From an uncultured Dehalococcoidaceae bacterium (lineage in GTDB: Bacteria; Chloroflexota; Dehalococcoidia; Dehalococcoidales; RBG-16-60-22): DNA of 64,000 bases. The stretch lies in assembly GCA_964615345.1 (NCBI GenBank), contig CAZTMR010000002.1:17428-81427 (forward strand), in the 5' to 3' direction. How positions within the stretch are numbered: position 1 is the first letter of the stretch; each line of letters begins with the position of its first letter. Positions 1 through 64,000 of this stretch are shown here, in pieces. Below the pieces are notes generated by a model. The model made no database searches and was not told the origin of the DNA. It worked only from the letters and a program-made list of their open reading frames with translations. The position numbers and the translations under genes were made by a program.

Positions 1-705
1 GTCCTGGGGGACGCCCAGCGGCTCGGTTTCCACGCCGCCGCGGCGGAAGGGAATGGTGCGGCCGAGGAACTGCACCTGCTCGTCGGTGAAAGCCGCCCCT
101 TCCGTCTGTATCGGGCCCGGGTTCACCACGTTAACGTTTATCCCGTATTTGCCTACCCATCTCGCCGCCAGCATGGTCAGGCCCATAACCCCCGCTTTAG
201 ACGCGGAGTAAGCCGGACTGGAAAAATAGCCGCCGTTCTGCCCGGCCAGCGAGCCGATGGTGATAATCTTCCCGTAGCGCCGTTCAATCATCGGTCTCAG
301 CACCGCCCGCATACAGTAGTAGACGCCGCTAAGGTCAACGGCAATCTGCTCCGCCCACTGCTCGTCGGTGGCGTCCAGGAAGGGGTTCATCTCCGCCACT
401 TTTTTCTGGCTGCCCACGGACTGGGGAAGGGTGGCGGCGTTATTGACCAAGATATCAATCTTGCCGAACTCATCCAGTACTTTCCGCACCGCCGCTTCCA
501 CCTGTGAGCTATCAGCAACGTCCGCGGTAATGGCCAGCGCTTTTCTGCCCAGGGTTTCCACCGCACGGGCGGTCTGCTGCAAAGGCGCCAGCGTCCGCCC
601 CAGGACGGTGATATCCGCCCCCTCACGCGCCAGGTTCAGGGCGATGGCCTTGCCCAGCCCCCGGCCGCCGCCGGTAATCATGGCTACTCTTTCCGGTACT
701 TCCAT
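1..705 (-). CDS. Short-chain dehydrogenase/reductase (FabG-like 3-oxoacyl reductase), C-terminus cut by window edge
   Basis: Own reverse-strand translation from ATG at 705: MEVPERVAMITGGGRGLGKAIALNLAREGADITVL (TGxxxGxG) and later YSASKAG (YxxxK). No stop inside the window, so it is absent from the ORF track. Confidence 0.85.
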   Translation of the reverse strand, partial: MEVPERVAMITGGGRGLGKAIALNLAREGADITVLGRTLAPLQQTARAVETLGRKALAITADVADSSQVEAAVRKVLDEFGKIDILVNNAATLPQSVGSQKKVAEMNPFLDATDEQWAEQIAVDLSGVYYCMRAVLRPMIERRYGKIITIGSLAGQNGGYFSSPAYSASKAGVMGLTMLAARWVGKYGINVNVVNPGPIQTEGAAFTDEQVQFLGRTIPFRRGGVETEPLGVPQD

Positions 706-780
706 TTTTCTCGCCTGCCTCCTTATAAAATCGTTTAAAAATGATGGGAAGGAAAAGGGTCCCGTCAGGGCCACGCCTGG

Positions 781-1584
781 CTACAGGACAATGAATATAT
801 AATACAGGTAGACGGCCACTCCGGCAAAGACCGGGCTGTCCATCCGGTCAAGAAAACCGCCGTGTCCCGGCAACGCGCGGCCGGAGTCCCCGGCGCCAGC
901 ATTGCGCTTGAGCAGTGACTCTACCAGGTCTCCGAGCTGTCCGAAGACGCTGACCAGAACCCCCAGGAACACCGCCTGCCCGTAGCCGACGGGCAGGGCC
1001 AGCGGCGTGTCCAGGGTGAAAAGCAGGCCCACCAGGACGGCGCCAAAAACGCCGGCAACGGCACCCTCCCGGGTCTTCTTCGGGCTGATGCGGGGAGCCA
1101 GGGGATGTCTGCCCAACCACCGGCCGATGAAGAAAGCAGCCGTATCCGACGCGAAGGTGGTGAGGAAGACAAAGAACACCCAGTTCCGGCCCGCTTCCAG
1201 CCGGAGGGCCACCAGAAAACTGAGCAGCCAGCCCACGTACAGGATGCCGGCCGTAGTTGCCGCCCAGCGAAAAAACGTACCTTCCGCCTGCGGCCGCAGG
1301 ACGAGCCATATCAGCGGCAGCACCACCGCCGAAGCCAGCAGTGCCGAAAAGGTGTAACCGTCCCTGAAGTAGGGGCTGATGATAAAGAACAGCGTCCAGA
1401 GCAGCCCGAATGCGGTGAGAGATTTCGTGCGGGAAACCGCGGTCAGCCGGTAAAATTCAAAGACGGCCAGTATTCCCCAGACCGCCGCCAGCACCGTGAA
1501 CCAGGGTAGAGGTGAATCAAACCAGATAATGACGGCCAGGACGGGAACACCTGCCAGCGCCGTGACAACCCTTTTCCTGAGCAT
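781..1584 (-). CDS. cdsA: Phosphatidate cytidylyltransferase
   Basis: ORF 781..1701; multi-TM; C-terminal CDS signature 'KRNAGAGDSGRALPGHGGFLDRMDS'. Start moved to ATG 1584 (MLRKRVV...), 7 nt after the uppS stop; the longer call overlaps uppS. Confidence 0.85.
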   Translation of the reverse strand: MLRKRVVTALAGVPVLAVIIWFDSPLPWFTVLAAVWGILAVFEFYRLTAVSRTKSLTAFGLLWTLFFIISPYFRDGYTFSALLASAVVLPLIWLVLRPQAEGTFFRWAATTAGILYVGWLLSFLVALRLEAGRNWVFFVFLTTFASDTAAFFIGRWLGRHPLAPRISPKKTREGAVAGVFGAVLVGLLFTLDTPLALPVGYGQAVFLGVLVSVFGQLGDLVESLLKRNAGAGDSGRALPGHGGFLDRMDSPVFAGVAVYLYYIFIVL

Positions 1585-1591
1585 ACCGTGT

Positions 1592-2311
1592 TCACAACAG
1601 GGCGCCGAAACGCCTTTCCCGCTGACTGTAGGCAAGCAGCGCTTCGTCGATATCACCTTTGCCAAAGTCCGGCCAGAGGACCTTGGTAAAGTAGTATTCA
1701 CTATAGGCGGTCTGCCATATCAGGAAATTGCTCAGCCGCACCTCGTCCGCGGTGCGTATCAGCAGGTCGACGTCAGGCAGGCCGGCGGTATAGAGGTAGT
1801 CAGAGACCAGTTTTTCGTCTATCTTTTCCGGAGAGATACCCGCCGCAACGATGCGGCGCACCGCATCGACGATTTCGAGACGTCCGCCGTAGTTGAAAGC
1901 GAGGCTGAGGACCATTCCCGGGTTATCCCTGGTCAGCTCTATAGCGTTATTGACCGAGTCCTGGAGCCACTGCGGCAGCTCGGCAAGACGTCCCAGGTGT
2001 TTTACCCGGACGCCTTTCCGGTGAAGTCTGGGAACGTCCTTTTCAATTCTTTCCTTCAGAATCTGAAAAAGGCCGCTTATCTCTTCTTCCGGCCGCGCCC
2101 AGTTTTCCGAGGAAAAACCGTAGAGGGTGACGTACTTCACGCCGTAATCATTGAGGTATTCAATGATGGTGCGCATATTTTTTACCCCGGAGCGGTGTCC
2201 GCGCAGCCGGGATTGCCCGCGCTGTTCCGCCCACCGCCCGTTGCCGTCCGGCACGATGGCAACGTGCGCGGGAAGGCGTTTCAGTTCTGGATTCATTTTC
2301 ACCACCGCCAT
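1592..2311 (-). CDS. uppS: Undecaprenyl-diphosphate synthase (cis-prenyltransferase)
   Basis: 'HVAIVPDGNGRWA' and 'FSSENWARP' hallmark motifs; sits in the frr-uppS-cdsA context. Alternative start at ATG 2296. Confidence 0.9.
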   Translation of the reverse strand: MAVVKMNPELKRLPAHVAIVPDGNGRWAEQRGQSRLRGHRSGVKNMRTIIEYLNDYGVKYVTLYGFSSENWARPEEEISGLFQILKERIEKDVPRLHRKGVRVKHLGRLAELPQWLQDSVNNAIELTRDNPGMVLSLAFNYGGRLEIVDAVRRIVAAGISPEKIDEKLVSDYLYTAGLPDVDLLIRTADEVRLSNFLIWQTAYSEYYFTKVLWPDFGKGDIDEALLAYSQRERRFGALL

Positions 2312-2331
2312 CCGGGAAGGCCGGAGCCGGG

Positions 2332-2889
2332 CTAGACTTCCATCAGTTCCGCTTCTTTGTCCCGCCCGATTTTTTCAATATCTTTGGTGTGGGCATCGAT
2401 GAGCGTTTGCAGTCGTTCCAGGGCGCGCTTGTGCTCGTCCTGAGATATTTCCTTGTCTTTTTCCAGTTTCTTCAGCTCGCTCATTGCCTCGTGCCTCAAG
2501 TTGCGCAGAGCCACTTTTCTCTCTTCCAGGCGCTTTCGCACTACCTTTATCATCTCCTGGCGGCGCTCTTCAGAAAGCGGGGGGATGTTTATGCGGATGA
2601 GGTTGCCGCTGACGGAGGGATTCAAGCCGAGGTCCGATTTCTGGATGGCTTTTGCAATGCCGGAGGTAACGTTCCTGTCCCAGGGCTGAATCACCAGCAG
2701 TCTGGCCTCCGGGGCAGAGATACCGGCCAGCTGGTAGAGCGGCGTGGGCACGCCGGCATAGTCAACCTTTATATGCTCGACGAGAGAAGGTGAAGCGTGT
2801 CCGGTGCGTACAGAGGCCAGGTCTTTTTTCAGACCGGTCACGGTGGCTTTCATTTTTTCTTCGGTTCGGTTAAAAGTGTCCTCAATCAT
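2332..2889 (-). CDS. frr: Ribosome recycling factor
   Basis: 185 aa with typical RRF sequence (VRTGHASPSLVEHIKVDYAGVPTPL...NLRHEA) in the pyrH-frr context. Confidence 0.95.
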   Translation of the reverse strand: MIEDTFNRTEEKMKATVTGLKKDLASVRTGHASPSLVEHIKVDYAGVPTPLYQLAGISAPEARLLVIQPWDRNVTSGIAKAIQKSDLGLNPSVSGNLIRINIPPLSEERRQEMIKVVRKRLEERKVALRNLRHEAMSELKKLEKDKEISQDEHKRALERLQTLIDAHTKDIEKIGRDKEAELMEV

Positions 2890-2893
2890 TGGC

Positions 2894-3616
2894 TTACTCG
2901 CTTGATACCAGTGTGCCGATGGTCTCCCCGTTTACCGCCTTTTCCAGGCTGCGGGGCGCTTTCAGGTCAAAGACGATTATGGGCAGCCGGTTCTCCAGGC
3001 AGAGGGATAAAGCGGTGGCGTCCATCACCGCCAGGCGCAGGTTCAGGGCTTCCATATAGGTCAGCTTATCAAATTTCCGGGCGGCGGGGTCTTCATTAGG
3101 GTCGGCGCTGTAGATGCCGTCCACGTTATTCTTGGTCATCAGCAGGACTTCAGCGCCAATCTCAATCGCCCGCAGCGCCGCTGCGGTATCGGTAGTCATA
3201 TAGGGATTGCCGGTGCCGGCGGCGAAGATAACCGCCCGGCCTTTTTCCAGGTGGCGCACCGCCCGCCGGCGGATGAAAAGCTCAGCCACCTGGCTGATGC
3301 CGATGGATGACTGCGTTCTGGTGTCCACTCCTTCCCGCTCCAGCACGTCCTGGAGAGAGAGCGCGTTTATCACCGTGGCCAGCATACCGGCGTAGTCAGC
3401 GGTCACCCGGTCCATACCGCTTGCTTCCGCCTCCGCTCCCCGCCAGATATTGCCACCCCCGACGACGATGCCTACGCCGACGCCCATCTCCCGCACCTGT
3501 TTTATCTGACGGGCGATACCGGTGAGGGTAGCGGCGTCAATACCGCGCTCTGACTTGCCCCCGAAAGCCTCTCCGCTGAGCTTGAGCAGAACACGCTTGT
3601 ACCTGGTGGCAGACAT
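2894..3616 (-). CDS. pyrH: Uridylate (UMP) kinase
   Basis: '[13 protein letters not shown]', '[10 protein letters not shown]' and '[20 protein letters not shown]' motifs. Confidence 0.95.
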
Positions 3617-3624
3617 AGTCTCGG

Positions 3625-4128
3625 TCAGTTTCCCAGCTCGAACCGGGCAAACCGTCTTACCCTGATATTTTCACCCACTTTAGCCACGGTTTCGATAATC
3701 AGGTCCCGGATGTTTATCCCGGCGTCCCGGATATAAGGTTGAAGCAGCAGGCAGGCTACTTCAGGTTCGGCGTCGGTTCCCTCCGGCATATCCGGCTCAT
3801 CAATACAGAGCGGCGCCTGCGCCGCCACCTGCATCGCCAGGTTGTGCGCCAGCTCTTTAAACTCATCGGTACGGGCGACGAAATCCGTCTCGCAGTTCAC
3901 TTCCACCATCGCTCCGATGCGTCCACCGGTGTGGATATAAGCTTCAACCAGTCCTTCAGTGGTAACCCGCTCCGCTTTTTTCTCCGCCTGGAGCAGCCCT
4001 TTCTCTTTCAGTATCTGGAGCGCTTTATCCATGTCTCCCTCGGTCTGAAGGAGGACGTTCCGGCAGTCCATCACGCCGGCGCCGCACTGCTCCCGCAACG
4101 CCTTAATCGTCTCAATCGAGATTTCCAA
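3625..4128 (-). CDS. tsf: Elongation factor Ts (short 167-aa form)
   Basis: N-terminal UBA-like '[29 protein letters not shown]' and '[13 protein letters not shown]'; directly downstream of rpsB. Confidence 0.9.
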
Positions 4129-4142
4129 GTAGCTTTCCTCCC

Positions 4143-4931
4143 TTATTCCTCTTCGGGTGTAAAAATCAGCGGCTCCGAGGTTTCGACGAGTTCCATTTCG
4201 ACACCGCTTTCTTCCGCGCTCTCTTCCTCCGACGGCACCATGCCAAAGGTGTCCTTGCCTTCCAGGACCGCATCCGCGATTTTACTGGTTATCAGCCGGA
4301 TGGCCCGGATAGCGTCATCATTGGCCGGGATGGGATAGTCAATATCATCCGGGTTGCAGTTGGTATCGACGATGGCCACCACCGGAATACTCATCCGCCG
4401 GGCTTCCGCGAGGGCGATATGTTCCCTTATGGGGTCAATAATAAAGAGGGCGCCGGGAAGAGAGGTCATCTCTTTGAATCCGCCCATCTGGCGGTTCAGC
4501 TTCTCTATCTCCTCACTTATCTTCAGGACCTCTTTCTTGGAAAGCCGACCGAATTCACCGCGGGAGAGCTGGTCTTCCATCCGGACCAGGTGATCAATGC
4601 GGGTCTGGATGGTGGCGAAATTGGTCAGCATTCCGCCCAACCAGCGCTGGTCAACGTAGTACATGCCGCAACGCTGTGCTTCTTCCACCACCGATTCCTG
4701 CGCCTGTTTCTTGGTGCCGACAAACAGGATGGTGCCGCCTTCCGAAACCAGGTCCCGGACGAACTGACAGGCCTTCTGCAGTTTGACGGCCGTCTGCTCC
4801 AGGTCAATGATGTGGATTCCGTTCCGTTTGGTGAAGATATGTTTCTTCATTCTGGGATGCCAGCGCCCGGTCTGGTGTCCGAAGTGCGCTCCGGCTTCCA
4901 GCAATTGCTTGATACTGACTGTCTCCGGCAA
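4143..4931 (-). CDS. rpsB: 30S ribosomal protein S2
   Basis: '[24 protein letters not shown]', '[13 protein letters not shown]'. TTG start preceded by an AGGGGGG SD. Confidence 0.95.
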
Positions 4932-4988
4932 ATTCTCGCCCCCCTTTGCTCCCTTTCAGACTGATAAAATGGTACTTTGCCGATTACC

Positions 4989-5017
4989 AGTATAGCACAG
5001 AGGTAAAGCGCGGGGCA
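4989..5017 (-). promoter_or_regulatory. Putative sigma70-type promoter of rpsB-tsf
   Basis: Minus strand reads TTGCCC, 17 nt, (TGc)TATACT; about 55 nt upstream of the rpsB start. Confidence 0.4.
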
Positions 5018-5044
5018 ACCGCCAGCCTCCGATAGGGACGTTAC

Positions 5045-5073
5045 TTGACAAACCAGCCGGGCGGTGTTAAACT
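5045..5073 (+). promoter_or_regulatory. Putative promoter of the Trp T-box leader / trpB2
   Basis: TTGACA (5045-5050), 17 nt, TAAACT (5068-5073). Confidence 0.45.
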
Positions 5074-5079
5074 CCCCTC

Positions 5080-5388
5080 ATAAATCCGTAAAGGCTGGGA
5101 ACAGGGCTAGTAAGCTCCAGAGCGGGGCACAGAGAGTCGGGTAAGCTGTGAGCCGATGCCAGCGCGGGAGCCGAATGGGCCTGGGAGCCGCAAACCGAAC
5201 GTTAGCCTGTGGCTGACCAGTAGGCTTTGCCGCCGGGGAAGCGTTATCAAGTCCCGGGGTACGGGGGCAAGCACAGCCGCTGTCCCTGTTCCGTAAAGAT
5301 GGCCGGTGCCTCTTCCCGGGGTGCGGCCAAGAAGGGTGGTACCGCGGAGGCTTGCCTCTCGCCCCTTTCCGGGTGAGAGGCTTTTTTG
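5080..5388 (+). promoter_or_regulatory. T-box leader (tRNA-sensing transcription attenuator), probably Trp-specific
   Basis: Canonical T-box sequence 'AAGAAGGGTGGTACCGCGG' (core 5334-5346) immediately 5' of a terminator. Stem I elements AGAGAG (5131-5136) and GCTGTGA are present. Candidate specifier 'GAA-UGG-G' at 5176-5178. The downstream gene is trpB2. Confidence 0.8.
5354..5388 (+). terminator. Intrinsic terminator of the T-box leader
   Basis: GCCTCTCGCCC / GGGTGAGAGGC form an 11-bp stem with a 6-nt loop, followed by TTTTTTG. The 5' arm can alternatively pair with the T-box sequence as an antiterminator. Confidence 0.75.
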
Positions 5389-5498
5389 TTTCTCCAGTGT
5401 ACGGGTTTAAGCGGAGGATAAGAAAACGGCCCCGGCCGGCCGGGGTAAATATCCGAACCGGGCCAAAAAAGGTTACACACAAGGAATAAGGAGGCGAA

Positions 5499-6860
5499 AT
5501 GGAAACCACCAAGTATATTCTCAGCGAAAAAGAGATGCCCACTTCCTGGTACAACGTCCTGCCCGACCTGCCCACACCTCTCCCCCCCGAACTTCACCCC
5601 GGCACCAAGGAACCCACCATCCTGCCGCCACCCCTTTTCCCGGCCGCGGTAAACGAGCAGGAGTACAGCCAGGAGCGCTACATCGAAATCCCGGAGGAGG
5701 TCCAGGAGATTTACCATATCTGGAGGCCGACCAACCTGCACCGGGCGCGCCGGCTGGAAAAAGCCCTGGATACGCCCGCCAGGATCTTCTACAAGTACGA
5801 GGGAACGAGCCCGGCGGGGAGCCACAAGCTGAACACCGCCGTGGCGCAGGCATACTACAACAAGAAAGAGGGCATTACCCGGCTGTCTACCGAGACCGGC
5901 GCCGGGCAGTGGGGCAGCGCCTTGTCCCTGGGGTGCCGGTTCTTCGGCATAGAGCTGAAAGTGTATATGGTCAAGGTCAGCTACCACCAGAAACCCTACC
6001 GGCGCATCCTGATGGAGAGCTGGGGATCCCGGGTGGTACCCAGTCCCAGCCAGGACACGGAAACCGGGCGCCGCATACTGGCGGAAGACCCGGACGCCAC
6101 CGGCAGCCTGGGAATCGCCATCAGCGAGGCAATCGAGGACGCCTTCGGACGGGATGATACTCATTACTCCATAGGCAGCGTGGCCAATCACGTCCTGCTC
6201 CACCAGACCATCATCGGGGAGGAGTCCATCAAGCAGATGGAGATGGCGGACGCTTACCCGGATATCGTCGTCGGCTGTATCGGCGGCGGCTCCAACTTCG
6301 CCGGGATGTTTTTACCCTGGATTAAAGACAAGCTCAGCGGCAAAAAGCCGGACCTGCGCATTATCTGCGCCGAGCCGCAGGCCTGCCCCACCCTGACCAG
6401 AGGCCCGTATACGTGGGACTTCGGCGATGTGGCCGGCATGGCGCCGATACTCAAGATGCACACCCTGGGGCACGCCTTTGTGCCGCCTCCGGTCCACGCC
6501 GGTGGTCTCCGCTACCACGGAATGGCGCCGATTATCTGCCACCTCTATGAGATGGGGATGGTGGAAGCCAGAGCGGAATACCAGCTTCCGGTGTTTGAGG
6601 CCGGCATCCAGTTTGCCCGGACGGAAGGCATCATTCCCGCCCCGGAACCATCCCACGCCGTCAAGGTAGCCATTGACGAAGCGCTGGCCTGCAAGCAGTC
6701 CGGTGAGGCAAAGAACATTCTGCTGGCGCTGAGCGGCCACGGCCACTTCGACCTGGGGGCTTATGATGAGTACCTTTCCGGCAATCTCCAGGACTTCGAG
6801 TTCCCCGAGGACAAGATGAAAGAGGCCCTGGCCTCCCTGCCGGAAGTGCCTCTCGGCTGA
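5499..6860 (+). CDS. trpB2: TrpB2-type tryptophan synthase beta-like PLP enzyme (stand-alone)
   Basis: 453 aa with the long N-terminal extension typical of TrpB2; '[17 protein letters not shown]', '[12 protein letters not shown]'. No other trp genes are adjacent. Confidence 0.9.
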
Positions 6861-6876
6861 TATGACAGACAGTGGC

Positions 6877-6913
6877 GGGGGCCGGGTGGTATTCTCCCCG
6901 GCTCCCGGTTTGT
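6877..6913 (+). terminator. Putative intrinsic terminator after trpB2
   Basis: GGGGGCCGGG / CCCGGCTCCC form a 10-bp stem (one G-U) with a 10-nt loop, followed by GGTTTGT (weak U tract). Confidence 0.45.
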
Positions 6914-6948
6914 CCTGCTGAAAGCGGTGTGATAAAATTGAAACAGCC

Positions 6949-8091
6949 ATGTTGAGAAGAGTCATAATTCTGGTGGCTGTTTCCCTGCTGCTGGTGCTAC
7001 CTCTCCTGGCGGGTGCCGGCTGCGCCATGCCGTATATCGATATCGAACCGGCGCCACCCACCAGCCCCGCACCGTCACCGGAACCGGCGGCGTCTCCGGA
7101 GCCGATAGACCCGGCCTGGACAGCGCCGGCTTCCGGCGTCCGGGGCCCGGAGTTGCCCAGCATCGCCGATGTCGTCGCCAGGGTCAGGCCTTCCGTAGTG
7201 GCCATCAATACCGAGGCGGTATCCTTTGACTTCTTCAATCGACCTTTCACCGAGGAAGGAGCCGGCTCCGGGTGGATACTGGACCCGGACGGTATCATCG
7301 TCACCAATAACCACGTGGTGGAAGGGGCGGACACGATAACCGTCTCCATGGGTGACGGCAGCACCTACACCGTGGATACGAGCTCCGTTTTCACCGACCA
7401 GCTGAATGACCTGGCCATTATCAAGATAGACGCCACGGGGCTTCCGGCGCTGGAGACAGGGTATTCGTCCGAGATGAGAGTAGGCGACTGGGTGGTGGCC
7501 ATCGGCAACGCTCTCGGGCAGGGGATACGGGCCACCCAGGGAATCGTCAGCCGCCACGGAGTAACCATTCCCATAAACCAGGGGCAGACCCTGTACGACC
7601 TCATCGAGACCAGCGCGGCGATCAACCCCGGTAACAGCGGCGGGCCGCTGCTGAACCTGGCCGGAGAAGTTATCGGCATCACCAGCGCCAAAATCGCTAC
7701 CGTGGGCGTGGAGGGGATGTGTTACGCCATCAGCACGGAAACCGCCCTGCCCATTATAGAGGCGCTGGTACAGAACGGATACGTGGTCCGGCCCTGGCTG
7801 GGGGTGGCCCTGTACACGGTGGACCAGTTCGCCGTATCAAGGTACGAACTGTCCGTGGACGAAGGCGTGCTGGTTACCCGGCTGGTAGCGGGAAGTCCGG
7901 CGGCCGAGGCCGGGCTGGAAGCGGGTGACGTCATTGCCAGCATTGACGGGAAAAGCGTGACCAGAGCCGAGCAGGTGATACGGCTAATCCATTCCGCGGA
8001 AGTAGGCCAGAGAATAGAGATAACCTACTGGCGCGGGGAGACGCGGCATACTACCTCCGCGGTCCTTACCGAAATCCCGCCGCCGGCCTAG
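6949..8091 (+). CDS. HtrA/DegP-family trypsin-like serine protease with C-terminal PDZ domain; probable lipoprotein
   Basis: 'TNNHVV', 'DLAIIKI', 'GNSGGPLLN' (His/Asp/Ser triad context); PDZ-like 'GSPAAEAGLEAGDVIASIDG'. Signal peptide ends 'LLAGAGC' (lipobox-like). Pro/Ala/Ser linker. Confidence 0.9.
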   Translation: MLRRVIILVAVSLLLVLPLLAGAGCAMPYIDIEPAPPTSPAPSPEPAASPEPIDPAWTAPASGVRGPELPSIADVVARVRPSVVAINTEAVSFDFFNRPFTEEGAGSGWILDPDGIIVTNNHVVEGADTITVSMGDGSTYTVDTSSVFTDQLNDLAIIKIDATGLPALETGYSSEMRVGDWVVAIGNALGQGIRATQGIVSRHGVTIPINQGQTLYDLIETSAAINPGNSGGPLLNLAGEVIGITSAKIATVGVEGMCYAISTETALPIIEALVQNGYVVRPWLGVALYTVDQFAVSRYELSVDEGVLVTRLVAGSPAAEAGLEAGDVIASIDGKSVTRAEQVIRLIHSAEVGQRIEITYWRGETRHTTSAVLTEIPPPA

Positions 8092-11000
8092 GACAGCTTT
8101 TTCACGCCCAGGACAAGGGTATTTTCGCCCAGACGGTAGCTTTCAGAAAACACCCCCTCTTCCGGCACGTTCTCCACGAGCTGTTCGGAAAGCGTTTCCT
8201 GCCTGATGTAGTCGGCGAAGCCGGTGATGACTTCTCTCAGGTAAGTATCACCGTCATAGTAGGTTATGATGTGGTCGGCGATATCGAACCCGGCGGCGCG
8301 GCGCATATTCTGTAGCCGCCGCACCACCTCCCGTGCGGCCCCTTCCGCGGCCAGTTCCGGGGTAATCTGCGTATCAATGGCCACGGCCGAGTTTCCGGAG
8401 GCGCTAAGGACGTACCTCGGCTCGCTCAGCCGGGTGATATCATCGACGGCTTCAATCTCTTTCACGTTGACCTCTTCCCTTATCTGGTAGGCAAAGCGCA
8501 GGGCCGCTTTCTGGAGCTTCTCCGGCTTGACGCTTACCGCCATGCGGGCAATCGGCTGGCGCACCTTGATGCCGGCCTTGCTCCGGGCCGCGCGGCCGAG
8601 GCTGGACAGCTCCTTGACAATCTGGACCTCCGCCATAACGTGTTTGTCAATCCGGTCCCTATCCGACACCGGAAAATCAGCCAGGTGGACGCTCTCCGGG
8701 GCCTGCGGGAACACAGTGCAGACCAGGTTCCGGTACATCTCCTCCGCGAGGAAGGGAGTAAACGGCGCCATCAGTTTGGTCAGAGTTACCAGGCAGTGAT
8801 AGAGCGTGTGGTAGGCAGCCAGTTTATCCGCGTCATTTTCACTCTTCCAGAAGCGGCGGCGGCTCCGCCGCACGTACCAGTTGGAGAGGTCATCCACGAA
8901 GCTTTCTATTTTCCGGCCGCCCTCGGTGGGATTGTAGTTTTCCAGCGCCTCATCGACATCGATGATGAGCTGGTTCAGTTCGGAGAGGACCCACCGGTCC
9001 AGCTCCGAGTGGCTTTCCGCCGGTCCCGCACCGGGAACGAAATTATCAATATTGGCATAGTTCACGAAAAAGGAGTAGACGTTCCACAGGGTGAGCAGGA
9101 AGCGGCGGGTTACTTCCGCCACCGCCTTTTCCGCGAAGCGGCGCACGTTACCCGCCGAGGTGGACGTGTAAAAGTACCAGCGCAGCGGGTCAGCCCCGTA
9201 CTTATTGATAACCTGCCAGGGCTCAATGACGTTTCCCTTTGCCTTGCTCATCTTTTCACCCCGGGCGTCCAGGATATGGCCCAGGCAGATGACGTTCTGG
9301 AAGCAGGGGCGGTCAAAAAGCAGCGTGGAGATGGCGTGCAGGCTGTAAAACCAGCCCCGGGTCTGGTCTATCGCCTCACAGATAAAATCGGCCGGGAAGC
9401 GCCCGTCCTGGAGGAGGGTCTCATTTTCAAACGGGTAGTGGTGCTGGGCCACGGGCATCGCCCCGGAATCAAACCAGCAATCGATGACCTCCGGGACCCG
9501 TTTCATCTCCCCGCCACACTTCGCGCAGTCGAAAGTCATCTCGTCGACGTAGGGGCGGTGCAGGTCCGGGGGCTCCCGCCAGCCGCGGAATCCCGGCTTC
9601 TGTTTCAGTTCTTCCGTACCCCCGATGCACTCGGTCTCTTCACAGGCAGCGCAGCGCCAGACGGGCAGCGGCGTTCCCCAGTAGCGCTCACGGGAAAACG
9701 CCCAGTCCACGTTATTTTCCAGCCAGTCCCCGAAGCGCCCGTGCTTGATGTGCTCCGGGTACCAGTTTATCTGCGCGTTGCCCGCCAGCAGGCCCTCTTT
9801 CACCGCCGTGGTGCGGATGTACCAGCTCTGCTTCACGTAATAGAGCAGGGGTGTTTCACAGCGCCAGCAGAAGGGGTAGGTGTGCCGTATCGTCTCGCTC
9901 TTGAAGAGGAGCCCCTTTTCCCGCAACGCTTCCAGCACCAGCGGGTCAGCTTCCTTGACGAACTTGCCGGCGAAAGAAAAGTTGCCGGTCATTTTCCCCT
10001 GCAGGTCCACCGGCTGGACAAAGTCCAGCCCGCGTTCCATACCCGCCTCAAAGTCAACTTCACCGAAGGCCGGCGCCGTATGCACGATGCCGGTGCCGTC
10101 CTCCAGCGAAACAAAGTCAGTATCAATCACAGGATAATTGAAAAGACCGGGTTTTTGCCGCTTAGCGTCCGGTGACGTTTTTCTTTTTCCGGTGAGGCCG
10201 GTCACCTTGACCCCGTAATCGAAGGGGTTGAACAGGGGTTCGTAGCGCAGTCCCGCCAGGTCACTGCCTTTCACCGCAGCCACCACCGGTGCCTCGCCCA
10301 GTCCCACCGCTTCCTGCCGGGCCGCCGCCAGGATGATGAACTCGTCTTCCTTTTCCACGATGACGTAATCAGCATCGGCGTTCACCGCGAGGGCGGTATT
10401 GCCGGGGAGAGTCCAGGGGGTGGTGGTCCAGGCGAGCAGATATACGGGCCGGTCCCCGGCCAGCTTCAGCAGCCAGCCGGCGAAATCCGCCACCCGGTCG
10501 CCGCAGGTCTTGCGCATCCGGGAAAGGGAGCCGGACGTCTCATAGGCCGACCTGGCCAGCTTGAACTTTATGTAAACAGACGGGTCTTCCACGTCATCCC
10601 GGTAGCCCAGGGCGACCTCATGGGAGCTGAGCGAGGTGCCGCAGCGCGGGCAGTGAGCGGCCGTCTTGTAGCCCTGATAAACCAGGCCTTTGTCCCACAT
10701 CTGCTTTATGGACCACCAGACCGTCTCTATATAGTCATTCTTCATGGTCACGTAGGGGTGCTCCAGGTCTATCCAGAAGCCGATGCGCCGGGTCATGTTT
10801 TCCCATTCTTTGAGATAGCTGAACACGCTTTCCCGGCAGCGGGCGTTGAATTTATCAATGCCGTACTCCTCAATCTGGGGCTTGGTGGGCAGGCCGAGTT
10901 GCTTCTCTATCTCCAGCTCCACCGGCAGGCCGTGCGTATCCCAGCCGGCGATGCGCGGGGTGTAATAACCTTTCATCGCCCGATGGCGCGGGATGATGTC

Positions 11001-11195
11001 TTTGAAAATACGGGCGAGCACGTGGTGGATGCCCGGACTGCCGTTAGCCGTGGGGGGGCCTTCATAAAAGACGAACCGGGGACCGCCCAGGCGGGAGTCC
11101 ACACTCCGCTCAAAGATGTGCTGGCTCTGCCACCAGTCAAGAACCGCTTCCTCCACCTGTGGCAAATTCATCTGGCTTTTTACCGGCTGGAACAT
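8088..11195 (-). CDS. ileS: Isoleucyl-tRNA synthetase
   Basis: Class I 'PPTANGSPGIHH' (HIGH) and 'KMSKAKGN' (KMSKS) motifs; about 1035 aa. Start moved to ATG 11195 (MFQPVKSQ...) because the upstream 13 codons overlap the leader terminator; GAAGGGG SD. Confidence 0.95.
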   Translation of the reverse strand: MFQPVKSQMNLPQVEEAVLDWWQSQHIFERSVDSRLGGPRFVFYEGPPTANGSPGIHHVLARIFKDIIPRHRAMKGYYTPRIAGWDTHGLPVELEIEKQLGLPTKPQIEEYGIDKFNARCRESVFSYLKEWENMTRRIGFWIDLEHPYVTMKNDYIETVWWSIKQMWDKGLVYQGYKTAAHCPRCGTSLSSHEVALGYRDDVEDPSVYIKFKLARSAYETSGSLSRMRKTCGDRVADFAGWLLKLAGDRPVYLLAWTTTPWTLPGNTALAVNADADYVIVEKEDEFIILAAARQEAVGLGEAPVVAAVKGSDLAGLRYEPLFNPFDYGVKVTGLTGKRKTSPDAKRQKPGLFNYPVIDTDFVSLEDGTGIVHTAPAFGEVDFEAGMERGLDFVQPVDLQGKMTGNFSFAGKFVKEADPLVLEALREKGLLFKSETIRHTYPFCWRCETPLLYYVKQSWYIRTTAVKEGLLAGNAQINWYPEHIKHGRFGDWLENNVDWAFSRERYWGTPLPVWRCAACEETECIGGTEELKQKPGFRGWREPPDLHRPYVDEMTFDCAKCGGEMKRVPEVIDCWFDSGAMPVAQHHYPFENETLLQDGRFPADFICEAIDQTRGWFYSLHAISTLLFDRPCFQNVICLGHILDARGEKMSKAKGNVIEPWQVINKYGADPLRWYFYTSTSAGNVRRFAEKAVAEVTRRFLLTLWNVYSFFVNYANIDNFVPGAGPAESHSELDRWVLSELNQLIIDVDEALENYNPTEGGRKIESFVDDLSNWYVRRSRRRFWKSENDADKLAAYHTLYHCLVTLTKLMAPFTPFLAEEMYRNLVCTVFPQAPESVHLADFPVSDRDRIDKHVMAEVQIVKELSSLGRAARSKAGIKVRQPIARMAVSVKPEKLQKAALRFAYQIREEVNVKEIEAVDDITRLSEPRYVLSASGNSAVAIDTQITPELAAEGAAREVVRRLQNMRRAAGFDIADHIITYYDGDTYLREVITGFADYIRQETLSEQLVENVPEEGVFSESYRLGENTLVLGVKKLS

Positions 11196-11211
11196 ATTGT
11201 AAAACCCCTTC

Positions 11212-11487
11212 TCTAACAAAAAGTCCCGTCCCAAGGGACGGGAACCAGTCAGCCCGCGGTACCACCCTATTTCCCCGGAGTTCCGGGGCGCTTTTTCCGG
11301 GGCACGCTCCGATGCCCCCGTCAGGATAACGGCTGACGCCGGCCGGGCCTAGTGAGCAGGGTTACCGTCCGCCTGCCGTTCAGCTGGCGACTCGGGAGTG
11401 ATTTTCCGGGAGGCCGGTCACGTCTGCTTCCACTGTCTCAGACTCGCTGGGTGCCAACTATTTCCCGTACTCGTCTCCGTCCACGTC
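11212..11487 (-). promoter_or_regulatory. T-box leader, Ile-specific (predicted), upstream of ileS
   Basis: Minus strand has 'AATAGGGTGGTACCGCGGG' (core = plus 11255-11267), followed by the terminator TCCCGTC/GACGGGA + CTTTTTGTT (plus 11212-11243). Candidate specifier 'GAAA-AUC-A' at plus 11400-11402. Confidence 0.8.
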
Positions 11488-11493
11488 TTTACG

Positions 11494-11522
11494 ATTAAAG
11501 GTTAGCACAATGAAGCAGGCAA
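11494..11522 (-). promoter_or_regulatory. Putative promoter of the ileS T-box leader
   Basis: Minus strand reads TTGCCT, 17 nt, TTTAAT; just downstream of the jag stop. Confidence 0.35.
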
Positions 11523-11538
11523 ATCAATCCGGAGGCGG

Positions 11539-12042
11539 TTATTCCTCTCTGGGCAGGACGACTACCTTCCGTTCTTCCCCCTCACCGGTGCTCTGCGTGG
11601 TAACATCCGGGTGTTCCGCCAGCGCCAGGTGGACCACACGCCGGTCAAAGGCGGACATCGGCTCGAGGGTAAAAGGGGTTCCCCTCGTCTTGACCTGCTC
11701 CGCTATCCGGCCGGCCAGGGAGCGCAGTGCTTCGAAGCGACGCCGTTTGTAGCCTTCCACGTCAACGATTATCGGCGGCCATTCCTGCGTCTGGTGGCCG
11801 ACCATAATCCGGATCAGGTACTGCAAACAGGAGAGAGTCTGTCCACGCCGCCCGATAAGGATACCGAGGTCATCCCCCTTGACGTCAAGGGTAACCGTCC
11901 GTTCCGCGGACGGCTCTCTTTCGTCAGCCGTGAACTCATCAACCACGGTCACCATCGTGGATACGCCCATCAGGTCAAGGAGCTCTTCCAGCATATCCCG
12001 GGCGATTTCGGCCACGTCTTTCCTGTTTCCTGATATCTCCAT
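11539..12042 (-). CDS. jag: Jag/KhpB-like RNA-binding protein (KH + R3H domains)
   Basis: 'GILIGRRGQTLSCLQYL' (KH-like GxxG) and C-terminal 'LEPMSAFDRRVVHLAL...ST GEGEERKVV' (R3H); downstream of yidC as in the classic operon. Confidence 0.85.
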   Translation of the reverse strand: MEISGNRKDVAEIARDMLEELLDLMGVSTMVTVVDEFTADEREPSAERTVTLDVKGDDLGILIGRRGQTLSCLQYLIRIMVGHQTQEWPPIIVDVEGYKRRRFEALRSLAGRIAEQVKTRGTPFTLEPMSAFDRRVVHLALAEHPDVTTQSTGEGEERKVVVLPREE

Positions 12043-12059
12043 ACGCTACCTCGCTGCAA

Positions 12060-12998
12060 TCACCGTTTCCTGGAGCGGTGACCTTTACCTTTCTTGGCCT
12101 GCCGGTCGGTCTTTCTGGACGGGGAAGCTTTTTTCCGCCTTTCTCCGTCCGCGGAAATATCGGCGCCGCTTTCTGACTCGCTGACCGTCCCGGCAACCTC
12201 AGCCGGTTTTTCCTCGGCGCGCGTAATCCGCCGGGCGTACTTCTTATCCCGCGCCGGTTTCTTGCCGGACGCCGGAGCCAGGCCGCCCCAGCCGCCGCCG
12301 ATGTAATACTGGATACCGATGGTGATGATATTTGAAATTACCCAGTAGAGGGCCAGTCCGCTGGGGAACTGCATGGTGAGAAAGGCAAACATCAGCGGCA
12401 TCATCCACAGCATCATCTGCTGCTGCGAAGCCGACTGGGAGCCGGAACCGGAAGGCATTATCATCTTCTGCTGGACCCACATGGTACCACCCACCAGGAT
12501 GGGTAACAGGATGAGCCGGTCCGGGACCGCTAGGTCAAGCCAGAGGAAATGACTGTCCGGAGGTACCAGGGTAAATACCTGGCTCCAGGACGTATAAAGG
12601 TACCGGGACAGACTGAGAAAGTCTTCCGGAGTCACCGCCAGCAGCCGGATTATGGACTGGAAAAGGGCAATCCAGATGGGCATTTGCACCAGCATGGGCA
12701 GCATACAGCCGGCCGGGCTGACTCCGGACTCTTTGTAAAGCTGCATCTGCTCCTGCGCCAGTTTCTGCTTGTCCCGGGCATGTTTTTTCTTCAGTTCCTC
12801 CAGCGCCGGTTGCAAGGCCTGCATGGCCCGGGTGGCCCGCAACTGTTTCAGGGTGAGGGGTATGGTCACTCCCCGCACCACCAGAGTCAACACCAGAATC
12901 GCCAGCCCGAGATTGTTAAACAGGTAGCCGGAGACCACGACCAGAACGTTGATCATCGGCTCCAGGATAACCAGGTCCCAAATTGCGCCTATGCTCAA
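12060..12998 (-). CDS. yidC: Membrane protein insertase YidC/Oxa1 family
   Basis: 'VRGVTIPLTLKQLRATRAMQALQPALEELKKK', 'GCMLPMLVQMPIWIALF', 'PSGLALYWVISN'; basic C-terminal tail. Confidence 0.9.
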   Translation of the reverse strand: MSIGAIWDLVILEPMINVLVVVSGYLFNNLGLAILVLTLVVRGVTIPLTLKQLRATRAMQALQPALEELKKKHARDKQKLAQEQMQLYKESGVSPAGCMLPMLVQMPIWIALFQSIIRLLAVTPEDFLSLSRYLYTSWSQVFTLVPPDSHFLWLDLAVPDRLILLPILVGGTMWVQQKMIMPSGSGSQSASQQQMMLWMMPLMFAFLTMQFPSGLALYWVISNIITIGIQYYIGGGWGGLAPASGKKPARDKKYARRITRAEEKPAEVAGTVSESESGADISADGERRKKASPSRKTDRQAKKGKGHRSRKR

Positions 12999-13012
12999 TT
13001 AATCCAACCTCG

Positions 13013-14224
13013 CTAGTCCGCTAATGACAGGTTCCAGAGCACAGCCCCGGACTGCGCCTCCAGGGCGTGCAGGGAATCATCGTCATCGTGAATATAAACC
13101 GTGCCGTCGCCGGCGGCCAGCGGCGCGTATATCTTCTCTTCCAGATTGGCCAGCTGCCGGGGTTGAATGTCCCCGGCCTGCAGGGAAAAGACCCTGCCGT
13201 CTTCGGTAGCCACAATCACCGAAGCGTCAACCACCGCCGGGGAAGAGTTGACCGGGCCGCCCAGGTCATAGACTGCCGCCTTGCTGCCGTCTGCCGCCTT
13301 CAGGGCGTATACTTTACCGTCAATCGAGCCGGCATAGATGAGGCTGTCGTCCGCCACCGGTTCCGCCCAGAACCAGTTGCCGGCCGCAGTCTTCCATTTG
13401 AGGGTGCCTTCCGCCGCGTCCAGGGCATACAGGTACCGGTCAAAAGAGCCGACGTAGACGGTGCCGTTATGCGTCAGCGGGGTGGCGGCGATGGTGCCAC
13501 CAGTTTCAAACTCCCATTTCAGGCTGCCGTCTGCGGTATTAAGGGCGTAGACTTTCTTGTCGAAAGACCCCACGTACACCGTGTCCTCACTTACCGAGGG
13601 AGTGGACCATATCTGGTCCCCGGTCTGGAAAGTCCATAGCTCATCGCCGGTGGCCGCATCCAGGGCGTAAATCCGGCCGTCAGAGCCGCCGAAAAACAGC
13701 TTCTCCCCGCCAACTACCGGCCCGCCTACGATGGGCGCCAGCTCATCTTCGCGCGGGTAGACCCACCTCAGCTTCCCGGTCTCCGAGTTAATGGCGTAAA
13801 CTTTTCCGTTATAGGCAGTGGTATATACCAGGTCATTGTAAGTCACCGGTGAACCGTAAATAGCCACTATGGTTGAACCGCGCGCACAGCTGAAAACGCT
13901 GGCCGATGGTTTGGCCTCAAAGGTCTCACTGGTCCACCGGCGCTGGCGGGTCTCCGCGTTGATGGAGACCAGCTTACCTTCCATAGAACCCAGGTAGACG
14001 TAACCGTCATCAACTACGGCACCCGACCATCCCCGGGGTATAATGCCGGTATTGGCGCAGCCCAGAATGGCCGGTCCGGTGAGCAGCACCAGGAGCATCA
14101 GTGCCAGGAGCGTTATTTTTACCAGATATTTCCGGTCAAGTCTCACCTGCTTGTATTCCTCCGCGCAAACAATCTTCAGACCGCGCCCGGTGCCGGATAA
14201 TTTCATCTCAGGGTACGGGGTCAT
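13013..14224 (-). CDS. PQQ-like (BamB-type) beta-propeller repeat protein, probable lipoprotein
   Basis: Repeated 'G.VYA(L/I)(D/N)a.tG...W' blades (at least 6 copies). The N-terminus has '[21 protein letters not shown]' (signal peptide + lipobox). Likely true start is GTG 14146 ([10 protein letters not shown]...) with a GGAGGA SD. Confidence 0.8.
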
Positions 14225-14417
14225 AACCGCCGGAATGCAGTGGGTGGCAGCGAGCCAGCCGCTTTACACCCAGCCATATCCCTTTCCAGAGGCCGAACTT
14301 ATCAATCGCCTCGTGGGTGTACTGGGAACAAGTGGGGGCATAACGGCAGGAGGGCAGCGTTACCTGGGATAAAGTAACCTGATAGAGTTTAATTAGTCCT
14401 AAGGCAAGTCTCTTCAT
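14208..14417 (-). CDS. yidD: Membrane protein insertion efficiency factor YidD
   Basis: 69 aa, '[19 protein letters not shown]...[17 protein letters not shown]' (YidD signature). Confidence 0.9.
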
Positions 14418-14751
14418 ATCTTCCTGTCAGCAAACCGGCCCGGCAGAGCAGGTCCCGGACCGATTTTTCGATATCAGCATAACGGGCCGCGGCTATCCGG
14501 GGACGGGCGATAACAACGATATCCCATCCCGGGGGCAGCGGCGTCAATCTGAGCACTTCACGGAGCCGGCGCTTGACCCGGTTCCGCACCACCGCTTTAC
14601 CCACCCGCCGGCTGACGGAAAAGCCGCAGCGGGTGAAGTCCAGGCCGTTACGCAGGACTTTTACCACCACCAGCCGGTCCACCCAGGAGCTGCCTTTCCG
14701 GTATACCAGCGCGAACTGCTCCGTTCTATTCAGGTATGTCTGCCCCCTCAT
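14389..14751 (-). CDS. rnpA: Ribonuclease P protein component
   Basis: 120 aa, basic; '[23 protein letters not shown]' RNR motif; downstream of rpmH. Confidence 0.9.
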
Positions 14752-14804
14752 CGTACCCCCCGCTTAAATCCGCCAGTTTAGCCGCCGGCACACCGGGCCC
14801 GGAT

Positions 14805-14945
14805 TCAGACTACCGTCAAGCGCACGCGCCCTTTCAGCCGTCTTGCCTTCAAGACGTTGCGGCCGCCACGGGTGCGCATTCTCTTCAGAAAGCCGTGTTC
14901 CCGCTTTCTCGGGATTTTCTTCGGTTGATAGGTTCTTTTCGGCAC
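14805..14945 (-). CDS. rpmH: 50S ribosomal protein L34
   Basis: Own translation (below the ORF-track size cutoff): GTG-start [46 protein letters not shown], 46 aa; GGGAG SD. Confidence 0.9.
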
Positions 14946-15022
14946 GCTAACTCCCTAAGGACAAACACCCTTCTCCTGACAAAACAGAGAGGTCAAGGGA
15001 AGGGCTCCTTTATGGATTTGAC

Positions 15023-15319
15023 TTAACCACGTGAACCGGCACCTTCAGTTGGGTGCATATGGGCCGCCACGTAAGGCAGCAGCGCCAGGTGCCGCGCCCT
15101 TTTTATGGCCACGGACAAAAGACGCTGATGCCTGGCACAGGTACCGCTTTTACGGCGTGGTGAAATCTTGCCCCTGTCCGAGATGTAGGGGCGCAGTTTC
15201 ACCGGTTCTTTATAATCAATAACCTTGACTTTATCCTTGCAGAAAGAACAGAACTTGCGCCGGGGGGCAAACCGGCCTCTTCCCCATCTTCTACCTCTTG
15301 ATTCTCTAACTTGCGCCAT
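15023..15319 (-). CDS. rpsR: 30S ribosomal protein S18
   Basis: '[62 protein letters not shown]'. Confidence 0.95.
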
Positions 15320-15336
15320 TTATTTTCCTTCTCTAT

Positions 15337-15771
15337 CTAGAATGGAATATCGTCCGGCTCCACATCCATCCCGCCGCTTCCTTCTGGCGACCGCTCTTCA
15401 TTGCCACCTTCATATTTATCTTCGGAGAGCGGTGCCAGTCCCCGCCGGTCCAGAAAAATCACCTTATTCGCCACTACTTCCGCGCGGGAGTGCGGCTGGC
15501 CGTCCTGCCCTTCCCAGCTCCGGGTATGGATTCTGCCTTCCGCGTAAACCAGGCGCCCTTTGGTCAGGAACTGGTTACACTGTTCTGCCAGCTTGTTCCA
15601 GGCGACCACGCTAAACCACTCGGTTTCCTGTTTTCGCTCGCCTTCGGGAGTGGTGGAGACCCAGTTTGTCGCCACGCGAAAAGAGGTTACCGGCTTGCCG
15701 CTGGGGGTGAAGCGCATTTCCGGCTCTCCGCCCACGTTACCGATGATTATCAGCTTATTCAAGCTCGGCAT
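15337..15771 (-). CDS. ssb: Single-stranded DNA-binding protein
   Basis: OB fold 'LNKLIIIGNVGGEPEMRFTPSGKPVTSFRVA'; acidic C-terminal tip 'DDIPF'. Confidence 0.95.
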   Translation of the reverse strand: MPSLNKLIIIGNVGGEPEMRFTPSGKPVTSFRVATNWVSTTPEGERKQETEWFSVVAWNKLAEQCNQFLTKGRLVYAEGRIHTRSWEGQDGQPHSRAEVVANKVIFLDRRGLAPLSEDKYEGGNEERSPEGSGGMDVEPDDIPF

Positions 15772-15836
15772 TGCCCTTTACCTCCTGTCACCCTGCCCCT
15801 GAACGGCATTCTTTCCGCGGCGGACAGCTACCCGTT

Positions 15837-16175
15837 TTAACTGCCCACTCTTATCAGAAGGTGCCGCAAGACATTCTCCGCTATTTCCAGGTTCCCTTCC
15901 AGCCCCTTGCTCCACCCCGGTTCCATCTTGAACCGCGTGAGCACGTAGTTACCTTCCTGACAGCGCTTGATGGGATAAGCCAGCCTGCGCTTGCCCCACC
16001 TCTCTTCTTCGGAGATAACACCACCGTTACCGGTAATGTATTGTTTCACATTGCCGGTGGTGTTTTCGAGAGCTTCTTCATCCACTTCCGGGCTGATAAT
16101 GTATACCAGCTCGTAATCACGCAGTCTGCCGTTTTCTTCTTGCGGGGTCTCCTGAGTTTCTTTACCAGACGTCAT
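15837..16175 (-). CDS. rpsF: 30S ribosomal protein S6
   Basis: 'YELVYIISPEVDEEA...WGKRRLAYPIKRCQEGNYVL'; rpsF-ssb-rpsR order. Confidence 0.95.
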   Translation of the reverse strand: MTSGKETQETPQEENGRLRDYELVYIISPEVDEEALENTTGNVKQYITGNGGVISEEERWGKRRLAYPIKRCQEGNYVLTRFKMEPGWSKGLEGNLEIAENVLRHLLIRVGS

Positions 16176-16201
16176 CTACTTCCCTGCAATTTTTATTGAC
16201 C

Positions 16202-16231
16202 ATTATAACACAAAGCACAAGACATAAACAA
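16202..16231 (-). promoter_or_regulatory. Putative promoter of rpsF-ssb-rpsR
   Basis: Minus strand reads TTGTTT, 18 nt, (TGt)TATAAT extended -10; about 25 nt upstream of the rpsF start. Confidence 0.45.
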
Positions 16232-16410
16232 TACTGCTCCGGGGAGGTCTCACCGGCAGCGACCGACCAGCCGGGTGATGGCAGAGAGGGGAGGAAGAAG
16301 CCGTTCCGGCAGCGGAAAGCCAGCTACAGGCCACCACGGCAACGGAACGGCAGGAGATTGCCGGCCAAAAGCGGAGAGAGCAGCGAGGCCGGCCGGGGGT
16401 ACGGCAGGAA

Positions 16411-17154
16411 CTAGCCGCTTTTTGCCCGCCACCGGCGCGGGTGCCAGCCTAACCTTCTCCGTCGCAGCCGCGTGACCGGGGCCGGTTCTGCAGCTCCGGT
16501 GGCTTCCGGCTGCACCAGGCGTACGTAGATGGCTTCCGCTATCTCCCGGTCCACAGCGAACTGTGACTCGTTAATCTTAAAGACGAAAGAAGGAAAATTC
16601 TGAATAAGGCTTATCGCCGCCCCGGGCATGATACCCATCGCCATCAGTTTCTGTAGCTGGCCCGAGTCCGGAGCGTAAACGTAGGCCACTTTACCGCTCT
16701 GCCCCGGTGCCAGCCCGGAAAGAGCGGAGACGAGCTTGCGCGCCGGCGTCCGCTCCTGCCGACAGCACCTTCCCGGCGGTATCGGCTTGCCGTGCGGACA
16801 TATCTTGGGATGACCAAGCAGGGTACAGATGCTTTCGTCCAGGCCACGGTCGAGCAGGTGCTCGAACTTGCACGCCTTCTCGTGCATCAGCGTACCTCCG
16901 GCCCCCAGGACGTCCGCCAGCAGACGTTCCGCCAGCCGGTGCCTGCGGACGACGTTGCGCGCCGCGGGACGGCCTTTTTCGGTCAGGGTTATCTTTTCAT
17001 CGGTCAGGGAGACGTAGCCGGCCCGGACCAGTTGTTCGATTGCCTCATTATCCCCGGCGTCCGTTCCTTCCCGGTCCAGAGAGCTTTCTCCGCTTTCTTC
17101 ACCGTTAATCCAGAGCGTTTCCAGGAGTTCTTCCGCTTTTTCATCAATCTGCAT
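16411..17154 (-). CDS. DtxR/IdeR/MntR-family metal-dependent regulator with C-terminal FeoA/SH3-like domain
   Basis: 'VVRRHRLAERLLADVLG', metal-site 'CKFEHLL...GHPKICPHGKPIP'; C-terminal 'GQSGKVAYV...LMAMGIMPGAAISLIQNFPSFVFKINESQFAVDREIA' (FeoA-like). Confidence 0.85.
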   Translation of the reverse strand: MQIDEKAEELLETLWINGEESGESSLDREGTDAGDNEAIEQLVRAGYVSLTDEKITLTEKGRPAARNVVRRHRLAERLLADVLGAGGTLMHEKACKFEHLLDRGLDESICTLLGHPKICPHGKPIPPGRCCRQERTPARKLVSALSGLAPGQSGKVAYVYAPDSGQLQKLMAMGIMPGAAISLIQNFPSFVFKINESQFAVDREIAEAIYVRLVQPEATGAAEPAPVTRLRRRRLGWHPRRWRAKSG

Positions 17155-17326
17155 GCCGTTTCTTCCTCCAGGCCCTGAAGGCCTTGATCAGTTTCGGTTC
17201 TTGCGGTATATCATAGCCGCAATTGGGACACCGCACCAGGTGGCAGTGCCCGGACATGGGACAACCTCCGCAGGCGCTTTTGACGCTGTTTTCCTCAAAG
17301 CGGTAACCGCAGAGCGGACATTTCAC
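17144..17326 (-). CDS. Cys-rich zinc-ribbon-like small protein (60 aa), function unknown
   Basis: MKCPLCGY...CGGCPMSGHCHLVRCPNCGY: 7 Cys plus His. Overlaps the feoB stop by 4 nt and the regulator start by 11 nt (translational coupling). Confidence 0.6.
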   Translation of the reverse strand: MKCPLCGYRFEENSVKSACGGCPMSGHCHLVRCPNCGYDIPQEPKLIKAFRAWRKKRHAD

Positions 17327-18786
17327 AGTGACACCCCCAGGTTAACCAGGACCAGGTTGAGCAGGTATCCTACCAGAAAGGCAAAGGGAAAGATAAAGGC
17401 GGTAATGCCCAGGGCGGTTTTAACGCCTCTCTCCCGCAGCATCACCAGGAACTGGGCGATGCAGGGGATGAACAGGGTCAGAATCACGGCGGTGACGACC
17501 AGGGGTACCCCTTCCAGCAGGCCGGAAGCGTGCAGGTCATAGAGGCCAGCCGCGCCAAAGTCACGCCGGAAGAACCCGTAAAGAAAGACCACCGCCGTCT
17601 CCAGAGGCAGGCCAACAGCTCTCACCAGCGGTTCCAGTGCGCTGATGACCACATTAAAAATACCGGTCAGGCTGCCCGCCCAGAGCAGGACACTGGCCAG
17701 GATAAACAGGGGAAGCACCTCTATGAAATACCACTGCAGACGAGTGTAGGTCTTGACCAGCACGTTGGCGAGCTTGGGCGGCCGCAGCGGGGGCACCTCA
17801 ATGTAGAAGCTGGCCCTTTTTCCGGGAATGATGCGGGACGCGAGGTACCCCACCAGCAGGAACACCAGCGCCACCGCGCCCATCCAGATGACCAGCGCTA
17901 GCCCGTTTCCGGACAGAATGGCGAAGATGACTCCGAGCTGTGCCGAGCAGGGAATGGCCAGGGCCAGAAGCAGGGTGGTGATGACTCTTTCCCGTTTTGT
18001 TTCCTGGGTCCGCGTCACCAGGGTGGCCATGGTATCACAGCCGAAACCGAGCACCACCGGTATCACCGCCCGTCCGCTCAGCCCGATAACTTTAAATACC
18101 CGGTCGATAAGCATCGCCAGGCGCGGCAGGTAGCCGCTGTCCTCGATTACGGAAAAAACGATAAAAAAGGTGGTCACGATGGGCAGGATGATGGCGATGG
18201 CGTAGCTCAGCCCCAGGGTGATAATCCCGTATTCACCGACGAAGAGATCACGCAGCCAGGTAACGGGTATAAAGCGGTCCGCCAGACCGGTTACCCACGG
18301 ATTGAGCCACTCCCCGAAAACGGTGCTCTCGATAAAATCTACCAGTGTGCCGGCACCAAAAACCCCGACGAACTGGTAAAGACCGAAATAAAGAATGACG
18401 AGCAGGATGGGGATACCGGTCAGCGGTCTCATCATCGCCCGGCTGAGCCGTTCGGCAAGTCCGGCGCCGGCCCTTTCCTTTTCGGTTACCGCTGACGCCA
18501 GCAACTCCCTGGCCCGGCGCTGCCGCTGCAGAGCGATGACGTAGCTGAGCGGCTGGTTGTACGCTTCGCCCGTCCCGGTGACTATGTCCCGGATGGACGC
18601 GTAGCGCGGTCCTTCCCGTTTTTTTACCTCTCGCTCCATCCAGGAATCACCCTGTAAGAGGAGCAGCGCCACCGCCCTTCCGGAAATGGCGTAGTCCCCT
18701 TTCAGCAGGTCTTCAATCCGGGCCAGCGCTGATTCCAGCGTTTGGTCATACCGGAACCGCGCCGGAGCGGTCTCTAACACACTCAA
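17323..18786 (-). CDS. feoB: Ferrous iron transporter FeoB, helical + membrane (nucleoside-recognition/gate) part
   Basis: Polytopic; 'GYLPRLAMLIDRVFKVIGLSGRAVIPVVLGFGCDTMA' and a second gate-motif region. TTG start preceded by GAGGAGG inside the 3' end of the G-domain gene. Confidence 0.9.
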   Translation of the reverse strand: MSVLETAPARFRYDQTLESALARIEDLLKGDYAISGRAVALLLLQGDSWMEREVKKREGPRYASIRDIVTGTGEAYNQPLSYVIALQRQRRARELLASAVTEKERAGAGLAERLSRAMMRPLTGIPILLVILYFGLYQFVGVFGAGTLVDFIESTVFGEWLNPWVTGLADRFIPVTWLRDLFVGEYGIITLGLSYAIAIILPIVTTFFIVFSVIEDSGYLPRLAMLIDRVFKVIGLSGRAVIPVVLGFGCDTMATLVTRTQETKRERVITTLLLALAIPCSAQLGVIFAILSGNGLALVIWMGAVALVFLLVGYLASRIIPGKRASFYIEVPPLRPPKLANVLVKTYTRLQWYFIEVLPLFILASVLLWAGSLTGIFNVVISALEPLVRAVGLPLETAVVFLYGFFRRDFGAAGLYDLHASGLLEGVPLVVTAVILTLFIPCIAQFLVMLRERGVKTALGITAFIFPFAFLVGYLLNLVLVNLGVSL

Positions 18787-19348
18787 TCAGTTTCCTCCTC
18801 AAGGTTTCCATACCCCGGCCGGTGGTGGCCACGGTACCGGCTACCGGCACACCCAGCTTCGTTTCGAGTTCAGCGGCATCAATCTCCATCCCGGCCGCTT
18901 CCACTTCATCCATCATATTCAGGTCCAGGACAACGGGCAGGCCGGCCTCGATGAGCTGAAAGGTCATCGGCAGCATCCGCTCCAGGTTCTTGGCGTCCAC
19001 CACGTGCAGGACTACCTCCGGTTTTTCTTCCAGCAGTATCAGCCGGGCTACCCGTTCTTCTTCGGTAATCGGGAGCAGGGAATACATCCCCGGTGTATCC
19101 ACAACCTCCATTTCTTTCCCTCCCAGCTTCGCCTTTCCCCGGGTGACGTTAACCGTGGTCCCGGGGTAGTTGGAGACGGTGACGTAGGCGCCGGTAAGCC
19201 GGTTAAAGATGACGCTCTTGCCCACGTTGGGGCTTCCCACGATGGCCATTTTCTCCAGGGCGCTATTTTCCCGGCGGGAGCCGTCTCCGTGACAGCCGCC
19301 GCCCGTGGCAGGGACAAACCCTCGCAATACCTGCCGCCAGCGGGACAT
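18746..19348 (-). CDS. feoB: Ferrous iron transporter FeoB, stand-alone GTPase (G) domain
   Basis: 'MAIVGSPNVGKSVIFNRLTG' (G1), 'DTPG' (G3), 'NMMD' (G4). ATG 19348 has a GGAG SD; the alternative start ATG 19249 (MAIVG...) matches canonical FeoB N-termini. Confidence 0.9.
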   Translation of the reverse strand: MSRWRQVLRGFVPATGGGCHGDGSRRENSALEKMAIVGSPNVGKSVIFNRLTGAYVTVSNYPGTTVNVTRGKAKLGGKEMEVVDTPGMYSLLPITEEERVARLILLEEKPEVVLHVVDAKNLERMLPMTFQLIEAGLPVVLDLNMMDEVEAAGMEIDAAELETKLGVPVAGTVATTGRGMETLRRKLIECVRDRSGAVPV

Positions 19349-19398
19349 TTCACTGTACTCCTTTTGCTATCGTCAAATCTTCTTCCCTTCCGTTATCA

Positions 19399-19592
19399 TC
19401 ATGTCCTGGACACCGGCCGGAAATAGCAACCGGCGCCGGCAATCAGGCTGACCAGCACCACCAGTCCGGTGCCCGTCCAGACGTGCCGGAAAGCCGTCCG
19501 GTTATCCGATTGCACCAGGTAGGCCAGGATAATCCCGAGATAAGCGCCGCTTCCAGCCCCTCTCTCAGCGTAATCAAAAGTGAACCAAGCAT
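19399..19592 (-). pseudogene. Relic of an FTR1/EfeU-family iron permease (frameshifted and truncated)
   Basis: Own translation: ATG at 19592 (GGGGGAGGAAGG SD) gives MLGSLLITLREGLEAALISG (the REGLE iron-permease motif). Homology then continues in the ORF-track frame as IILAYLVQSDNRTAFRHVWTGTGLVVLVSLIAGAGCYF. A 1-nt indel lies near the TCGGGATT run. The reading frame ends after about 65 codons, whereas this family is usually about 280 aa. Confidence 0.55.
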
Positions 19593-19672
19593 CCTCTCTT
19601 TCCTTCCTCCCCCTGCAGAAAAACCATTGTAAGGTAGTAATGCCTGTTGTTAGCAATAATCCGGGTAAAAAA

Positions 19673-20098
19673 TTACCCTTTTTTCCGGCGGCAGCGCCCG
19701 CAATAGCCGATCATATTGACCTCGGTGGCCGTAATGTCAAAGTCTTTCACCGCCGGCACGTTCTCTCTCAGGTAGTCCGATAATGGATAGTTGAACTCCA
19801 CCACCCGGCCGCAACCCAGACACTTCAGGTGATGGTGTTCCGTCGATGGTTTAGCCTCGTAGTGGTGATGGTTTTCATCGAAGTGGAGTTCGTCCACCAG
19901 TTCCAGTTCCTTCAGCACGTTCAGGGTTCGGTACACGGTGGACAGGCTCAGCCGCGGCTCCTTTTCCCGGGCCTGGCGGTAGATTTCATCAGCGTCCAGG
20001 TGCCCGTGTCCGCGCCTGATGATACTCATAATCAGGGCGCGCTGACTGGTTACCCTCCTTCCCGCGCGGTTCAACATCTTTTTTTCCGTTACCGGCAT
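19673..20098 (-). CDS. fur: Fur-family metal-responsive transcriptional regulator
   Basis: 'RVTSQRALIMSIIR...HLDADEIY', 'LSTVYRTLNVLKE', 'HHHLKCLGCGRVVEF', 'GYCGRC'. ATG 20098 chosen (GGAG SD) over the GTG at 20113. Confidence 0.85.
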   Translation of the reverse strand: MPVTEKKMLNRAGRRVTSQRALIMSIIRRGHGHLDADEIYRQAREKEPRLSLSTVYRTLNVLKELELVDELHFDENHHHYEAKPSTEHHHLKCLGCGRVVEFNYPLSDYLRENVPAVKDFDITATEVNMIGYCGRCRRKKG

Positions 20099-20125
20099 TC
20101 CGTTACACTCCACAGTTAAATATGC

Positions 20126-20144
20126 TAATGATAATCACTTGCAA
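20126..20144. promoter_or_regulatory. Fur-box-like operator
   Basis: 'gcTAATGATAATCActtgc' matches about 15/19 positions of the classical GATAATGATAATCATTATC box. It lies between the predicted -10 and the fur start codon. Confidence 0.5.
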
Positions 20145-20148
20145 TAAC

Positions 20149-20178
20149 ATTATAGAATGCCTGCCGCTTCTCTGTCAA
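20149..20178 (-). promoter_or_regulatory. Putative promoter of the fur-feoB iron operon
   Basis: Minus strand reads TTGACA, 18 nt, TATAAT. Confidence 0.5.
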
Positions 20179-20217
20179 TACCCATCCCGGAAATTTTTTA
20201 GAAGAGCCGGAAAAAGC

Positions 20218-21036
20218 TCAGAGCGATGCCAGCGCCTTCCTGATTCGCGGCATGGCTCTACCGGTGGCCTCCCTTCCCAGCCGGATACACTCATGGGTTT
20301 TGCGGAAGTCACCGGCGCTCAGGTCTTTCAGCAGCGGTTCTATGGCGACGTCAGCCCCTTCCATGCTTTCCCGCACCAGTGAATGGGCGTTAATGTACAG
20401 CGTCTGCATCAGGACGTGAATGATGCCCGGCTCTTTCCGGCGCCCCTTTTCCTCCCCCGTCCGGCGGGCACGGTCGGCAACGTCCGGCATCACGTTCACG
20501 GCGATGACGAAATCCGCCCCCATCTTCTTCACCACGCTTACCGGCACCGGGTTTACCAGACCGCCATCCACCAGGTACCGTCCGCTATTCTTCACCACCG
20601 CGAATATCGCCGGCAGCGATATGCTGGCCCGGACCGCCTCCGGCACGGAGCCGCGATTGATGACCACCTCCTCACCGGTGTCAATATCCGCCGCCACGCA
20701 GGCGAAAGGTATTTTTAAATCACTGAACCTGACATCTCCGCCGATAAAAGAGGTGATAAGGTCTTTTATTTTTTTACCCTTGATGAAGCCGCTCCGGGGC
20801 AGGGAGGGGTCAATGAAGCGGGGGAGGCGGTATTTTTCCAGCTCCAGGGCGATGCGCACCATCTCCGGAGCGGTCTTGCCGCAGGCGTAGAGCGCCCCCA
20901 CCGCCGCCCCGGCGCTGGTGCCGGCGATCATATCCACCGGGACACCTTCCCGCTCCAGGGCTTCCAGTACGCCGACGTGCGCCATCCCCCGGGCGGCGCC
21001 ACTGCCCAGCGCCAGGCCGATTTTCTTACGCCGCAT
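20218..21036 (-). CDS. Patatin-like phospholipase (RssA/YlbK-like)
   Basis: 'GLALGSGAARGMAHVGVLEAL' (oxyanion GGxR-like), 'GTSAGA' (GxSxG nucleophile), 'VDGGLVNPVP' (DGG Asp). 41 nt downstream of herA with a GAGGAAAG SD. Confidence 0.85.
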   Translation of the reverse strand: MRRKKIGLALGSGAARGMAHVGVLEALEREGVPVDMIAGTSAGAAVGALYACGKTAPEMVRIALELEKYRLPRFIDPSLPRSGFIKGKKIKDLITSFIGGDVRFSDLKIPFACVAADIDTGEEVVINRGSVPEAVRASISLPAIFAVVKNSGRYLVDGGLVNPVPVSVVKKMGADFVIAVNVMPDVADRARRTGEEKGRRKEPGIIHVLMQTLYINAHSLVRESMEGADVAIEPLLKDLSAGDFRKTHECIRLGREATGRAMPRIRKALASL

Positions 21037-21077
21037 CTTTCCTCTTCTGCGTTAACCGGTGAAACGCCTTTGTCCGG

Positions 21078-22688
21078 CTAGCCCCACAGGTCCTCGATGT
21101 CTCTTTCCGCCTGTTCCTTGTCCACCGCCGGACTGCGGGCGGCCAGTTCCCGGTAAGACTCGGCAGAGCCGTATTCCCTGGTTTTGACCACCACCGGCAT
21201 CGGCAAAGCGTGGCCGAAGATGAGCGCCTGCTGCTTGGAGTCCAGCCGGGAAAGCACCGCTTTCAGGGCGCTCTTTCCGGAGACTCCGGCCAGAACGCTA
21301 TCGATATCCCGCTCGTTGTCCAGCAGGCAGGTAATCTTGGTCCCCATCTGGGACATTACCTCGCTGTCGATACCGCTGGGACGCTGGTCAATCACCAGCA
21401 AACTGACGTTGTATTTCCGCATCTCGCGGGCGATAACCCCGAAGATGGTCTGCCCGGCCACTTCCGGATTGAGAAAGCGGTGCGCTTCCTCGATGGTTAT
21501 CACCAGCGGTGTGGGTCTGGCAGCGTCACCGCCCATCGCCTTCTCCATCCGGTCACGGTACTGGGCGTGAATGCGCCGGGTGAGCAGGTTCGCCACCAGG
21601 ATATAGGCGGTGATATCCGTGTAGCGCCCGAACTCCAGGACCACGTTCATACCCCGGTCCAGGTGGTCGATAATGCTTTTCACCGCGTTGGCCGGCGCCT
21701 TCGGCTCGATGAAGGCCAGGCGCTGGATGGTGGCCAGTCCCCGCCTCAGGTTCTGGAAAGTGCTCTCGTGGATACTCATTTCCTTCAGCAGTTCGGCGGT
21801 CTCCTCCGAGTCCGTCAGTTCCAGAGCCCGTCCCAGCCAGCTTCTGCCGAAACGACGGCGCAACTGATAGATGGCCTCGACGGCCGGCTCGGTCAGGTTA
21901 AGCGTCTGGCGCAGCAGCACCATATCCTCCGGCTCAATCTCATCGTAGCCGATACGGACCGTAAAATCGGTGCTGACTTTCCGCCGCCGGGAACTCTCTT
22001 CATCGAGGGTGAACACGGCCACACTGGACGGGAAAAGCTGCTTGAGCGCCTTGACCGAACGGCCACCCTCGCTGGTGCCTTCCCAGCCGTACTCGTTATG
22101 CATATCGAATATCAGGTTCACCGAGGCGCTTTTCTGGAGCATGCCGATAAGCAGCATCCGGGTGAGGAAAGTCTTGCCCGTCCCGCTTTTGCCGAAGATG
22201 CCGTTCGACCTTTTTACCAGCTCCGGCAGGTCGAGGCAGATTCTGGTCTCCATATCCAGCGGCGTGCCGATGTAGAACCGCCGCTCGTCCTCGCCGCCGA
22301 AGACCAGCTCCACGTCCGACTGGGAGGCGAGATTCACCGTCGAGAAGTGACTGGGCACCGTTTTTACCGGCCGGGGTCCTTCGACGAGGTCGGCCGCCTC
22401 CCCACCGATGGTCAGCATGGGCGCCACGTGCAGCGAGCCGAAAGTGCTGGTCCCGGCAAGGACCTCGGTGAGGAAGGGGTCGGATACGTCCGGCGGCGTC
22501 AGGGTGAGCCGCTGGTCCGTCACGCCCAGGCTGATATCGGTAATCATGGCAAAGAAGCGCTGTTTTTGCCCCTCGATGGTGACGTAGCGTCCCACCGCCA
22601 TATCCTCCACGGATACCTCTCCGTCCAGCTTTACTTCAACGCCGCTCTCCAGCGAGCCGGCGACGACGATGCCGAGTCGCTCGCTCAT
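21078..22688 (-). CDS. herA: HerA-like (DUF87/FtsK-HerA superfamily) hexameric ATPase
   Basis: N-terminal HAS-barrel-like 'LGIVVAGSLESGVEVKLD...VGRYVTIEGQKQRFFAMITDISL'; Walker A 'GIFGKSGTGKTF'; 'LVITIEEAHRFL' (Walker B/sensor); 'SLLVIDQRPSGID'. Confidence 0.8.
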   Translation of the reverse strand: MSERLGIVVAGSLESGVEVKLDGEVSVEDMAVGRYVTIEGQKQRFFAMITDISLGVTDQRLTLTPPDVSDPFLTEVLAGTSTFGSLHVAPMLTIGGEAADLVEGPRPVKTVPSHFSTVNLASQSDVELVFGGEDERRFYIGTPLDMETRICLDLPELVKRSNGIFGKSGTGKTFLTRMLLIGMLQKSASVNLIFDMHNEYGWEGTSEGGRSVKALKQLFPSSVAVFTLDEESSRRRKVSTDFTVRIGYDEIEPEDMVLLRQTLNLTEPAVEAIYQLRRRFGRSWLGRALELTDSEETAELLKEMSIHESTFQNLRRGLATIQRLAFIEPKAPANAVKSIIDHLDRGMNVVLEFGRYTDITAYILVANLLTRRIHAQYRDRMEKAMGGDAARPTPLVITIEEAHRFLNPEVAGQTIFGVIAREMRKYNVSLLVIDQRPSGIDSEVMSQMGTKITCLLDNERDIDSVLAGVSGKSALKAVLSRLDSKQQALIFGHALPMPVVVKTREYGSAESYRELAARSPAVDKEQAERDIEDLWG

Positions 22689-23266
22689 TTCAGCCTCCCC
22701 AGAATCGATTTCAACTGCTGGAACTGCCCGCCGAGCAGAACGGCCAGCTCTTTCCCCGCTCCCACCAGGTAGGCGCGGGGGTCATCCTGCGCCCGGCTCA
22801 TCTCCCGCAGGGTGGCGGCTACCAGTTCCTCCACGGAGACCGGGAGCCGGCTGTTCACCAGAATACCGAGGAAGTCATAAGACTGCCCGAACTCTCTTGT
22901 CTCCTCCGCGCCGCAGCGGTAGACGAAGCCGTGGATGCGGGCGGGGCGGGGAGGCAGGTAGTGATTGAACTTTTTCCCCCGCCGGTGTCCCGCCACCAGA
23001 ACACTGAACTCGCTTCTCAGTAGCTTCAAAAGCTGGGGGCTGGCGCGGTAGATATCCTCTTCACTGGCCTCGTCTCTGCCCCGCGCCAGCGGCCGCCGTC
23101 CCGGCTCCAGGCTGCCGGTGGCGGCGTGGTAAACGATTCCGTAAAGGTCAGTCTCCCCGTCCCTGGCCCTGACCAGGCTGCCCAGCGGCGGCGACTGATA
23201 AAGCTCGTAGCACTCGGCGGTGAATTCGGTACTGCTGGCCTCGATAATCTCACCGATTCTGTCCAC
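22685..23266 (-). CDS. Hypothetical 193-aa protein with HAS-barrel-like N-terminus, translationally coupled to herA
   Basis: GTG start. 'IGEIIEASSTEFTAECYELYQSPPLGSLVRARDGETDLYGIVYHA' resembles the HerA N-terminal barrel. Its stop overlaps the herA ATG (ATGA), with GGGGAGG as the herA SD. Confidence 0.7.
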   Translation of the reverse strand: MDRIGEIIEASSTEFTAECYELYQSPPLGSLVRARDGETDLYGIVYHAATGSLEPGRRPLARGRDEASEEDIYRASPQLLKLLRSEFSVLVAGHRRGKKFNHYLPPRPARIHGFVYRCGAEETREFGQSYDFLGILVNSRLPVSVEELVAATLREMSRAQDDPRAYLVGAGKELAVLLGGQFQQLKSILGRLK

Positions 23267-23376
23267 AGTTTCCGCTCTATTTTCTATGGCCCCTCACCCC
23301 CTTTATATTTCTGAAGAACACGTTCCCATTTCCCAGATGGGAAAAGGAGAATTTTGGAATCCCTCTCAGGGCCATT

Positions 23377-23544
23377 TCACCTTACCGCCATTCCCAAGAA
23401 GTACGGCCAGACCACAATGCCGAGAATAATTTTCCACCAGACCAGCCCGGCGAAAGCGATGGTGAAGAGCCAGCCAGCGAACCAGAACATCCCTGCCAGC
23501 GGAGATGTCCCCACCCCACCCCCGGTCTTGTTTTCTGGTGTCAT
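23377..23544 (-). CDS. 55-aa Trp-rich two-helix membrane peptide
   Basis: ATG 23544 is preceded by a perfect AAGGAGG SD. MTPENKTGGGVGTSPLAGMFWFAGWLFTIAFAGLVWWKIILGIVVWPYFLGMAVR has two hydrophobic helices. The track's GTG-extended 70-aa version is less likely. Confidence 0.6.
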   Translation of the reverse strand: MTPENKTGGGVGTSPLAGMFWFAGWLFTIAFAGLVWWKIILGIVVWPYFLGMAVR

Positions 23545-23579
23545 ATCGCCTCCTTCAATGAAACGCGAGTTTAGCCCAC

Positions 23580-24779
23580 CTAAACCCACCGCGTTCTTTT
23601 ACTGAAACTCTTGGCGGAGGTAAGGGTGGGAATTTTCTCTTCCAGGCAGAGTGCTTCCACCAGCCGCCAGAACTCTTCCCTGTCCGCGCCGGTGACCACT
23701 GCCTGCTCGTGGGCCTCCGCCAGCGCTACCGGGTAGCCCTGTCCGCGCCGACACTGGTCCAGCACCAGCGCGTGGGTCAGGCCGAGCACCTCTTCGTTTT
23801 CCGCCACCCAGCGCGGTACCTCCACGCGGGCAACCTCGTCCCCCGCCCGGAGATAGAAGAACTGCACCTGGTGTTCTCCGTAACGCTCCCGGATGATTCT
23901 GGACGGGCTGATGAACCGGCCGGATCTCTCGCCGTCGGCGAGCAGGTTCGAAAACAGGTCGCGGTCTCTCACTCCGGCCACGACATCGCACTCCCGCTCT
24001 TTCCCCGGCGGGCAGTTACGGTCGCAGTCGGCCGGCTCGTAGGGACAGAGCGCCACCCGCAGCGCGTTGACCACGTCAGTGCTGCGCGGGAAGCTGATAT
24101 AGCTGGCCACGGCCAGTTTCCGATCCCGGTTCAGCCTCCTGATTTCTTCCAGGCAGTCCAGGAAGCCGTCCGTGAGCAGCACTTCGGTGACGAACTCGGG
24201 ATAAGCTTCCAGCCCCCAGAGAATGAGCGAGCCATCAAGCAGCGCCAGACCGGTACTGCCCGGAGGCATGCCGGCAGCGAGCCCGGCGAGACGGCGGCAT
24301 TCCTCGACACCGCGCTTGATGCCCAGCAGCGTGCCTTCCACGGGCTGTTCCCGCCCCCGGCTGGCGGTGGGTGCAATCACCAGATCCACGTCATCGGCGT
24401 ACAGCCGGGGAGAGCTTTCCAGGGCAGCGTCCGGCTCCGCTCCGTAGCGGAGGACGGCCGACCCCACATTTATCAGGTAGCACCGCGCCGAGCGGTGGCG
24501 GTCGACATCGATATGCGAGCCGTCGGCGGCGATGACACTGAATTCATCGGGGACGGGCGGCGCCGGGTGCCGGCTGGCCAGCTTCTCCACAAGTCCGGCT
24601 ACCAGCCAGGTGGTCCGGCTTTCCGCAGCTTTTCTTTGCAGCTTCTCCAGGTCAAGCGCTCCGTCGTTGATGACTTCCATGGCGCTCTGGAGCCGCTTCT
24701 CTCTTTCTTCCCGGTCGTCCCTGAGGCGGGATACCATTCGGCCCACCTGCGGAGCGACCCTGCTCAGGTCCAGTGACAC
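23580..24779 (-). CDS. nurA: NurA-domain nuclease-like protein
   Basis: 'FSVIAADGSHIDVDRH', 'LALLDGSLILWG', 'ASYISFPRSTDVVNALR', 'DLFSNLLADGERSGRF', 'VQFFYLRAGDEVARVEVPRWV', 'GYPVALAEAHEQAVV' follow the bacterial NurA pattern as I recall it. GTG start with an AGAGGAG SD. Confidence 0.75.
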   Translation of the reverse strand: MSLDLSRVAPQVGRMVSRLRDDREEREKRLQSAMEVINDGALDLEKLQRKAAESRTTWLVAGLVEKLASRHPAPPVPDEFSVIAADGSHIDVDRHRSARCYLINVGSAVLRYGAEPDAALESSPRLYADDVDLVIAPTASRGREQPVEGTLLGIKRGVEECRRLAGLAAGMPPGSTGLALLDGSLILWGLEAYPEFVTEVLLTDGFLDCLEEIRRLNRDRKLAVASYISFPRSTDVVNALRVALCPYEPADCDRNCPPGKERECDVVAGVRDRDLFSNLLADGERSGRFISPSRIIRERYGEHQVQFFYLRAGDEVARVEVPRWVAENEEVLGLTHALVLDQCRRGQGYPVALAEAHEQAVVTGADREEFWRLVEALCLEEKIPTLTSAKSFSKRTRWV

Positions 24780-24801
24780 CGCTCTGCTCCTCTTTGAGCA
24801 A

Positions 24802-24830
24802 ATTATAATTCTTCAGGGTAACTATCTCAA
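24802..24830 (-). promoter_or_regulatory. Promoter of the nurA-herA operon
   Basis: Minus strand reads TTGAGA, 17 nt, TATAAT; about 20 nt upstream of the nurA start. Confidence 0.55.
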
Positions 24831-25094
24831 GCCGCCGTTTTCCGGATTTTATTTGCATATGGCTGTTCCGGGCTTAACTCACCCCTGGCCTTCTCCAGCC
24901 TGAAACGTCGGCGGGAGACGCCTGCTCCCGACTGGAGAGGGGAATATGGGGGGTGAGCAGGAAAAGCAAACAGAAGCAAACAGGCCATTATCCGCCCCGG
25001 TTAAGGTTTACACCGGGGAGATTCAACAGGAGGAGTAGTGCTATAATGGGTCTAAATCCAGCTTCAGGCCAGAATAAACGTTCTGTACCGGGGG

Positions 25095-25712
25095 GTGTCC
25101 GTGCTTCCGATATTACTCAGCGTGGTGGTTATCTCGCTCTCCGGGGCCATGGCCCCGGGCCCGATGTTCGCGGTTACCCTGGCCAAGAGCTACCGCTCCC
25201 CCTGGGCGGGTGCCCAGATATCCCTGGGGCACGCTATCATCGAGGTCCCGCTGATATTGCTCATCTACCTGGGTTTTTCCAGTTTCTTCGAGGCGGAAGG
25301 GTTCCAGTTCGCGCTCAGCGTCATCGGCGGCGGCATGATTATCTGGCTCGGCGTCTCCCTGTTCCGCGCCCGTAACGAGGTGGTCAGAAAAGGCAACGAG
25401 TCCCCCTACAACGCCTACGTGGCCGGCATTCTCACCAGCGGGCTCAATCCTTTCTTCCTGCTCTGGTGGGCGACCATCGGCAGCATGCTCATCATGCGGA
25501 TGGCCCCCTTCGGCATCAACGGCCTGCTCACTTTCGCCATCGTCCACTGGTCGACCGACCTGGTCTGGCTGAGCTTCATCTCCGTGCTGGTCTACCGTAC
25601 CCATGCGCTTTGGGGGCAACGGTTGCAGGAGTGGCTGTTCAGCGTCGTCAGCCTGCTGCTCGCCGGTTTCGGCGTCTGGTTCCTGGTATCGGGCATTCTG
25701 CTGGTAACATAG
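25095..25712 (+). CDS. LysE/RhtB-family amino-acid exporter
   Basis: 205 aa, 6 TM; 'ISLSGAMAPGPMFAVTL' N-terminal LysE motif, 'GILTSGLNPFFLLWWATIG'. GTG start. An extended -10 'TGCTATAAT' lies about 50 nt upstream. Confidence 0.85.
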   Translation: MSVLPILLSVVVISLSGAMAPGPMFAVTLAKSYRSPWAGAQISLGHAIIEVPLILLIYLGFSSFFEAEGFQFALSVIGGGMIIWLGVSLFRARNEVVRKGNESPYNAYVAGILTSGLNPFFLLWWATIGSMLIMRMAPFGINGLLTFAIVHWSTDLVWLSFISVLVYRTHALWGQRLQEWLFSVVSLLLAGFGVWFLVSGILLVT

Positions 25713-25722
25713 GAGGGCACAA

Positions 25723-26754
25723 ATGAGCACCGGCTACGTTTATCACCCCGTCTATCTGGAGCATGACACCGGTTACCACCCGGAGAACGCGCGCCGGCTG
25801 GAGGCGATTGTCTCCCACCTGGAAGAGACCGGCCTCACCGGGCAACTGACCCAAATCGAACCGCGGGCGGCCACCCGGGAGGAGCTTTCCCTGGTGCATT
25901 ACCCGCGGTATATCACGCGCATCGAGGAGGCAGCACGGAGCGGGGGCGGCCACCTCGATGCCGACACGGTGATGTCTGCGCGCTCTTATGAGGCGGGCCT
26001 TTATGCCGCCGGCGGCGCCCTCCGCGCCGTGGGGGCCGTGATGGACGGCACCGTGGACAGCGCCTTTGCCCTGGTCAGGCCTCCCGGCCACCACGCCACT
26101 CCCGGCCGGGCGGGCGGCTTCTGCCTGTTCAATAACATCGCCATCGCCGCGCGGTACGCGCGGGAAAAACACGGGCTGGAGCGCATCCTCATCATCGACT
26201 TCGACGTACACCACGGCAACGGCACCCAGGACGTCTTCTATGATGACCCGCAGGTGCTCTACGTCTCCACCCACCAGTACCCGCACTTCCCGGGCAGCGG
26301 GAGCGTCGGGGAAATCGGCGCCGGCCGGGCTGAGGGAGCTACCATCAACGTGCCGCTGCCGGCGGGCGCCGGGGACAACGAGTACGGGGAGGTCTTTTCC
26401 CGGATAATCGCTCCTGCTGCCGTGCGTTTCCGGCCCCAGCTCATCCTGGTATCCGCCGGCTATGACGCCCACCACCGGGACGAGCTGGCCATGATGCAGG
26501 TCAGCGTTACCGGATTCGCCGCCATGGTAAAGACGATAAAAGAACTGGCGGAACACCTGACCGGGGGACGGCTGGTCTGTTGCCTGGAAGGGGGATATCA
26601 TCTCTCCGCCCTGGCCGCCTCGGTAAAGGCCACTTTTGACGTGCTTCTCGGCAGGGAAGAAATCGAAGACCCGCTGGGAAAATCTCCGTTCACGCGGGCG
26701 CCGGATATTTCCGCGCTCCTCAGCAAGCTAGAGGAGCTTCATAGCCTGGTCTAG
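25723..26754 (+). CDS. Histone deacetylase-family (AcuC/AphA-like) deacetylase
   Basis: 'RPPGHHA', 'GFCLFNN', 'IIDFDVHHGNGTQ', 'STHQYPHFPGSG', 'LEGGY'. Confidence 0.9.
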   Translation: MSTGYVYHPVYLEHDTGYHPENARRLEAIVSHLEETGLTGQLTQIEPRAATREELSLVHYPRYITRIEEAARSGGGHLDADTVMSARSYEAGLYAAGGALRAVGAVMDGTVDSAFALVRPPGHHATPGRAGGFCLFNNIAIAARYAREKHGLERILIIDFDVHHGNGTQDVFYDDPQVLYVSTHQYPHFPGSGSVGEIGAGRAEGATINVPLPAGAGDNEYGEVFSRIIAPAAVRFRPQLILVSAGYDAHHRDELAMMQVSVTGFAAMVKTIKELAEHLTGGRLVCCLEGGYHLSALAASVKATFDVLLGREEIEDPLGKSPFTRAPDISALLSKLEELHSLV

Positions 26755-27662
26755 CGCTTCTTCTGCCGCCGCTCCGGCGGCACCGGGCATTTTTCGCAGT
26801 CCTCCCGGCACGGCTCCACGTGGATGGTCAGGCTGGCGCGCTTCAGCTTGCTCTTGACGTCCGCCTCCAGGTGGTCACACATTTTATGGGCTTCCGCCAC
26901 GCTGATATCCCGGGGCATAACCAGATGCAGGTCAATGTAGCGCCGGTTTCCCACCCGGCGGGTGCGCAGCGCGTGAAAATCCACCAGCTCACCGACGTGC
27001 TCCATAATGGCGGACCGGATGATGTTTTCTTCTTCCTCAGGCAGCTTCACATCGGTGAGATCGTAAACCGCTTCCCGCAGGGTGAGATAGGCGGTGCGCA
27101 CAATCAGCACCGCTACCAGCAGCGCCGCGATGGAATCAAGGATGCTCTGTCCGGTGAGCCGTACCAGGACCAATCCGACCAGTACCGCCACCGAACTGAG
27201 GACATCAGCGAACATATGGCGGGCGGTTGCCTCCAGGGCCATCGATTCGCTGGTCCGGGCCACCCGGTAGGCCCGGGCGGCCACCGCCCCGTTTATCACC
27301 ACCGCCGCCGCCGTCACCCAGATGCCCAGAGTCACCATTTCCAGGGTACCGCCGCTGATGAGGCGGTTTACCGCCTCGTAGGCGATGGCGCCCGCCGCCA
27401 GGAATATCAGCCCGGCGATGACGGCGCTGGCAATACTCTCCACCTTGCCATGACCGAAGCTGTGTTCCCGGTCCGGCGGTTTACTGGCAATCCGGATTCC
27501 GATATAGCCGATGATAACCCCGGAAAAATCAATCAGGCTGTGAACGGCATCGGCGCGGATGGAGATACTGCCGGTGATAACGCTGGCGGCCGCCTTAAGG
27601 GCGATGAGCAGTCCTACGGAGAGAATGGAAAGTCTGGCGACGCCGCGCGGGGTAGCAAACAC
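26751..27662 (-). CDS. Cation diffusion facilitator (CzcD/FieF-like) metal efflux transporter
   Basis: 6 TM plus a cytoplasmic domain; 'SIRADAVHSLIDF', 'HMFADVLSSVAVLVG', 'LHLVMPRDISVAEAHKMCDHLE'. Confidence 0.9.
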   Translation of the reverse strand: MFATPRGVARLSILSVGLLIALKAAASVITGSISIRADAVHSLIDFSGVIIGYIGIRIASKPPDREHSFGHGKVESIASAVIAGLIFLAAGAIAYEAVNRLISGGTLEMVTLGIWVTAAAVVINGAVAARAYRVARTSESMALEATARHMFADVLSSVAVLVGLVLVRLTGQSILDSIAALLVAVLIVRTAYLTLREAVYDLTDVKLPEEEENIIRSAIMEHVGELVDFHALRTRRVGNRRYIDLHLVMPRDISVAEAHKMCDHLEADVKSKLKRASLTIHVEPCREDCEKCPVPPERRQKKR

Positions 27663-27677
27663 TTCCGACCACCCGTT

Positions 27678-28613
27678 TCAAGCTTTTGTCCGGAGCAGGG
27701 GGAGCCAGCGCAGAAAGCGGCCCCATTCTCCTTTATCCCAGACCACCAGCAGTGTCGGCGCGATGAATACGGAACTGAAAGTGCCGGCGATAATGCCGAT
27801 GATGAGCACGGCCACGAAGTTTTGAATAGTCGCCCCGACGAAGAAGAACAGGGCCAGCACCACGATTAGCGTGGTCAGGCTGGTATTGATGGAGCGTCCC
27901 AGCGCCTCCACCAGACTGTTGTTGACTACCGTCTCGAACTTCAGGTGTTCGCTTATTTCCAGGTTTTCCCGTATCCGATCGAAGATAACCACCGTGTTGT
28001 TCACGCTGTAGCCGATAACCGCCAGGATACCGGTAATGAACATCAGGTTAATCTGCCAGTTCAGGATACCGCCCAGGATGGAGAAAACGCCCATCGCCAC
28101 CAGCGCGTCATGCGCCAGGGCGATTATGGCACAGGTACCGTAATGGAGAGGCTTGGGCATACGGCGGAAAGCCCAGGTCACGTAAAGCAGTATCCCCACC
28201 GCCGCCACCACTACGGCGATGGTTGCCGTGCGCGCCGTTTCCTCCGCAATCAAAGGCGATACCGAGGAGAACTCCAGTTCGGCGAGATTGCCGAAGCGCG
28301 CTTCCAGCCCGCTTTCCAGATCCGCCTTGCCATCGAGGTCCAGCTGGTGGGTGCGTATCAGATAATCGCCAGCCCCGGTGCGCTGGATGATGGCTTCGTC
28401 GTAGCCCAGCGCGGTCAGCTCCTCCGCCAGCTGTTCCTGGGCCACTTCCTGCTCGAAGTCCACCGTGAGCAGCGAACCGGCGCTGAACTCGATGCCGGAC
28501 TTCAGGCCCACCGTGAGCAGGGAAATCACCCCGATGAGCAGAACCACGCCGGAGATGAGAAAGAACCGAAACCTCTTACCGACAATATCAAACATCGCTC
28601 TTCTTCCTGACAC
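27678..28613 (-). CDS. secF: Protein translocase subunit SecF
   Basis: 'GIEFSAGSLL', 'GYSVNNTVVIFDRIREN'. Overlaps the secD end; alternative start ATG 28595. Confidence 0.9.
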   Translation of the reverse strand: MSGRRAMFDIVGKRFRFFLISGVVLLIGVISLLTVGLKSGIEFSAGSLLTVDFEQEVAQEQLAEELTALGYDEAIIQRTGAGDYLIRTHQLDLDGKADLESGLEARFGNLAELEFSSVSPLIAEETARTATIAVVVAAVGILLYVTWAFRRMPKPLHYGTCAIIALAHDALVAMGVFSILGGILNWQINLMFITGILAVIGYSVNNTVVIFDRIRENLEISEHLKFETVVNNSLVEALGRSINTSLTTLIVVLALFFFVGATIQNFVAVLIIGIIAGTFSSVFIAPTLLVVWDKGEWGRFLRWLPLLRTKA

Positions 28614-29913
28614 TGACGCTGAACAGCGGGGTGTGCCTCGATAGGGGAGTACCCACGAACAGGCGCAGCAGGGTACGGGTAACCACTATGGCAGTAAACA
28701 TACTCACCGTGATGCCGATGCCCAGGGTAATGGCAAAGCCTTTCACCGGCGCGCCGCCGACGATGCTGTTACCCACCCAGAACAGGATTATGCAGACGAT
28801 AATGGTGGTGATATTGCTGTCCCGGATGGCCGTCCAGGCCCGGTTAAAGCCGGCCTCGATGGCAGCGCCCAGGGTCCGGCCGGCCCTGATTTCCTCTTTC
28901 ATCCGCTCGAAAATGAGCACGTTGGCGTCTACCGCCATACCGAGGGAGACGATAAAGCCACCCAGCCCGGCCAGGGTGAGGGTTACCGGCCAGAGCTTGA
29001 AGATGGCCAGTATCAGCGCCCCGTAGAATATCAGCGCCAGGCTGGCCAGCACGCCGGAGAGACGGTAATAGGCCATCATAAACAGCATCACCAGGATTAT
29101 CCCGATTATCCCCGCCTCCACACTCATATCGATAAAGTCAGCCCCCAGAATGGGGGACACCGTCTGGTCATAGATGGGATTCAGCGGCAGCGGAATGCGC
29201 CCGGCGTTCAGCAACTGGGAAAGCTCGGTGGCTTCTTCCAGGCTCAGACCGTCTATCTGTCCGCGCTCGGTAATCCGGGAGCGCACCACGGGGGCAATCG
29301 GCTGGCCCTCGTCACCCAGCAGCGGCTCACCGCTCAGGAAAATACCCAGCGGCTCGCCGATAAGGCGTCCGGTAATCTGGCCGGAAAGCTGGCTCCCTTC
29401 CTCGTTCCATTCGAAAATCAGCAGCACCCGGCCAAAGTCATCCGTGGTGACGTAGGTGTTCTCTTCAAAGTAGGCGCTGGTGAGCTCTTTCTTCTCGCCG
29501 TCGACGATGCCGGTGGCCGGCACCCATTCCACCCCCCCGTCCGGGGTCTCTTCCAGCTCCCGGAACTCGAGCAGCGCCGTCTCGCCGATGAGGCGTTTGG
29601 CTTTCTCCGTCTCGCTGATACCGGGCAGCTCCACCAGGATGCGGTTCTCGCCCTGCTTCTGAATTACCGGTTCGGTGACACCGAAGACATCGATTCTCTT
29701 CTCGATAACGGCAATGGCGCCGTCAATAGCCTCTTCTTCCGCACCCGGCTCAATGGCAGAAAAGTCAGCCTGGTAGACCATATGGATACCGCCCTGCAGG
29801 TCAAGCCCCAGCCGCATCCCCTCGCGTCCGAACAGGGGATTAAACAGGGCGGTAACGGAAAAGGCAAAGATGGCCAGTATGATTACCAGTACCAGTGTGT
29901 TTTTGCGCATCAA
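28588..29913 (-). CDS. secD: Protein translocase subunit SecD
   Basis: 'LGLDLQGGIHMVYQAD', 'GMAVDANVLIFERMKEE'. Confidence 0.9.
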   Translation of the reverse strand: MMRKNTLVLVIILAIFAFSVTALFNPLFGREGMRLGLDLQGGIHMVYQADFSAIEPGAEEEAIDGAIAVIEKRIDVFGVTEPVIQKQGENRILVELPGISETEKAKRLIGETALLEFRELEETPDGGVEWVPATGIVDGEKKELTSAYFEENTYVTTDDFGRVLLIFEWNEEGSQLSGQITGRLIGEPLGIFLSGEPLLGDEGQPIAPVVRSRITERGQIDGLSLEEATELSQLLNAGRIPLPLNPIYDQTVSPILGADFIDMSVEAGIIGIILVMLFMMAYYRLSGVLASLALIFYGALILAIFKLWPVTLTLAGLGGFIVSLGMAVDANVLIFERMKEEIRAGRTLGAAIEAGFNRAWTAIRDSNITTIIVCIILFWVGNSIVGGAPVKGFAITLGIGITVSMFTAIVVTRTLLRLFVGTPLSRHTPLFSVSVRKKSDV

Positions 29914-31395
29914 CTATCTACCTGAACTCTTCTCATTACCGGGAAAGGATGACGCCAGCAACCGCTCCAGATAAGCCAGGGCTTCTTCCCTTGTGGACAC
30001 CTCTCCGCCGGCCTGCGCCTCGCTCACCGCCCCCAGCAGCTCCCCGATGCGCGGGCCCGGATTAAGTCCGAAACACTCCATTATATCATATCCGTCAACA
30101 ATTTTGGGGGGGACCGCCGGCGCTTCTTCGGCAAAACGCCGCTCCAGCACATAGGCCACCGTGGCCGTATGTTCCCGCCAGCCGGACTCCCGCAGGTCAG
30201 GCCCCCGTGTTGCCAGGTGGTCTGCCAAGCTGAGAAAAAGGATGTCTATGCCCGCTTCCCCGGTATCACGGAAGTAGCGGTAAATCGCCCGGCGGGAGGG
30301 AAGTCCCTCCTGGCTCATCTGGGTAGGCCGCAAATGGTTTCGCACCATCATTTCCGCCAGCTTTATCTCCCGGCTGCTAAAGCGCAGCCTCTCCAGAATA
30401 CCGGCCACGGTTCTGGCTCCCTCCCCGGGGTGACCCAGGAAACGCATCCGTCCGGAGGCATCAATAGCCCTGGTCTGGGGCTTGGCGATGTCATGGAGCA
30501 GCGCGGCCAGCTTGAGCATGGTCCCCCGGGTGCTGCCGCGGCTGACCTCCCGGTTAAAATGCGCCGCCAGTTCATCATTCCAGGGAACCGCCGCCAGGGC
30601 CTCCTCGCCGGCGTACTCCCACTCCCCCTGCCGGAGCAGGAACTCCGCGGCGCCTGCCGTCTTTATGGAGTGCTCCAGGACGCTCCAGTAATGCTCCCCG
30701 GGCTGTTCCACACCGGCCGCCGGCGCCAGCTCCGGAACTACCGCCCGGAGCAGCTTCAGCTCGTCGAGGTAGGCCAGGAAGCGGTCCGCCCCGGTGCCGG
30801 CCAGCAGCCGGAGCAGCTCGTCCCTGACCCGCTCTCCGGCGACATCTCCAATCAAACCGGCGGACTGTTTGAGCAGTCTTTCCGTCTCGCTGTCAATATT
30901 GAAACCGAGCTCCGCGGCCAGGCGCACCGCCCGGAGCAGCCGGAGCGGGTCCGCCCGGAAAGCCTCCGGGGAAACCGCCCGGATGAGCTTGCGCGCCAGG
31001 TCGTCCTGCCCGTGAAAAGGGTCTATCAGCGCCGGTGACCGCGGCCGGCGTGCAAACTCCCCGATGTCTACCGCCATAGCGTTAATGGTAAAATCGCGCC
31101 GCGCCAGGTCAGCGTCTATGCCGTCCCGGAAAGTAGTAAAATCAAGCAGCAGCTTCTCACCGGACGGCGTTACCCGTTCCCCGAGCACCACCCTGGCTAT
31201 CCGGTGCGCGCTGTCCAGGAGCACGTACCGGCCGCCAACATCCGCGGCCACTCTCCGCGCCAGCTCCGGCGCATCCGCGTCCACGGCGATGTCTATATCC
31301 GCCGTCTCCCGCTTCAGCAGCCGGTCTCGCACGAAGCCGCCCGCCAGGTACCCTTTTACCCCCTGCTGAATGAGAAAACGGTTGACTCTGGTCAT
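29914..31395 (-). CDS. cca: CCA-adding tRNA nucleotidyltransferase / poly(A) polymerase family with HD domain
   Basis: 'YLAGGFVRDRLL...DIDIAV' (nucleotidyltransferase), 'RRDFTINAMA', 'LLHDIAKP' (HD). Start set at ATG 31395 (GGAG SD); the track's longer start is 31473. Confidence 0.8.
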   Translation of the reverse strand: MTRVNRFLIQQGVKGYLAGGFVRDRLLKRETADIDIAVDADAPELARRVAADVGGRYVLLDSAHRIARVVLGERVTPSGEKLLLDFTTFRDGIDADLARRDFTINAMAVDIGEFARRPRSPALIDPFHGQDDLARKLIRAVSPEAFRADPLRLLRAVRLAAELGFNIDSETERLLKQSAGLIGDVAGERVRDELLRLLAGTGADRFLAYLDELKLLRAVVPELAPAAGVEQPGEHYWSVLEHSIKTAGAAEFLLRQGEWEYAGEEALAAVPWNDELAAHFNREVSRGSTRGTMLKLAALLHDIAKPQTRAIDASGRMRFLGHPGEGARTVAGILERLRFSSREIKLAEMMVRNHLRPTQMSQEGLPSRRAIYRYFRDTGEAGIDILFLSLADHLATRGPDLRESGWREHTATVAYVLERRFAEEAPAVPPKIVDGYDIMECFGLNPGPRIGELLGAVSEAQAGGEVSTREEALAYLERLLASSFPGNEKSSGR

Positions 31396-31536
31396 TAGCT
31401 CCGGAATACCCGCTCTGGTAGACAGTGCCAACGCCACCACCCCTCTAAAAGATGCGTACGTTTCACTATACAACGCACCGCTCGTTTTATCAAACCTGAC
31501 GGGCTGTTTCTGGTTTTATCCGGCTCTGGTCTCTGG

Positions 31537-31610
31537 CGTCATTGCAAAGAATCGGGAGACCCGGCGGCAATCCAGATTCGATAGAGATTGCTCCGCTGCG
31601 CTCGCAATGA
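31537..31610. repeat. REP-like nested inverted repeat (hairpin element)
   Basis: GTCATTGC (31537-44) pairs with GCAATGAC (31603-10). An inner hairpin pairs GCAATC (31566-71) with GATTGC (31585-90). The minus strand reads GTCATTGCGAGCGCAGCGGAGCAATCTC. Confidence 0.5.
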
Positions 31611-31700
31611 CAAACGGAAAAACAACGGCACGCAAATAAAGCCCTGTTTTCCACCACTTGCAACCCGCCCGGCAGTAGCCCATAATTACTTTCAGGGCTT

Positions 31701-32486
31701 ATGGACAGAGAGGTACTGAAAAACCGGGAGAACCGGGTGGCAGAGCTTATCACCGGCGCGGCCAGGGTGGTCTTCTTTACCGGCGCCGGAATCAGCACGG
31801 AATCAGGCATCCCTGATTTCCGCAGCCCCGGCGGTATCTGGGAGCAGCTGGACCCGGAAGACTTCACCTACCAGAAGTTTCTCAGCAGCGCCGAATCACG
31901 GAAAAAACACTGGCGGCTTCTCTGGGGCGGACGCATCGTTGCGGAAGCCCGCCCCAACCCCGCCCACATCGCCATCGCCGAGCTTTACCGCATGGGCAAA
32001 GCAGACTGCGTCATCACCCAGAACGTAGACAACCTGCACCAGCAGGCCGGCGTCCCCGGGGACAGGATATTCGAGCTGCACGGCAATATGCAGTCGGTGG
32101 TATGCCTGAACTGCGGCCGGCGCTTTTCCCTGCCGCGCATCAGGGCCCGGCTGGACAGCGGGGAAGAAACCCCTGACTGCGAGGTCTGCGGCGGCATATT
32201 GAAGCCGGATGTGGTCATGTTCGGCGAGGCGCTGCCGGAAGCGGTGCTCCGGGAAGCCGCCGCCCGCTCCCGCGAGTGTGACCTGTTTATCGTCGTCGGC
32301 TCCACGCTGGTGGTCTATCCGGCCGCCTATCTGCCCGCTTATGCCCTGGACGCGGGCGCCCGGCTGGTCATCATAAACCTCAGCCCCACCCCCTACGACG
32401 ATGACGCCGATGTCCTCATCCCGGCCCGGGCGGGAGAGACGATGAGCGCCATAGCCGAAAAGGTAAAAGCACAAACCGACGGTTGA
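31701..32486 (+). CDS. cobB: NAD-dependent protein deacylase, Sir2 family (CobB-type)
   Basis: 'FFTGAGISTESGIPDFRS', 'VITQNVDNLHQ', Zn ribbon 'CLNCG...CEVCGG', 'VVGSTLVVYPA'. Confidence 0.9.
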   Translation: MDREVLKNRENRVAELITGAARVVFFTGAGISTESGIPDFRSPGGIWEQLDPEDFTYQKFLSSAESRKKHWRLLWGGRIVAEARPNPAHIAIAELYRMGKADCVITQNVDNLHQQAGVPGDRIFELHGNMQSVVCLNCGRRFSLPRIRARLDSGEETPDCEVCGGILKPDVVMFGEALPEAVLREAAARSRECDLFIVVGSTLVVYPAAYLPAYALDAGARLVIINLSPTPYDDDADVLIPARAGETMSAIAEKVKAQTDG

Positions 32487-32557
32487 TTTGCTCCGGTGGT
32501 CTGTTCTATAATTTGACCTGCGTGTGGAAGGGAGCCAGACTCTGGCGCGCGCCAGTA

Positions 32558-33532
32558 ATGAAGCAGATGGGATTAAGCGGTAAAATACTCGCCGGAGACG
32601 TTTCCGCCGCCGCCCGGCTCATCAGCGGCATCGAAGACGAAGCGCCAGAAGCTCTCGCCGAGGTGAGCCAGCTTTATCCCCGGACCGGTAACGCCTACGT
32701 AATCGGCATTACCGGGTCTCCCGGCTCCGGCAAGAGCACGCTCACCGGTAACCTCGTCTCCCACTTCCGGACCAGGGAACTGACCGTGGGCGTGATTGCC
32801 GTGGACCCCACCAGCGCGTTTACCGGCGGGGCGATTCTGGGTGACCGGGTGAGGATGCAGGCACACGGCGCGGATAAGGGGGTTTTCATCCGCAGTCTGG
32901 CCACCCGCGGCTGGGTGGGCGGGCTGGCGCGGGCTACCCTCGGCGTCATCCGGGTAATGGATGCCATGGGCAAGGACATTATCCTGGTGGAAACGGTGGG
33001 TTCCGGACAGATAGAGGTGGATATCACCCGGGCGGCAGACAGCACCATCATCGTCCTGGTGCCGGGCGCCGGTGACGAAATCCAGATGATGAAGGCGGGC
33101 ATCCTGGAAGCCGCCGATATCTTCGTCATCAACAAGGCCGACCGTGGCGGTGCGGACGTAATGAAGACAGACCTGGAGACCATGCTCAAGGCAAAGGCAG
33201 CTTCTCCGGATACCTGGCAGCCGGACATAGTCCTGACCGAAGCCATCTATGACCGGGGTACCGCCGGGCTGGCCGCAGAAATCTTCCGCCACCGTGACTA
33301 CCTGACTTCGAGAGGTGAGCTGACCGCGCGCCGCAGAGCCAGGATTAAACTGGAGCTTATGGAGACGATAGAAGGTTTTCTCAGAGACTATATCCACGAT
33401 ATTGATGCAGGTGATTACCTGGAAAAGCTGGTAGACACTTTGATGGAGAGAAAGACGGACCCCCGCTCCGCCGCCCGGGAAATCACCGGACGCCTGGCCG
33501 GAGACCTGCGCCGCCGGCGCGGCGGCGAATAG
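32558..33532 (+). CDS. meaB: MeaB/ArgK-type G3E GTPase (B12-mutase chaperone)
   Basis: 'GITGSPGSGKSTL' (P-loop), 'VDPTSAFTGGAILGDR', 'ILVETVGSGQ', 'INKADR'. Start set at ATG 32558. Confidence 0.85.
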   Translation: MKQMGLSGKILAGDVSAAARLISGIEDEAPEALAEVSQLYPRTGNAYVIGITGSPGSGKSTLTGNLVSHFRTRELTVGVIAVDPTSAFTGGAILGDRVRMQAHGADKGVFIRSLATRGWVGGLARATLGVIRVMDAMGKDIILVETVGSGQIEVDITRAADSTIIVLVPGAGDEIQMMKAGILEAADIFVINKADRGGADVMKTDLETMLKAKAASPDTWQPDIVLTEAIYDRGTAGLAAEIFRHRDYLTSRGELTARRRARIKLELMETIEGFLRDYIHDIDAGDYLEKLVDTLMERKTDPRSAAREITGRLAGDLRRRRGGE

Positions 33533-33547
33533 CGGAAGGAGAAGAGA

Positions 33548-34693
33548 ATGGACTTCACCTTGAATGAAGAGCAGAAAATGCTGCGGACGATGGTGCGAGA
33601 CTTTGCCGAGAAGGAGCTGGAGCCGATTGCGGCGCAGATAGACGAAGACGCCGCTTTCCCGGCGGAGAGCGTCCGGAAAATGGCGGAGCTCGGCCTGATG
33701 GGTATTCCCTTTCCGGAAGAATACGGCGGCATGGGCAGCGGTATGCTCAGCTTCGCCATCGCCGTGGAGGAAATCGCCCGCGTCTGTGCCTCCACCTCGG
33801 TTATTTACTTGGTCACCGCCGGGCTCGCCGCTCAGCCCATTTACCACTTCGGTAGCGAGGAGCAGAGACGCCGCTTCGTGCCGCCGCTCGCCGGCGGAGA
33901 GAAGCTCTCCTGCTTTGCCCTTACCGAGACCGGCGCCGGCAGTGACCCGGCGGCCATGGAAACCACCGCTACCCGCAAAGACGGCGGCTACCTGCTCAAC
34001 GGCAGCAAGATTTTCATCACCAACGGCGCCGAGGCCGATATCATACTGGTCTTTGCCACCATGGACAAATCACTGCGCCACCGCGGCATCACCGCTTTCG
34101 TCGTGGAGAAAGACAGCCCGGGCTTTTCCGTGGGCAAGCATGAAAACAAGCTGGGGATAAGGGCCTCCTCCACCGTGGAGCTGGTCTTCGAAGACTGCTA
34201 CGTGCCGGAGGAAAACCGCATCGGCAACGAAGGCGACGGCTTCAAAATCGCCCTGAACGCCATCGATGAAAGCAGGGTAATCGTCGCCGCGCAGGCGCTG
34301 GGCATCGCCCAGGCCGCCTACGAGAAGGCACTTGCCTACGCCAGGGAGCGCCAGCAGTTCGGCCAGCCTATCGCCAGTTTCCAGGCCATCCAGTGGATGC
34401 TGGCCGATATGGCCACCCGGATTGACGCCGCCCGCATGCTGACCTACCGCGCCGCCTGCCTCCAGGACAGCGACCAGTTCTTCGTCAAAGAGGCGGCCAT
34501 GGCCAAGGTCTTTGCCGCCGAGACCGCCATGTGGACCGCCACCAGCGCCATCCAGATTTACGGCGGCTACGGTTACAGCAAGGAGTACCCCCTGGAACGC
34601 TACTTCCGCGACGCCAAGATAACCGAAATCTACGAGGGCACTTCCGAGATGCAGCGGCTGACCATCGCCCGCCAGATTATTCGTGAGGGATGA
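33548..34693 (+). CDS. Acyl-CoA dehydrogenase (short/branched-chain type)
   Basis: '[15 protein letters not shown]', '[10 protein letters not shown]', '[34 protein letters not shown]' (catalytic Glu context). Confidence 0.9.
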
Positions 34694-34697
34694 GGAT

Positions 34698-36458
34698 ATG
34701 AACAGCGAAAAGACCACCCGCCAGATCCTGGAAGAAAAGGCCGAACCGGGAGAGCGTATCCCTCTCTACAACCCGGAAGCGCTCAAGAAAATGGCCGGGG
34801 AATTAGAACGCTGGAAAAATAACGTGGTCAGGGAGCAGGACCGCCAGAACTGGACGTCAACTCCCCGTACCATCCTCGGTTCGGAAATCCCGCGGGAACT
34901 GCTCTACACCCCGCTCAATAACGCCGGGCTGGACTACCGGAAGGACCTGGGTTTCTCCGGAGAGGAGCCCTACACCCGCGGCATCCATCCCAATATGTAC
35001 CGTGGCCGCACCTTTACCATGCGCCAGCTCTTCGGCGCCGGCTCCCCGGAGCAGTGCAACCAGCGGATGAGAAACCTGCTGGAACACGGCGCCACCGGCA
35101 CCAACTGGGCGCTGGACCTGGCCACGGTGCAGATGTTTGACTCTGACGAGCCGGAAGCCAGGGGGCAGGTAGCCACGGTGGGGGTTCCCATCGATTGCGT
35201 GGAGGATATGGAGGTAATCTGCCGCGATATCCCCATTGATAAGGTCAGCGCCTCCATCGTCACCCACTACCCGCGGAATACCGCCATCACTTTCCCGATG
35301 TACCTGGTAATGGCGGAGCGCCGCGGCATCCCCTGGGAGCAGCTTGCCGGCAGCGTGCAGAACGATTTTATTATGGAAAGCCTGGTGCGCAGCGCTTCCG
35401 AATATATCCCGCCGCGGGACGACTTCCGCATCCAGTGCGACAACATCGAGTTTATCCGCCGGCACGTACCCAGATGGAACTACGTTACCCTGAACGGCTA
35501 CAACCTGCGGGAATGGGGCACTTCCGGCGTCACCGAGATGGCCGTGGCCTTGGCCAACGGCATCGCCATCCTGGAGGAGATGTCCCGCCGGGGCCACGAC
35601 ATCGACTGGGTGGCGGAGCGGCTGGCTTTCTTCTGGGCGCCGGCCAATGACTTCTTCGAAGAGGTAGCCCGCATCCGGGCGGTGAGAAGGCTGTGGTACA
35701 AGATAATGAAATACCGCTTCGAGGCGAAAAAGCCACGCTCGATGTGGATGCGCTGCCACGTGCAGACCTCCGGCGTCTCCCTGACCCGGGAGGAGCCGAT
35801 GAACAACGTGATACGTGCCGCCTACCACGCCCTGGCCGCCGTGCTCGGCGGGGCGCAGTCCCTGCACGTGGACTCGTACGATGAGGCCTACTCCGTCCCT
35901 TCCGAAGAAGCCTCCCTGCTCTCCCTGCGCACCCAGCAGATAATCGAGGCGGAGACCCAGGTCACCCAGGTGGTCGACCCCCTCGGCGGCTCTTTCTACG
36001 TGGAAGCGCTGACCGAGGAAATCGAAAAAAGAATTCTGGGCGAGGTGGACGAAATCGAGCGGCGGGGCGGCATCGTGGAGGTGGTGGCCAGCGGCTGGCT
36101 GCACCAGAAGGTCGTCCGGCACATAGAGCGCGAGCAGAGAATGATCGAGAGCGGCGAAATCAAGGTGGTGGGACGCAACTACCACCGCGACCCCAACCTG
36201 GAGATGCCCGATGTCCGGGTGCACGAGTACGATGAAAGCATCGCCCGGGAGATGGGGGAGAAACTGGCGAAGCTGAGAGAGCGGCGGGATAACGATAAGG
36301 TAAACCGGAGTCTGGCTGCGCTCAAAGAAGCCTGCCAGCGCGGCGACAACGTCATGGAGTACACCCTGGAATGCGCCCGGGCGGACGCCACCGAGGGCGA
36401 AATGCGCCGGGCCTTTATCGAGGCTTTCGGCTCCTGGAAGCCGCCGATCTACGTTTAG
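34698..36458 (+). CDS. Coenzyme-B12 acyl-CoA mutase, large (substrate/TIM-barrel) subunit; specificity unassigned
   Basis: By eye it aligns with methylmalonyl-CoA mutase: 'FTMRQLFGAG', 'ALDLATVQMFDSD', 'AGSVQNDFIMESLVRS', 'TLNGYNLREWG', 'HVQTSGVSLT', 'SLHVDSYDEA'. It has no fused B12 domain. Confidence 0.85.
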   Translation: MNSEKTTRQILEEKAEPGERIPLYNPEALKKMAGELERWKNNVVREQDRQNWTSTPRTILGSEIPRELLYTPLNNAGLDYRKDLGFSGEEPYTRGIHPNMYRGRTFTMRQLFGAGSPEQCNQRMRNLLEHGATGTNWALDLATVQMFDSDEPEARGQVATVGVPIDCVEDMEVICRDIPIDKVSASIVTHYPRNTAITFPMYLVMAERRGIPWEQLAGSVQNDFIMESLVRSASEYIPPRDDFRIQCDNIEFIRRHVPRWNYVTLNGYNLREWGTSGVTEMAVALANGIAILEEMSRRGHDIDWVAERLAFFWAPANDFFEEVARIRAVRRLWYKIMKYRFEAKKPRSMWMRCHVQTSGVSLTREEPMNNVIRAAYHALAAVLGGAQSLHVDSYDEAYSVPSEEASLLSLRTQQIIEAETQVTQVVDPLGGSFYVEALTEEIEKRILGEVDEIERRGGIVEVVASGWLHQKVVRHIEREQRMIESGEIKVVGRNYHRDPNLEMPDVRVHEYDESIAREMGEKLAKLRERRDNDKVNRSLAALKEACQRGDNVMEYTLECARADATEGEMRRAFIEAFGSWKPPIYV

Positions 36459-36478
36459 AAGCGAGAGGTCAAGACAAA

Positions 36479-36913
36479 ATGGCGCAGAAAAAGAGTAAAG
36501 TAAAGGTGCTCCTGGCCCAGTTCCCCCTGGAAGCGCACAACCGGGGTGTCATCACCGTGGCCGGCATGCTCAAAGATGCCGGTATGGAGGTGGTGCTCAT
36601 CGGCAACGAGTTGCCGGAGCGGATAATCGATTCCGCCATCCAGGAAGACGCGGATGTCATCGGCGTGAGCACCTACTGCGGCGGCGAGCTGGCCCTGGGT
36701 GCCGACCTTATGGCGAGCGCGGAAGAAAAGGGCATCAGGGACAGCGCCGTTTTCCTGCTCGGGGGTATCTTCCCGCCGGGGAACCGGGACAAGCTGAAAA
36801 AACTGGGCTTCAGCGGCGTTTTCCTCTCCGCCGAGCGCGACGAAATAGTCGCCTGCATCGAGGCAGCCCTGACGGAAAAGCGGGCGGCCGCTCAGTCTCC
36901 GGGCGCCTCGTAG
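36479..36913 (+). CDS. Acyl-CoA mutase small subunit (B12-binding Rossmann domain)
   Basis: 'KVLLAQFPLEAHNRGVITVAGMLKDAGMEVVLIG...DADVIGVSTYCGG...VFLLGGIFP' shows the B12-binding fold, with ExHxxG in place of DxHxxG. Start set at ATG 36479. Confidence 0.8.
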   Translation: MAQKKSKVKVLLAQFPLEAHNRGVITVAGMLKDAGMEVVLIGNELPERIIDSAIQEDADVIGVSTYCGGELALGADLMASAEEKGIRDSAVFLLGGIFPPGNRDKLKKLGFSGVFLSAERDEIVACIEAALTEKRAAAQSPGAS

Positions 36914-37329
36914 AGCCGGACCACCGTCTCCCCTTCCACCACCAGCTTACCGTCCTGATTGGCGCAGGTGGTCCTGGCGGTGACGATTCCCTTGTCCTTG
37001 CGCACGCCGATTACCTCGACCGTGGCGGTTACGGTATCCCCTATTTTCACCGGCCGGAGAAACCGGCTGGAATGGGAAAGCAGGATAACCAGACCGGGAA
37101 GCCCGGCGGCGGCCGCCGAGATGAGCGATATGGCGATAACTCCGTGGGCAATTCGCCCGCCGAACGGCGTCTTCCGGGCGAACTCCTCGTCCAGGTGCAC
37201 CGGGTTATGGTCCCCGGAGACTTCAGCAAACTGGCTAATGTCTTTCTCCGTAATCGTCTTGCGGTGCGTGGTGGTATAACCGATGTCCACGCCCAGCCTG
37301 TCCAAGATGGATGGCTCGTTTTCGGTCAC
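36892..37329 (-). CDS. MaoC-like (R)-specific enoyl-CoA hydratase / hot-dog fold
   Basis: 'FAEVSGDHNPVHLDEEFARKTPFGGRIAHGV' (hydratase 2 motif). Confidence 0.85.
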   Translation of the reverse strand: MTENEPSILDRLGVDIGYTTTHRKTITEKDISQFAEVSGDHNPVHLDEEFARKTPFGGRIAHGVIAISLISAAAAGLPGLVILLSHSSRFLRPVKIGDTVTATVEVIGVRKDKGIVTARTTCANQDGKLVVEGETVVRLYEAPGD

Positions 37330-37350
37330 GGTTCACCTCCTGCCACAGTT

Positions 37351-38139
37351 TTAATCATCCGGCACTTCCACTGATTCCCCGGCCATAATAGCCGCGCCCA
37401 GGGCGGTAACTATCTGGGGATGGGGCGGCAGCAGCAGCCTGACTCCCAGTCTTTCTTCCACCGCCCGGATAAGCCCGGTGTCCAGGCCACCGCCCCCGCT
37501 CAGGGCGCAGTCAGCCTCCAACCCCACCTTGTCCGCCAGGGCGGAAATCTTGTCCGCCAGCGCCCGGTGCACCCCGGCCAGGATGTCTTCCCGGGCGGCG
37601 CCCTCCGCCACCCGGGAGACGGCTTCCGATTCGCCGAAAACGGCGCAGCCAGTACTGAAGGCGACCGGGCTTTTTGCTTTCAGGGAAAGCGGGCCGATAT
37701 CTTTCAACTCTACCTGGAGAACGTTAGCGATTACTTCCATAAAGCGGCCGCTGCCGGCGGCGCACTTCTCGCTGACGGCAAACCCGGTCACCCGGCCGCT
37801 TCCGCCAACTTTTATCACCTGGCTGGATTGCGCCTGCACGTCGATTACCGTCCGCGCCGAAGGAAAGATGCTGTGGACACCCCGCGCGCAGCAACGGATA
37901 TCAGTGCCTCTTCCGGCCGGGAAAGGGATGTTGCCGGAACCCTGCCCGGTGGCCACCGCCGCAGCGATATCCAGCGCCGACAGCCCCATCTTGTCCAGCA
38001 GTTCTGCGCGCAGTCTGCCGGCGGCCTCTTTATAGTTCACCCCGGAAGGCAGCACGTGGCAGGCCAGGAGTTCCCCGTCCCCGATGACCACCCCCTTGCT
38101 CGTTCTCGAACCGATATCAATGCCCAGGTAATAAGCCAT
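37351..38139 (-). CDS. BcrD/BadG/HgdC-type ATPase (electron-activating subunit), copy 2
   Basis: 'YLGIDIGSRTSKGVV' (ASKHA phosphate 1); cluster-ligand cysteines 'EKCAAGSGRF' and 'STGCAVFGESE'. Confidence 0.85.
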   Translation of the reverse strand: MAYYLGIDIGSRTSKGVVIGDGELLACHVLPSGVNYKEAAGRLRAELLDKMGLSALDIAAAVATGQGSGNIPFPAGRGTDIRCCARGVHSIFPSARTVIDVQAQSSQVIKVGGSGRVTGFAVSEKCAAGSGRFMEVIANVLQVELKDIGPLSLKAKSPVAFSTGCAVFGESEAVSRVAEGAAREDILAGVHRALADKISALADKVGLEADCALSGGGGLDTGLIRAVEERLGVRLLLPPHPQIVTALGAAIMAGESVEVPDD

Positions 38140-38145
38140 TCCGCT

Positions 38146-39039
38146 TCACTCCGGCTGGAAAAAGGTCGCCTCCCCCAGCTCCCGCTCTTTCCTGGCAACC
38201 GTTTCCCCCCTGGCCAGCGCTTTCCGGACAATGTCTTTCCCCATCAGGGCTGCCCCCAGCGCGCCGCTTATCAGCGGGTCTTCCGGCACAAGGACTTCCC
38301 GGCCCAGGTTCTCCCGGACCGCCCTGACCACGCCACTGTTTTTAGCCACCCCGCCGGTAAACACCACCTCCGGCTCCACTTTCAGCTGCCGCAGCATGCC
38401 GACCGCCCGGCTGGCGATGGCGTGGTGCAGTCCGGCCACAATGTCTGCCACCGGAACGCCTTCAGTAAGACGGGCGGTGACTTCTTGCTCGGCAAAGACG
38501 GTGCAGGTATTGCTGATGCTGGCGCGGCGGGTAGATTGCAGAGAGATACTGCCCAGTTCTCCCAGCTCCAGCCCCAGTGTCCGGGCGATGACCTCCAGGA
38601 ACCGTCCGGTCCCGGCGGCGCACTTGTCATTCATCACGAAGTTAACCAGCTTGCCGCCCTGCAGCTTCATCCCTTTGGCGTCCTGCCCGCCGATGTCCAG
38701 CGCCGTCTTCACCCCGGGAAAAAGGCTGGCTATTCCCCGCGCGTGGCAGGTCAGCTCCGTTATCTGGCGGTCGGCAAAGGGCACGCTTATGCGGCCGTAG
38801 CCGGTGGCCACCACGCAAGCGATGTCCGGGAAGGGCAGTCCGGCGAGGGCCAGCGCCTCCTCCATAACCTTATTGGCCAGGCGGCGGTGCTCGGCGCCGG
38901 TATGACTTTCCACGCGGGAGAACACCCGCTCTCCGGCATCAATAATTACCACCTTCGTCATCGTCGAACCGAGGTCGATACCGGCAAAATAGAGTGGCTC
39001 CGCTTTCAATTCAGTCTCTTTCTCTGAAAAAGTTATCAC
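38146..39039 (-). CDS. BcrA/BadF/HgdC-type ATPase (electron-activating subunit), copy 1
   Basis: 'FAGIDLGSTMTKVVI', 'NDKCAAGTGRF', 'SNTCTVFAEQE'; adjacent to a second, clearly different paralogue. Confidence 0.85.
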   Translation of the reverse strand: MITFSEKETELKAEPLYFAGIDLGSTMTKVVIIDAGERVFSRVESHTGAEHRRLANKVMEEALALAGLPFPDIACVVATGYGRISVPFADRQITELTCHARGIASLFPGVKTALDIGGQDAKGMKLQGGKLVNFVMNDKCAAGTGRFLEVIARTLGLELGELGSISLQSTRRASISNTCTVFAEQEVTARLTEGVPVADIVAGLHHAIASRAVGMLRQLKVEPEVVFTGGVAKNSGVVRAVRENLGREVLVPEDPLISGALGAALMGKDIVRKALARGETVARKERELGEATFFQPE

Positions 39040-39073
39040 GCAGTATACCGCAAGGAAAGCTCCAGCCGACCGG

Positions 39074-40237
39074 TCAGCCGATTATCTCCAGGAATGCCTG
39101 CACCCTCGTCCGCAGCTGTGCCAGGGCTGCCTTGCTGTAATCGTGCTCCAGGTAAATGGACGGCAGCCCGATGTTCTCCAGATAGTCCTTCAGCGCCGGC
39201 ACTTCGTAGCCGTGGATATCACAGTAGCGCAGGGCCTGCAAAATCACCCCGTTGACGTTCCAGTCCCGGGCGTAATCACCCAGGTAGCCAAACCGGTTCT
39301 CCAGGTCTGCCTGATAGTCTTTCTTGCCGTCACTGCCGGGGCCGGTATCACGGAACGTCCGCGGGCTGCGCAGCGCCACCAGGTAGCGGTCGGCCAGCCC
39401 GTCCAGCGGGTCGTCGGTAGCTTCCACCAGCGGGAAATAGTCCCGGCTGCCTATGGTGGTATCATCCATGACCACGTTCCCGCCCAGGCTTTCCACCAGG
39501 TCAACCAGCGCCGTGTTATCGATAATGCTTCCCCACGTCATCAGCCGCGCCCCGGCCTGTGCCGGGCCGTCTCTGCGCTCCCTGACTTCAGTGATGACCT
39601 GCTCCAGAAGCCCGTTTGCCTCGGCGGCCGGCAGGCTGGCCACGGCCACCATCACCCGCACCGTTTCCACCCCGGATATCCGCGGCGGGTCAGGCTTCCT
39701 CAGATCGTACAGTTCCCGCACCAGGGAACGCTGCCGGTTATGAGTGTCCACCGCCTGCCGCAGCCTGGCCGCGGTGAGCTCCTGCCCGGTGAGGTTTTCC
39801 AGGGTACGCTTGAAATCTTCCAGCAGCACCCGGTGCTGCTGCCGGGCCGCCCGGTGGGTGGTATGCGGCGTATCAATAAAGTGAGTGTAAGCCGGTTCCA
39901 GGGACATCCGCCAGATATGGGTGGTCTTTTCGCTCACCTCGCAGCCGTGGGCAAAGACCACCCCGTCCAGAAAGTCATACTTTCCTTTCAGCCCCAGGTC
40001 CATGACACTGCGCAGGAAGGGGCAGACCACGGTGGGCAGGCAGGCGTCCGCCCGGGTGATTGTCTCGTTGATATCTCCCAGCAGGCGGTACGGCACCAGG
40101 TCGAGTGCCGTGAGCATTTCTACCACCGGGTAAATGTCCAGGTAGCCGATAACCTTTTTCCCTTCCGCCTTTAGCTCTTCAGCCCGGGCCGCCCGGCGGT
40201 CATAAATCTCTTTTACCCGTTTCAGTCCCGTGGTCAT
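39074..40237 (-). CDS. 2-hydroxyacyl-CoA dehydratase / benzoyl-CoA reductase family catalytic subunit (BcrC/HgdB-like)
   Basis: 387 aa; family-typical N-terminus 'KVIGYLDIYPVVEMLTALDLVPYRL' and conserved Cys 'LPTVVCPFLRS', 'AHGCE', 'LRYCD'. Its start overlaps the upstream subunit's stop. Confidence 0.8.
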   Translation of the reverse strand: MTTGLKRVKEIYDRRAARAEELKAEGKKVIGYLDIYPVVEMLTALDLVPYRLLGDINETITRADACLPTVVCPFLRSVMDLGLKGKYDFLDGVVFAHGCEVSEKTTHIWRMSLEPAYTHFIDTPHTTHRAARQQHRVLLEDFKRTLENLTGQELTAARLRQAVDTHNRQRSLVRELYDLRKPDPPRISGVETVRVMVAVASLPAAEANGLLEQVITEVRERRDGPAQAGARLMTWGSIIDNTALVDLVESLGGNVVMDDTTIGSRDYFPLVEATDDPLDGLADRYLVALRSPRTFRDTGPGSDGKKDYQADLENRFGYLGDYARDWNVNGVILQALRYCDIHGYEVPALKDYLENIGLPSIYLEHDYSKAALAQLRTRVQAFLEIIG

Positions 40238-41586
40238 TACCAGTCGAACCCCGCTTTTTTTCTTACTTCCCGGTAGTGGTTCATCGTCTCCTCGAACGTC
40301 TCCGCCCGGCGCAGGGCGTCCGCCGGGTCGAACAGGTTAAGGTCTACGATGTCCCCTTCCACGACCAGGGAAGGCACCTTAAACTGCTCCATAAGCTGGT
40401 TCTGCACCATCGTCAGGTGGTTGGTGGCGGTGCGGCAGGTGAGCAGCGGGTGCAGCAGTATCCCATCGCATCGGTACTCTCTGACCATTTCAAGATAGGG
40501 ATGGGCGAAATATCCCCACCAGTCCCCGGCCCGGAAAGCATCTTCAAAGTAGCCGGAAAAATACTGGTAGGTCAGCCCGGCGATGCGCTCCAGGGGGTCG
40601 CCGATTCCGCTCAGGTCCACCGGCTTCGGCGGGTGGTAAGCCCAGCTTTCGGTGACGAAGTTCCAGCCCCGCTCCGCAAGCTGGTTGAAAAACTTCAGGC
40701 TGTGCCACGGCGGCAGCTCGGCGAAGGCAAGCCGGAACTTCTCCTCCGGCACCGCCCCGGCGCCACTGTCCACCATTGCCTTCACTTCATCGTACATATC
40801 CCGGTACAGCCCGGCGGTTATCTCCGGGTCGGACGCCATATACAGGGAAGCCGGCATACTGCTCCAGAAGTCCCGCGAGTGCATCGGGCAGGGGCTCGCC
40901 TTGCGCAGCTCGTTCACCTCATACCATACCCGGTTCATCTCGATGGTATCGTCGACGACCTTCCCGAGGCGGTCCCAGTCCATTTTCCGGCCGAGCAGTT
41001 CTTCCAGGAACCGGACGAACTCTTTCAGTTCCGCCACCAGGAAGCGAATGTTATGCTCGCGGTTACCCTCGAGGCGGCTTTCCGGAACGCCGGGATGAGG
41101 CATCTCCAGCACCCAGACCGGCGCATCCAGATAACGTCCCAGCGCCTGGAACCACTTGTAGCGGGTGTCACAGAAATAGCCGGAGCCGAGCAGCAGTGTG
41201 GGCGGGGGCATGCCGCCCATCGGGGCTTCCGGAGGGATTTCCCCCAGCTCCTTCATCCGCGCCGCGTAGCCCAGGCAATTCCGGGCGTAGCCGCACATAT
41301 GAGTGGGGAAACCGTCCGAATCGGAGTAAGCCAGGTAGTCCGGCGCGGCGCCGAAGGCAGCACAGACCGCGCCGTAGTCTTCCGGGTAAATGGCGGCCAC
41401 GTCCATAGCCCGGAGCACGGCGTCACCACCCCACCAGTTGACCATGCACCAGGCCACCGGTTTCCCTTCCCGGCGGGCGGCTACCGCCTGCTGGTACGTC
41501 CCGTCCACCAGCGCCCGCAGCGGATACATCGTTTTCAGCCGGTTGATGGCTCTCCTGCTCTTCTCTTCGGACACGGTATCTACCAT
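40237..41586 (-). CDS. 2-hydroxyacyl-CoA dehydratase / benzoyl-CoA reductase family catalytic subunit (BcrB/HgdA-like)
   Basis: 449 aa; 'GKPVAWCMVNWWGGDAVLRAMDVAAIYPEDY', 'PTHMCGYARN', 'GYFCDT', 'HPLLTCR'. Confidence 0.8.
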   Translation of the reverse strand: MVDTVSEEKSRRAINRLKTMYPLRALVDGTYQQAVAARREGKPVAWCMVNWWGGDAVLRAMDVAAIYPEDYGAVCAAFGAAPDYLAYSDSDGFPTHMCGYARNCLGYAARMKELGEIPPEAPMGGMPPPTLLLGSGYFCDTRYKWFQALGRYLDAPVWVLEMPHPGVPESRLEGNREHNIRFLVAELKEFVRFLEELLGRKMDWDRLGKVVDDTIEMNRVWYEVNELRKASPCPMHSRDFWSSMPASLYMASDPEITAGLYRDMYDEVKAMVDSGAGAVPEEKFRLAFAELPPWHSLKFFNQLAERGWNFVTESWAYHPPKPVDLSGIGDPLERIAGLTYQYFSGYFEDAFRAGDWWGYFAHPYLEMVREYRCDGILLHPLLTCRTATNHLTMVQNQLMEQFKVPSLVVEGDIVDLNLFDPADALRRAETFEETMNHYREVRKKAGFDW

Positions 41587-41664
41587 CCCGTTACTTCATC
41601 TGGAAACAGTCCGGGGAACACGGCATAGTTCCGCCGTCAAGTAATCCCGGGAATAACGCCGGCA

Positions 41665-42081
41665 TCAGTCCAGCAAGCGGAAAAGGGGGCGGGCGCTCTC
41701 CCCGGCGGAATAACGGTCACCGGAGAACACTTTGCTGCCGTCTATCTTTACCTTTTTCCCGATGAGCCCCATATCGGCGGCCGCCGGGTCGGTACCCGTA
41801 AGGTTTCCCATCACCCAGGGGCCCTCGTTCATCTCCACCAGCAGAATCACGTAAGGAGCTTCGTCTTCGCGCCCCTCCGCGGCCACATTATTGCTGGTAA
41901 AGGTCTGGATGCGGCCTTCTCCGACAAGCTCGGTTATTTCCATATCGGTCCCGCCGCAGCCGCGGCAGACCATTTTGGGAGGCGTGGTGACCACCCCGCA
42001 CTGGGGACACTTCAGACCCAGCAGCCGGTTTTCTTTGAGTGCCTCGTTATATTCCTTGAAAGTCAGCCTGTATTCCATCAT
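41665..42081 (-). CDS. DUF35 OB-fold / rubredoxin-like zinc-ribbon protein (thiolase partner)
   Basis: 'LLGLKCPQCGVVTTPPKMVCRGCGG' followed by an OB-fold segment; directly downstream of the thiolase. Confidence 0.85.
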   Translation of the reverse strand: MMEYRLTFKEYNEALKENRLLGLKCPQCGVVTTPPKMVCRGCGGTDMEITELVGEGRIQTFTSNNVAAEGREDEAPYVILLVEMNEGPWVMGNLTGTDPAAADMGLIGKKVKIDGSKVFSGDRYSAGESARPLFRLLD

Positions 42082-42111
42082 TAGCCTCCGTTTTCGCTGA
42101 ATCGCTCTTCT

Positions 42112-43290
42112 CTACCAGCCGCGCTGCAGAATCATATTCACCAGCGTGCCGCCGTCTCCGCCCAGGGTATCGGTCATGCCAGTCCGGGCGCCTTCCACCA
42201 TCCGTTCCGGCTCCACCTCGCCGCGCAGCTGTTTGGTCACCTCGTAGACCTGTCCGGCCCCGGTGGCGCCGATGGGGTGCCCCTTGGACTTCAGTCCGCC
42301 GGACGCGTTAATGGCTACCTTACCGCCGATTGCCGCCTCGCCTTTCTCCCAGGCCTCGCCCGATTTACCGTATTCGAAGAAGCCGAGCCCTTCGGCGGCA
42401 ATCAGGCTGGCGATACTGAAACAGTCGTGCAGTTCGCAAAAGTCGATGTCCGCCGGCTTCACCCCGGCCATCTCGTAGGCGCGCTGAGCGGACAGCTCCC
42501 GCGCTTTCAGCCGGGGCAGATAGTCACCCTGGCTGACCAGAGGTCCGGAGGAAGCCTGCCCCACCCCGGTGATAAAGACCGGCTTATCAGTCAGCTTGCG
42601 CGCGTTTTCCTCCGTGGTGAGCACCAGAGCGGCCGCGCCATCCGAAAACGGGCAGCAGTCATGGAGCTGGAGCGGCGTGCTCACCATAAACGACTTGAGC
42701 ACCGCCGGCACGTCCACCTCTTTCCGCAGGTGCGCCTTGGGATTGTGCACCCCGTAGCGGTAGGACTGCACGGATACCGCCGCCATCTGTTCCTTGAGCT
42801 TCTCCAGGGGGATGCCGTATTTCGCCGCGTAGAGGTGGGCGAGCATGGCGAACAGGGCGGGAAAGGTAATCCCCGCCGGATACTCATAACGGCTGTCACT
42901 GAACATGGCAAAGGTGCGCGTGGCCAGAGCGGTACCCATGGTAGCCGCCCTTTCCACCCCGCCGGTCAGCACCACATCGTAAAAGCCGGAGGCAACCCAC
43001 ATAAAAGCATCCCGCACCGCCATACTTGCCGAGGCACAGGCGCCCTCGTAACGGTTGGCCGGAACATTGTAGCAGCCGATGTTTTCGGCGGCGAAAGCCT
43101 GCACCATCCCCTGCCCTTCGGAAAAGTCTCCCAGGACGTTGCCCAGGAACAGGGCCTGCATATCTTTCGGTTTCAGGTTGGATCCGCTTATAGCTTCCAT
43201 GGCCGCTTCAGCAAACAGCTCCACGCTGGTCTTTTCCTGGGCCGCCCCGAATTTGGTTTCACCCACGCCGACGACAGCTACTTTTCTCAT
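42112..43290 (-). CDS. Thiolase (SCP-x / BbsB-like, non-acetoacetyl type)
   Basis: 'MRKVAVVGVGETKFG', active-site 'YEGACASASMAV', 'CELHDCFS', 'NASGGLKSKGHPIGATG'. ATG 43290 has a GGAGGAGG SD. Confidence 0.85.
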   Translation of the reverse strand: MRKVAVVGVGETKFGAAQEKTSVELFAEAAMEAISGSNLKPKDMQALFLGNVLGDFSEGQGMVQAFAAENIGCYNVPANRYEGACASASMAVRDAFMWVASGFYDVVLTGGVERAATMGTALATRTFAMFSDSRYEYPAGITFPALFAMLAHLYAAKYGIPLEKLKEQMAAVSVQSYRYGVHNPKAHLRKEVDVPAVLKSFMVSTPLQLHDCCPFSDGAAALVLTTEENARKLTDKPVFITGVGQASSGPLVSQGDYLPRLKARELSAQRAYEMAGVKPADIDFCELHDCFSIASLIAAEGLGFFEYGKSGEAWEKGEAAIGGKVAINASGGLKSKGHPIGATGAGQVYEVTKQLRGEVEPERMVEGARTGMTDTLGGDGGTLVNMILQRGW

Positions 43291-43351
43291 CTGAAATACC
43301 TCCTCCAAAGGTTATTGACCAATACCAAGTTACTATATTCTGCCATTGCCG

Positions 43352-45409
43352 TCAATTTGCCAGCAGCTCGGCGATATCCATCACTTTTACCTTCTCTTCC
43401 ACTTCTTCCAGCTTGAGCCCGTCCTCGAACATCTGCAGGCAGTAGGGACAGGCGGTAGCCACCGTTCCGGCGTTCACCGCCATCGCCTGCTCCGCCCTCA
43501 TTTCGTTAATGCGCCGCCCTCTCTTCTGCTCTTCCAGCCAGAGGTGCCCCCCGCCCGCTCCGCAGCAGAAACCGCGCTCCCGGTTCTTTTCCATCTCCGC
43601 CAGTTTGACACCGGGCATACTGCCCAGCAACCGGCGCGGCGCATCGTAAATATCGTTGTATCGGCCCAGGTAGCAGGAGTCATGGTAGGTCACCACCCCC
43701 CCGGCAATACCTTTTCCGGCTTCCAGCCTGCCCTCCTGCATCAGGTCGGCAATAAACCCGGTGTGATGACTGACCTCGAAGTTCCCGCCGAATTGCGGGT
43801 ACTCGTGCTTCAGGGTGTTGAAACAGTGCGGACAGCCGGTGACAATATTCTTCACGCCGTAGTTCTTAAGCAGGTCAATGTTCGTCTCCGCCTGGATTTG
43901 AAAGAGGTACTCGTTGCCCAGCCGGCGGGCGGGGTCGCCGCAGCAGGTCTCTTCTACACCCAGTATGCCGAAGTTTACCCCCGCCTCCGCCAGCAGCCGG
44001 GCAATCGCCCGTGCCACCCGCGTGCTGCGCTCTTCCAGTGCTTCCGTACAGCCCACCCAGAACAATACATCTACATCACCCGCATCGGCTAAAGTCTTTA
44101 TCTCCAGCCCTTCCGTCCAGTCAGTCCGGGCCAGCGTGGTGCCGCGCCACGGATGCCCCCGCGCCTCGATGCTTTTCAGCGCTCCTTCGCCGGTCTCCGG
44201 AATGGACGCCCGTTCCATCACCAGGCTCCGCCTCATCTCCACTACCTTGGTCATCGGCTCGATGCTCACCGGACAGGCCTGGTGGCAGGCAAAGCAGGCG
44301 GTGCAGTTCCAGATCTCGTCTTCGCCGATTACTTCGCCGGGCAGCGCCCGCTCGGCCGCCTCTCCGTTTCCCCTGAGCAGCGCCGGCGCCCGCTCCAGCC
44401 AGTTCCCTTTCAGGTCCTGAATGATTTTCTTCGGGCTTAAGGGTTTGCCGCTGAGGTAGGCGGGACAGCTGTCCTGGCAGCGCCCGCACCGGGTGCAGGC
44501 GTCCAGGTCAAGCAGGTGCTTCCAGGCAAAGTCTTCAATTCTGGACGCCCCGAAGCTCTCCGCAACCTCCAGGTCGATTGGCACCAGTACTCCCTTCGGC
44601 TCCAGCGATTTGAAATAAACGTTCACCGTGGAGACGATGATATGCCACAGGCGGTTCCAGTACAGGGATACGTAAATAATGGCCCCGATGGAGAGGAGGG
44701 AATGCAGCCACCAGGTAACCCGGTGTCCGGCGAGCAGGCCGGCCTGGCTGAGTCCGCTCAACCCCCGCGCCAGGACGTAGCCGCCGGGCGACCACGGCGC
44801 CCAGCCCGGGTTGGTCTGCAGCTCAGTGGCGGCGATGCGGAAACCCTCCACGATGAATCCGGTAAGCACCACCGTGAAAATGAGCAGCAGGGCCACCAGG
44901 TCCTCGGTCTTACTGTCCAGCCGTTCCGGCCTCTGCCCGTAGCGGCGGTGCACCGCCAGTATCACCGCGATAAGCACCAGGACGCCGAAAACGTCCACCA
45001 CCGCCGAGTAAGCGAGGTAAACTCCGCCTTCCAGGAAGTGAAAGAAGTAATGGCTGACGGCGTCCAGGAAAGAGGCCAGCAAGAATATAATGCATCCGGC
45101 GAAAATCAGGAAATGGATGACACCGGGATAAAACTCCCGGGCGCGCAGGTCTCCGGCGGAAAAGCGCCGGTGGCTCAGGCCGTCAGCGATGCCAACGAAG
45201 CGGCGGTGGGTGAGCAAATCGATGACGCTGACGGCAAAGGCGCGTATTCTCTGCCAGGAGAAGGCGACGCGGCTGTCCGTCCGGCCCACCCGCCACAGCC
45301 TCACGCGCCGGTACAGCGCGTAAACAAAAACGCCGAGAGCGATTACCCCCAGCGCGTAGATGACTTCACCGTACCGGATGTTCCAGAAAATCTCTCGCGA
45401 TGCTTCCAT
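43352..45409 (-). CDS. Membrane-bound Fe-S oxidoreductase: NarI/DsrM-like N-terminal membrane domain fused to an HdrD/DsrK-like (2x[4Fe-4S] + CCG) domain
   Basis: 5-6 N-terminal TM helices with conserved His. Ferredoxin motifs 'CTRCGRCQDSCP' and 'CTACFACHQACP'. CCG motifs 'ETCCGDP' and 'GFCCGAGGG'. Confidence 0.8.
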   Translation of the reverse strand: MEASREIFWNIRYGEVIYALGVIALGVFVYALYRRVRLWRVGRTDSRVAFSWQRIRAFAVSVIDLLTHRRFVGIADGLSHRRFSAGDLRAREFYPGVIHFLIFAGCIIFLLASFLDAVSHYFFHFLEGGVYLAYSAVVDVFGVLVLIAVILAVHRRYGQRPERLDSKTEDLVALLLIFTVVLTGFIVEGFRIAATELQTNPGWAPWSPGGYVLARGLSGLSQAGLLAGHRVTWWLHSLLSIGAIIYVSLYWNRLWHIIVSTVNVYFKSLEPKGVLVPIDLEVAESFGASRIEDFAWKHLLDLDACTRCGRCQDSCPAYLSGKPLSPKKIIQDLKGNWLERAPALLRGNGEAAERALPGEVIGEDEIWNCTACFACHQACPVSIEPMTKVVEMRRSLVMERASIPETGEGALKSIEARGHPWRGTTLARTDWTEGLEIKTLADAGDVDVLFWVGCTEALEERSTRVARAIARLLAEAGVNFGILGVEETCCGDPARRLGNEYLFQIQAETNIDLLKNYGVKNIVTGCPHCFNTLKHEYPQFGGNFEVSHHTGFIADLMQEGRLEAGKGIAGGVVTYHDSCYLGRYNDIYDAPRRLLGSMPGVKLAEMEKNRERGFCCGAGGGHLWLEEQKRGRRINEMRAEQAMAVNAGTVATACPYCLQMFEDGLKLEEVEEKVKVMDIAELLAN

Positions 45410-45445
45410 ATCAGCGCTCCATCTCTCCGGCTTTTCCCCGCTCTT

Positions 45446-45940
45446 TTAACGGAGACGGGTCACGGCGACGTATATGCCCAGCCCCACCGCCAGCAGGTCA
45501 AGGACGATCCGGAACACGCCGAAAGGTATCCCCCCGAACCAAATGCCAAACCCAATGCTCACCAGATAGCTCAGCGCCACTCCCAGGCTGGCCACCGCTG
45601 CCAACCCTCGGCCGCGCTTGCGGTTAACCGCCAGTCCCACCACTTCAGCGATGGCGTAACCGACGGCCGGCCCAAGCAGGATACTGAAGAAAAAGAAGGG
45701 AATGACCCCACGCAGCACCCCCCACAGAACCCCGGTCGCCGCTGCCATCCCCAGTGCGGTGCCAACCGCTCTCAAATAATAAGGCAGGGGAACGCGGTAG
45801 GTGGGCAGCTTGTAGAGCCGGGCACACTGCGGGCACCTGGCCCCCACCGGCGTCTGCACCATGCACCTAGGGCAGATAGGTTTGCCGCACTTGCCGCAGC
45901 GCAGGTTGGTTTCCACCTCAGGATGAGCCGCGCATTTCAT
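45446..45940 (-). CDS. B-box-type zinc-finger membrane protein
   Basis: 'CAAHPEVETNLRCGKCGKPICPRCMVQTPVGARCPQC' followed by 4 TM helices. Confidence 0.65.
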   Translation of the reverse strand: MKCAAHPEVETNLRCGKCGKPICPRCMVQTPVGARCPQCARLYKLPTYRVPLPYYLRAVGTALGMAAATGVLWGVLRGVIPFFFFSILLGPAVGYAIAEVVGLAVNRKRGRGLAAVASLGVALSYLVSIGFGIWFGGIPFGVFRIVLDLLAVGLGIYVAVTRLR

Positions 45941-45945
45941 TCAGG

Positions 45946-46650
45946 CTATCTCTCCCGCCCCGGTCCGCCCGGCGGGCCCGTTTTTACCGGCCGGCGGTAC
46001 ATCCAGGCTTTCCGGTCTCCAATATCCCGGTCGAAAAGCAACCGGTTCAATAACAGCCGTCTCCGGCTGACCGTCTCCACCGGGTTGGGTGCCGTCAGCC
46101 GCTTGACCACAATCACCAGGAAAACGGCCAGGAAACTCAAAACTACCGTCACCGGTTCTCCGAAGCGCCAGCTCACCAGCGGCAGTGCCGCCGTGCCAAT
46201 AAGCACCGACACCGGGGAACTGCGCATGATAACCGAGCCGGTGAGCAGGATGAGAACAAAAATTACCGCCGGCCACGGGGTCATCCGGTTCAGTACCGGG
46301 AGTACCGCCACCACTCCGGCGGTGGTGGCGAAGCCTCTCCCTCCCTGGAAGCGGAGGAAAAGCGACCAGTTATGCCCGACGATGGCGCCCAGCCCCACCA
46401 TTATCTGCTGGGCGACGCTCAAACCGACCATTTCCGCTATCCAGACCATCAGGATTCCCTTGCCGAAATCGAAAGCGCCTACCGGCAGGCCGAGGCGCCA
46501 GGAAGTCATCCGCCACAGGTTCCCGCCTCCCACCTGACCGGTACCGTATTCCCGCAGGTCCAGCCCGCGGAACCATCTGGCAACCAGGTAAGACATGGGC
46601 AGCGAGCCCAGCACGTAGGCAACAATTATCAGTCCAATCCAGACCGCCAT
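45946..46650 (-). CDS. plsY: Glycerol-3-phosphate acyltransferase PlsY family (divergent)
   Basis: 'GSLPMSYLVARWF...DLREYGTGQVGGGN', 'DFGKG', 'GHNWSLFLRFQGGRGFATTAGV' is collinear with PlsY motifs, but motif 1 is atypical. Confidence 0.7.
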   Translation of the reverse strand: MAVWIGLIIVAYVLGSLPMSYLVARWFRGLDLREYGTGQVGGGNLWRMTSWRLGLPVGAFDFGKGILMVWIAEMVGLSVAQQIMVGLGAIVGHNWSLFLRFQGGRGFATTAGVVAVLPVLNRMTPWPAVIFVLILLTGSVIMRSSPVSVLIGTAALPLVSWRFGEPVTVVLSFLAVFLVIVVKRLTAPNPVETVSRRRLLLNRLLFDRDIGDRKAWMYRRPVKTGPPGGPGRER

Positions 46651-47526
46651 TTACTCTCCCCGGCGGCAGCCGTTTCCGGCGCCGCGTGTTTTCAGTCCGC
46701 TGCGTTCCGCCAGTTGCAGCAGGCCGTCCACCGCTTCCGCGGGCACGTCCGCATCTCCCATCATCACTTCGGCCTCGTCATCCAGACCGTGGTAATCGGT
46801 GCCGCCGGTGGTAATCAGATGGTACTTATCCGCCAGCTCCAGCAGGCGGTCTCTTTCTTCCAGCGAATAGTCTTTGTAATAGGCCTCGATACCCAGCAGC
46901 CCGGCCGCTTTGAGTTCGGCAATCATCGCTTCCGCGTCCGGTACGGTGAACGGGTGCGCCATCACCGGCAGGCCGTTACTGCGCGCCACCAGCCGCACCG
47001 CCTCGGCAGGGGTCATTTTCTCCCGCTCCACGTAAGCCGGCCCCTCGCGGGCAATGTACTTATCGAAAGCCTCTTTTATCGATTCGATATAGCCCTTTTC
47101 CAGCATCGCCCGGGCAACGTGGGGGCGCCCCACCGCACCGCCTCCGGCCAGCTCCTTCACCCGGCACCACTCGATTTTTATCCCCAGCGCCGCCAGCTTG
47201 TCAATCATCCCTTTTGCCCGGTCTTCCCGGGAACTGCGGAAACGGGCCAGGGCCGCTTTGAGCTCCTTGCGGGTATAATCGATAAAATAACCCAGGACGT
47301 GCACCTCACCCCGGGGGACGTCAGTGCTTACTTCCACGCCGGGTATCACCATCAGTCCGGGGTAGTCTCTGGCTGCCGCCAGGGCCGGCGCGATTCCATC
47401 CACCGAGTCATGGTCGGTGATGCTGATAACCCGCAGGCCACGTTCCGCCGCCCGGCGCACCACCTCCTCCGGAGAGTAGCGCCCGTCAGAAGCCGTGGTG
47501 TGCAGGTGCAGGTCCACCTGGCTCAC
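46651..47526 (-). CDS. PHP-domain metal-dependent phosphoesterase
   Basis: 'VDLHLHTTASDG', 'ISITDHDS', 'MAHP', 'TGGTDYHG'. Confidence 0.85.
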   Translation of the reverse strand: MSQVDLHLHTTASDGRYSPEEVVRRAAERGLRVISITDHDSVDGIAPALAAARDYPGLMVIPGVEVSTDVPRGEVHVLGYFIDYTRKELKAALARFRSSREDRAKGMIDKLAALGIKIEWCRVKELAGGGAVGRPHVARAMLEKGYIESIKEAFDKYIAREGPAYVEREKMTPAEAVRLVARSNGLPVMAHPFTVPDAEAMIAELKAAGLLGIEAYYKDYSLEERDRLLELADKYHLITTGGTDYHGLDDEAEVMMGDADVPAEAVDGLLQLAERSGLKTRGAGNGCRRGE

Positions 47527-48296
47527 CGTGCTTCCGCCTCCCGGCAGACGCGCTCGATTCTGACCGCCTGCCCGCCACGATCACCCGTCTCGACCATAAT
47601 CGCGTTCAGCATCGGCGTACCTTCGCCCACGGAAAGCCGGTGGGGCATACCGGTCAGAAAGCGTTCCAGGACCGATTCCACTTTGTCCCCGATAATCGAG
47701 TCCGTGGGGCCGGCCATGCCGATATCCGTCACGTAAGCCGTCCCCCGCGGCAGTATCTGGGTATCTATGGTGCCCACGTGGGTATGGGTGCCGAGCACGG
47801 CGCTGACCCGGCCGTCCAGGTAGCGCCCCATGGCCACTTTTTCCGAGGTGGCCTCGGCGTGAAAGTCAACGATAATCACCGGCGGTTTCTTTTCCGCACC
47901 CTTCAGCAACCGGTCCATCGCCTGAAAGGGGCAGTCTAGCTCGCGCATAAAAGTCCGCCCGATCACGTTGACCACCATTACCTCTCCGGTAATCAGGTAG
48001 CCCCGCCCCGGCACTCCCGGCGGATAGTTCAGCGGGCGCAGAATAGGTAACTCTCCATCCAGGTGGGGGATAATCTCGTTCTGGGCCCAGATATGATTTC
48101 CCGAAGTCAGCACGTCAACGCCGCCATCCAGCAGCTCCCGGGCAATGGCCGAAGTCAGGCCAAAGCCTCCCGCAGCGTTTTCCGCGTTGGCGATAACCAT
48201 ATCCAGGCCGTACTGCCGGCGCAGGCCCGCAACAAACTGGCGCACTGCCTGCCTTCCCGGCCGGCCGATGATATCGCCGATTACCAGAATCCGCAT
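47523..48296 (-). CDS. ymdB: YmdB-like metallophosphoesterase (2',3'-cyclic-nucleotide phosphodiesterase family)
   Basis: 'MRILVIGDIIGRPGR', 'NAENAAGGFG', 'TSGNHIW', 'DFHAEATSEK', 'GTHTHV'; downstream of rny as in Firmicutes. Confidence 0.85.
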   Translation of the reverse strand: MRILVIGDIIGRPGRQAVRQFVAGLRRQYGLDMVIANAENAAGGFGLTSAIARELLDGGVDVLTSGNHIWAQNEIIPHLDGELPILRPLNYPPGVPGRGYLITGEVMVVNVIGRTFMRELDCPFQAMDRLLKGAEKKPPVIIVDFHAEATSEKVAMGRYLDGRVSAVLGTHTHVGTIDTQILPRGTAYVTDIGMAGPTDSIIGDKVESVLERFLTGMPHRLSVGEGTPMLNAIMVETGDRGGQAVRIERVCREAEAR

Positions 48297-48326
48297 CTTT
48301 TCTCCTTGTCCGGGATACCTTCACGC

Positions 48327-49868
48327 TTACTTCGCGTATTCTACGGCGCGGGTCTCCCTGAGTACGGTGACCTTTATCTGTCCCGGGTACTCCATTCCCT
48401 CTTCTATCTTCTTGACGATATCCCGGGCCAGTCTCATTGCGGCCAGGTCATCCACCTCTTCCGGCTTGACCAGTATGCGTATCTCGCGGCCGGCCTGGAT
48501 GGCAAAGGACTTTTCCACTCCCTTGAAATTGTTGGCGATGTCTTCCAGCGCCGTCATCCGTTTCAGGTAGTTCTCCAGTGACTCCCGCCGCGCTCCCGGC
48601 CGGGCGCTGCTGATGGCGTCCGCCGCCGAGACGATAAATCCCCAGATGGTGGTGTCTTCCGTCTCGAGGTGGTGTTCGGCGATACCTCTCACCACTTCGC
48701 TCGATTTATCCCATTGCTTTACCAGGTCCGCACCGATGGCGGCATGGGTACCTTCCACTTCCCGGTCCACCGCTTTGCCCACATCGTGGAGCAGACCGGC
48801 TCTCTTGGCCAGGTCCACGTTTATCCCCAGCTCGGAGGCGAGCATCCCGGCCATATAGGCCGTCTCGATGCTGTGGGTCAGGTTGTTCTGGCCGTAACTG
48901 GTGCGGTATTTCAATCTCCCGAGCAACCTGATTAGCTCCGGACGCAGTCCGTGCACCCCGGTCTGGTAGGCCGCCTGCTCGCCGGCGCTGTAAATGGTGG
49001 CTTCCACTTCTTCCTTCGCTTTGTTGACCACTTCCTCGATGCGCGCCGGGTGGATGCGGCCGTCCAGGATGAGCTTGCTCAGCGCCACGCGGGCTATTTC
49101 CCGCCGCACCGGGTCAAAGCTGGACAGGGTCACCGCTTCCGGAGTATCGTCGATAATCAGGTCCACCCCGGTGGCCTGCTCCAGCGCCCGGATATTGCGC
49201 CCCTCGCGGCCGATGAGTCTCCCTTTCATTTCATCGGAGGGCAGGGGCACCACGGAGACCGTGGTCTCCGCCACCACCTCCGAGGCGCTGCGCTGTATCG
49301 CCCGGGAAAGAATCTCCTGGGACCTCTGGTCAGCTTCTTCCTTCAGCTTGTTTTCCCATTCCCACAGCCGCCGTGACGTCTCCTGGCGCATCTCCATTTC
49401 CATCGCTTCCACCAGTTGCGCCCTCGCTTCGTCACTGGACAGTCCGGAAATAAGCTCCAGCTGCTGCAGCTGCTTGTTTTTCAGCTCGCCCACCTGGTTC
49501 CGGATGGACTCGATTTCCCGCTCCTTGTTGACTATGCCCCGCTCCCGCTGCTCCACCCCCTCCAGCTTGCGCTCCAGCGTCTCCGTTTTCTGCAGCAGCC
49601 GGTTTTCCAGCCGCTGCACCTCGGAACGGCGCTCGCGGTACTCATTGTCCGCCGTGGCCTTGATTTTCCTGGCCTCTTCCTGGGCCTCATTCGTTATCCC
49701 CCTGGCTTCCTCCCTGGTCTCTGCCAATATCTTGGCCGCTTTCCGCTCGGCGATGCGTATCTGCCGGTTGAACATAAGCCGCCGGGAAAGGAAGGCCGCC
49801 ATACCGCCGAAGACCACCCCGATAATGAAGCTAAAAAATATTGCCAGTAGGGCTATGCCAACAGTCAC
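48327..49868 (-). CDS. rny: Ribonuclease Y
   Basis: N-terminal TM anchor, coiled coil, KH '[15 protein letters not shown]', HD '[10 protein letters not shown]'. Confidence 0.95.
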
Positions 49869-50554
49869 CTTTCACCCCCTTTTTCTACAGGGAATCTTTT
49901 TTCGGGAACGCCGGGAATTTTTTCCGCGCCGTTTCCCGGTTCCTGCCATATTCGTTCTACGGTGCTTTTTATCACCTCGTAACCAAAGCCGCGCCGTCTC
50001 AGGTACCCGGCCATTCTGCGGCGGAAGCTTTCGTAGTCAGTCCGGGGCCACCGCCGCGCCCGGCCCACCGCGGCGCGATAGGCGCTCTCCGCATCGTCAC
50101 GGTCATCAACCATCCGGTCGATGACCTCTCCCGCCACTCCTTTTCGCCTCAGCTCCTGGCCGGTCAGCCGCCGGCTCCGCGGGCTGAATGATTCGCGGTT
50201 TTCCACCCAGAAACGGGCAAAAGCCTCGTCATCCACCAGCCCCTGCTCCTTCAACCGGTCAATCACGGCGCTGACGTGCTCATCAGCAAAGCCGCGCCGC
50301 TGTAACCGGTCTCTCACTTCAGATTCGCTCCGGGGGCGGTAGGCCAGATAGCGCAGCGCCGCCTCCCGGCACCGCCGGAAGTCCTCCGCTGCCAGCAAGC
50401 CGCTAACCCGGTCACCGGACAGCTCATCGCCAACGCGCAGGCCTTCTTGCCAAACCGTCTCCGCACCCAGGCTGAAACCGAAGCTGCCGTCCAGGTAAAC
50501 GTTCATCCGCTTTTCTTTACTTCGCCCTTTCCTGAGGGCGGTTATCTTCGACAT
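49865..50554 (-). CDS. recX: Recombination regulator RecX
   Basis: '[19 protein letters not shown]', three helical repeats; immediately downstream of recA. ATG 50554 has a GGGAG SD. Confidence 0.85.
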
Positions 50555-50570
50555 CGGCGGCTCCCACCCC

Positions 50571-50603
50571 AAACAAATAAGGCTAGAGCTATGCCCCAGC
50601 CTT
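50571..50603 (-). terminator. Possible partial terminator/attenuator between recA and recX
   Basis: Minus strand reads AAGGCT, 13-nt loop, AGCCTT, followed by ATTTGTTT. Confidence 0.35.
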
Positions 50604-50643
50604 AAAAACCATCGCTTTATTCGGTTGTCCGTACCGGGTGCCC

Positions 50644-51657
50644 TTAACTGACGGGCGCCTTCTCCCGGCTGATACCGGCTGAGGCTTTGATTCTCTCTTC
50701 AATTTCTCCGGCGAGTTCAGGGTTTTGCGCCAGGTATTCCTTGGCGTTCTCCCTGCCCTGCCCCAGGCGGATTTCACCGTAAGAGAGAAAGGCTCCAGCC
50801 TTCTTGATTATTTCATATTCCACGCCCAGGTCAATCAGGTTCCCCGCCCGGCTGATGCCATGGTCGAACATAATGTCGAATTCCGCGGTCCGGAACGGAG
50901 GAGCAACCTTGTTTTTGACGACCCGCGCTTTCACCCGGCTGCCTATGGCCGAATTTCCCTGCTTGATGGTTTCCGCACGCCTTAAATCAATCCTTACCGA
51001 GCTGTAAAATTTAAGCGCCCGGCCCCCCGGTGTCACCTCCGGATTACCGAAGACGATACCCACTTTCTCCCGGAGCTGGTTGATGAATATTGCCGCCGTT
51101 CCGGACCGGCTGATGGCCGCCGCCAGCTTGCGCAGGGCCTGCGACATCAGACGGGCCTGCAGACCGACGTGAGCGTCACCCATTTCTCCTTCAATCTCCG
51201 CCCGCGGCACCAGGGCCGCCACGCTGTCCACCACCACCACGTCCACCGCCCCGCTCCGGACCAGGGCTTCCGTTATCTCCAGGGCCTGTTCCCCGGTGTC
51301 CGGTTGAGAAATGAGCAAATCGTCCACGTTTACGCCGCACCTCGCCGCGTAGGAAGGGTCCAGGGCGTGCTCTACATCGATATAGGCAACCGTACCTCCT
51401 TGTTTTTGCGCTTCAGCGATTATGTGCTGCCCCAGCGTGGTCTTCCCGGATGATTCCGGGCCGAATATTTCCGTGATTCTCCCCCGCGGGACGCCACCCA
51501 CACCCAGGGCAATGTCCATCGCCAGGGAACCGCTGGGAATCGCCGCCAGCTCTTCATTAGCGACGGATTCTCCCAGCTTCATGATGGAGCCTTTACCAAA
51601 ACGTTTTTCGATTTGGCCAATCGCCAGTTCCAGCGCCTTATCTCTCTCCGTGGTCAT
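50644..51657 (-). CDS. recA: Recombinase RecA
   Basis: '[23 protein letters not shown]', Walker A 'GPESSGKTT', 'VVVDSVAAL'. ATG 51657 chosen by similarity to canonical RecA N-termini. Confidence 0.95.
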
Positions 51658-51764
51658 TATCCACCTTACCCGCATAATATCACAATCACTTTATGAAAAA
51701 CAAGAAAAAGCGGACAAAATGACTTATTTTTCTTCCCGCCAGTCAGGCCTGGACCCCAGCTGAT

Positions 51765-51793
51765 TTGACGCTCCCGCCCCCATCCTGTATAGT
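51765..51793 (+). promoter_or_regulatory. Putative promoter of the HAD phosphatase gene
   Basis: TTGACG (51765-70), 17 nt, TATAGT (51788-93). Confidence 0.5.
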
Positions 51794-51857
51794 GAAATTA
51801 GAGCCGTTATTGCCGGTTATCCGCCTCAACCGCGGCAGACGGGAAGAAACCGTTTCC

Positions 51858-52523
51858 ATGCCAGCAAGTAACAACAAGACCATAATCCAGTGCGACTTCG
51901 ACAGCACCATCGCTGCCGAAGACGTCAGCTTTATGATTCTTGACTCCTTTGCCGACAGCTCCTGGAGAAAATACCTTGCCGAATACCGGAGCGGCCGGAT
52001 ACCGGTTGGTGTCTTCAACAGCCAGTGCTTCACCATGGTCAAAGCCGATGAGAAGACCCTGCTGAACCATATTCTGGTGCGAAACGGAATATCGATACGC
52101 CCCGGCTTTGTCGAGCTGCTCGACTACTGCGCGCAGAACGGCTTCGAGTTTGTCATCGTCAGCAATGGTCTGAGCTTCTACATCAAGGCCATTCTGAAAA
52201 AAGCCGGGCTGGAAAACATAGAGGTACATGCCGCGGAGACGGAGTTCGGTCCCGGCGGGCTCAAGGTGCGCTACGTCAGCCCGGACGGGAAGGAAATGCA
52301 GGACGGCTTCAAAAAGGCCTATACCGAGCTGTTTCTGAGCCGCGGCTACCGGGTTATCTACATCGGTGATGGCTACTCTGACATCATTCCCGCCACCCGT
52401 GCCCACCACATCTTCGCCCGGGATGACCTGCTTGCCCACTGCCGGAAAGAACGGGTCACCTGCCTTCCTTTTGATGACCTCAACGATGTGGTCAGGGGAC
52501 TGAAGCAGCTAACCAGCCGTTGA
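51858..52523 (+). CDS. HAD-IB phosphatase (MtnX / phosphoserine-phosphatase-like)
   Basis: 'IIQCDFDSTI' (DxDxT), 'VIVSNGLSFYI', 'IYIGDGYSDIIPA...FARD'. Start set at ATG 51858. Confidence 0.8.
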   Translation: MPASNNKTIIQCDFDSTIAAEDVSFMILDSFADSSWRKYLAEYRSGRIPVGVFNSQCFTMVKADEKTLLNHILVRNGISIRPGFVELLDYCAQNGFEFVIVSNGLSFYIKAILKKAGLENIEVHAAETEFGPGGLKVRYVSPDGKEMQDGFKKAYTELFLSRGYRVIYIGDGYSDIIPATRAHHIFARDDLLAHCRKERVTCLPFDDLNDVVRGLKQLTSR

Positions 52524-52532
52524 CCGTCTGCT

Positions 52533-53651
52533 CTACAGCTTTTCCGGGTTTATGCGGATAATCTGGTCATCGTCTCCGCGGGGAATGCCCCGGCCGTCCC
52601 GGTTGCTGGTGAGCAGATAAAGAAACCCGTCCGGCCCGGCCACCACCGCCCGCAGCCGGCCGAAGTTTTTCTCCAGATGCCGCCGCAGACTGACCTCACC
52701 GTCCGTTATCACTGCCTGAAACAGGCTCTGACTCCGCAGTCCGGCGAAGTACAGGGAACCACCGGCGAAAACCGCTCCGGAAGGCGCCCACGTCTGGCGG
52801 CCGCTGTGGAGAACCGGGGTTTCCATTCCGGGAGCCGTTTCCTCACCGCGGATAACCGGCCAGCCGTAGTTCCCGCCCGGCTGGATAAGGTTCAGCTCAT
52901 CGGTCGCCGCCGAACCGTGTTCGGTCGCCCACAGCCTGCCCTGACTGTCCCAAGCCAGACCCTGTGGATTGCGGTGGCCCAGAGAATAGACCGGCGAGCC
53001 GGGGAAGGGATTATCCGCCGGCACCGTGCCGTCATCATTCAGCCGCAGGATTTTCCCGGCCAGTGAGTCCGGGTCCTGGGCGGAGTCCGGCGTCCGGGCG
53101 TCACCGGTGGTGACGTAGAGCCGTCCCTGCGGGCCGAACTTTATCCGCCCCCCATCATGGTTGCCGGCGCCGGGGATACCGGAGATGATTGTTTCCGGAG
53201 CGGTCAGCGCCTGCCCCTCCATCCGGAACCGGACCACCCGGTTCCGCAGCGCGCCGTCTTCCCGGTAGGTGTAGTAGAGGTAGACCAGCCGGTTCTGCCC
53301 GAAATCCGGGTGCGCCGCGATACCGAGCAGGCCACCTTCACCGCGGTGGGTCACTTCCGTCAACACCAGAAGGGGCTCAGGGTTTAGCCCGTCCCGGGCA
53401 TCGATGATTCTCACTCTGCCCGGCCGTTCGGTGAAGATAATATCGCCTCCGGGCAGAAAGTCGAGGCCCCAGGGGATTTCCAGCCCCGCCGCTACGGAAA
53501 CGGCCATGGGCGCACCGGCGGTCGGTACTGCCGGCGGCAGGCCGGTCACCCGCTGCGCCCGGAAGTTCCACCAGAAAAGCCCGGCGAGGATGATAATCGC
53601 GGCGGCGATAACTCCGAAAATCACGGTCGTTTTCTTATCGAAACCGCTCAT
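52533..53651 (-). CDS. PQQ-dependent soluble sugar (aldose/sorbosone) dehydrogenase, YliI-like beta-propeller
   Basis: N-terminal TM/signal anchor; 'GGLLGIAAHPDF', 'HDGGRIKFGPQGRLYVTTGD', 'GHRNPQGLAWD', 'EHGSAATDELNLI..GGNYGWP'. Confidence 0.85.
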   Translation of the reverse strand: MSGFDKKTTVIFGVIAAAIIILAGLFWWNFRAQRVTGLPPAVPTAGAPMAVSVAAGLEIPWGLDFLPGGDIIFTERPGRVRIIDARDGLNPEPLLVLTEVTHRGEGGLLGIAAHPDFGQNRLVYLYYTYREDGALRNRVVRFRMEGQALTAPETIISGIPGAGNHDGGRIKFGPQGRLYVTTGDARTPDSAQDPDSLAGKILRLNDDGTVPADNPFPGSPVYSLGHRNPQGLAWDSQGRLWATEHGSAATDELNLIQPGGNYGWPVIRGEETAPGMETPVLHSGRQTWAPSGAVFAGGSLYFAGLRSQSLFQAVITDGEVSLRRHLEKNFGRLRAVVAGPDGFLYLLTSNRDGRGIPRGDDDQIIRINPEKL

Positions 53652-54748
53652 GTTTTCCTTTCCAAACGCCTTATCCGGTCCAGCCGTTTCCGGGCGCCGG
53701 TCTTCTCGCCCAGCCCGAGCTTTGCCCGGTCTACGGCCCGGGAGAGGAACTCAATGCTCTGGTCATAGGTCTTCCGGTCCACCGGGTAGGGGATTCCGTC
53801 CTTGCCGCCGTGGGCGAAGCTGTAGCGGGCGGGGTCGTGGTAGCTGGGCGCCACCCCGTGCACCAGCTCGGAAATCAGGCTCAGGGCGCGGATGGTTCTG
53901 GCGCCGATTCCGGAGAGCCCGAGCAAACGCTCGAAGTTTTCCGGCTGGCGCTCATAGGCGCTCAACAGTATGCGGACGAGACTGTCCGGGTGCAGGTCTT
54001 TTATCATTATCCGGTGGCGCGCCGGAAGGGTCAGCGTTTTCAGTTTCTTCAGTTCGGCCAGGGTCTTTTCCGGTTTTTCTCCGGCGGCAATCCCGGCGAT
54101 GGTACTCCGCGCCGGGTCGCTCTCCTTTGCCACCAGGTTGAGCGCCCGCCCTCTAGCCGCAGACTGGACGGCGGCGTGCGGCTCGTTGACAAAATCGGTT
54201 ACCGCCTCGCTCAGCCAGTGGTAGCGGCGGGCGTAGCGGTTTGACTCGTTCATGCCCTGCTGGACCACCGCCCAGCTGCCGCGAGAGGTAAAAAGAAAAT
54301 TGTGATGGTAGAGCTGGTAGCCGTCCTGTACCGCCGCGCTGTCCACCTTGGCGGACATCCGGCTGGCGTAGACCAGCGGCGCCGGTTCCAGAGCCACCTT
54401 TTCTCCCCAGTCCTCTATCTCCGCCGGCGTCCGCCGCGAAGTCCTGCCCTTACCCCCGGCGACGAAGAGGCCGATATCCCGCTCCACACCGCGGACCCCC
54501 TCTTTCAGGGCGCCGCACAGGGTGGTGGTCACCCCGCTGCTATGCCAGTCAAAGCCCAGGATACAACCGAAAGCCTGGAACCAGTGGGGACTGGATATCC
54601 GGCGCAGCATTTCTTCCGCGCCGTAGTCCGCGATGACGGCCAGCGTAATCTCGCGCGCCAGCCTGACCATACGCTGGAAAAGCCAGGGAGGCGCCTTTCC
54701 GTAGTGGAGAGGCAGATTGGCGATGCCGGTCCTGGCGGGCGCGCTCAT
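53648..54748 (-). CDS. DUF763-family protein
   Basis: 'GIANLPLHYGKAPPWLFQRMVRLAREI', 'SPHWFQAFGCILGFDWHSSGVTTT' as I recall for DUF763; helix-hairpin-helix-like 'LLGLSGIGARTIRAL'. Confidence 0.75.
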   Translation of the reverse strand: MSAPARTGIANLPLHYGKAPPWLFQRMVRLAREITLAVIADYGAEEMLRRISSPHWFQAFGCILGFDWHSSGVTTTLCGALKEGVRGVERDIGLFVAGGKGRTSRRTPAEIEDWGEKVALEPAPLVYASRMSAKVDSAAVQDGYQLYHHNFLFTSRGSWAVVQQGMNESNRYARRYHWLSEAVTDFVNEPHAAVQSAARGRALNLVAKESDPARSTIAGIAAGEKPEKTLAELKKLKTLTLPARHRIMIKDLHPDSLVRILLSAYERQPENFERLLGLSGIGARTIRALSLISELVHGVAPSYHDPARYSFAHGGKDGIPYPVDRKTYDQSIEFLSRAVDRAKLGLGEKTGARKRLDRIRRLERKT

Positions 54749-54766
54749 GACAACCGCACCTCCCGC

Positions 54767-55003
54767 TCAGGGGCCGCAGGTGCCGCAGCTACCGGCGCTG
54801 CAGCCGCCGCAGGAACTCCCCGCACCGGCGACAGAAGTGACCAGGCCGGAATCATCTTTGGAAAAGGCGGCGCAGGCGGAAACGGTCCGCGAGGCGTTCT
54901 TTTCGCAGTTCGGGCACTCGGCTGCTTCGTCCGCCTGACTGAAGGAGCGCAGCAGCTCGAACTTCGTATTGCATTCCGGGCATACGTACTCGTAAATCGG
55001 CAT
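54767..55003 (-). CDS. FmdB-family zinc-ribbon protein
   Basis: 'MPIYEYVCPECNTKFELLRSFSQADEAAECPNC' plus a Cys/Gly-rich tail 'SCGGCSAGSCGTCG'. Confidence 0.8.
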   Translation of the reverse strand: MPIYEYVCPECNTKFELLRSFSQADEAAECPNCEKNASRTVSACAAFSKDDSGLVTSVAGAGSSCGGCSAGSCGTCGP

Positions 55004-55093
55004 TGTTCTCTCCCCGTTTTCCATTTTAGGCCTTTTCCGGCGTCAGGGCAAATCAGCCGCCGCCGTGGCGCTCGCTTCCTTTTTGGTGTTAAA

Positions 55094-55966
55094 ATGAAAA
55101 CGGTTGAGATAAAAAACAGCGCCGAGGAAACTGTCTTGAGCAGACATCCTTATAAGCTTCTGGTAATCGATATCGACGGCACGCTGATCGACCGGGCCGG
55201 CCGCATTTCCGCGGCCAACCGGCGGGCGCTGGCCCGGGTGCGGGAGATGGGCATACCGGTCTCCATCTGCACCGGACGCGGCGCCCAGGCCTGCCAGGGC
55301 TACATCAAAGAACTCTCCCTGGACAGTCACCACGTCTTCTGTGACGGCGCTCTGGTAAGTAGTTCCGACCAGCGCCGGGAAATCCACGCCCGCCCCATCG
55401 GTCCGCCGCTGGTCAGGCAAATGACCGGAATGGCCCGCCAGCACGGCCTCAACCTGGAGCTTTTCTCGACCACCCGTTATCTCGTCGAGCGCGAGACCTG
55501 GTCAACCGGCGCCCACCGGGACTTTTTCGGCATCGAACCGACGATTATCGATTTTTCCCGGGCCTGGGAGAGGGAAAGAATCATCAAGGGAGGCCTGGTC
55601 ACCACCAGCCCGGATGAAGTCACCCGGGCGCGTGACTTCTGCGATTGCTTTGCGGAAACTCTCCGCTTTTCCTGGGCCACCACCCCCGCCTATCCCGGAG
55701 TTTATTTCATCAATATCCTGGACCCCGGTGCCTCCAAGGGCAGCGCCCTGCGAGCCCTGACCGCGCACCTGGGCATTTCCACGGAGGAGGTTATCGCCGT
55801 GGGCGATGGCGACAACGACATCTCGCTCCTGTCAACGGCCGGCCTGGCGGTGGCCATGGGTAACGCTCCCGAACCGGTCAAGGCGGTGGCCGACTATATA
55901 ACGCTGGACGTGGAGGAAAGCGGACTGGCAGCGGCGATTGAAAGGTTTCTGCTTCCGGCGGAGTAA
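55094..55966 (+). CDS. Cof-type HAD-IIB phosphatase
   Basis: 'LLVIDIDGTLID', 'ICTGRG', 'GASKGSAL', 'VIAVGDGDNDISLL'. Only the 3' part of the 554-aa track ORF is credible (ATG 55094). Confidence 0.85.
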   Translation: MKTVEIKNSAEETVLSRHPYKLLVIDIDGTLIDRAGRISAANRRALARVREMGIPVSICTGRGAQACQGYIKELSLDSHHVFCDGALVSSSDQRREIHARPIGPPLVRQMTGMARQHGLNLELFSTTRYLVERETWSTGAHRDFFGIEPTIIDFSRAWERERIIKGGLVTTSPDEVTRARDFCDCFAETLRFSWATTPAYPGVYFINILDPGASKGSALRALTAHLGISTEEVIAVGDGDNDISLLSTAGLAVAMGNAPEPVKAVADYITLDVEESGLAAAIERFLLPAE

Positions 55967-55994
55967 TCCGCCGGGATTCCCCGTCCGAAGCAGC

Positions 55995-56774
55995 TTACCC
56001 GGTACGGGCGCTCAGGTACATGCTGATGGCGCCGCAGACTGCCACGTTCAGGGACTCCGCCTTCTCCCGCACGATGGGAATCCTCACCCCGGCGTCAGCC
56101 ATCTCCCGCACCGCTCCGGAAAGCCCGGCGGCTTCATTCCCCAGGGCCAGCAGCAGTTTCTTCCGGTCAGGCAGCACGGAAGGCTCCGATTCTCCGTCCG
56201 GATCCGTGGCCGCCAGAAAAAAACCGTTTTCCCTCAGCCTCTGCGTCATCTCCAGGTAAGCCTCCGTCCTTCTCAGCCAGACGGACAGCACGGAGCCGGC
56301 CGTCGCCTGTACACACTTGGGGGAAAGGGGGTCGGCGCATTTCCGGCTCAAGATAACCCCGGAAAAACCAAAAGCCGCCGCCGTACGTATCAGCGTCCCC
56401 GTATTTCCCGGGTCCTGAATGTCTTCCAGCAGCAGGATTTTTTCCCCGACAGTTTCCGGCAGCCGATGGGAATAAATGCCGGCGGGCGATTTTACCACGG
56501 CCAGGACACCCTGGGGGGTGCGGGTACTGGAGATGTAATCCAGCTGGCTGCCGGTAACCGCCCGCGCCGGGAAAGCGCGGTAGGACGGAAGCATTTCTTC
56601 CCGGGCAAGTATCTCGATTATCTCCCCGGGATGGTTCTCGATGAGATGCCGGACGGCTTTCTCTCCTTCCAGCAGGAAGGCGTCCGCTTCCCGCCGGCCT
56701 TTCCCCGTAGCCAGTTTCCGGTACCACCTGAGCGGTCGCTGCGGCCCTCTGCCGCCTTCCGCTGCTGGCTTCAT
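55995..56774 (-). CDS. TrmH/SpoU-family RNA 2'-O-methyltransferase
   Basis: 'LLEDIQDPGNTGTLIRTAAAFG', 'LALGNEAAGLS', 'IPIVREKAESLNVAVCGAISMY'. Confidence 0.85.
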   Translation of the reverse strand: MKPAAEGGRGPQRPLRWYRKLATGKGRREADAFLLEGEKAVRHLIENHPGEIIEILAREEMLPSYRAFPARAVTGSQLDYISSTRTPQGVLAVVKSPAGIYSHRLPETVGEKILLLEDIQDPGNTGTLIRTAAAFGFSGVILSRKCADPLSPKCVQATAGSVLSVWLRRTEAYLEMTQRLRENGFFLAATDPDGESEPSVLPDRKKLLLALGNEAAGLSGAVREMADAGVRIPIVREKAESLNVAVCGAISMYLSARTG

Positions 56775-56831
56775 ACTACTCGCCTTTAAACCCGGCGTTG
56801 CCAGGCTGGTTTTCCGGCAACACAGACCCGG

Positions 56832-57047
56832 CTACCGGCGGAACAGCCGCTTCCACCAAGGAGTTTTGGCGCCATACCCCTTGACAACAAAGATATGTTC
56901 GCATTTTCCGCAGCGCCAGGTCTGGAACTGTTTGTTGTAATAGGTATCGGCGCTACCGCAGCGCGGACAGGTGGTCCGTATCTTGCGCGCCGTGTCCTTA
57001 TCCATGTTTTCCCAGTAACCTTCATACCACCCGGGACGAGTGGGCAT
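56832..57047 (-). CDS. 71-aa zinc-ribbon protein, unknown function
   Basis: 'CPRCGS...WRCGKCEH' form two CxxC pairs. A strong GGAGGAGG SD lies upstream of ATG 57047. Confidence 0.6.
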   Translation of the reverse strand: MPTRPGWYEGYWENMDKDTARKIRTTCPRCGSADTYYNKQFQTWRCGKCEHIFVVKGYGAKTPWWKRLFRR

Positions 57048-57133
57048 AATAGCCTCCTCCGGTCATTCCGGCACTTTTCACTGCCCGGCAGTCTCTCCTC
57101 CGGACCCGCTACAGCCGGTCATCCCTAACCCGG

Positions 57134-58111
57134 CTACATATGCAGCTCGATAACGTCGCCGTCTTCCAGGACGTGGTCCCGCTTCACCATTATACCATCG
57201 TGCTTGCCGGAACCCCACAGCCGGGCGTACTTCAGCCGGGCGCGGAAGTCCTTGTGCACGGACTCCGCGGCATCAGCCATGGTGCCGCCCCTTTCCAGGA
57301 TTATCGGTTCGGTGAAGTCCGGCTTCTGGCCGGGCGCCTTGGTATACACCCGAATAATATTCAGCAGCTCGTAGACCTGCCGCCGCAGCTCCTCCAGCCC
57401 GCTCCCTTTCAGCGCCGAGATAGCCGCCAGCGCCAGCCGCTCCCCGTACCGGCGCCTCAGCACATCATAGTTTTTCCCGGCGCCTTCCGTGTCCAGCTTA
57501 TTGCCGGCAATCAGCACCCGCTTCTCCTCCAGGATACCCTCCGCATCACCCTGCGGGATGCCTATAATCCCGATGCGCAGATTTTCCAGCTGGGAGATAA
57601 TTTCTTCCATCTGGGCCAGCGGCTTCTGGCTCAAATCCACCATTACCAGCAGCGCGTCCGCCCGCCTGAGTATGGGGGGCAGCCACCATTCAATCGCCTG
57701 CGGGGCCAGGGGCGGCGTATCAATCAACTGTATCTGGATATTTTCGAACTCCATCATCGCCGGGCTGGCCGCGTAGGTGGTGAAGGGATATTCGGCCACC
57801 ATCGGCTGGGCGTTGGTGGTGCTGGCCACCAGCTGTGATTTGCCCGCGCTGGGCAGCCCGACGACGGCCACCTGCCCGGCCCCTTCTCGCTCTATCATCA
57901 TCGAAGACCTCTGTCCGCCGCTTTTTTTGGCGGACGCCTGGGTCAGCTTTGCGATGCGGCTTCTCAGTTCGGCGCGGAGATGGTCCGTTCCCTTGTGCTT
58001 GGGCATTATCGCCAGCATCTCTTCCAGGGCAGCTATCTTCTCTCCGGGGCTTTTTGCCGCCCGGTAGACCTTTTCCGCTTCAAAGTACTGCGGGGGTAGA
58101 TTGGTCGGCAC
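57134..58111 (-). CDS. DRG/OBG-like GTPase with C-terminal TGS domain
   Basis: N-terminal 'MPKHKGTDHLRAELRSRIAKL', G1 'VVGLPSAGKSQL', G3 'DTPP', G4 'NKLD', TGS 'IRVYTKAPGQKPDF...LEDGDVIELH'. GTG start abuts the uvrC stop; GAAGGAGG SD. Confidence 0.8.
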   Translation of the reverse strand: MPTNLPPQYFEAEKVYRAAKSPGEKIAALEEMLAIMPKHKGTDHLRAELRSRIAKLTQASAKKSGGQRSSMMIEREGAGQVAVVGLPSAGKSQLVASTTNAQPMVAEYPFTTYAASPAMMEFENIQIQLIDTPPLAPQAIEWWLPPILRRADALLVMVDLSQKPLAQMEEIISQLENLRIGIIGIPQGDAEGILEEKRVLIAGNKLDTEGAGKNYDVLRRRYGERLALAAISALKGSGLEELRRQVYELLNIIRVYTKAPGQKPDFTEPIILERGGTMADAAESVHKDFRARLKYARLWGSGKHDGIMVKRDHVLEDGDVIELHM

Positions 58112-59950
58112 TTACAAAGCCTCCTTCACTGCCCGGGCCAGCGTTTCCGTAATCTTTCCCGCGGCCGCCAGCTCTGCCACCGGTGCTTCCCGGATTGCCC
58201 TTACCGAGCCGAACGCTCTCAGCAGGGCCCGTCTCCGCTTCGGCCCGATTCCCGGCACTCCTTCCAGAGCGGAGCCGAAAGTCCGGCGCCGGTGCACTTG
58301 CTGGAAATAGGTTACGGCAAAGCGGTGCGCCTCGTCCCGCAGCCGTTCCAGCAGCTGCAGGCCCGGAGAGCTACGGCTCAGCACTACCGGTTCTGGCCTG
58401 CCGGGAAGGAAGATTTCCTCATTTTCTTTGGCGAGGCTGACCACCGGCACCGAGGTCACGTCCAGCGCCGCCATGGCCGCCACCGCGGCGTTGAGCTGCC
58501 CCTTACCGCCATCGATAAGCACCAGGTCCGGCATAACCGTCCAGCCGTTGCCGCCGGGGCCTGCCCCGGCGGCACGCCGGAAACGCCGCCTGATTACCTC
58601 GCGCAGCATAGCGTAGTCGTCAGCCCCGGCCACCGTCCGGATGCTGAAGCGCCGGTAATGGGCCGGTTTCGATTTTCCGTTCTCGAAGACCACCATGCTC
58701 CCTACCGCTGACTGGCCCTGAATATTGGAGATATCATAGGCTTCCATCCGCTCCGGCAGGCCGAGCAGTCCGAGTTCTCTTTCAATCTCCTCAAGGGCGA
58801 TTTCCAGCACCCTGGGACCGCTCAACTGCTTTATTTTGAGCTGCTCCAGACCGTAGCGGGCGTTCTCGGCGACGATATCGATTAGCTGTTTTTTCACCCC
58901 GCGCCGGGGCACCTGGAGACCCACCGGGCCGCCGCGTTTGGCTTCCAGCCACTCTTTGATGACCCCGGCGTCTTCCGGGGGGTGCTGCAACAGCAGCCGC
59001 GGCGGGACCTGGGGGCTGGCGCTGTAAAACTGCTGGATGAAATCGGCCATTATCCGGGAAGGCATTTCCTGCCGGGTACCCCGCAGCACGAAACTCTCCC
59101 GCCCCGTCAGCCGGTTGTTCCGCACCAGAAAAACCTGCACGTAAGCCTGGTCCCGGTCCCGGACAAAAGCGATGGCGTCCTGTTCGCCCCGTACCGTCGC
59201 GGCTATCTTCTGCCCTTCGATTACCCCTCTTATCGATTGCACCTGGTCACGCAGTCGCGCCGCCCGCTCGAAGTCCAGTTCATCCGCCGCCCGTTTCATC
59301 TTGCGCTCCAGCTCCCGGACTATTTTTTCCTGCTTGCCTTCCAGAAAGAGGACCACCTCTTTTATCACCTCGTCGTACTCCCGGCGGTTGACCGCTCCGA
59401 TGCAGGGAGCCACGCAATGCCCGAGGTAATATTCCAGGCAGACACGCGTATCCGTACCGGTGATTTTACGGCTGCAGTTACGAAAAGGGAAAATCCGCTT
59501 GATAACTTTAAGCGTCTGCTTCAGTGACCGGGCGCTGGCAAAGGGCCCGAAATAACGCGCCCCGTCCGGCTCCAGCCGCCGGGTGCTGTAAACCCGCGGC
59601 CACTCTTCGTTGGTGCTTATCTTCAGGTAGGGAAAAGACTTGTCATCCTTGAGGTTGACGTTATAGTACGGGTGGTGCCTTTTTATCAGGGTGGCTTCCA
59701 GGATGAGCGCCTCCTGCTCGGACGAGGTTACATAGAAATCTATGTCCGCCACCCGGGACACCATGCTCTCCATCTTCGGCGTCAGCTTCTGCCCGGCACC
59801 GAAATAAGACCTCACCCGGTGGTACAGATTGGCCGCCTTCCCCACGTAGAGGATGCTTCCTGCAGCGTCACGCATCTGGTAGACACCGGGGCTGGCCGGT
59901 ATCCGGTTCAGCTGTTCTGCCACGGGGCTTTCCGCCGCCTTCACGCTCAT
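58112..59950 (-). CDS. uvrC: Excinuclease ABC subunit C
   Basis: GIY-YIG 'GVYQMRDAAGSILYVGKA..L..RV.SYF', UvrBC-interaction region, C-terminal (HhH)2 'LEGVPGIGPKRRRALLRAFGS'. Confidence 0.95.
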   Translation of the reverse strand: MSVKAAESPVAEQLNRIPASPGVYQMRDAAGSILYVGKAANLYHRVRSYFGAGQKLTPKMESMVSRVADIDFYVTSSEQEALILEATLIKRHHPYYNVNLKDDKSFPYLKISTNEEWPRVYSTRRLEPDGARYFGPFASARSLKQTLKVIKRIFPFRNCSRKITGTDTRVCLEYYLGHCVAPCIGAVNRREYDEVIKEVVLFLEGKQEKIVRELERKMKRAADELDFERAARLRDQVQSIRGVIEGQKIAATVRGEQDAIAFVRDRDQAYVQVFLVRNNRLTGRESFVLRGTRQEMPSRIMADFIQQFYSASPQVPPRLLLQHPPEDAGVIKEWLEAKRGGPVGLQVPRRGVKKQLIDIVAENARYGLEQLKIKQLSGPRVLEIALEEIERELGLLGLPERMEAYDISNIQGQSAVGSMVVFENGKSKPAHYRRFSIRTVAGADDYAMLREVIRRRFRRAAGAGPGGNGWTVMPDLVLIDGGKGQLNAAVAAMAALDVTSVPVVSLAKENEEIFLPGRPEPVVLSRSSPGLQLLERLRDEAHRFAVTYFQQVHRRRTFGSALEGVPGIGPKRRRALLRAFGSVRAIREAPVAELAAAGKITETLARAVKEAL

Positions 59951-60154
59951 TTTACCTCCCTGATTATTCTAACACAGCCCGCGGAAGAGACGAAACGCGC
60001 CCGGAGACGGCTATCCGCCACCCGGCAGGGCGAAATATGTACCCGGACTTCTTTTTTCCCGGGAAATATTATGCAAATCTGTTTACGTTATGTTAAAATA
60101 CTACCGCGGCCGGAAAAGGTCCGCCTGCCAAATAAATTATGCGAGGAGAGTGCG

Positions 60155-61096
60155 GTGATAGAAGAGATTAACAGCTTTATCAATTATCTCACCGTGGAAA
60201 AAGGTTTTTCCGGTAATACGACCGCCGCCTACTATAACGATTTGACCCAGCTCGCCGGGTTTGCCGAGCGGGAAGCCGCCGGGAAAGGCGTTATTCCGTC
60301 CTGGGCTGACTTCACCCGGCAGGACATGCTGAGCTATATGCTCGACCTCAAGGAAAGAAACTACGCGCCCACCACCCTCGCCCGCAAAATCGCCGCCACC
60401 CGGTCATTTTTCGCCTTCCTGGTAGCGGAGGGGGCTGTCAAGGCCGACCCTACCGAGAATATGGGCTCGCCCGCGGTGGGAAAATCGCTGCCCAAGCCGA
60501 TTTCCATCAGCCAGGTACGCGACCTTCTGGAGCAACCGGACAAGCTCAACACCCTGGAAGCGAAAAGGGACAAGGCGATGCTCGAGCTGCTCTACGCCAG
60601 CGGGATGAGAATCAGCGAGATGGTAGCCCTGAACCTGGGTGACGTGGACACCGCCGGCGGCTCCGTGCGCTGCTTCGGCAAGGGCCACAAGGAACGCATC
60701 GTTCCCATCCACGAACAGGCGGCCCGCGCCGTACAGCGCTACCTCGACGAGGCCCGCCCCAAAATGACCCACCGTAAAGACGAGGTGGCCCTCTTCCTCA
60801 ATCCCCGCGGCGACCGGCTCACCCGCCAGGGTTTCTGGCAGAAGCTGAAAGAGTACGCCCGGTCCGCCGGACTTGACTCCCAGATTAGCCCGCACACCCT
60901 GAGACACAGCTTTGCCACCCACATGCTCAGCGGCGGCGCGGACCTGAGAGCAGTGCAGGAGCTGCTGGGACACGCCAATATCTCCACCACGCAGATTTAC
61001 ACCCATCTCACTTCAGAACACGTCCGGCGCGCTTACGAAAAAGCCCATCCCAGGGCCAAAGCAAAGGGACCAGAAAAGTCCGCCCGGACGGATTAA
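60155..61096 (+). CDS. xerD: Tyrosine recombinase XerC/XerD type
   Basis: 'INYLTVEKGFSGNTTAAYYNDL', 'LYASGMRISEMVAL', 'HTLRHSFATHML', 'LGHANISTTQIYTH' (R-H-R-Y). GTG 60155 has a GAGGAGAG SD. XerC versus XerD cannot be resolved by eye. Confidence 0.85.
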   Translation: MIEEINSFINYLTVEKGFSGNTTAAYYNDLTQLAGFAEREAAGKGVIPSWADFTRQDMLSYMLDLKERNYAPTTLARKIAATRSFFAFLVAEGAVKADPTENMGSPAVGKSLPKPISISQVRDLLEQPDKLNTLEAKRDKAMLELLYASGMRISEMVALNLGDVDTAGGSVRCFGKGHKERIVPIHEQAARAVQRYLDEARPKMTHRKDEVALFLNPRGDRLTRQGFWQKLKEYARSAGLDSQISPHTLRHSFATHMLSGGADLRAVQELLGHANISTTQIYTHLTSEHVRRAYEKAHPRAKAKGPEKSARTD

Positions 61097-61111
61097 GGAG
61101 AAGTTTGACCG

Positions 61112-61369
61112 ATGCCGAAAAAATCACGCCGCGCGAAAACGTTAAAGCACCAGAGAAGACAGGGAAAAGCGTTTACCTCCGCCGGAGATGCACCGGCGGC
61201 TCCCGCAGAAAAGGCGCCAGCGCCGGCTGCTTCCGCCAAGGCTCCCACCCACCGCCGGACGGCCGCCGGGTCCAGGTACCCTTACGTTACCGCGGAGCTG
61301 CGCCGGATCGGCTTGCTGGCCGCCGTCATGCTGGCCGTTCTTATCCTGCTGGCGCTGATCCTTTCCTGA
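61112..61369 (+). CDS. Small basic Ala/Pro-rich protein with C-terminal TM anchor (85 aa)
   Basis: 'MPKKSRRAKTLKHQRRQGK...', then 'RRIGLLAAVMLAVLILLALILS'. Compact spacing between xerD and pcm. No family recognised. Confidence 0.45.
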   Translation: MPKKSRRAKTLKHQRRQGKAFTSAGDAPAAPAEKAPAPAASAKAPTHRRTAAGSRYPYVTAELRRIGLLAAVMLAVLILLALILS

Positions 61370-61382
61370 TTCTTACGGACAG

Positions 61383-62018
61383 TTGGACATGGAATATACC
61401 GCGGCCAGAACCAGGTTAATTGAAAGCCTCGACAGCCAGATTACGGACAAGCGGGTACTGGCGGCGATGTCCCGCGTGCCGCGGGAGCTTTTCATCCCGG
61501 AATTGAGCCGCCACCTCGCCTATGAGGATATTCCGCTGCCCATCGGGCTGGAGCAGACCATTTCCCAGCCTTTCATCATCGCCCTGATGACCCAGGCGCT
61601 GGAGCTTAGCGGCAGAGAAAAGGTGCTCGAGCTGGGCACCGGCAGCGGTTACCAGACCGCCATCCTCGCCGAACTGGCCCGGCGGGTGGTCACCGTGGAA
61701 CGCCTGCCCGCCCTCTCCGAGGCCGCCGCAAAAAAGCTTCATGAGCTGGGCTACGGTAACATAGAAACACACATTTCCACGGAAAGCCTGGGCTGGCCGA
61801 AAGAGGCCCCGTATGACGCCATCCTGGTCACCGCCGGAGCCCCCCGGGTACCCCCGGAGCTACTCGCCCAGCTGGCCATCGGCGGGCGAATGGTTATACC
61901 CGTAGGCTCCCGGTACCTGCAGGAACTGCAAAAAATCACCCGCCGGGAAAAGAACCACCTGGTGGAAAGTCTGGGGGGCTGCCGCTTTGTCTCCCTCATC
62001 GGCAAAAACGCCTGGTAA
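61383..62018 (+). CDS. pcm: Protein-L-isoaspartate O-methyltransferase
   Basis: 'QTISQPFIIALM', 'VLELGTGSGYQTA', 'PYDAILVTAGAP..P..L..QL..GGRMVIPVG'. Confidence 0.9.
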   Translation: MDMEYTAARTRLIESLDSQITDKRVLAAMSRVPRELFIPELSRHLAYEDIPLPIGLEQTISQPFIIALMTQALELSGREKVLELGTGSGYQTAILAELARRVVTVERLPALSEAAAKKLHELGYGNIETHISTESLGWPKEAPYDAILVTAGAPRVPPELLAQLAIGGRMVIPVGSRYLQELQKITRREKNHLVESLGGCRFVSLIGKNAW

Positions 62019-62045
62019 AACGAAAGAGCAAGCAAAGGAGGATTC

Positions 62046-62594
62046 ATGGAAGTTCTGGACGCTATCAAAGCCAGGAGGAGTATCCGCAAGTACAAGGCTG
62101 ACCCGGTACCCGCCGACAAACTGGAGACGGTGCTGGACGCCGCCCGGCTGGCGCCTTCCTGGGCCAATACCCAGTGTGCCCGTTTTATCGTCGTGCGGGA
62201 CGGTGACACCAAGAACAAACTTGCCGCCACCCTCTCGGAAAACAACCCGGCGGCGAACGCCATCCGGAACGCCCCCGTTACCATCGTCGCCTGTGCCGAA
62301 CTGGGTAAATCGGGTTGCTCCGGGGGCGTCCCTTCCACGGACAAGGGAGACTGGTTTATGTTTGATGTGGCCCTCGCCATGCACAATCTGGTGCTGGCGG
62401 CTCAGTCACTGGGGCTGGCCACAGTCTACGTGGGCCTTTTTGACGCCGGAGAGGCCGGCCGCATCCTGGATGTCCCCGAGGGCTTCTGCGTGGTGGCGAT
62501 GACCCCCCTCGGCTATCCCGACCAGGCACGGGACCCGCGTCCCCGCAAAGAGCTCAGCGAAATCATCTTCTACGACCGCTGGGACAAGCGGTAA
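62046..62594 (+). CDS. Nitroreductase-family flavoprotein
   Basis: 'AIKARRSIRKY', 'APSWANTQ', 'DVALAMHNLVLAAQSLGLAT'. Confidence 0.85.
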   Translation: MEVLDAIKARRSIRKYKADPVPADKLETVLDAARLAPSWANTQCARFIVVRDGDTKNKLAATLSENNPAANAIRNAPVTIVACAELGKSGCSGGVPSTDKGDWFMFDVALAMHNLVLAAQSLGLATVYVGLFDAGEAGRILDVPEGFCVVAMTPLGYPDQARDPRPRKELSEIIFYDRWDKR

Positions 62595-62600
62595 GACGCC

Positions 62601-63155
62601 GTGCTGCTGAAATACCGGGTATGGGTCCTGGCGGCAGCGGCCGTCTTCAGCGCCGGCATTGTTTCCGGCCTGGTTACGCCGGACACCGGTACGGCGTTCT
62701 TCGGAGAAGACATGGCCGCGCTCGAAGAGCTGGCCGCCCGGCTGGGGCCTTTCCAGGCCTCCACCGCGGTTTTCATTTTTCTGAAAAACGTCCTGGCACT
62801 GGCGGTCAGCTTCGTTTTCAGCCCGTTTCTTTTTCTGGCGCCGCTGCTGGCCCTGGCCGCCAACGGCTGGATCCTGGCTTACGTTTCCACCTTTGTCATC
62901 AGGGAAGAGTCACTGGGTTTCCTGCTCGCCGGATTGCTGCCTCACGGCGTCTTCGAGCTTCCGGCCATCATCATCGGCGAAGCCGCCGCCCTCAGTTTCG
63001 GCGCCGCGGTGATGACCGCCCTGTTTTCAAAGCCAAAAAGAAGCCTTATAATGGTAAATATGAGGCAGAACGCCAGGTATATGCTCATCGCCTTTGCCTT
63101 GCTTCTGCCGGCAGCGATTATCGAGACCTACATATCTCCGCTCCTGCTGTCCTGA
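62601..63155 (+). CDS. SpoIIM-like / DUF95 membrane protein
   Basis: 5 TM; 'LLPHGVFELPAIIIGEAAAL' family motif. Confidence 0.75.
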   Translation: MLLKYRVWVLAAAAVFSAGIVSGLVTPDTGTAFFGEDMAALEELAARLGPFQASTAVFIFLKNVLALAVSFVFSPFLFLAPLLALAANGWILAYVSTFVIREESLGFLLAGLLPHGVFELPAIIIGEAAALSFGAAVMTALFSKPKRSLIMVNMRQNARYMLIAFALLLPAAIIETYISPLLLS

Positions 63156-63167
63156 AGGAGGCAAGCG

Positions 63168-63653
63168 ATGTATGAGCTAGGTTTATCCGTTCCCTTCTGG
63201 ATAACCGCCCTGCTCTGGATGGCAAAAACCGTCTGGCTGACCATCATCTGCACGTTCCTGGCCTGGCTGGGCATACGGGCGCTGGATGCCCTGACCCCCC
63301 ACATTCCGCACCGCCAGCGCATCGGGGAGAGCCCGGTAGCCACGGGGCTCTTTATCGCCGGCTTCTTTATCCTGGCCGGCCTGGTCATTCACGGTGCCAT
63401 CACCGCCCCTGCCGTCATCGGCGGCCCGATTCTGAACTATTTCTTCGATTTCCGCCGCCTCGGCCTCCTCGCCCTGAGTTTTCTGGTCAGCCTGCTTATC
63501 GGGGTCGCGCTCTTTTACCTGGTCGATAAGCTGACCCCGCGGATACCTTTTGCCAGCATTGGAAAGGAGCCGGTAGCCACGGGGGTCCATGTCTTCGGCT
63601 ATCTGGTTTTCTTCGGCCTGATATTGAACGCGGCTCTGACCACGCCGCTATAG
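63168..63653 (+). CDS. DUF350 membrane protein (two repeats)
   Basis: An internal duplication carries 'GESPVATGLFIAGFFILAGLVIHGAI' and 'GKEPVATGVHVFGYLVFFGLILNAAL'. Confidence 0.75.
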   Translation: MYELGLSVPFWITALLWMAKTVWLTIICTFLAWLGIRALDALTPHIPHRQRIGESPVATGLFIAGFFILAGLVIHGAITAPAVIGGPILNYFFDFRRLGLLALSFLVSLLIGVALFYLVDKLTPRIPFASIGKEPVATGVHVFGYLVFFGLILNAALTTPL

Positions 63654-63662
63654 TTTGCAACA

Positions 63663-64000
63663 ATGAAAAAGACAACGGTGTTACCGGTTTTACTCCTGCT
63701 CCTGGCAACCCTGCTGGCAGCCACGGGGGACGCTATGGCCAGCCCCTCCCGCGAGTTCCGGGAGCAGAACGAAGATATCGCCGACGACTGGGGCATAGTC
63801 CGCACCCGGGCCGTCGGTGAAGACGGCTTCTACCAGGTATCCCGGGGCGGGTTCCGCCCGGTCATCGTCTTTGAAGGCCTGGGCGCGGAGGCGGATATCG
63901 CCTACCGGCTGGGCGAGCGGATGGCGGCCGAATACCCGGAACGCGTCCAGCGGGCGGAAAAAATCTTTCAATTCGCCCGCAACCGCGTGACCTATACGTC
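63663..64000 (+). CDS. Secreted hypothetical protein, N-terminal part (runs off the right edge)
   Basis: ATG 63663; signal peptide 'MKKTTVLPVLLLLLATLLAATGDAMA'. The open frame continues to the window end ('...AEKIFQFARNRVTYT', reminiscent of transglutaminase-like proteins). Not in the track because there is no stop. Confidence 0.6.
   Translation, partial: MKKTTVLPVLLLLLATLLAATGDAMASPSREFREQNEDIADDWGIVRTRAVGEDGFYQVSRGGFRPVIVFEGLGAEADIAYRLGERMAAEYPERVQRAEKIFQFARNRVTYT

What the first reader, a model, noticed from the sequence alone, without database searches (positions are those of the whole stretch)
37351..41586. Four-subunit ATP-dependent radical enzyme of the benzoyl-CoA reductase / 2-hydroxyacyl-CoA dehydratase family with two distinct ATPase subunits
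Seen: four tightly packed genes encode 449 aa + 387 aa catalytic-type subunits with conserved Cys, and then two different ASKHA ATPases (297 and 262 aa). Each ATPase has both cluster-ligand cysteines (CAAG(T/S)GRF and C(T/A)VF(A/G)E). Established: dehydratase activators (HgdC/HadI type) are homodimers from one gene. Class I benzoyl-CoA reductases (BcrCBAD/BzdNOPQ/BadDEFG) use a heterodimer of two paralogous ATPases encoded next to the two catalytic subunits. Inference: this is a BCR-like ATP-driven reductase or dehydratase with unknown substrate. The gene order (B-like, C-like, A-like, D-like) and the short 297-aa 'A' subunit differ from the Thauera and Azoarcus types as I remember them.
Basis: partly seen in the sequence, partly recalled or inferred. 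Interest (0 to 1): 0.6.

Follow-up and report, generated by a model that had tools for sequence, protein, structure and literature searches.

The report
Benzoyl-CoA-reductase-like enzyme, not for benzoate
Four adjacent genes encode an ATP-powered iron-sulfur radical enzyme built like a benzoyl-CoA reductase, but its active site, gene neighbours and relatives suggest it works on small branched hydroxy-acyl-CoA compounds, and it appears to match proteins of unknown role that sulfate-reducing bacteria switch on when growing on acetone.

Summary
The four minus-strand genes are real: two HGD-D catalytic-type subunits (449 and 387 aa) and two different BcrAD_BadFG ATPases (297 and 262 aa, 38% identical).

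The architecture is benzoyl-CoA-reductase-like (O-, N- and Q-type subunits plus a second ATPase lineage). No subunit reaches any curated Bcr, Bzd, Had or double-cubane cutoff.

Three features stand out:
- The substrate subunit carries an invariant C-D-x-R motif; BzdO's catalytic His131 is Arg.
- In this window the N-like subunit has lost three of the six double-cubane cysteines that most relatives keep.
- The 262-aa ATPase has degenerate nucleotide motifs in every member examined.

The family spans Dehalococcoidia, Firmicutes, Syntrophaceae, Desulfobacteraceae and Bathyarchaeota. It always lies among thiolase, hydratase or dehydrogenase genes, often with an unusual B12 mutase. Distant members sit beside 2-hydroxyacyl-CoA-lyase-type TPP enzymes and formyl-CoA-transferase-like genes. 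No ring-pathway genes occur.

Gene content matches the acetone-induced, functionally unassigned "BCR subunits" of Desulfococcus biacutus and Desulfotomaculum arcticum.

Best reading: not a benzoyl-CoA reductase, but an ATP-primed ketyl-radical enzyme acting on a short branched 2-hydroxyacyl-CoA, of the 2-hydroxyisobutyryl-CoA/methacrylyl-CoA type. The substrate is inferred, not shown.

The parts
40237..41586 (-). alpha (substrate-binding, BzdO/MbdO/HadB-like) HGD-D subunit, 449 aa. It has three cluster Cys (C98, C139, C384) and the invariant family signature N50-W51-W52, E69, Y100, C139-D140-x-R142, L291, W294, Y317, R385.
   Evidence: Pfam HGD-D E 8e-50. Below all equivalog cutoffs. PDB hits: MbdO 1.7e-23, HadB 6e-23, BzdO 1e-19. 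Signature conserved down to 37-50% identity.
39074..40237 (-). beta (BzdN/HadC-like) HGD-D subunit, 387 aa. It keeps C72, C99 and C339 but has lost the three distal double-cubane ligands (D34, T261, and Ser in the 'RSPRTF' loop).
   Evidence: Pfam HGD-D E 1e-75. Best PDB hit BzdN, 2.7e-48. Family-wide ligand table.
38146..39039 (-). ATPase A1, 297 aa. A Q/alpha-type BCR ATPase with canonical DxGST, DIGGQD and GGVAKN motifs, both cluster Cys, and a conserved C-terminal tail (...RKER.L.EATFF).
   Evidence: Pfam BcrAD_BadFG E 3e-64. PDB scores: MbdQ 251 bits, HadI 250 bits. Groups with MbdQ at bootstrap 94. Tail conservation.
37351..38139 (-). ATPase A2, 262 aa. A diverged paralogue that keeps both cluster Cys but has degenerate nucleotide motifs (DVQAQS for DIGGQD, GSR for GST, GGGGLD for GGVAKN). 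It is probably a structural, cluster-bridging partner with an impaired ATP site.
   Evidence: Pfam E 6e-43. 38% identical to A1. Own clade at bootstrap 94, not with MbdP. Motif degenerate in all 23 family members plus L039 and L040.
36892..37329 (-). MaoC-type (R)-specific enoyl-CoA hydratase, 145 aa, last gene of the operon.
   Evidence: Pfam MaoC_dehydratas E 2e-25. Co-located in most Chloroflexota loci and in Firmicute locus L030.
41665..42081 (-). DUF35 (ChsH2 zinc-ribbon plus OB fold) partner of the thiolase, 138 aa.
   Evidence: Pfam hits. Always paired with the thiolase, including in L022, L032 and L040.
42112..43308 (-). SCP-x/archaeal-type thiolase, 398 aa. It is the most conserved gene of the block.
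   Evidence: Pfam thiolase domains. NCBIfam PRK06064 398 bits, archaeal acetoacetyl-CoA thiolase model 375 bits. 66-93% identity across loci.
43352..45409 (-). HdrD/TfrB-like Fe-S oxidoreductase, 685 aa (two CCG domains, a 4Fe-4S dicluster, and a QmoC-like membrane N-terminus). It is a variable accessory, possibly an electron outlet for the acyl-CoA dehydrogenase.
   Evidence: Pfam and NCBIfam hits. Present in many but not all Chloroflexota loci.
45446..45940 (-). Conserved 164-aa zinc-ribbon protein with about four transmembrane helices, adjacent to the HdrD-like gene. Function unknown.
   Evidence: Sequence. Only a weak B-box hit. Co-conserved with the HdrD-like gene.
36371..36913 (+). B12-binding small subunit of the acyl-CoA mutase (convergent operon; its end overlaps the MaoC gene end).
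   Evidence: Pfam B12-binding E 2e-16. NCBIfam acid_CoA_mut_C.
34683..36458 (+). Acyl-CoA mutase large subunit, 591 aa, of a distinct subfamily: Leu at MCM Tyr89, Ala at HcmA Asp117, Arg kept at MCM Arg207, Asn at MCM His244.
   Evidence: Pfam MM_CoA_mutase E 2.5e-162. PDB scores: HcmA 394 bits, MCM 346 bits. Signature conserved in all co-located mutases, including Syntrophaceae and Firmicutes.
33548..34693 (+). Acyl-CoA dehydrogenase, 381 aa, Bcd/AcrC-like.
   Evidence: Pfam ACAD domains. NCBIfam best hit is the acryloyl-CoA reductase AcrC model, 511 bits, below the 640 cutoff.
32483..33532 (+). MeaB-type G-protein chaperone of the mutase, 349 aa.
   Evidence: Pfam MeaB E 5.5e-83. NCBIfam TIGR00750 316 bits, above the 241 cutoff.
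31701..32486 (+). Sir2-family deacylase, 261 aa, first gene of the convergent operon. In L003 an AMP-forming acyl-CoA ligase takes this position.
   Evidence: Pfam SIR2 E 9e-51. L001 and L003 gene tables.

Best explanation
SHOWN. The four genes encode a complex of the benzoyl-CoA reductase / 2-hydroxyacyl-CoA dehydratase superfamily with BCR-type architecture. The alpha subunit (O/B-type) has a three-Cys [4Fe-4S] site. The beta subunit (N/C-type) in this organism has only the three ligands of a single cubane, whereas most relatives keep all six double-cubane ligands. The ATPase pair consists of a canonical Q-type subunit (A1) and a conserved paralogue (A2) with degenerate nucleotide-binding motifs. 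It is not a benzoyl-CoA reductase orthologue. It belongs to a cross-phylum family that is consistently embedded in short-chain acyl-CoA metabolism, and whose gene content matches the ketone-induced, unassigned 'BCR subunits' of acetone-degrading sulfate reducers.

INFERRED MECHANISM. Reduced ferredoxin or flavodoxin reduces the [4Fe-4S] cluster bridging A1 and A2. ATP binding and hydrolysis, mainly at A1, drives that electron through the beta cluster to the alpha cluster. There a thioester ketyl radical is formed on a small acyl-CoA bound next to Glu69, Asp140 and Arg142.

INFERRED REACTION. The most likely reaction is removal or addition of the alpha-hydroxyl of a short, branched 2-hydroxyacyl-CoA. 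The leading candidate is 2-hydroxyisobutyryl-CoA <-> methacrylyl-CoA. An alternative is 2-hydroxybutyryl-CoA <-> crotonyl-CoA. The enzyme would work at the same metabolic node as the co-encoded B12 mutase (branched 2-hydroxy <-> linear 3-hydroxy acyl-CoA). Together with the acyl-CoA dehydrogenase, the MaoC hydratase and the thiolase/DUF35 pair, a branched C4/C5 unit would then be interconverted with acetoacetyl-CoA and acetyl-CoA.
For: Family and architecture.

Not an aromatic reductase. All Bcr and Bzd equivalog scores are far below cutoff. BzdO's catalytic His131 is an invariant Arg, and the thioester ligand Gln274 is Leu. There is no dch/had/oah, ferredoxin or benzoate-CoA ligase in the 64-kb window or in the neighbours scanned at seven related loci.

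Pathway linkage. The alpha-beta-A1-A2 core travels with thiolase/DUF35, MaoC and mutase/MeaB in Chloroflexota. It also does so, in different gene orders, in Syntrophaceae (L022), Firmicutes (L030) and Desulfobacterium (L032). Other loci carry a classical thiolase, 3HCDH and crotonase.

Link to 2-hydroxyacyl-CoA chemistry. In L039 (same C-D-x-R motif and same A1/A2 pair) the enzyme sits next to several relevant genes. One is a TPP enzyme whose best solved relatives are oxalyl-CoA decarboxylases and 2-hydroxyacyl-CoA lyase/synthases. The others are a formyl-CoA-transferase-like CoA-transferase, a formyltransferase and an HMGL-like protein. L028 has a Frc-like CoA-transferase and a TPP enzyme.

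Experimental literature. 'Two BCR/HGD subunits' are specifically induced by acetone, butanone, pentanones and isopropanol in four sulfate reducers and have no assigned role. The D. arcticum cluster holds the TDP enzyme, an HMGL-like protein, DUF35, a thiolase, the two BCR-like genes, a 3-hydroxybutyryl-CoA dehydratase and the B12 mutase (PMC8084838). D. biacutus cluster B has the same gene order as L031 (PMC4103992). 2-Hydroxyisobutyryl-CoA is the established intermediate of that pathway (PMC7888143).

The ACAD's best model is acryloyl-CoA reductase, the partner of lactyl-CoA dehydratase. The window's beta subunit has the HadC-like three-Cys pattern.
Against: No biochemical test exists; substrate and reaction type rest on gene context.

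Several features are reductase-like. Most relatives keep the six BzdN double-cubane Cys together with Arg53, Arg267 and His330. A1 groups with MbdQ. The two ATPase genes are usually co-encoded one-to-one, and a half-degenerate ATPase would make most sense if ATP were used stoichiometrically.

Known dehydratase activators are homodimers from one gene.

The co-encoded mutase lacks HcmA's Asp117 and has Asn for His244 while keeping the carboxylate-binding Arg. Its assignment to 2-hydroxyisobutyryl-CoA is therefore unproven, and a dicarboxylic substrate is possible.

The window has no TPP enzyme, HMGL-like protein, CoA-transferase or 2-hydroxyacid dehydrogenase.

A 2-hydroxyisobutyryl-CoA dehydratase has no obvious place in the accepted acetone pathway.
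Confidence: 0.4

Rival explanations
1. It is a net ATP-coupled two-electron reductase of a non-aromatic acyl-CoA. An example would be reductive removal of the alpha-hydroxyl, converting 2-hydroxyisobutyryl-CoA to isobutyryl-CoA. The cluster chain would deliver two energised electrons per turnover, as in class I BCR.
For: BCR-type architecture: beta is closest to BzdN, six double-cubane Cys are retained in most family members, A1 groups with MbdQ, and the four genes are usually co-encoded. MbdP, the second ATPase of a real BCR, also lacks the last Asp of DIGGQD. Economising ATP through one degenerate site fits stoichiometric ATP use in energy-limited anaerobes (inference).
Against: No low-potential two-electron reduction is known or obviously needed among C4/C5 acyl-CoAs in this context. 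No ferredoxin or ferredoxin-regenerating genes are linked. The window's own lineage dispensed with the distal cubane while keeping the same synteny. Three loci lack adjacent ATPase genes (L015, L027, L029), which looks more like a trans-acting activator.
Confidence: 0.25
2. It is a true dearomatising or alicyclic acyl-CoA reductase, a divergent class I BCR for benzoyl-CoA, a substituted analogue or a partly reduced ring, as often assumed for 'bcr' genes of sediment Dehalococcoidia.
For: Four-subunit BCR layout. Trp52, Tyr100 and Glu69 match BzdO Trp46, Tyr97 and Glu65. The literature treats Dehalococcoidia bcr/bzdQ hits as aromatic-degradation markers. The thiolase/DUF35 pair resembles BbsAB.
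Against: All equivalog scores are 4- to 10-fold below cutoff. His131 is Arg, Gln274 is Leu, and the Leu302 loop is absent. No dch/had/oah, bamA-type hydrolase, ferredoxin or aromatic CoA ligase was found in the window or in the neighbours scanned at seven related loci; for the other ~30 loci only window-type genes were searched. Likely orthologues are induced by aliphatic ketones rather than aromatics. The true Bzd-type clusters of Anaerolineae come with dch/had/oah and bzdM.
Confidence: 0.08
3. It is part of the still-unresolved ketone-activating machinery itself. It would use ATP-energised electrons to make or deliver the activated C1 (formyl) unit, or to activate the TPP-dependent enzyme, rather than transforming the 2-hydroxyacyl-CoA product.
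For: The acetone to 2-hydroxyisobutyryl-CoA step has never been reconstituted and the C1 donor is unknown. The authors suggest the induced BCR-like and HMGL-like proteins form a complex that contributes to activation. L039 places the enzyme directly after a Frc-like CoA-transferase and a formyltransferase, next to the TPP enzyme and an HMGL-like protein. A PF09719 'redox-active' protein, also acetone-induced in D. biacutus, lies between beta and A1 in L040.
Against: In Dehalococcoidia, Syntrophaceae and the Firmicute locus the enzyme occurs without any TPP enzyme nearby, but with the mutase and beta-oxidation genes. There is no precedent in this superfamily for C1 activation. The alpha subunit keeps the acyl-CoA-type active-site scaffold.
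Confidence: 0.1
4. It is a PlsA/PlsR- or Ger-like lipid enzyme that converts ester to (vinyl) ether bonds, suggested by the nearby plsY gene.
For: PlsA-type enzymes belong to the same superfamily and carry one or two BcrAD_BadFG activation domains. plsY lies about 4 kb upstream.
Against: The plsY adjacency is part of a housekeeping recA-recX-rny-ymdB-PHP-plsY block and is lost outside Chloroflexota, whereas the acyl-CoA partners persist. The closest relatives are the CoA-ester enzymes BzdN/O, MbdO and HadB/C. No extra PlsA-type domain was found.
Confidence: 0.02

Closest known systems
BzdNOPQ, Azoarcus/Aromatoleum-type class I benzoyl-CoA reductase (BzdNO structure 8S02; Fuchs et al. 2025, PMC11971306)
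   Same: Four-subunit layout. Beta is the closest solved relative of BzdN (2.7e-48). Most family members keep all six [8Fe-9S] Cys plus Arg53, Arg267 and His330. Alpha keeps the three cluster Cys and the equivalents of Glu65, Trp46 and Tyr97.
   Different: Scores are far below the Bzd equivalog cutoffs. Catalytic His131 is an invariant Arg (the motif C-C-S-H becomes C-D-x-R), and Gln274 is Leu. The window's beta subunit has lost three of the six Cys. Gene order is O-N-Q-P rather than N-O-P-Q. There are no bzd-type ring-pathway or ferredoxin genes.
MbdONQP, 3-methylbenzoyl-CoA reductase (structures 9G87 and 9GAI)
   Same: Same subunit order as implied by the name. A1 groups with MbdQ (bootstrap 94). 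MbdN, like the window's beta, has only three Cys. MbdP, like A2, lacks the terminal Asp of DIGGQD, so an asymmetric ATPase pair has a precedent.
   Different: Alpha and beta are only distantly related to MbdO and MbdN (1.7e-23 and 1.5e-19). A2 is not an MbdP orthologue and is much more degenerate. The active-site motif is C-N-T-F in MbdO.
HadBC plus HadI, (R)-2-hydroxyisocaproyl-CoA dehydratase and activator (3O3M, 4EHT), and relatives HgdAB/HgdC
   Same: The window enzyme has the Had-like cofactor prediction of one three-Cys [4Fe-4S] per catalytic subunit. Both ATPases score about as well against HadI as against MbdQ. The context (ACAD of the AcrC/Bcd type, family III CoA-transferase in distant loci, a 2-hydroxyacyl-CoA-forming TPP enzyme) fits a 2-hydroxyacyl-CoA substrate.
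   Different: There are two diverged ATPase genes instead of one homodimeric activator. The ancestral beta subunit has double-cubane ligands. The motif is C-N-Q-V in HadB. Scores are far below the Had equivalog cutoffs. No 2-hydroxyacid dehydrogenase is linked.
[quoted passage not shown]
   Same: Gene order of D. biacutus cluster B (thiolase, 3HCDH, ECH, Zn-ADH, BCR-like) equals that of L031, a 51%-identical homologue. The D. arcticum cluster contains the same gene types as the window (DUF35, thiolase, two BCR-like genes, a hydroxybutyryl-CoA dehydratase, B12 mutase subunits). The PF09719 partner recurs in L040.
   Different: The window lacks the TDP-dependent enzyme, the HMGL-like protein and the Zn-ADH. 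Its beta subunit has lost the distal cubane ligands. Sequence-level orthology with the published proteins could not be checked.
Double-cubane cluster protein DCCP with DCCP-R (6ENO, 7YYL)
   Same: Beta scores as high against the NCBIfam double-cubane model (185 bits) as against BzdN. Relatives keep the six Cys.
   Different: DCCP is built from one HGD-D gene plus a homodimeric ATPase and reduces small molecules. Here there are two different HGD-D subunits with a CoA-ester-type alpha subunit, and the score is well below the 350 cutoff.

Membership tests
Class I benzoyl-CoA reductase (Bcr/Bzd/Mbd) | Two HGD-D-type subunits plus two different ASKHA ATPases with cluster-bridging Cys, encoded together | tested here: met
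Class I benzoyl-CoA reductase (Bcr/Bzd/Mbd) | Each subunit reaches the curated equivalog score (BcrA-D, BzdN/O/Q) | tested here: not met
   Alpha: 83 against a cutoff of 449 (BzdO) and 47 against 487 (BcrB). Beta: 183 against 454 (BzdN). A1: 175 against 380 (BzdQ). A2: 144 against 380.
Class I benzoyl-CoA reductase (Bcr/Bzd/Mbd) | Active-site [4Fe-4S] held by three Cys in the O/B subunit | tested here: met
   C98, C139 and C384 correspond to BzdO C95, C128 and C380
Class I benzoyl-CoA reductase (Bcr/Bzd/Mbd) | Bzd-type acid/base pair Glu65 plus His131 at the Fe-bound water, and thioester ligands Tyr97, Tyr298 and Gln274 | tested here: not met
   Glu69 and Tyr100 are kept. His131 is Arg142 (invariant in the family), Gln274 is Leu291, and Tyr298 is Trp315 or variable
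Class I benzoyl-CoA reductase (Bcr/Bzd/Mbd) | Bzd-type [8Fe-9S] double cubane: six Cys in the N subunit | tested here: not met
   The window has three of six (C72, C99, C339; D34, T261 and a loop Ser replace the others). Most relatives have six of six. MbdN also has three, so this does not exclude a BCR.
Class I benzoyl-CoA reductase (Bcr/Bzd/Mbd) | ATPase pair orthologous to Q/A and P/D subunits | tested here: inconclusive
   A1 groups with MbdQ (bootstrap 94). A2 forms its own clade and does not join MbdP; deeper nodes are unresolved.
Class I benzoyl-CoA reductase (Bcr/Bzd/Mbd) | Genomic linkage to dienoyl-CoA hydratase/dehydrogenase/ring hydrolase, ferredoxin and an aromatic-acid CoA ligase | tested here: not met
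   None in the window, and none among the neighbours scanned at seven related loci; the tblastn over all loci searched only for window-type genes
Class I benzoyl-CoA reductase (Bcr/Bzd/Mbd) | ATP-stoichiometric reduction of benzoyl-CoA to dienoyl-CoA | not testable with these tools
   Needs an enzyme assay
2-Hydroxyacyl-CoA dehydratase (Had/Hgd/Fld/Lcd) with activator | Alpha-beta heterodimer, one three-Cys [4Fe-4S] in each subunit | tested here: met
   The window has three plus three Cys. Most relatives have six in beta, so this is a derived state here.
2-Hydroxyacyl-CoA dehydratase (Had/Hgd/Fld/Lcd) with activator | Activator is a homodimer from a single gene | tested here: not met
   Two paralogues at 38% identity, each lineage conserved across phyla
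2-Hydroxyacyl-CoA dehydratase (Had/Hgd/Fld/Lcd) with activator | Reaches the HadB/HadC equivalog scores | tested here: not met
   107 against a cutoff of 750, and 127 against 700.
2-Hydroxyacyl-CoA dehydratase (Had/Hgd/Fld/Lcd) with activator | Context supplying and consuming a 2-hydroxyacyl-CoA (CoA-transferase III, 2-hydroxyacid dehydrogenase, enoyl-CoA-reducing ACAD) | tested here: inconclusive
   An AcrC/Bcd-like ACAD is adjacent. A CoA-transferase III and an HACL-type TPP enzyme occur only in distant loci L028 and L039. No 2-hydroxyacid dehydrogenase was seen.
Ketone-induced BCR/HGD-like proteins of sulfate reducers (D. biacutus cluster B type) | Same neighbourhood as published clusters | tested here: met
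   L031 (thiolase, 3HCDH, ECH, Zn-ADH, alpha, beta, A1, A2) matches D. biacutus cluster B. The window's gene types match the D. arcticum cluster.
Ketone-induced BCR/HGD-like proteins of sulfate reducers (D. biacutus cluster B type) | Direct sequence orthology to DebiaDRAFT_04515/16 and Ga0056061_04026/27 | not tested
   These sequences could not be retrieved with the tools. The genome scan found Desulfococcus, Desulfobacterium and Desulfotomaculum MAG homologues at 50-69% identity.
Double-cubane cluster protein (DCCP) | A single HGD-D protein with six Cys, reaching the NCBIfam cutoff | tested here: not met
   Two different HGD-D subunits. Beta scores 185 against a cutoff of 350. Three of six Cys in the window.
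PlsA/PlsR plasmalogen synthase / Ger | PlsA-type domain architecture and lipid-gene linkage | tested here: not met
   Only HGD-D was found. The plsY adjacency is not kept outside Chloroflexota.

The most novel reading that the evidence does not exclude
The family is a new functional class within the BCR/HAD superfamily: an ATP-driven radical (de)hydratase or dehydroxylase for tertiary or short branched 2-hydroxyacyl-CoAs, built on a BCR chassis (ancestral double cubane, half-degenerate heterodimeric ATPase). Together with HACL-type TPP enzymes and an uncharacterised B12 mutase subfamily, it would form an oxygen-independent node linking ketones, formyl-CoA, branched acyl-CoAs and acetyl-CoA. 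In effect that would be an anaerobic counterpart of alpha-oxidation or ketone C1-elongation. It would also be the missing, unexplained component of anaerobic acetone metabolism in sulfate reducers, and a core trait of subsurface Dehalococcoidia and Bathyarchaeia.
Probability: 0.22. Interest if true: 0.85.

Novelty: new variant of a known kind. Interest (0 to 1): 0.66.

Why it matters
1. Surveys of anoxic sediments routinely count bcr/bzdQ hits in Dehalococcoidia as evidence for aromatic-compound degradation. This widespread, syntenic Dehalococcoidia cluster fails the sequence, active-site and context criteria for a benzoyl-CoA reductase, so such inferences may be wrong for it. I could not confirm that the genes counted in those surveys are this particular cluster.

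2. The pathway of acetone and ketone degradation in sulfate reducers has had unexplained, strongly induced 'BCR subunits' since 2014, and its activation step has never been reconstituted. This analysis defines the full four-subunit enzyme and its conserved partners: the mutase, thiolase/DUF35, a PF09719 protein, an HACL-type TPP enzyme and an Frc-like transferase. It also gives concrete substrates to test.

3. Mechanistically, the family offers a natural experiment on two open questions about ATP-driven electron transfer. One is what the distal cubane of the [8Fe-9S] cluster is for, since it was lost cleanly in one lineage with synteny retained. The other is whether one competent ATP site is enough.

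Tried and rejected
- Exact-sequence look-ups of window proteins failed for the 387-aa subunit and RecA, probably because of start-codon differences. Homologue contigs were used instead.
- I tested whether the partner mutase is a 2-hydroxyisobutyryl-CoA mutase of the HcmA type. This was rejected on signature residues (Ala for Asp117, Asn for His244, Arg kept), so its specificity stays open.
- I tested whether Firmicute locus L030 is the published D. arcticum acetone cluster. It is not: there is no TDP or HMGL gene upstream, only a compact operon.
- I searched the whole window for a TDP enzyme, HMGL-like protein, CoA-transferase, ferredoxin, ETF or ring-pathway genes. None were found; everything else is housekeeping.
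- I tested whether the conserved 164-aa ORF is the PF09719 'redox-active' protein. It is not; it is a zinc-ribbon membrane protein.
- The PlsA/ether-lipid idea, prompted by plsY adjacency, was rejected on synteny and homology.
- Promoter and terminator scans were no better than shuffled sequence.
- Representatives P0122 and P0145 lay on contigs too short or uninformative.
- Structure prediction was not run. The fold is already fixed by strong sequence matches to solved structures, and the tool returns no coordinates for pocket analysis.
- A literature search found no described 2-hydroxyisobutyryl-CoA dehydratase and no paper on the MbdONQP structure.

Full report
**Observation.** The four genes are present exactly as described, on the minus strand: 40237-41586 (449 aa), 39074-40237 (387 aa), 38146-39039 (297 aa, GTG start) and 37351-38139 (262 aa). 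They are tightly packed: alpha and beta overlap by one base, and A1 and A2 are 6 bases apart. Pfam assigns the first two to HGD-D (E 8e-50 and 1e-75) and the last two to BcrAD_BadFG (E 3e-64 and 6e-43). Both ATPases carry both cluster-bridging cysteine motifs. The identical public protein is called at 445 aa on an 82.6-kb NCBI contig with only a generic name. Named close homologues and the genome-scan hits are Chloroflexota/Dehalococcoidia MAGs.

**Which known enzymes it resembles.** No subunit reaches any curated equivalog threshold for BcrA-D, BzdN/O/Q, HadB/C or the double-cubane protein. Matches to solved structures are as follows:

| Subunit | Matches |
|---|---|
| 387-aa (beta) | BzdN 2.7e-48, ahead of HadC, DCCP and MbdN |
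| 449-aa (alpha) | MbdO 1.7e-23, HadB 6e-23, BzdO 1e-19 (roughly equidistant) |
| 297-aa (A1) | MbdQ 251 bits, HadI 250 bits |
| 262-aa (A2) | HadI, then HgdC, then MbdQ; lowest against MbdP |

Solved MbdQ and MbdP are 269 and 273 aa, and the BzdQ profile has 293 positions, so a 297-aa 'A' subunit is normal for this type. A search of 1.84 billion 50%-identity representatives found 159 proteins at E <= 1e-30. All of the best 150 (126 bits or more) are closer to alpha than any solved enzyme.

**Active site of alpha.** The reference is the 1.4-Å BzdNO structure paper (PMC11971306). Alpha keeps the three cluster cysteines (C98, C139, C384) and the equivalents of Glu65, Trp46 and Tyr97. BzdO's catalytic His131 is Arg142, Cys129 is Asp140 and Gln274 is Leu291. 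Across 33 loci, down to 50% identity, the signature is essentially invariant: N50-W51-W52, E69, C98-G-Y100, C139-D140-x-R142, L291, W294, Y317, C384-R385. Among the nearest representatives, C-[DE]-x-R marks one contiguous block of an NJ tree containing the window family. BzdO (C-C-S-H), MbdO (C-N-T-F) and HadB (C-N-Q-V) lie in other blocks.

**Beta subunit, an unexpected result.** BzdN binds an [8Fe-9S] double cubane through six cysteines. The window's beta keeps only three (C72, C99, C339). The others are Asp34, Thr261 and a Ser in the 'RSPRTF' loop. Most family members keep all six, together with the equivalents of Arg53, Arg267 and His330 around the distal sub-cluster. This includes many Dehalococcoidia and the Firmicute, Syntrophaceae, Desulfobacteraceae and Bathyarchaeota homologues. 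Only the window and its closest relatives (L005-L014, L016) show the concerted loss of exactly the three distal ligands. The family is therefore ancestrally Bzd- or DCCP-like in beta. The window's lineage has reverted to a single cubane, as in HadC and MbdN, with synteny unchanged.

**ATPases.** The two are 38% identical. In an NJ tree with 100 bootstraps, the A1 lineage groups with MbdQ (94). The A2 lineage is monophyletic (94) and does not join MbdP. A1 has canonical DxGST, DIGGQD and GGVAKN motifs and a conserved C-terminal tail. In all 23 family members, and in two more distant loci, A2 never has DIGGQD. Variants include DVQAQS, DIGEQS and EVGDRG. A2 usually lacks the P1 Thr and reads GGGG(L/A)D at the adenosine motif, yet it keeps both cluster cysteines. 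MbdP also lacks the final Asp (DIGGQT), so an asymmetric pair has a precedent in a genuine BCR. I infer a heterodimer with one fully competent ATP site; this is not shown.

**Context.** The operon on the same strand is: HdrD-like Fe-S oxidoreductase, SCP-x/archaeal-type thiolase, DUF35, alpha, beta, A1, A2, MaoC hydratase. A second operon converges on it: Sir2, MeaB, acyl-CoA dehydrogenase (closest model acryloyl-CoA reductase AcrC), and the acyl-CoA mutase large and B12-binding subunits. The rest of the 64-kb window is housekeeping. It has no ferredoxin, ETF, ring-pathway genes, TPP enzyme, HMGL-like protein or CoA-transferase. The block is syntenic in Chloroflexota homologues at 58-88% identity.

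The linkage recurs outside the phylum in different arrangements, which argues for function and against inherited order alone:

| Locus | Lineage | Arrangement |
|---|---|---|
| L022 | Syntrophaceae | SDR, crotonase, thiolase, DUF35, alpha, beta, A1, A2, MeaB, mutase, B12-binding, one strand |
| L030 | Firmicutes | alpha, beta, A1, A2, MaoC, MeaB, mutase, B12-binding |
| L031 | Desulfococcus | thiolase, 3HCDH, crotonase, Zn-ADH, alpha, beta, A1, A2 |
| L033 | Desulfobacterium | thiolase, 3HCDH, core, thiolase |
| L028 | Bathyarchaeota | acyl-CoA synthetase, Frc-like CoA-transferase, core, thiolase, 3HCDH, TPP enzyme |

**The co-encoded mutase.** It is a distinct subfamily. It has Leu at MCM Tyr89, Ala at HcmA Asp117 and Asn at MCM His244, and it keeps Arg at MCM Arg207. 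The signature is conserved in every co-located copy. Its substrate cannot be assigned by homology.

[quoted passage not shown] The authors single these proteins out as of special interest and assign them no function (PMC7888143, PMC8084838). The D. arcticum cluster lists the TDP enzyme, an HMGL-like protein, DUF35, a thiolase, ECH, the two BCR-like genes, a '3-hydroxybutyryl-CoA dehydratase' and the two mutase subunits. Those are the same gene types as in the window. D. biacutus 'cluster B' runs thiolase, PF09719 redox protein, 3HCDH, ECH, Zn-ADH and two BCR subunits, which is the order of L031 (PMC4103992). In that pathway 2-hydroxyisobutyryl-CoA is the established intermediate. Its formation from acetone has never been reconstituted and the C1 donor is unknown.

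Two more distant members of the C-D-x-R clade tighten the connection. L039 (alpha 37-39% identical, A2 59%) reads HMGL-like, TPP enzyme, Frc-like CoA-transferase, formyltransferase, beta, alpha, A1, A2. Its TPP enzyme's best solved relatives are oxalyl-CoA decarboxylases and 2-hydroxyacyl-CoA lyase/synthases. L040 and L041 (48-50% identity) read CoA ligase, thiolase, DUF35, SDR, alpha, beta, PF09719, A1, A2.

**Interpretation.** Shown: a BCR-architecture, ATP-dependent Fe-S radical enzyme that is not a benzoyl-CoA reductase orthologue and belongs to a cross-phylum family embedded in short-chain acyl-CoA metabolism.

Inferred: because its recurrent partners make or consume 2-hydroxyacyl-CoAs (HACL-type TPP enzyme, B12 mutase of the 2-hydroxy/3-hydroxy type) and feed thiolysis, the most economical role is ketyl-radical chemistry at C2 of a short branched 2-hydroxyacyl-CoA. 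The leading candidate is 2-hydroxyisobutyryl-CoA <-> methacrylyl-CoA, by analogy to lactyl-CoA dehydratase paired with acryloyl-CoA reductase. An alternative is 2-hydroxybutyryl-CoA <-> crotonyl-CoA, following a mutase step from 3-hydroxyisobutyryl-CoA. Either route lets ACAD, this enzyme, the mutase, MaoC and thiolase/DUF35 interconvert isobutyryl-type units and two acetyl-CoA.

The main rival is a net ATP-stoichiometric reductase, for example a reductive dehydroxylase. It is favoured by the ancestral double cubane, the Q-type ATPase and the half-degenerate ATPase pair. A true dearomatising reductase is unlikely given the active site, the context and the ketone induction. A direct role in ketone or C1 activation cannot be excluded.

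**Limits.** There is no biochemistry. Reference sequences for BcrABCD, BzdPQ, HgdAB, FldBC, LcdAB and tetrahydronaphthoyl-CoA reductase were unavailable. The NJ trees are simple. Orthology with the published acetone-induced proteins rests on synteny and gene content.

Noticed in passing
window 39074-40237 (beta subunit); compare L001, L003, L015, L017-L035: Within one enzyme family, a Dehalococcoidia sub-lineage (the window, L005-L014 and L016) has lost exactly the three Cys ligands of the distal half of the BzdN-type [8Fe-9S] double cubane. The replacements are C34 to D, C261 to T/S/V/A/F, and the loop Cys to S/N. The operon structure is unchanged. L040 shows a partial state (five of six).
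   Followed up: yes
window 34683-36458 (+) and 36371-36913 (+): The co-encoded B12 acyl-CoA mutase is a distinct subfamily. It has RQ[LI]xGAG (Leu/Ile for MCM Tyr89) and ALDL (no HcmA Asp117). It also has VR[SG]A..EY (MCM Arg207 kept) and NGYNLRE (Asn for the catalytic His244). The signature is conserved in Chloroflexota, Syntrophaceae and Firmicutes copies. Substrate unknown.
   Followed up: partly
L040 7865-8404 and L041 7955-8494: A C_GCAxxG_C_C (PF09719) 'putative redox-active protein' is inserted between beta and A1. The same family is a prominent acetone-induced protein (04510) in D. biacutus cluster B. It may be an electron-transfer or accessory partner of this enzyme family. It is absent from the window.
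   Followed up: partly
L039 1-5703: An HMGL-like protein, an HACL/oxalyl-CoA-decarboxylase-type TPP enzyme, a formyl-CoA-transferase-like CoA-transferase and an Fmt-like formyltransferase lie directly upstream of a beta-alpha-A1-A2 set. This looks like a self-contained formyl-CoA/2-hydroxyacyl-CoA module.
   Followed up: partly
L035 1249-3923: Two alpha-subunit genes in tandem (64% and 61% identical to the window's) precede a single beta, A1 and A2. Both copies keep the C-D-x-R signature.
   Followed up: no
L015, L027, L029: These loci have alpha and beta but no adjacent ATPase genes. In L015, MaoC follows beta directly. In L029, two ACAD-like genes follow. The ATPases may be encoded elsewhere.
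   Followed up: no
window 43352-45940 (-): A 685-aa HdrD/TfrB-like protein (two CCG domains, Fe-S dicluster, QmoC-like membrane N-terminus) and a conserved 164-aa zinc-ribbon protein with four transmembrane helices head the operon in many Dehalococcoidia, but not in all (absent in L003). It may be an ETF- or quinone-linked electron outlet.
   Followed up: partly
window 46651-51675 (-): The block recA-recX-rny-ymdB-PHP-plsY lies immediately upstream and is syntenic across Dehalococcoidia loci. L001 has an extra radical SAM/SPASM gene between PHP and plsY that the window lacks.
   Followed up: no
window 11231-11492 (-): A T-box leader (Rfam RF00230, 95 bits) lies upstream of the isoleucyl-tRNA synthetase gene (8088-11234). 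This is ordinary.
   Followed up: no
window 21078-24779 (-): An adjacent HerA-like helicase (536 aa) and NurA-like nuclease (399 aa) form a DNA end-resection pair better known from archaea.
   Followed up: no
L030 13679-15324: The mutase large subunit appears split into two consecutive ORFs (299 and 249 aa) in this Firmicute MAG. This could be a frameshift, an assembly error or a pseudogene.
   Followed up: no
window 59672-61096 (+): A tyrosine recombinase/integrase ORF (XerC/D-like domains at residues 166-449) has a long N-terminal extension that overlaps the UvrC gene end on the other strand. The true start is probably further downstream.
   Followed up: no
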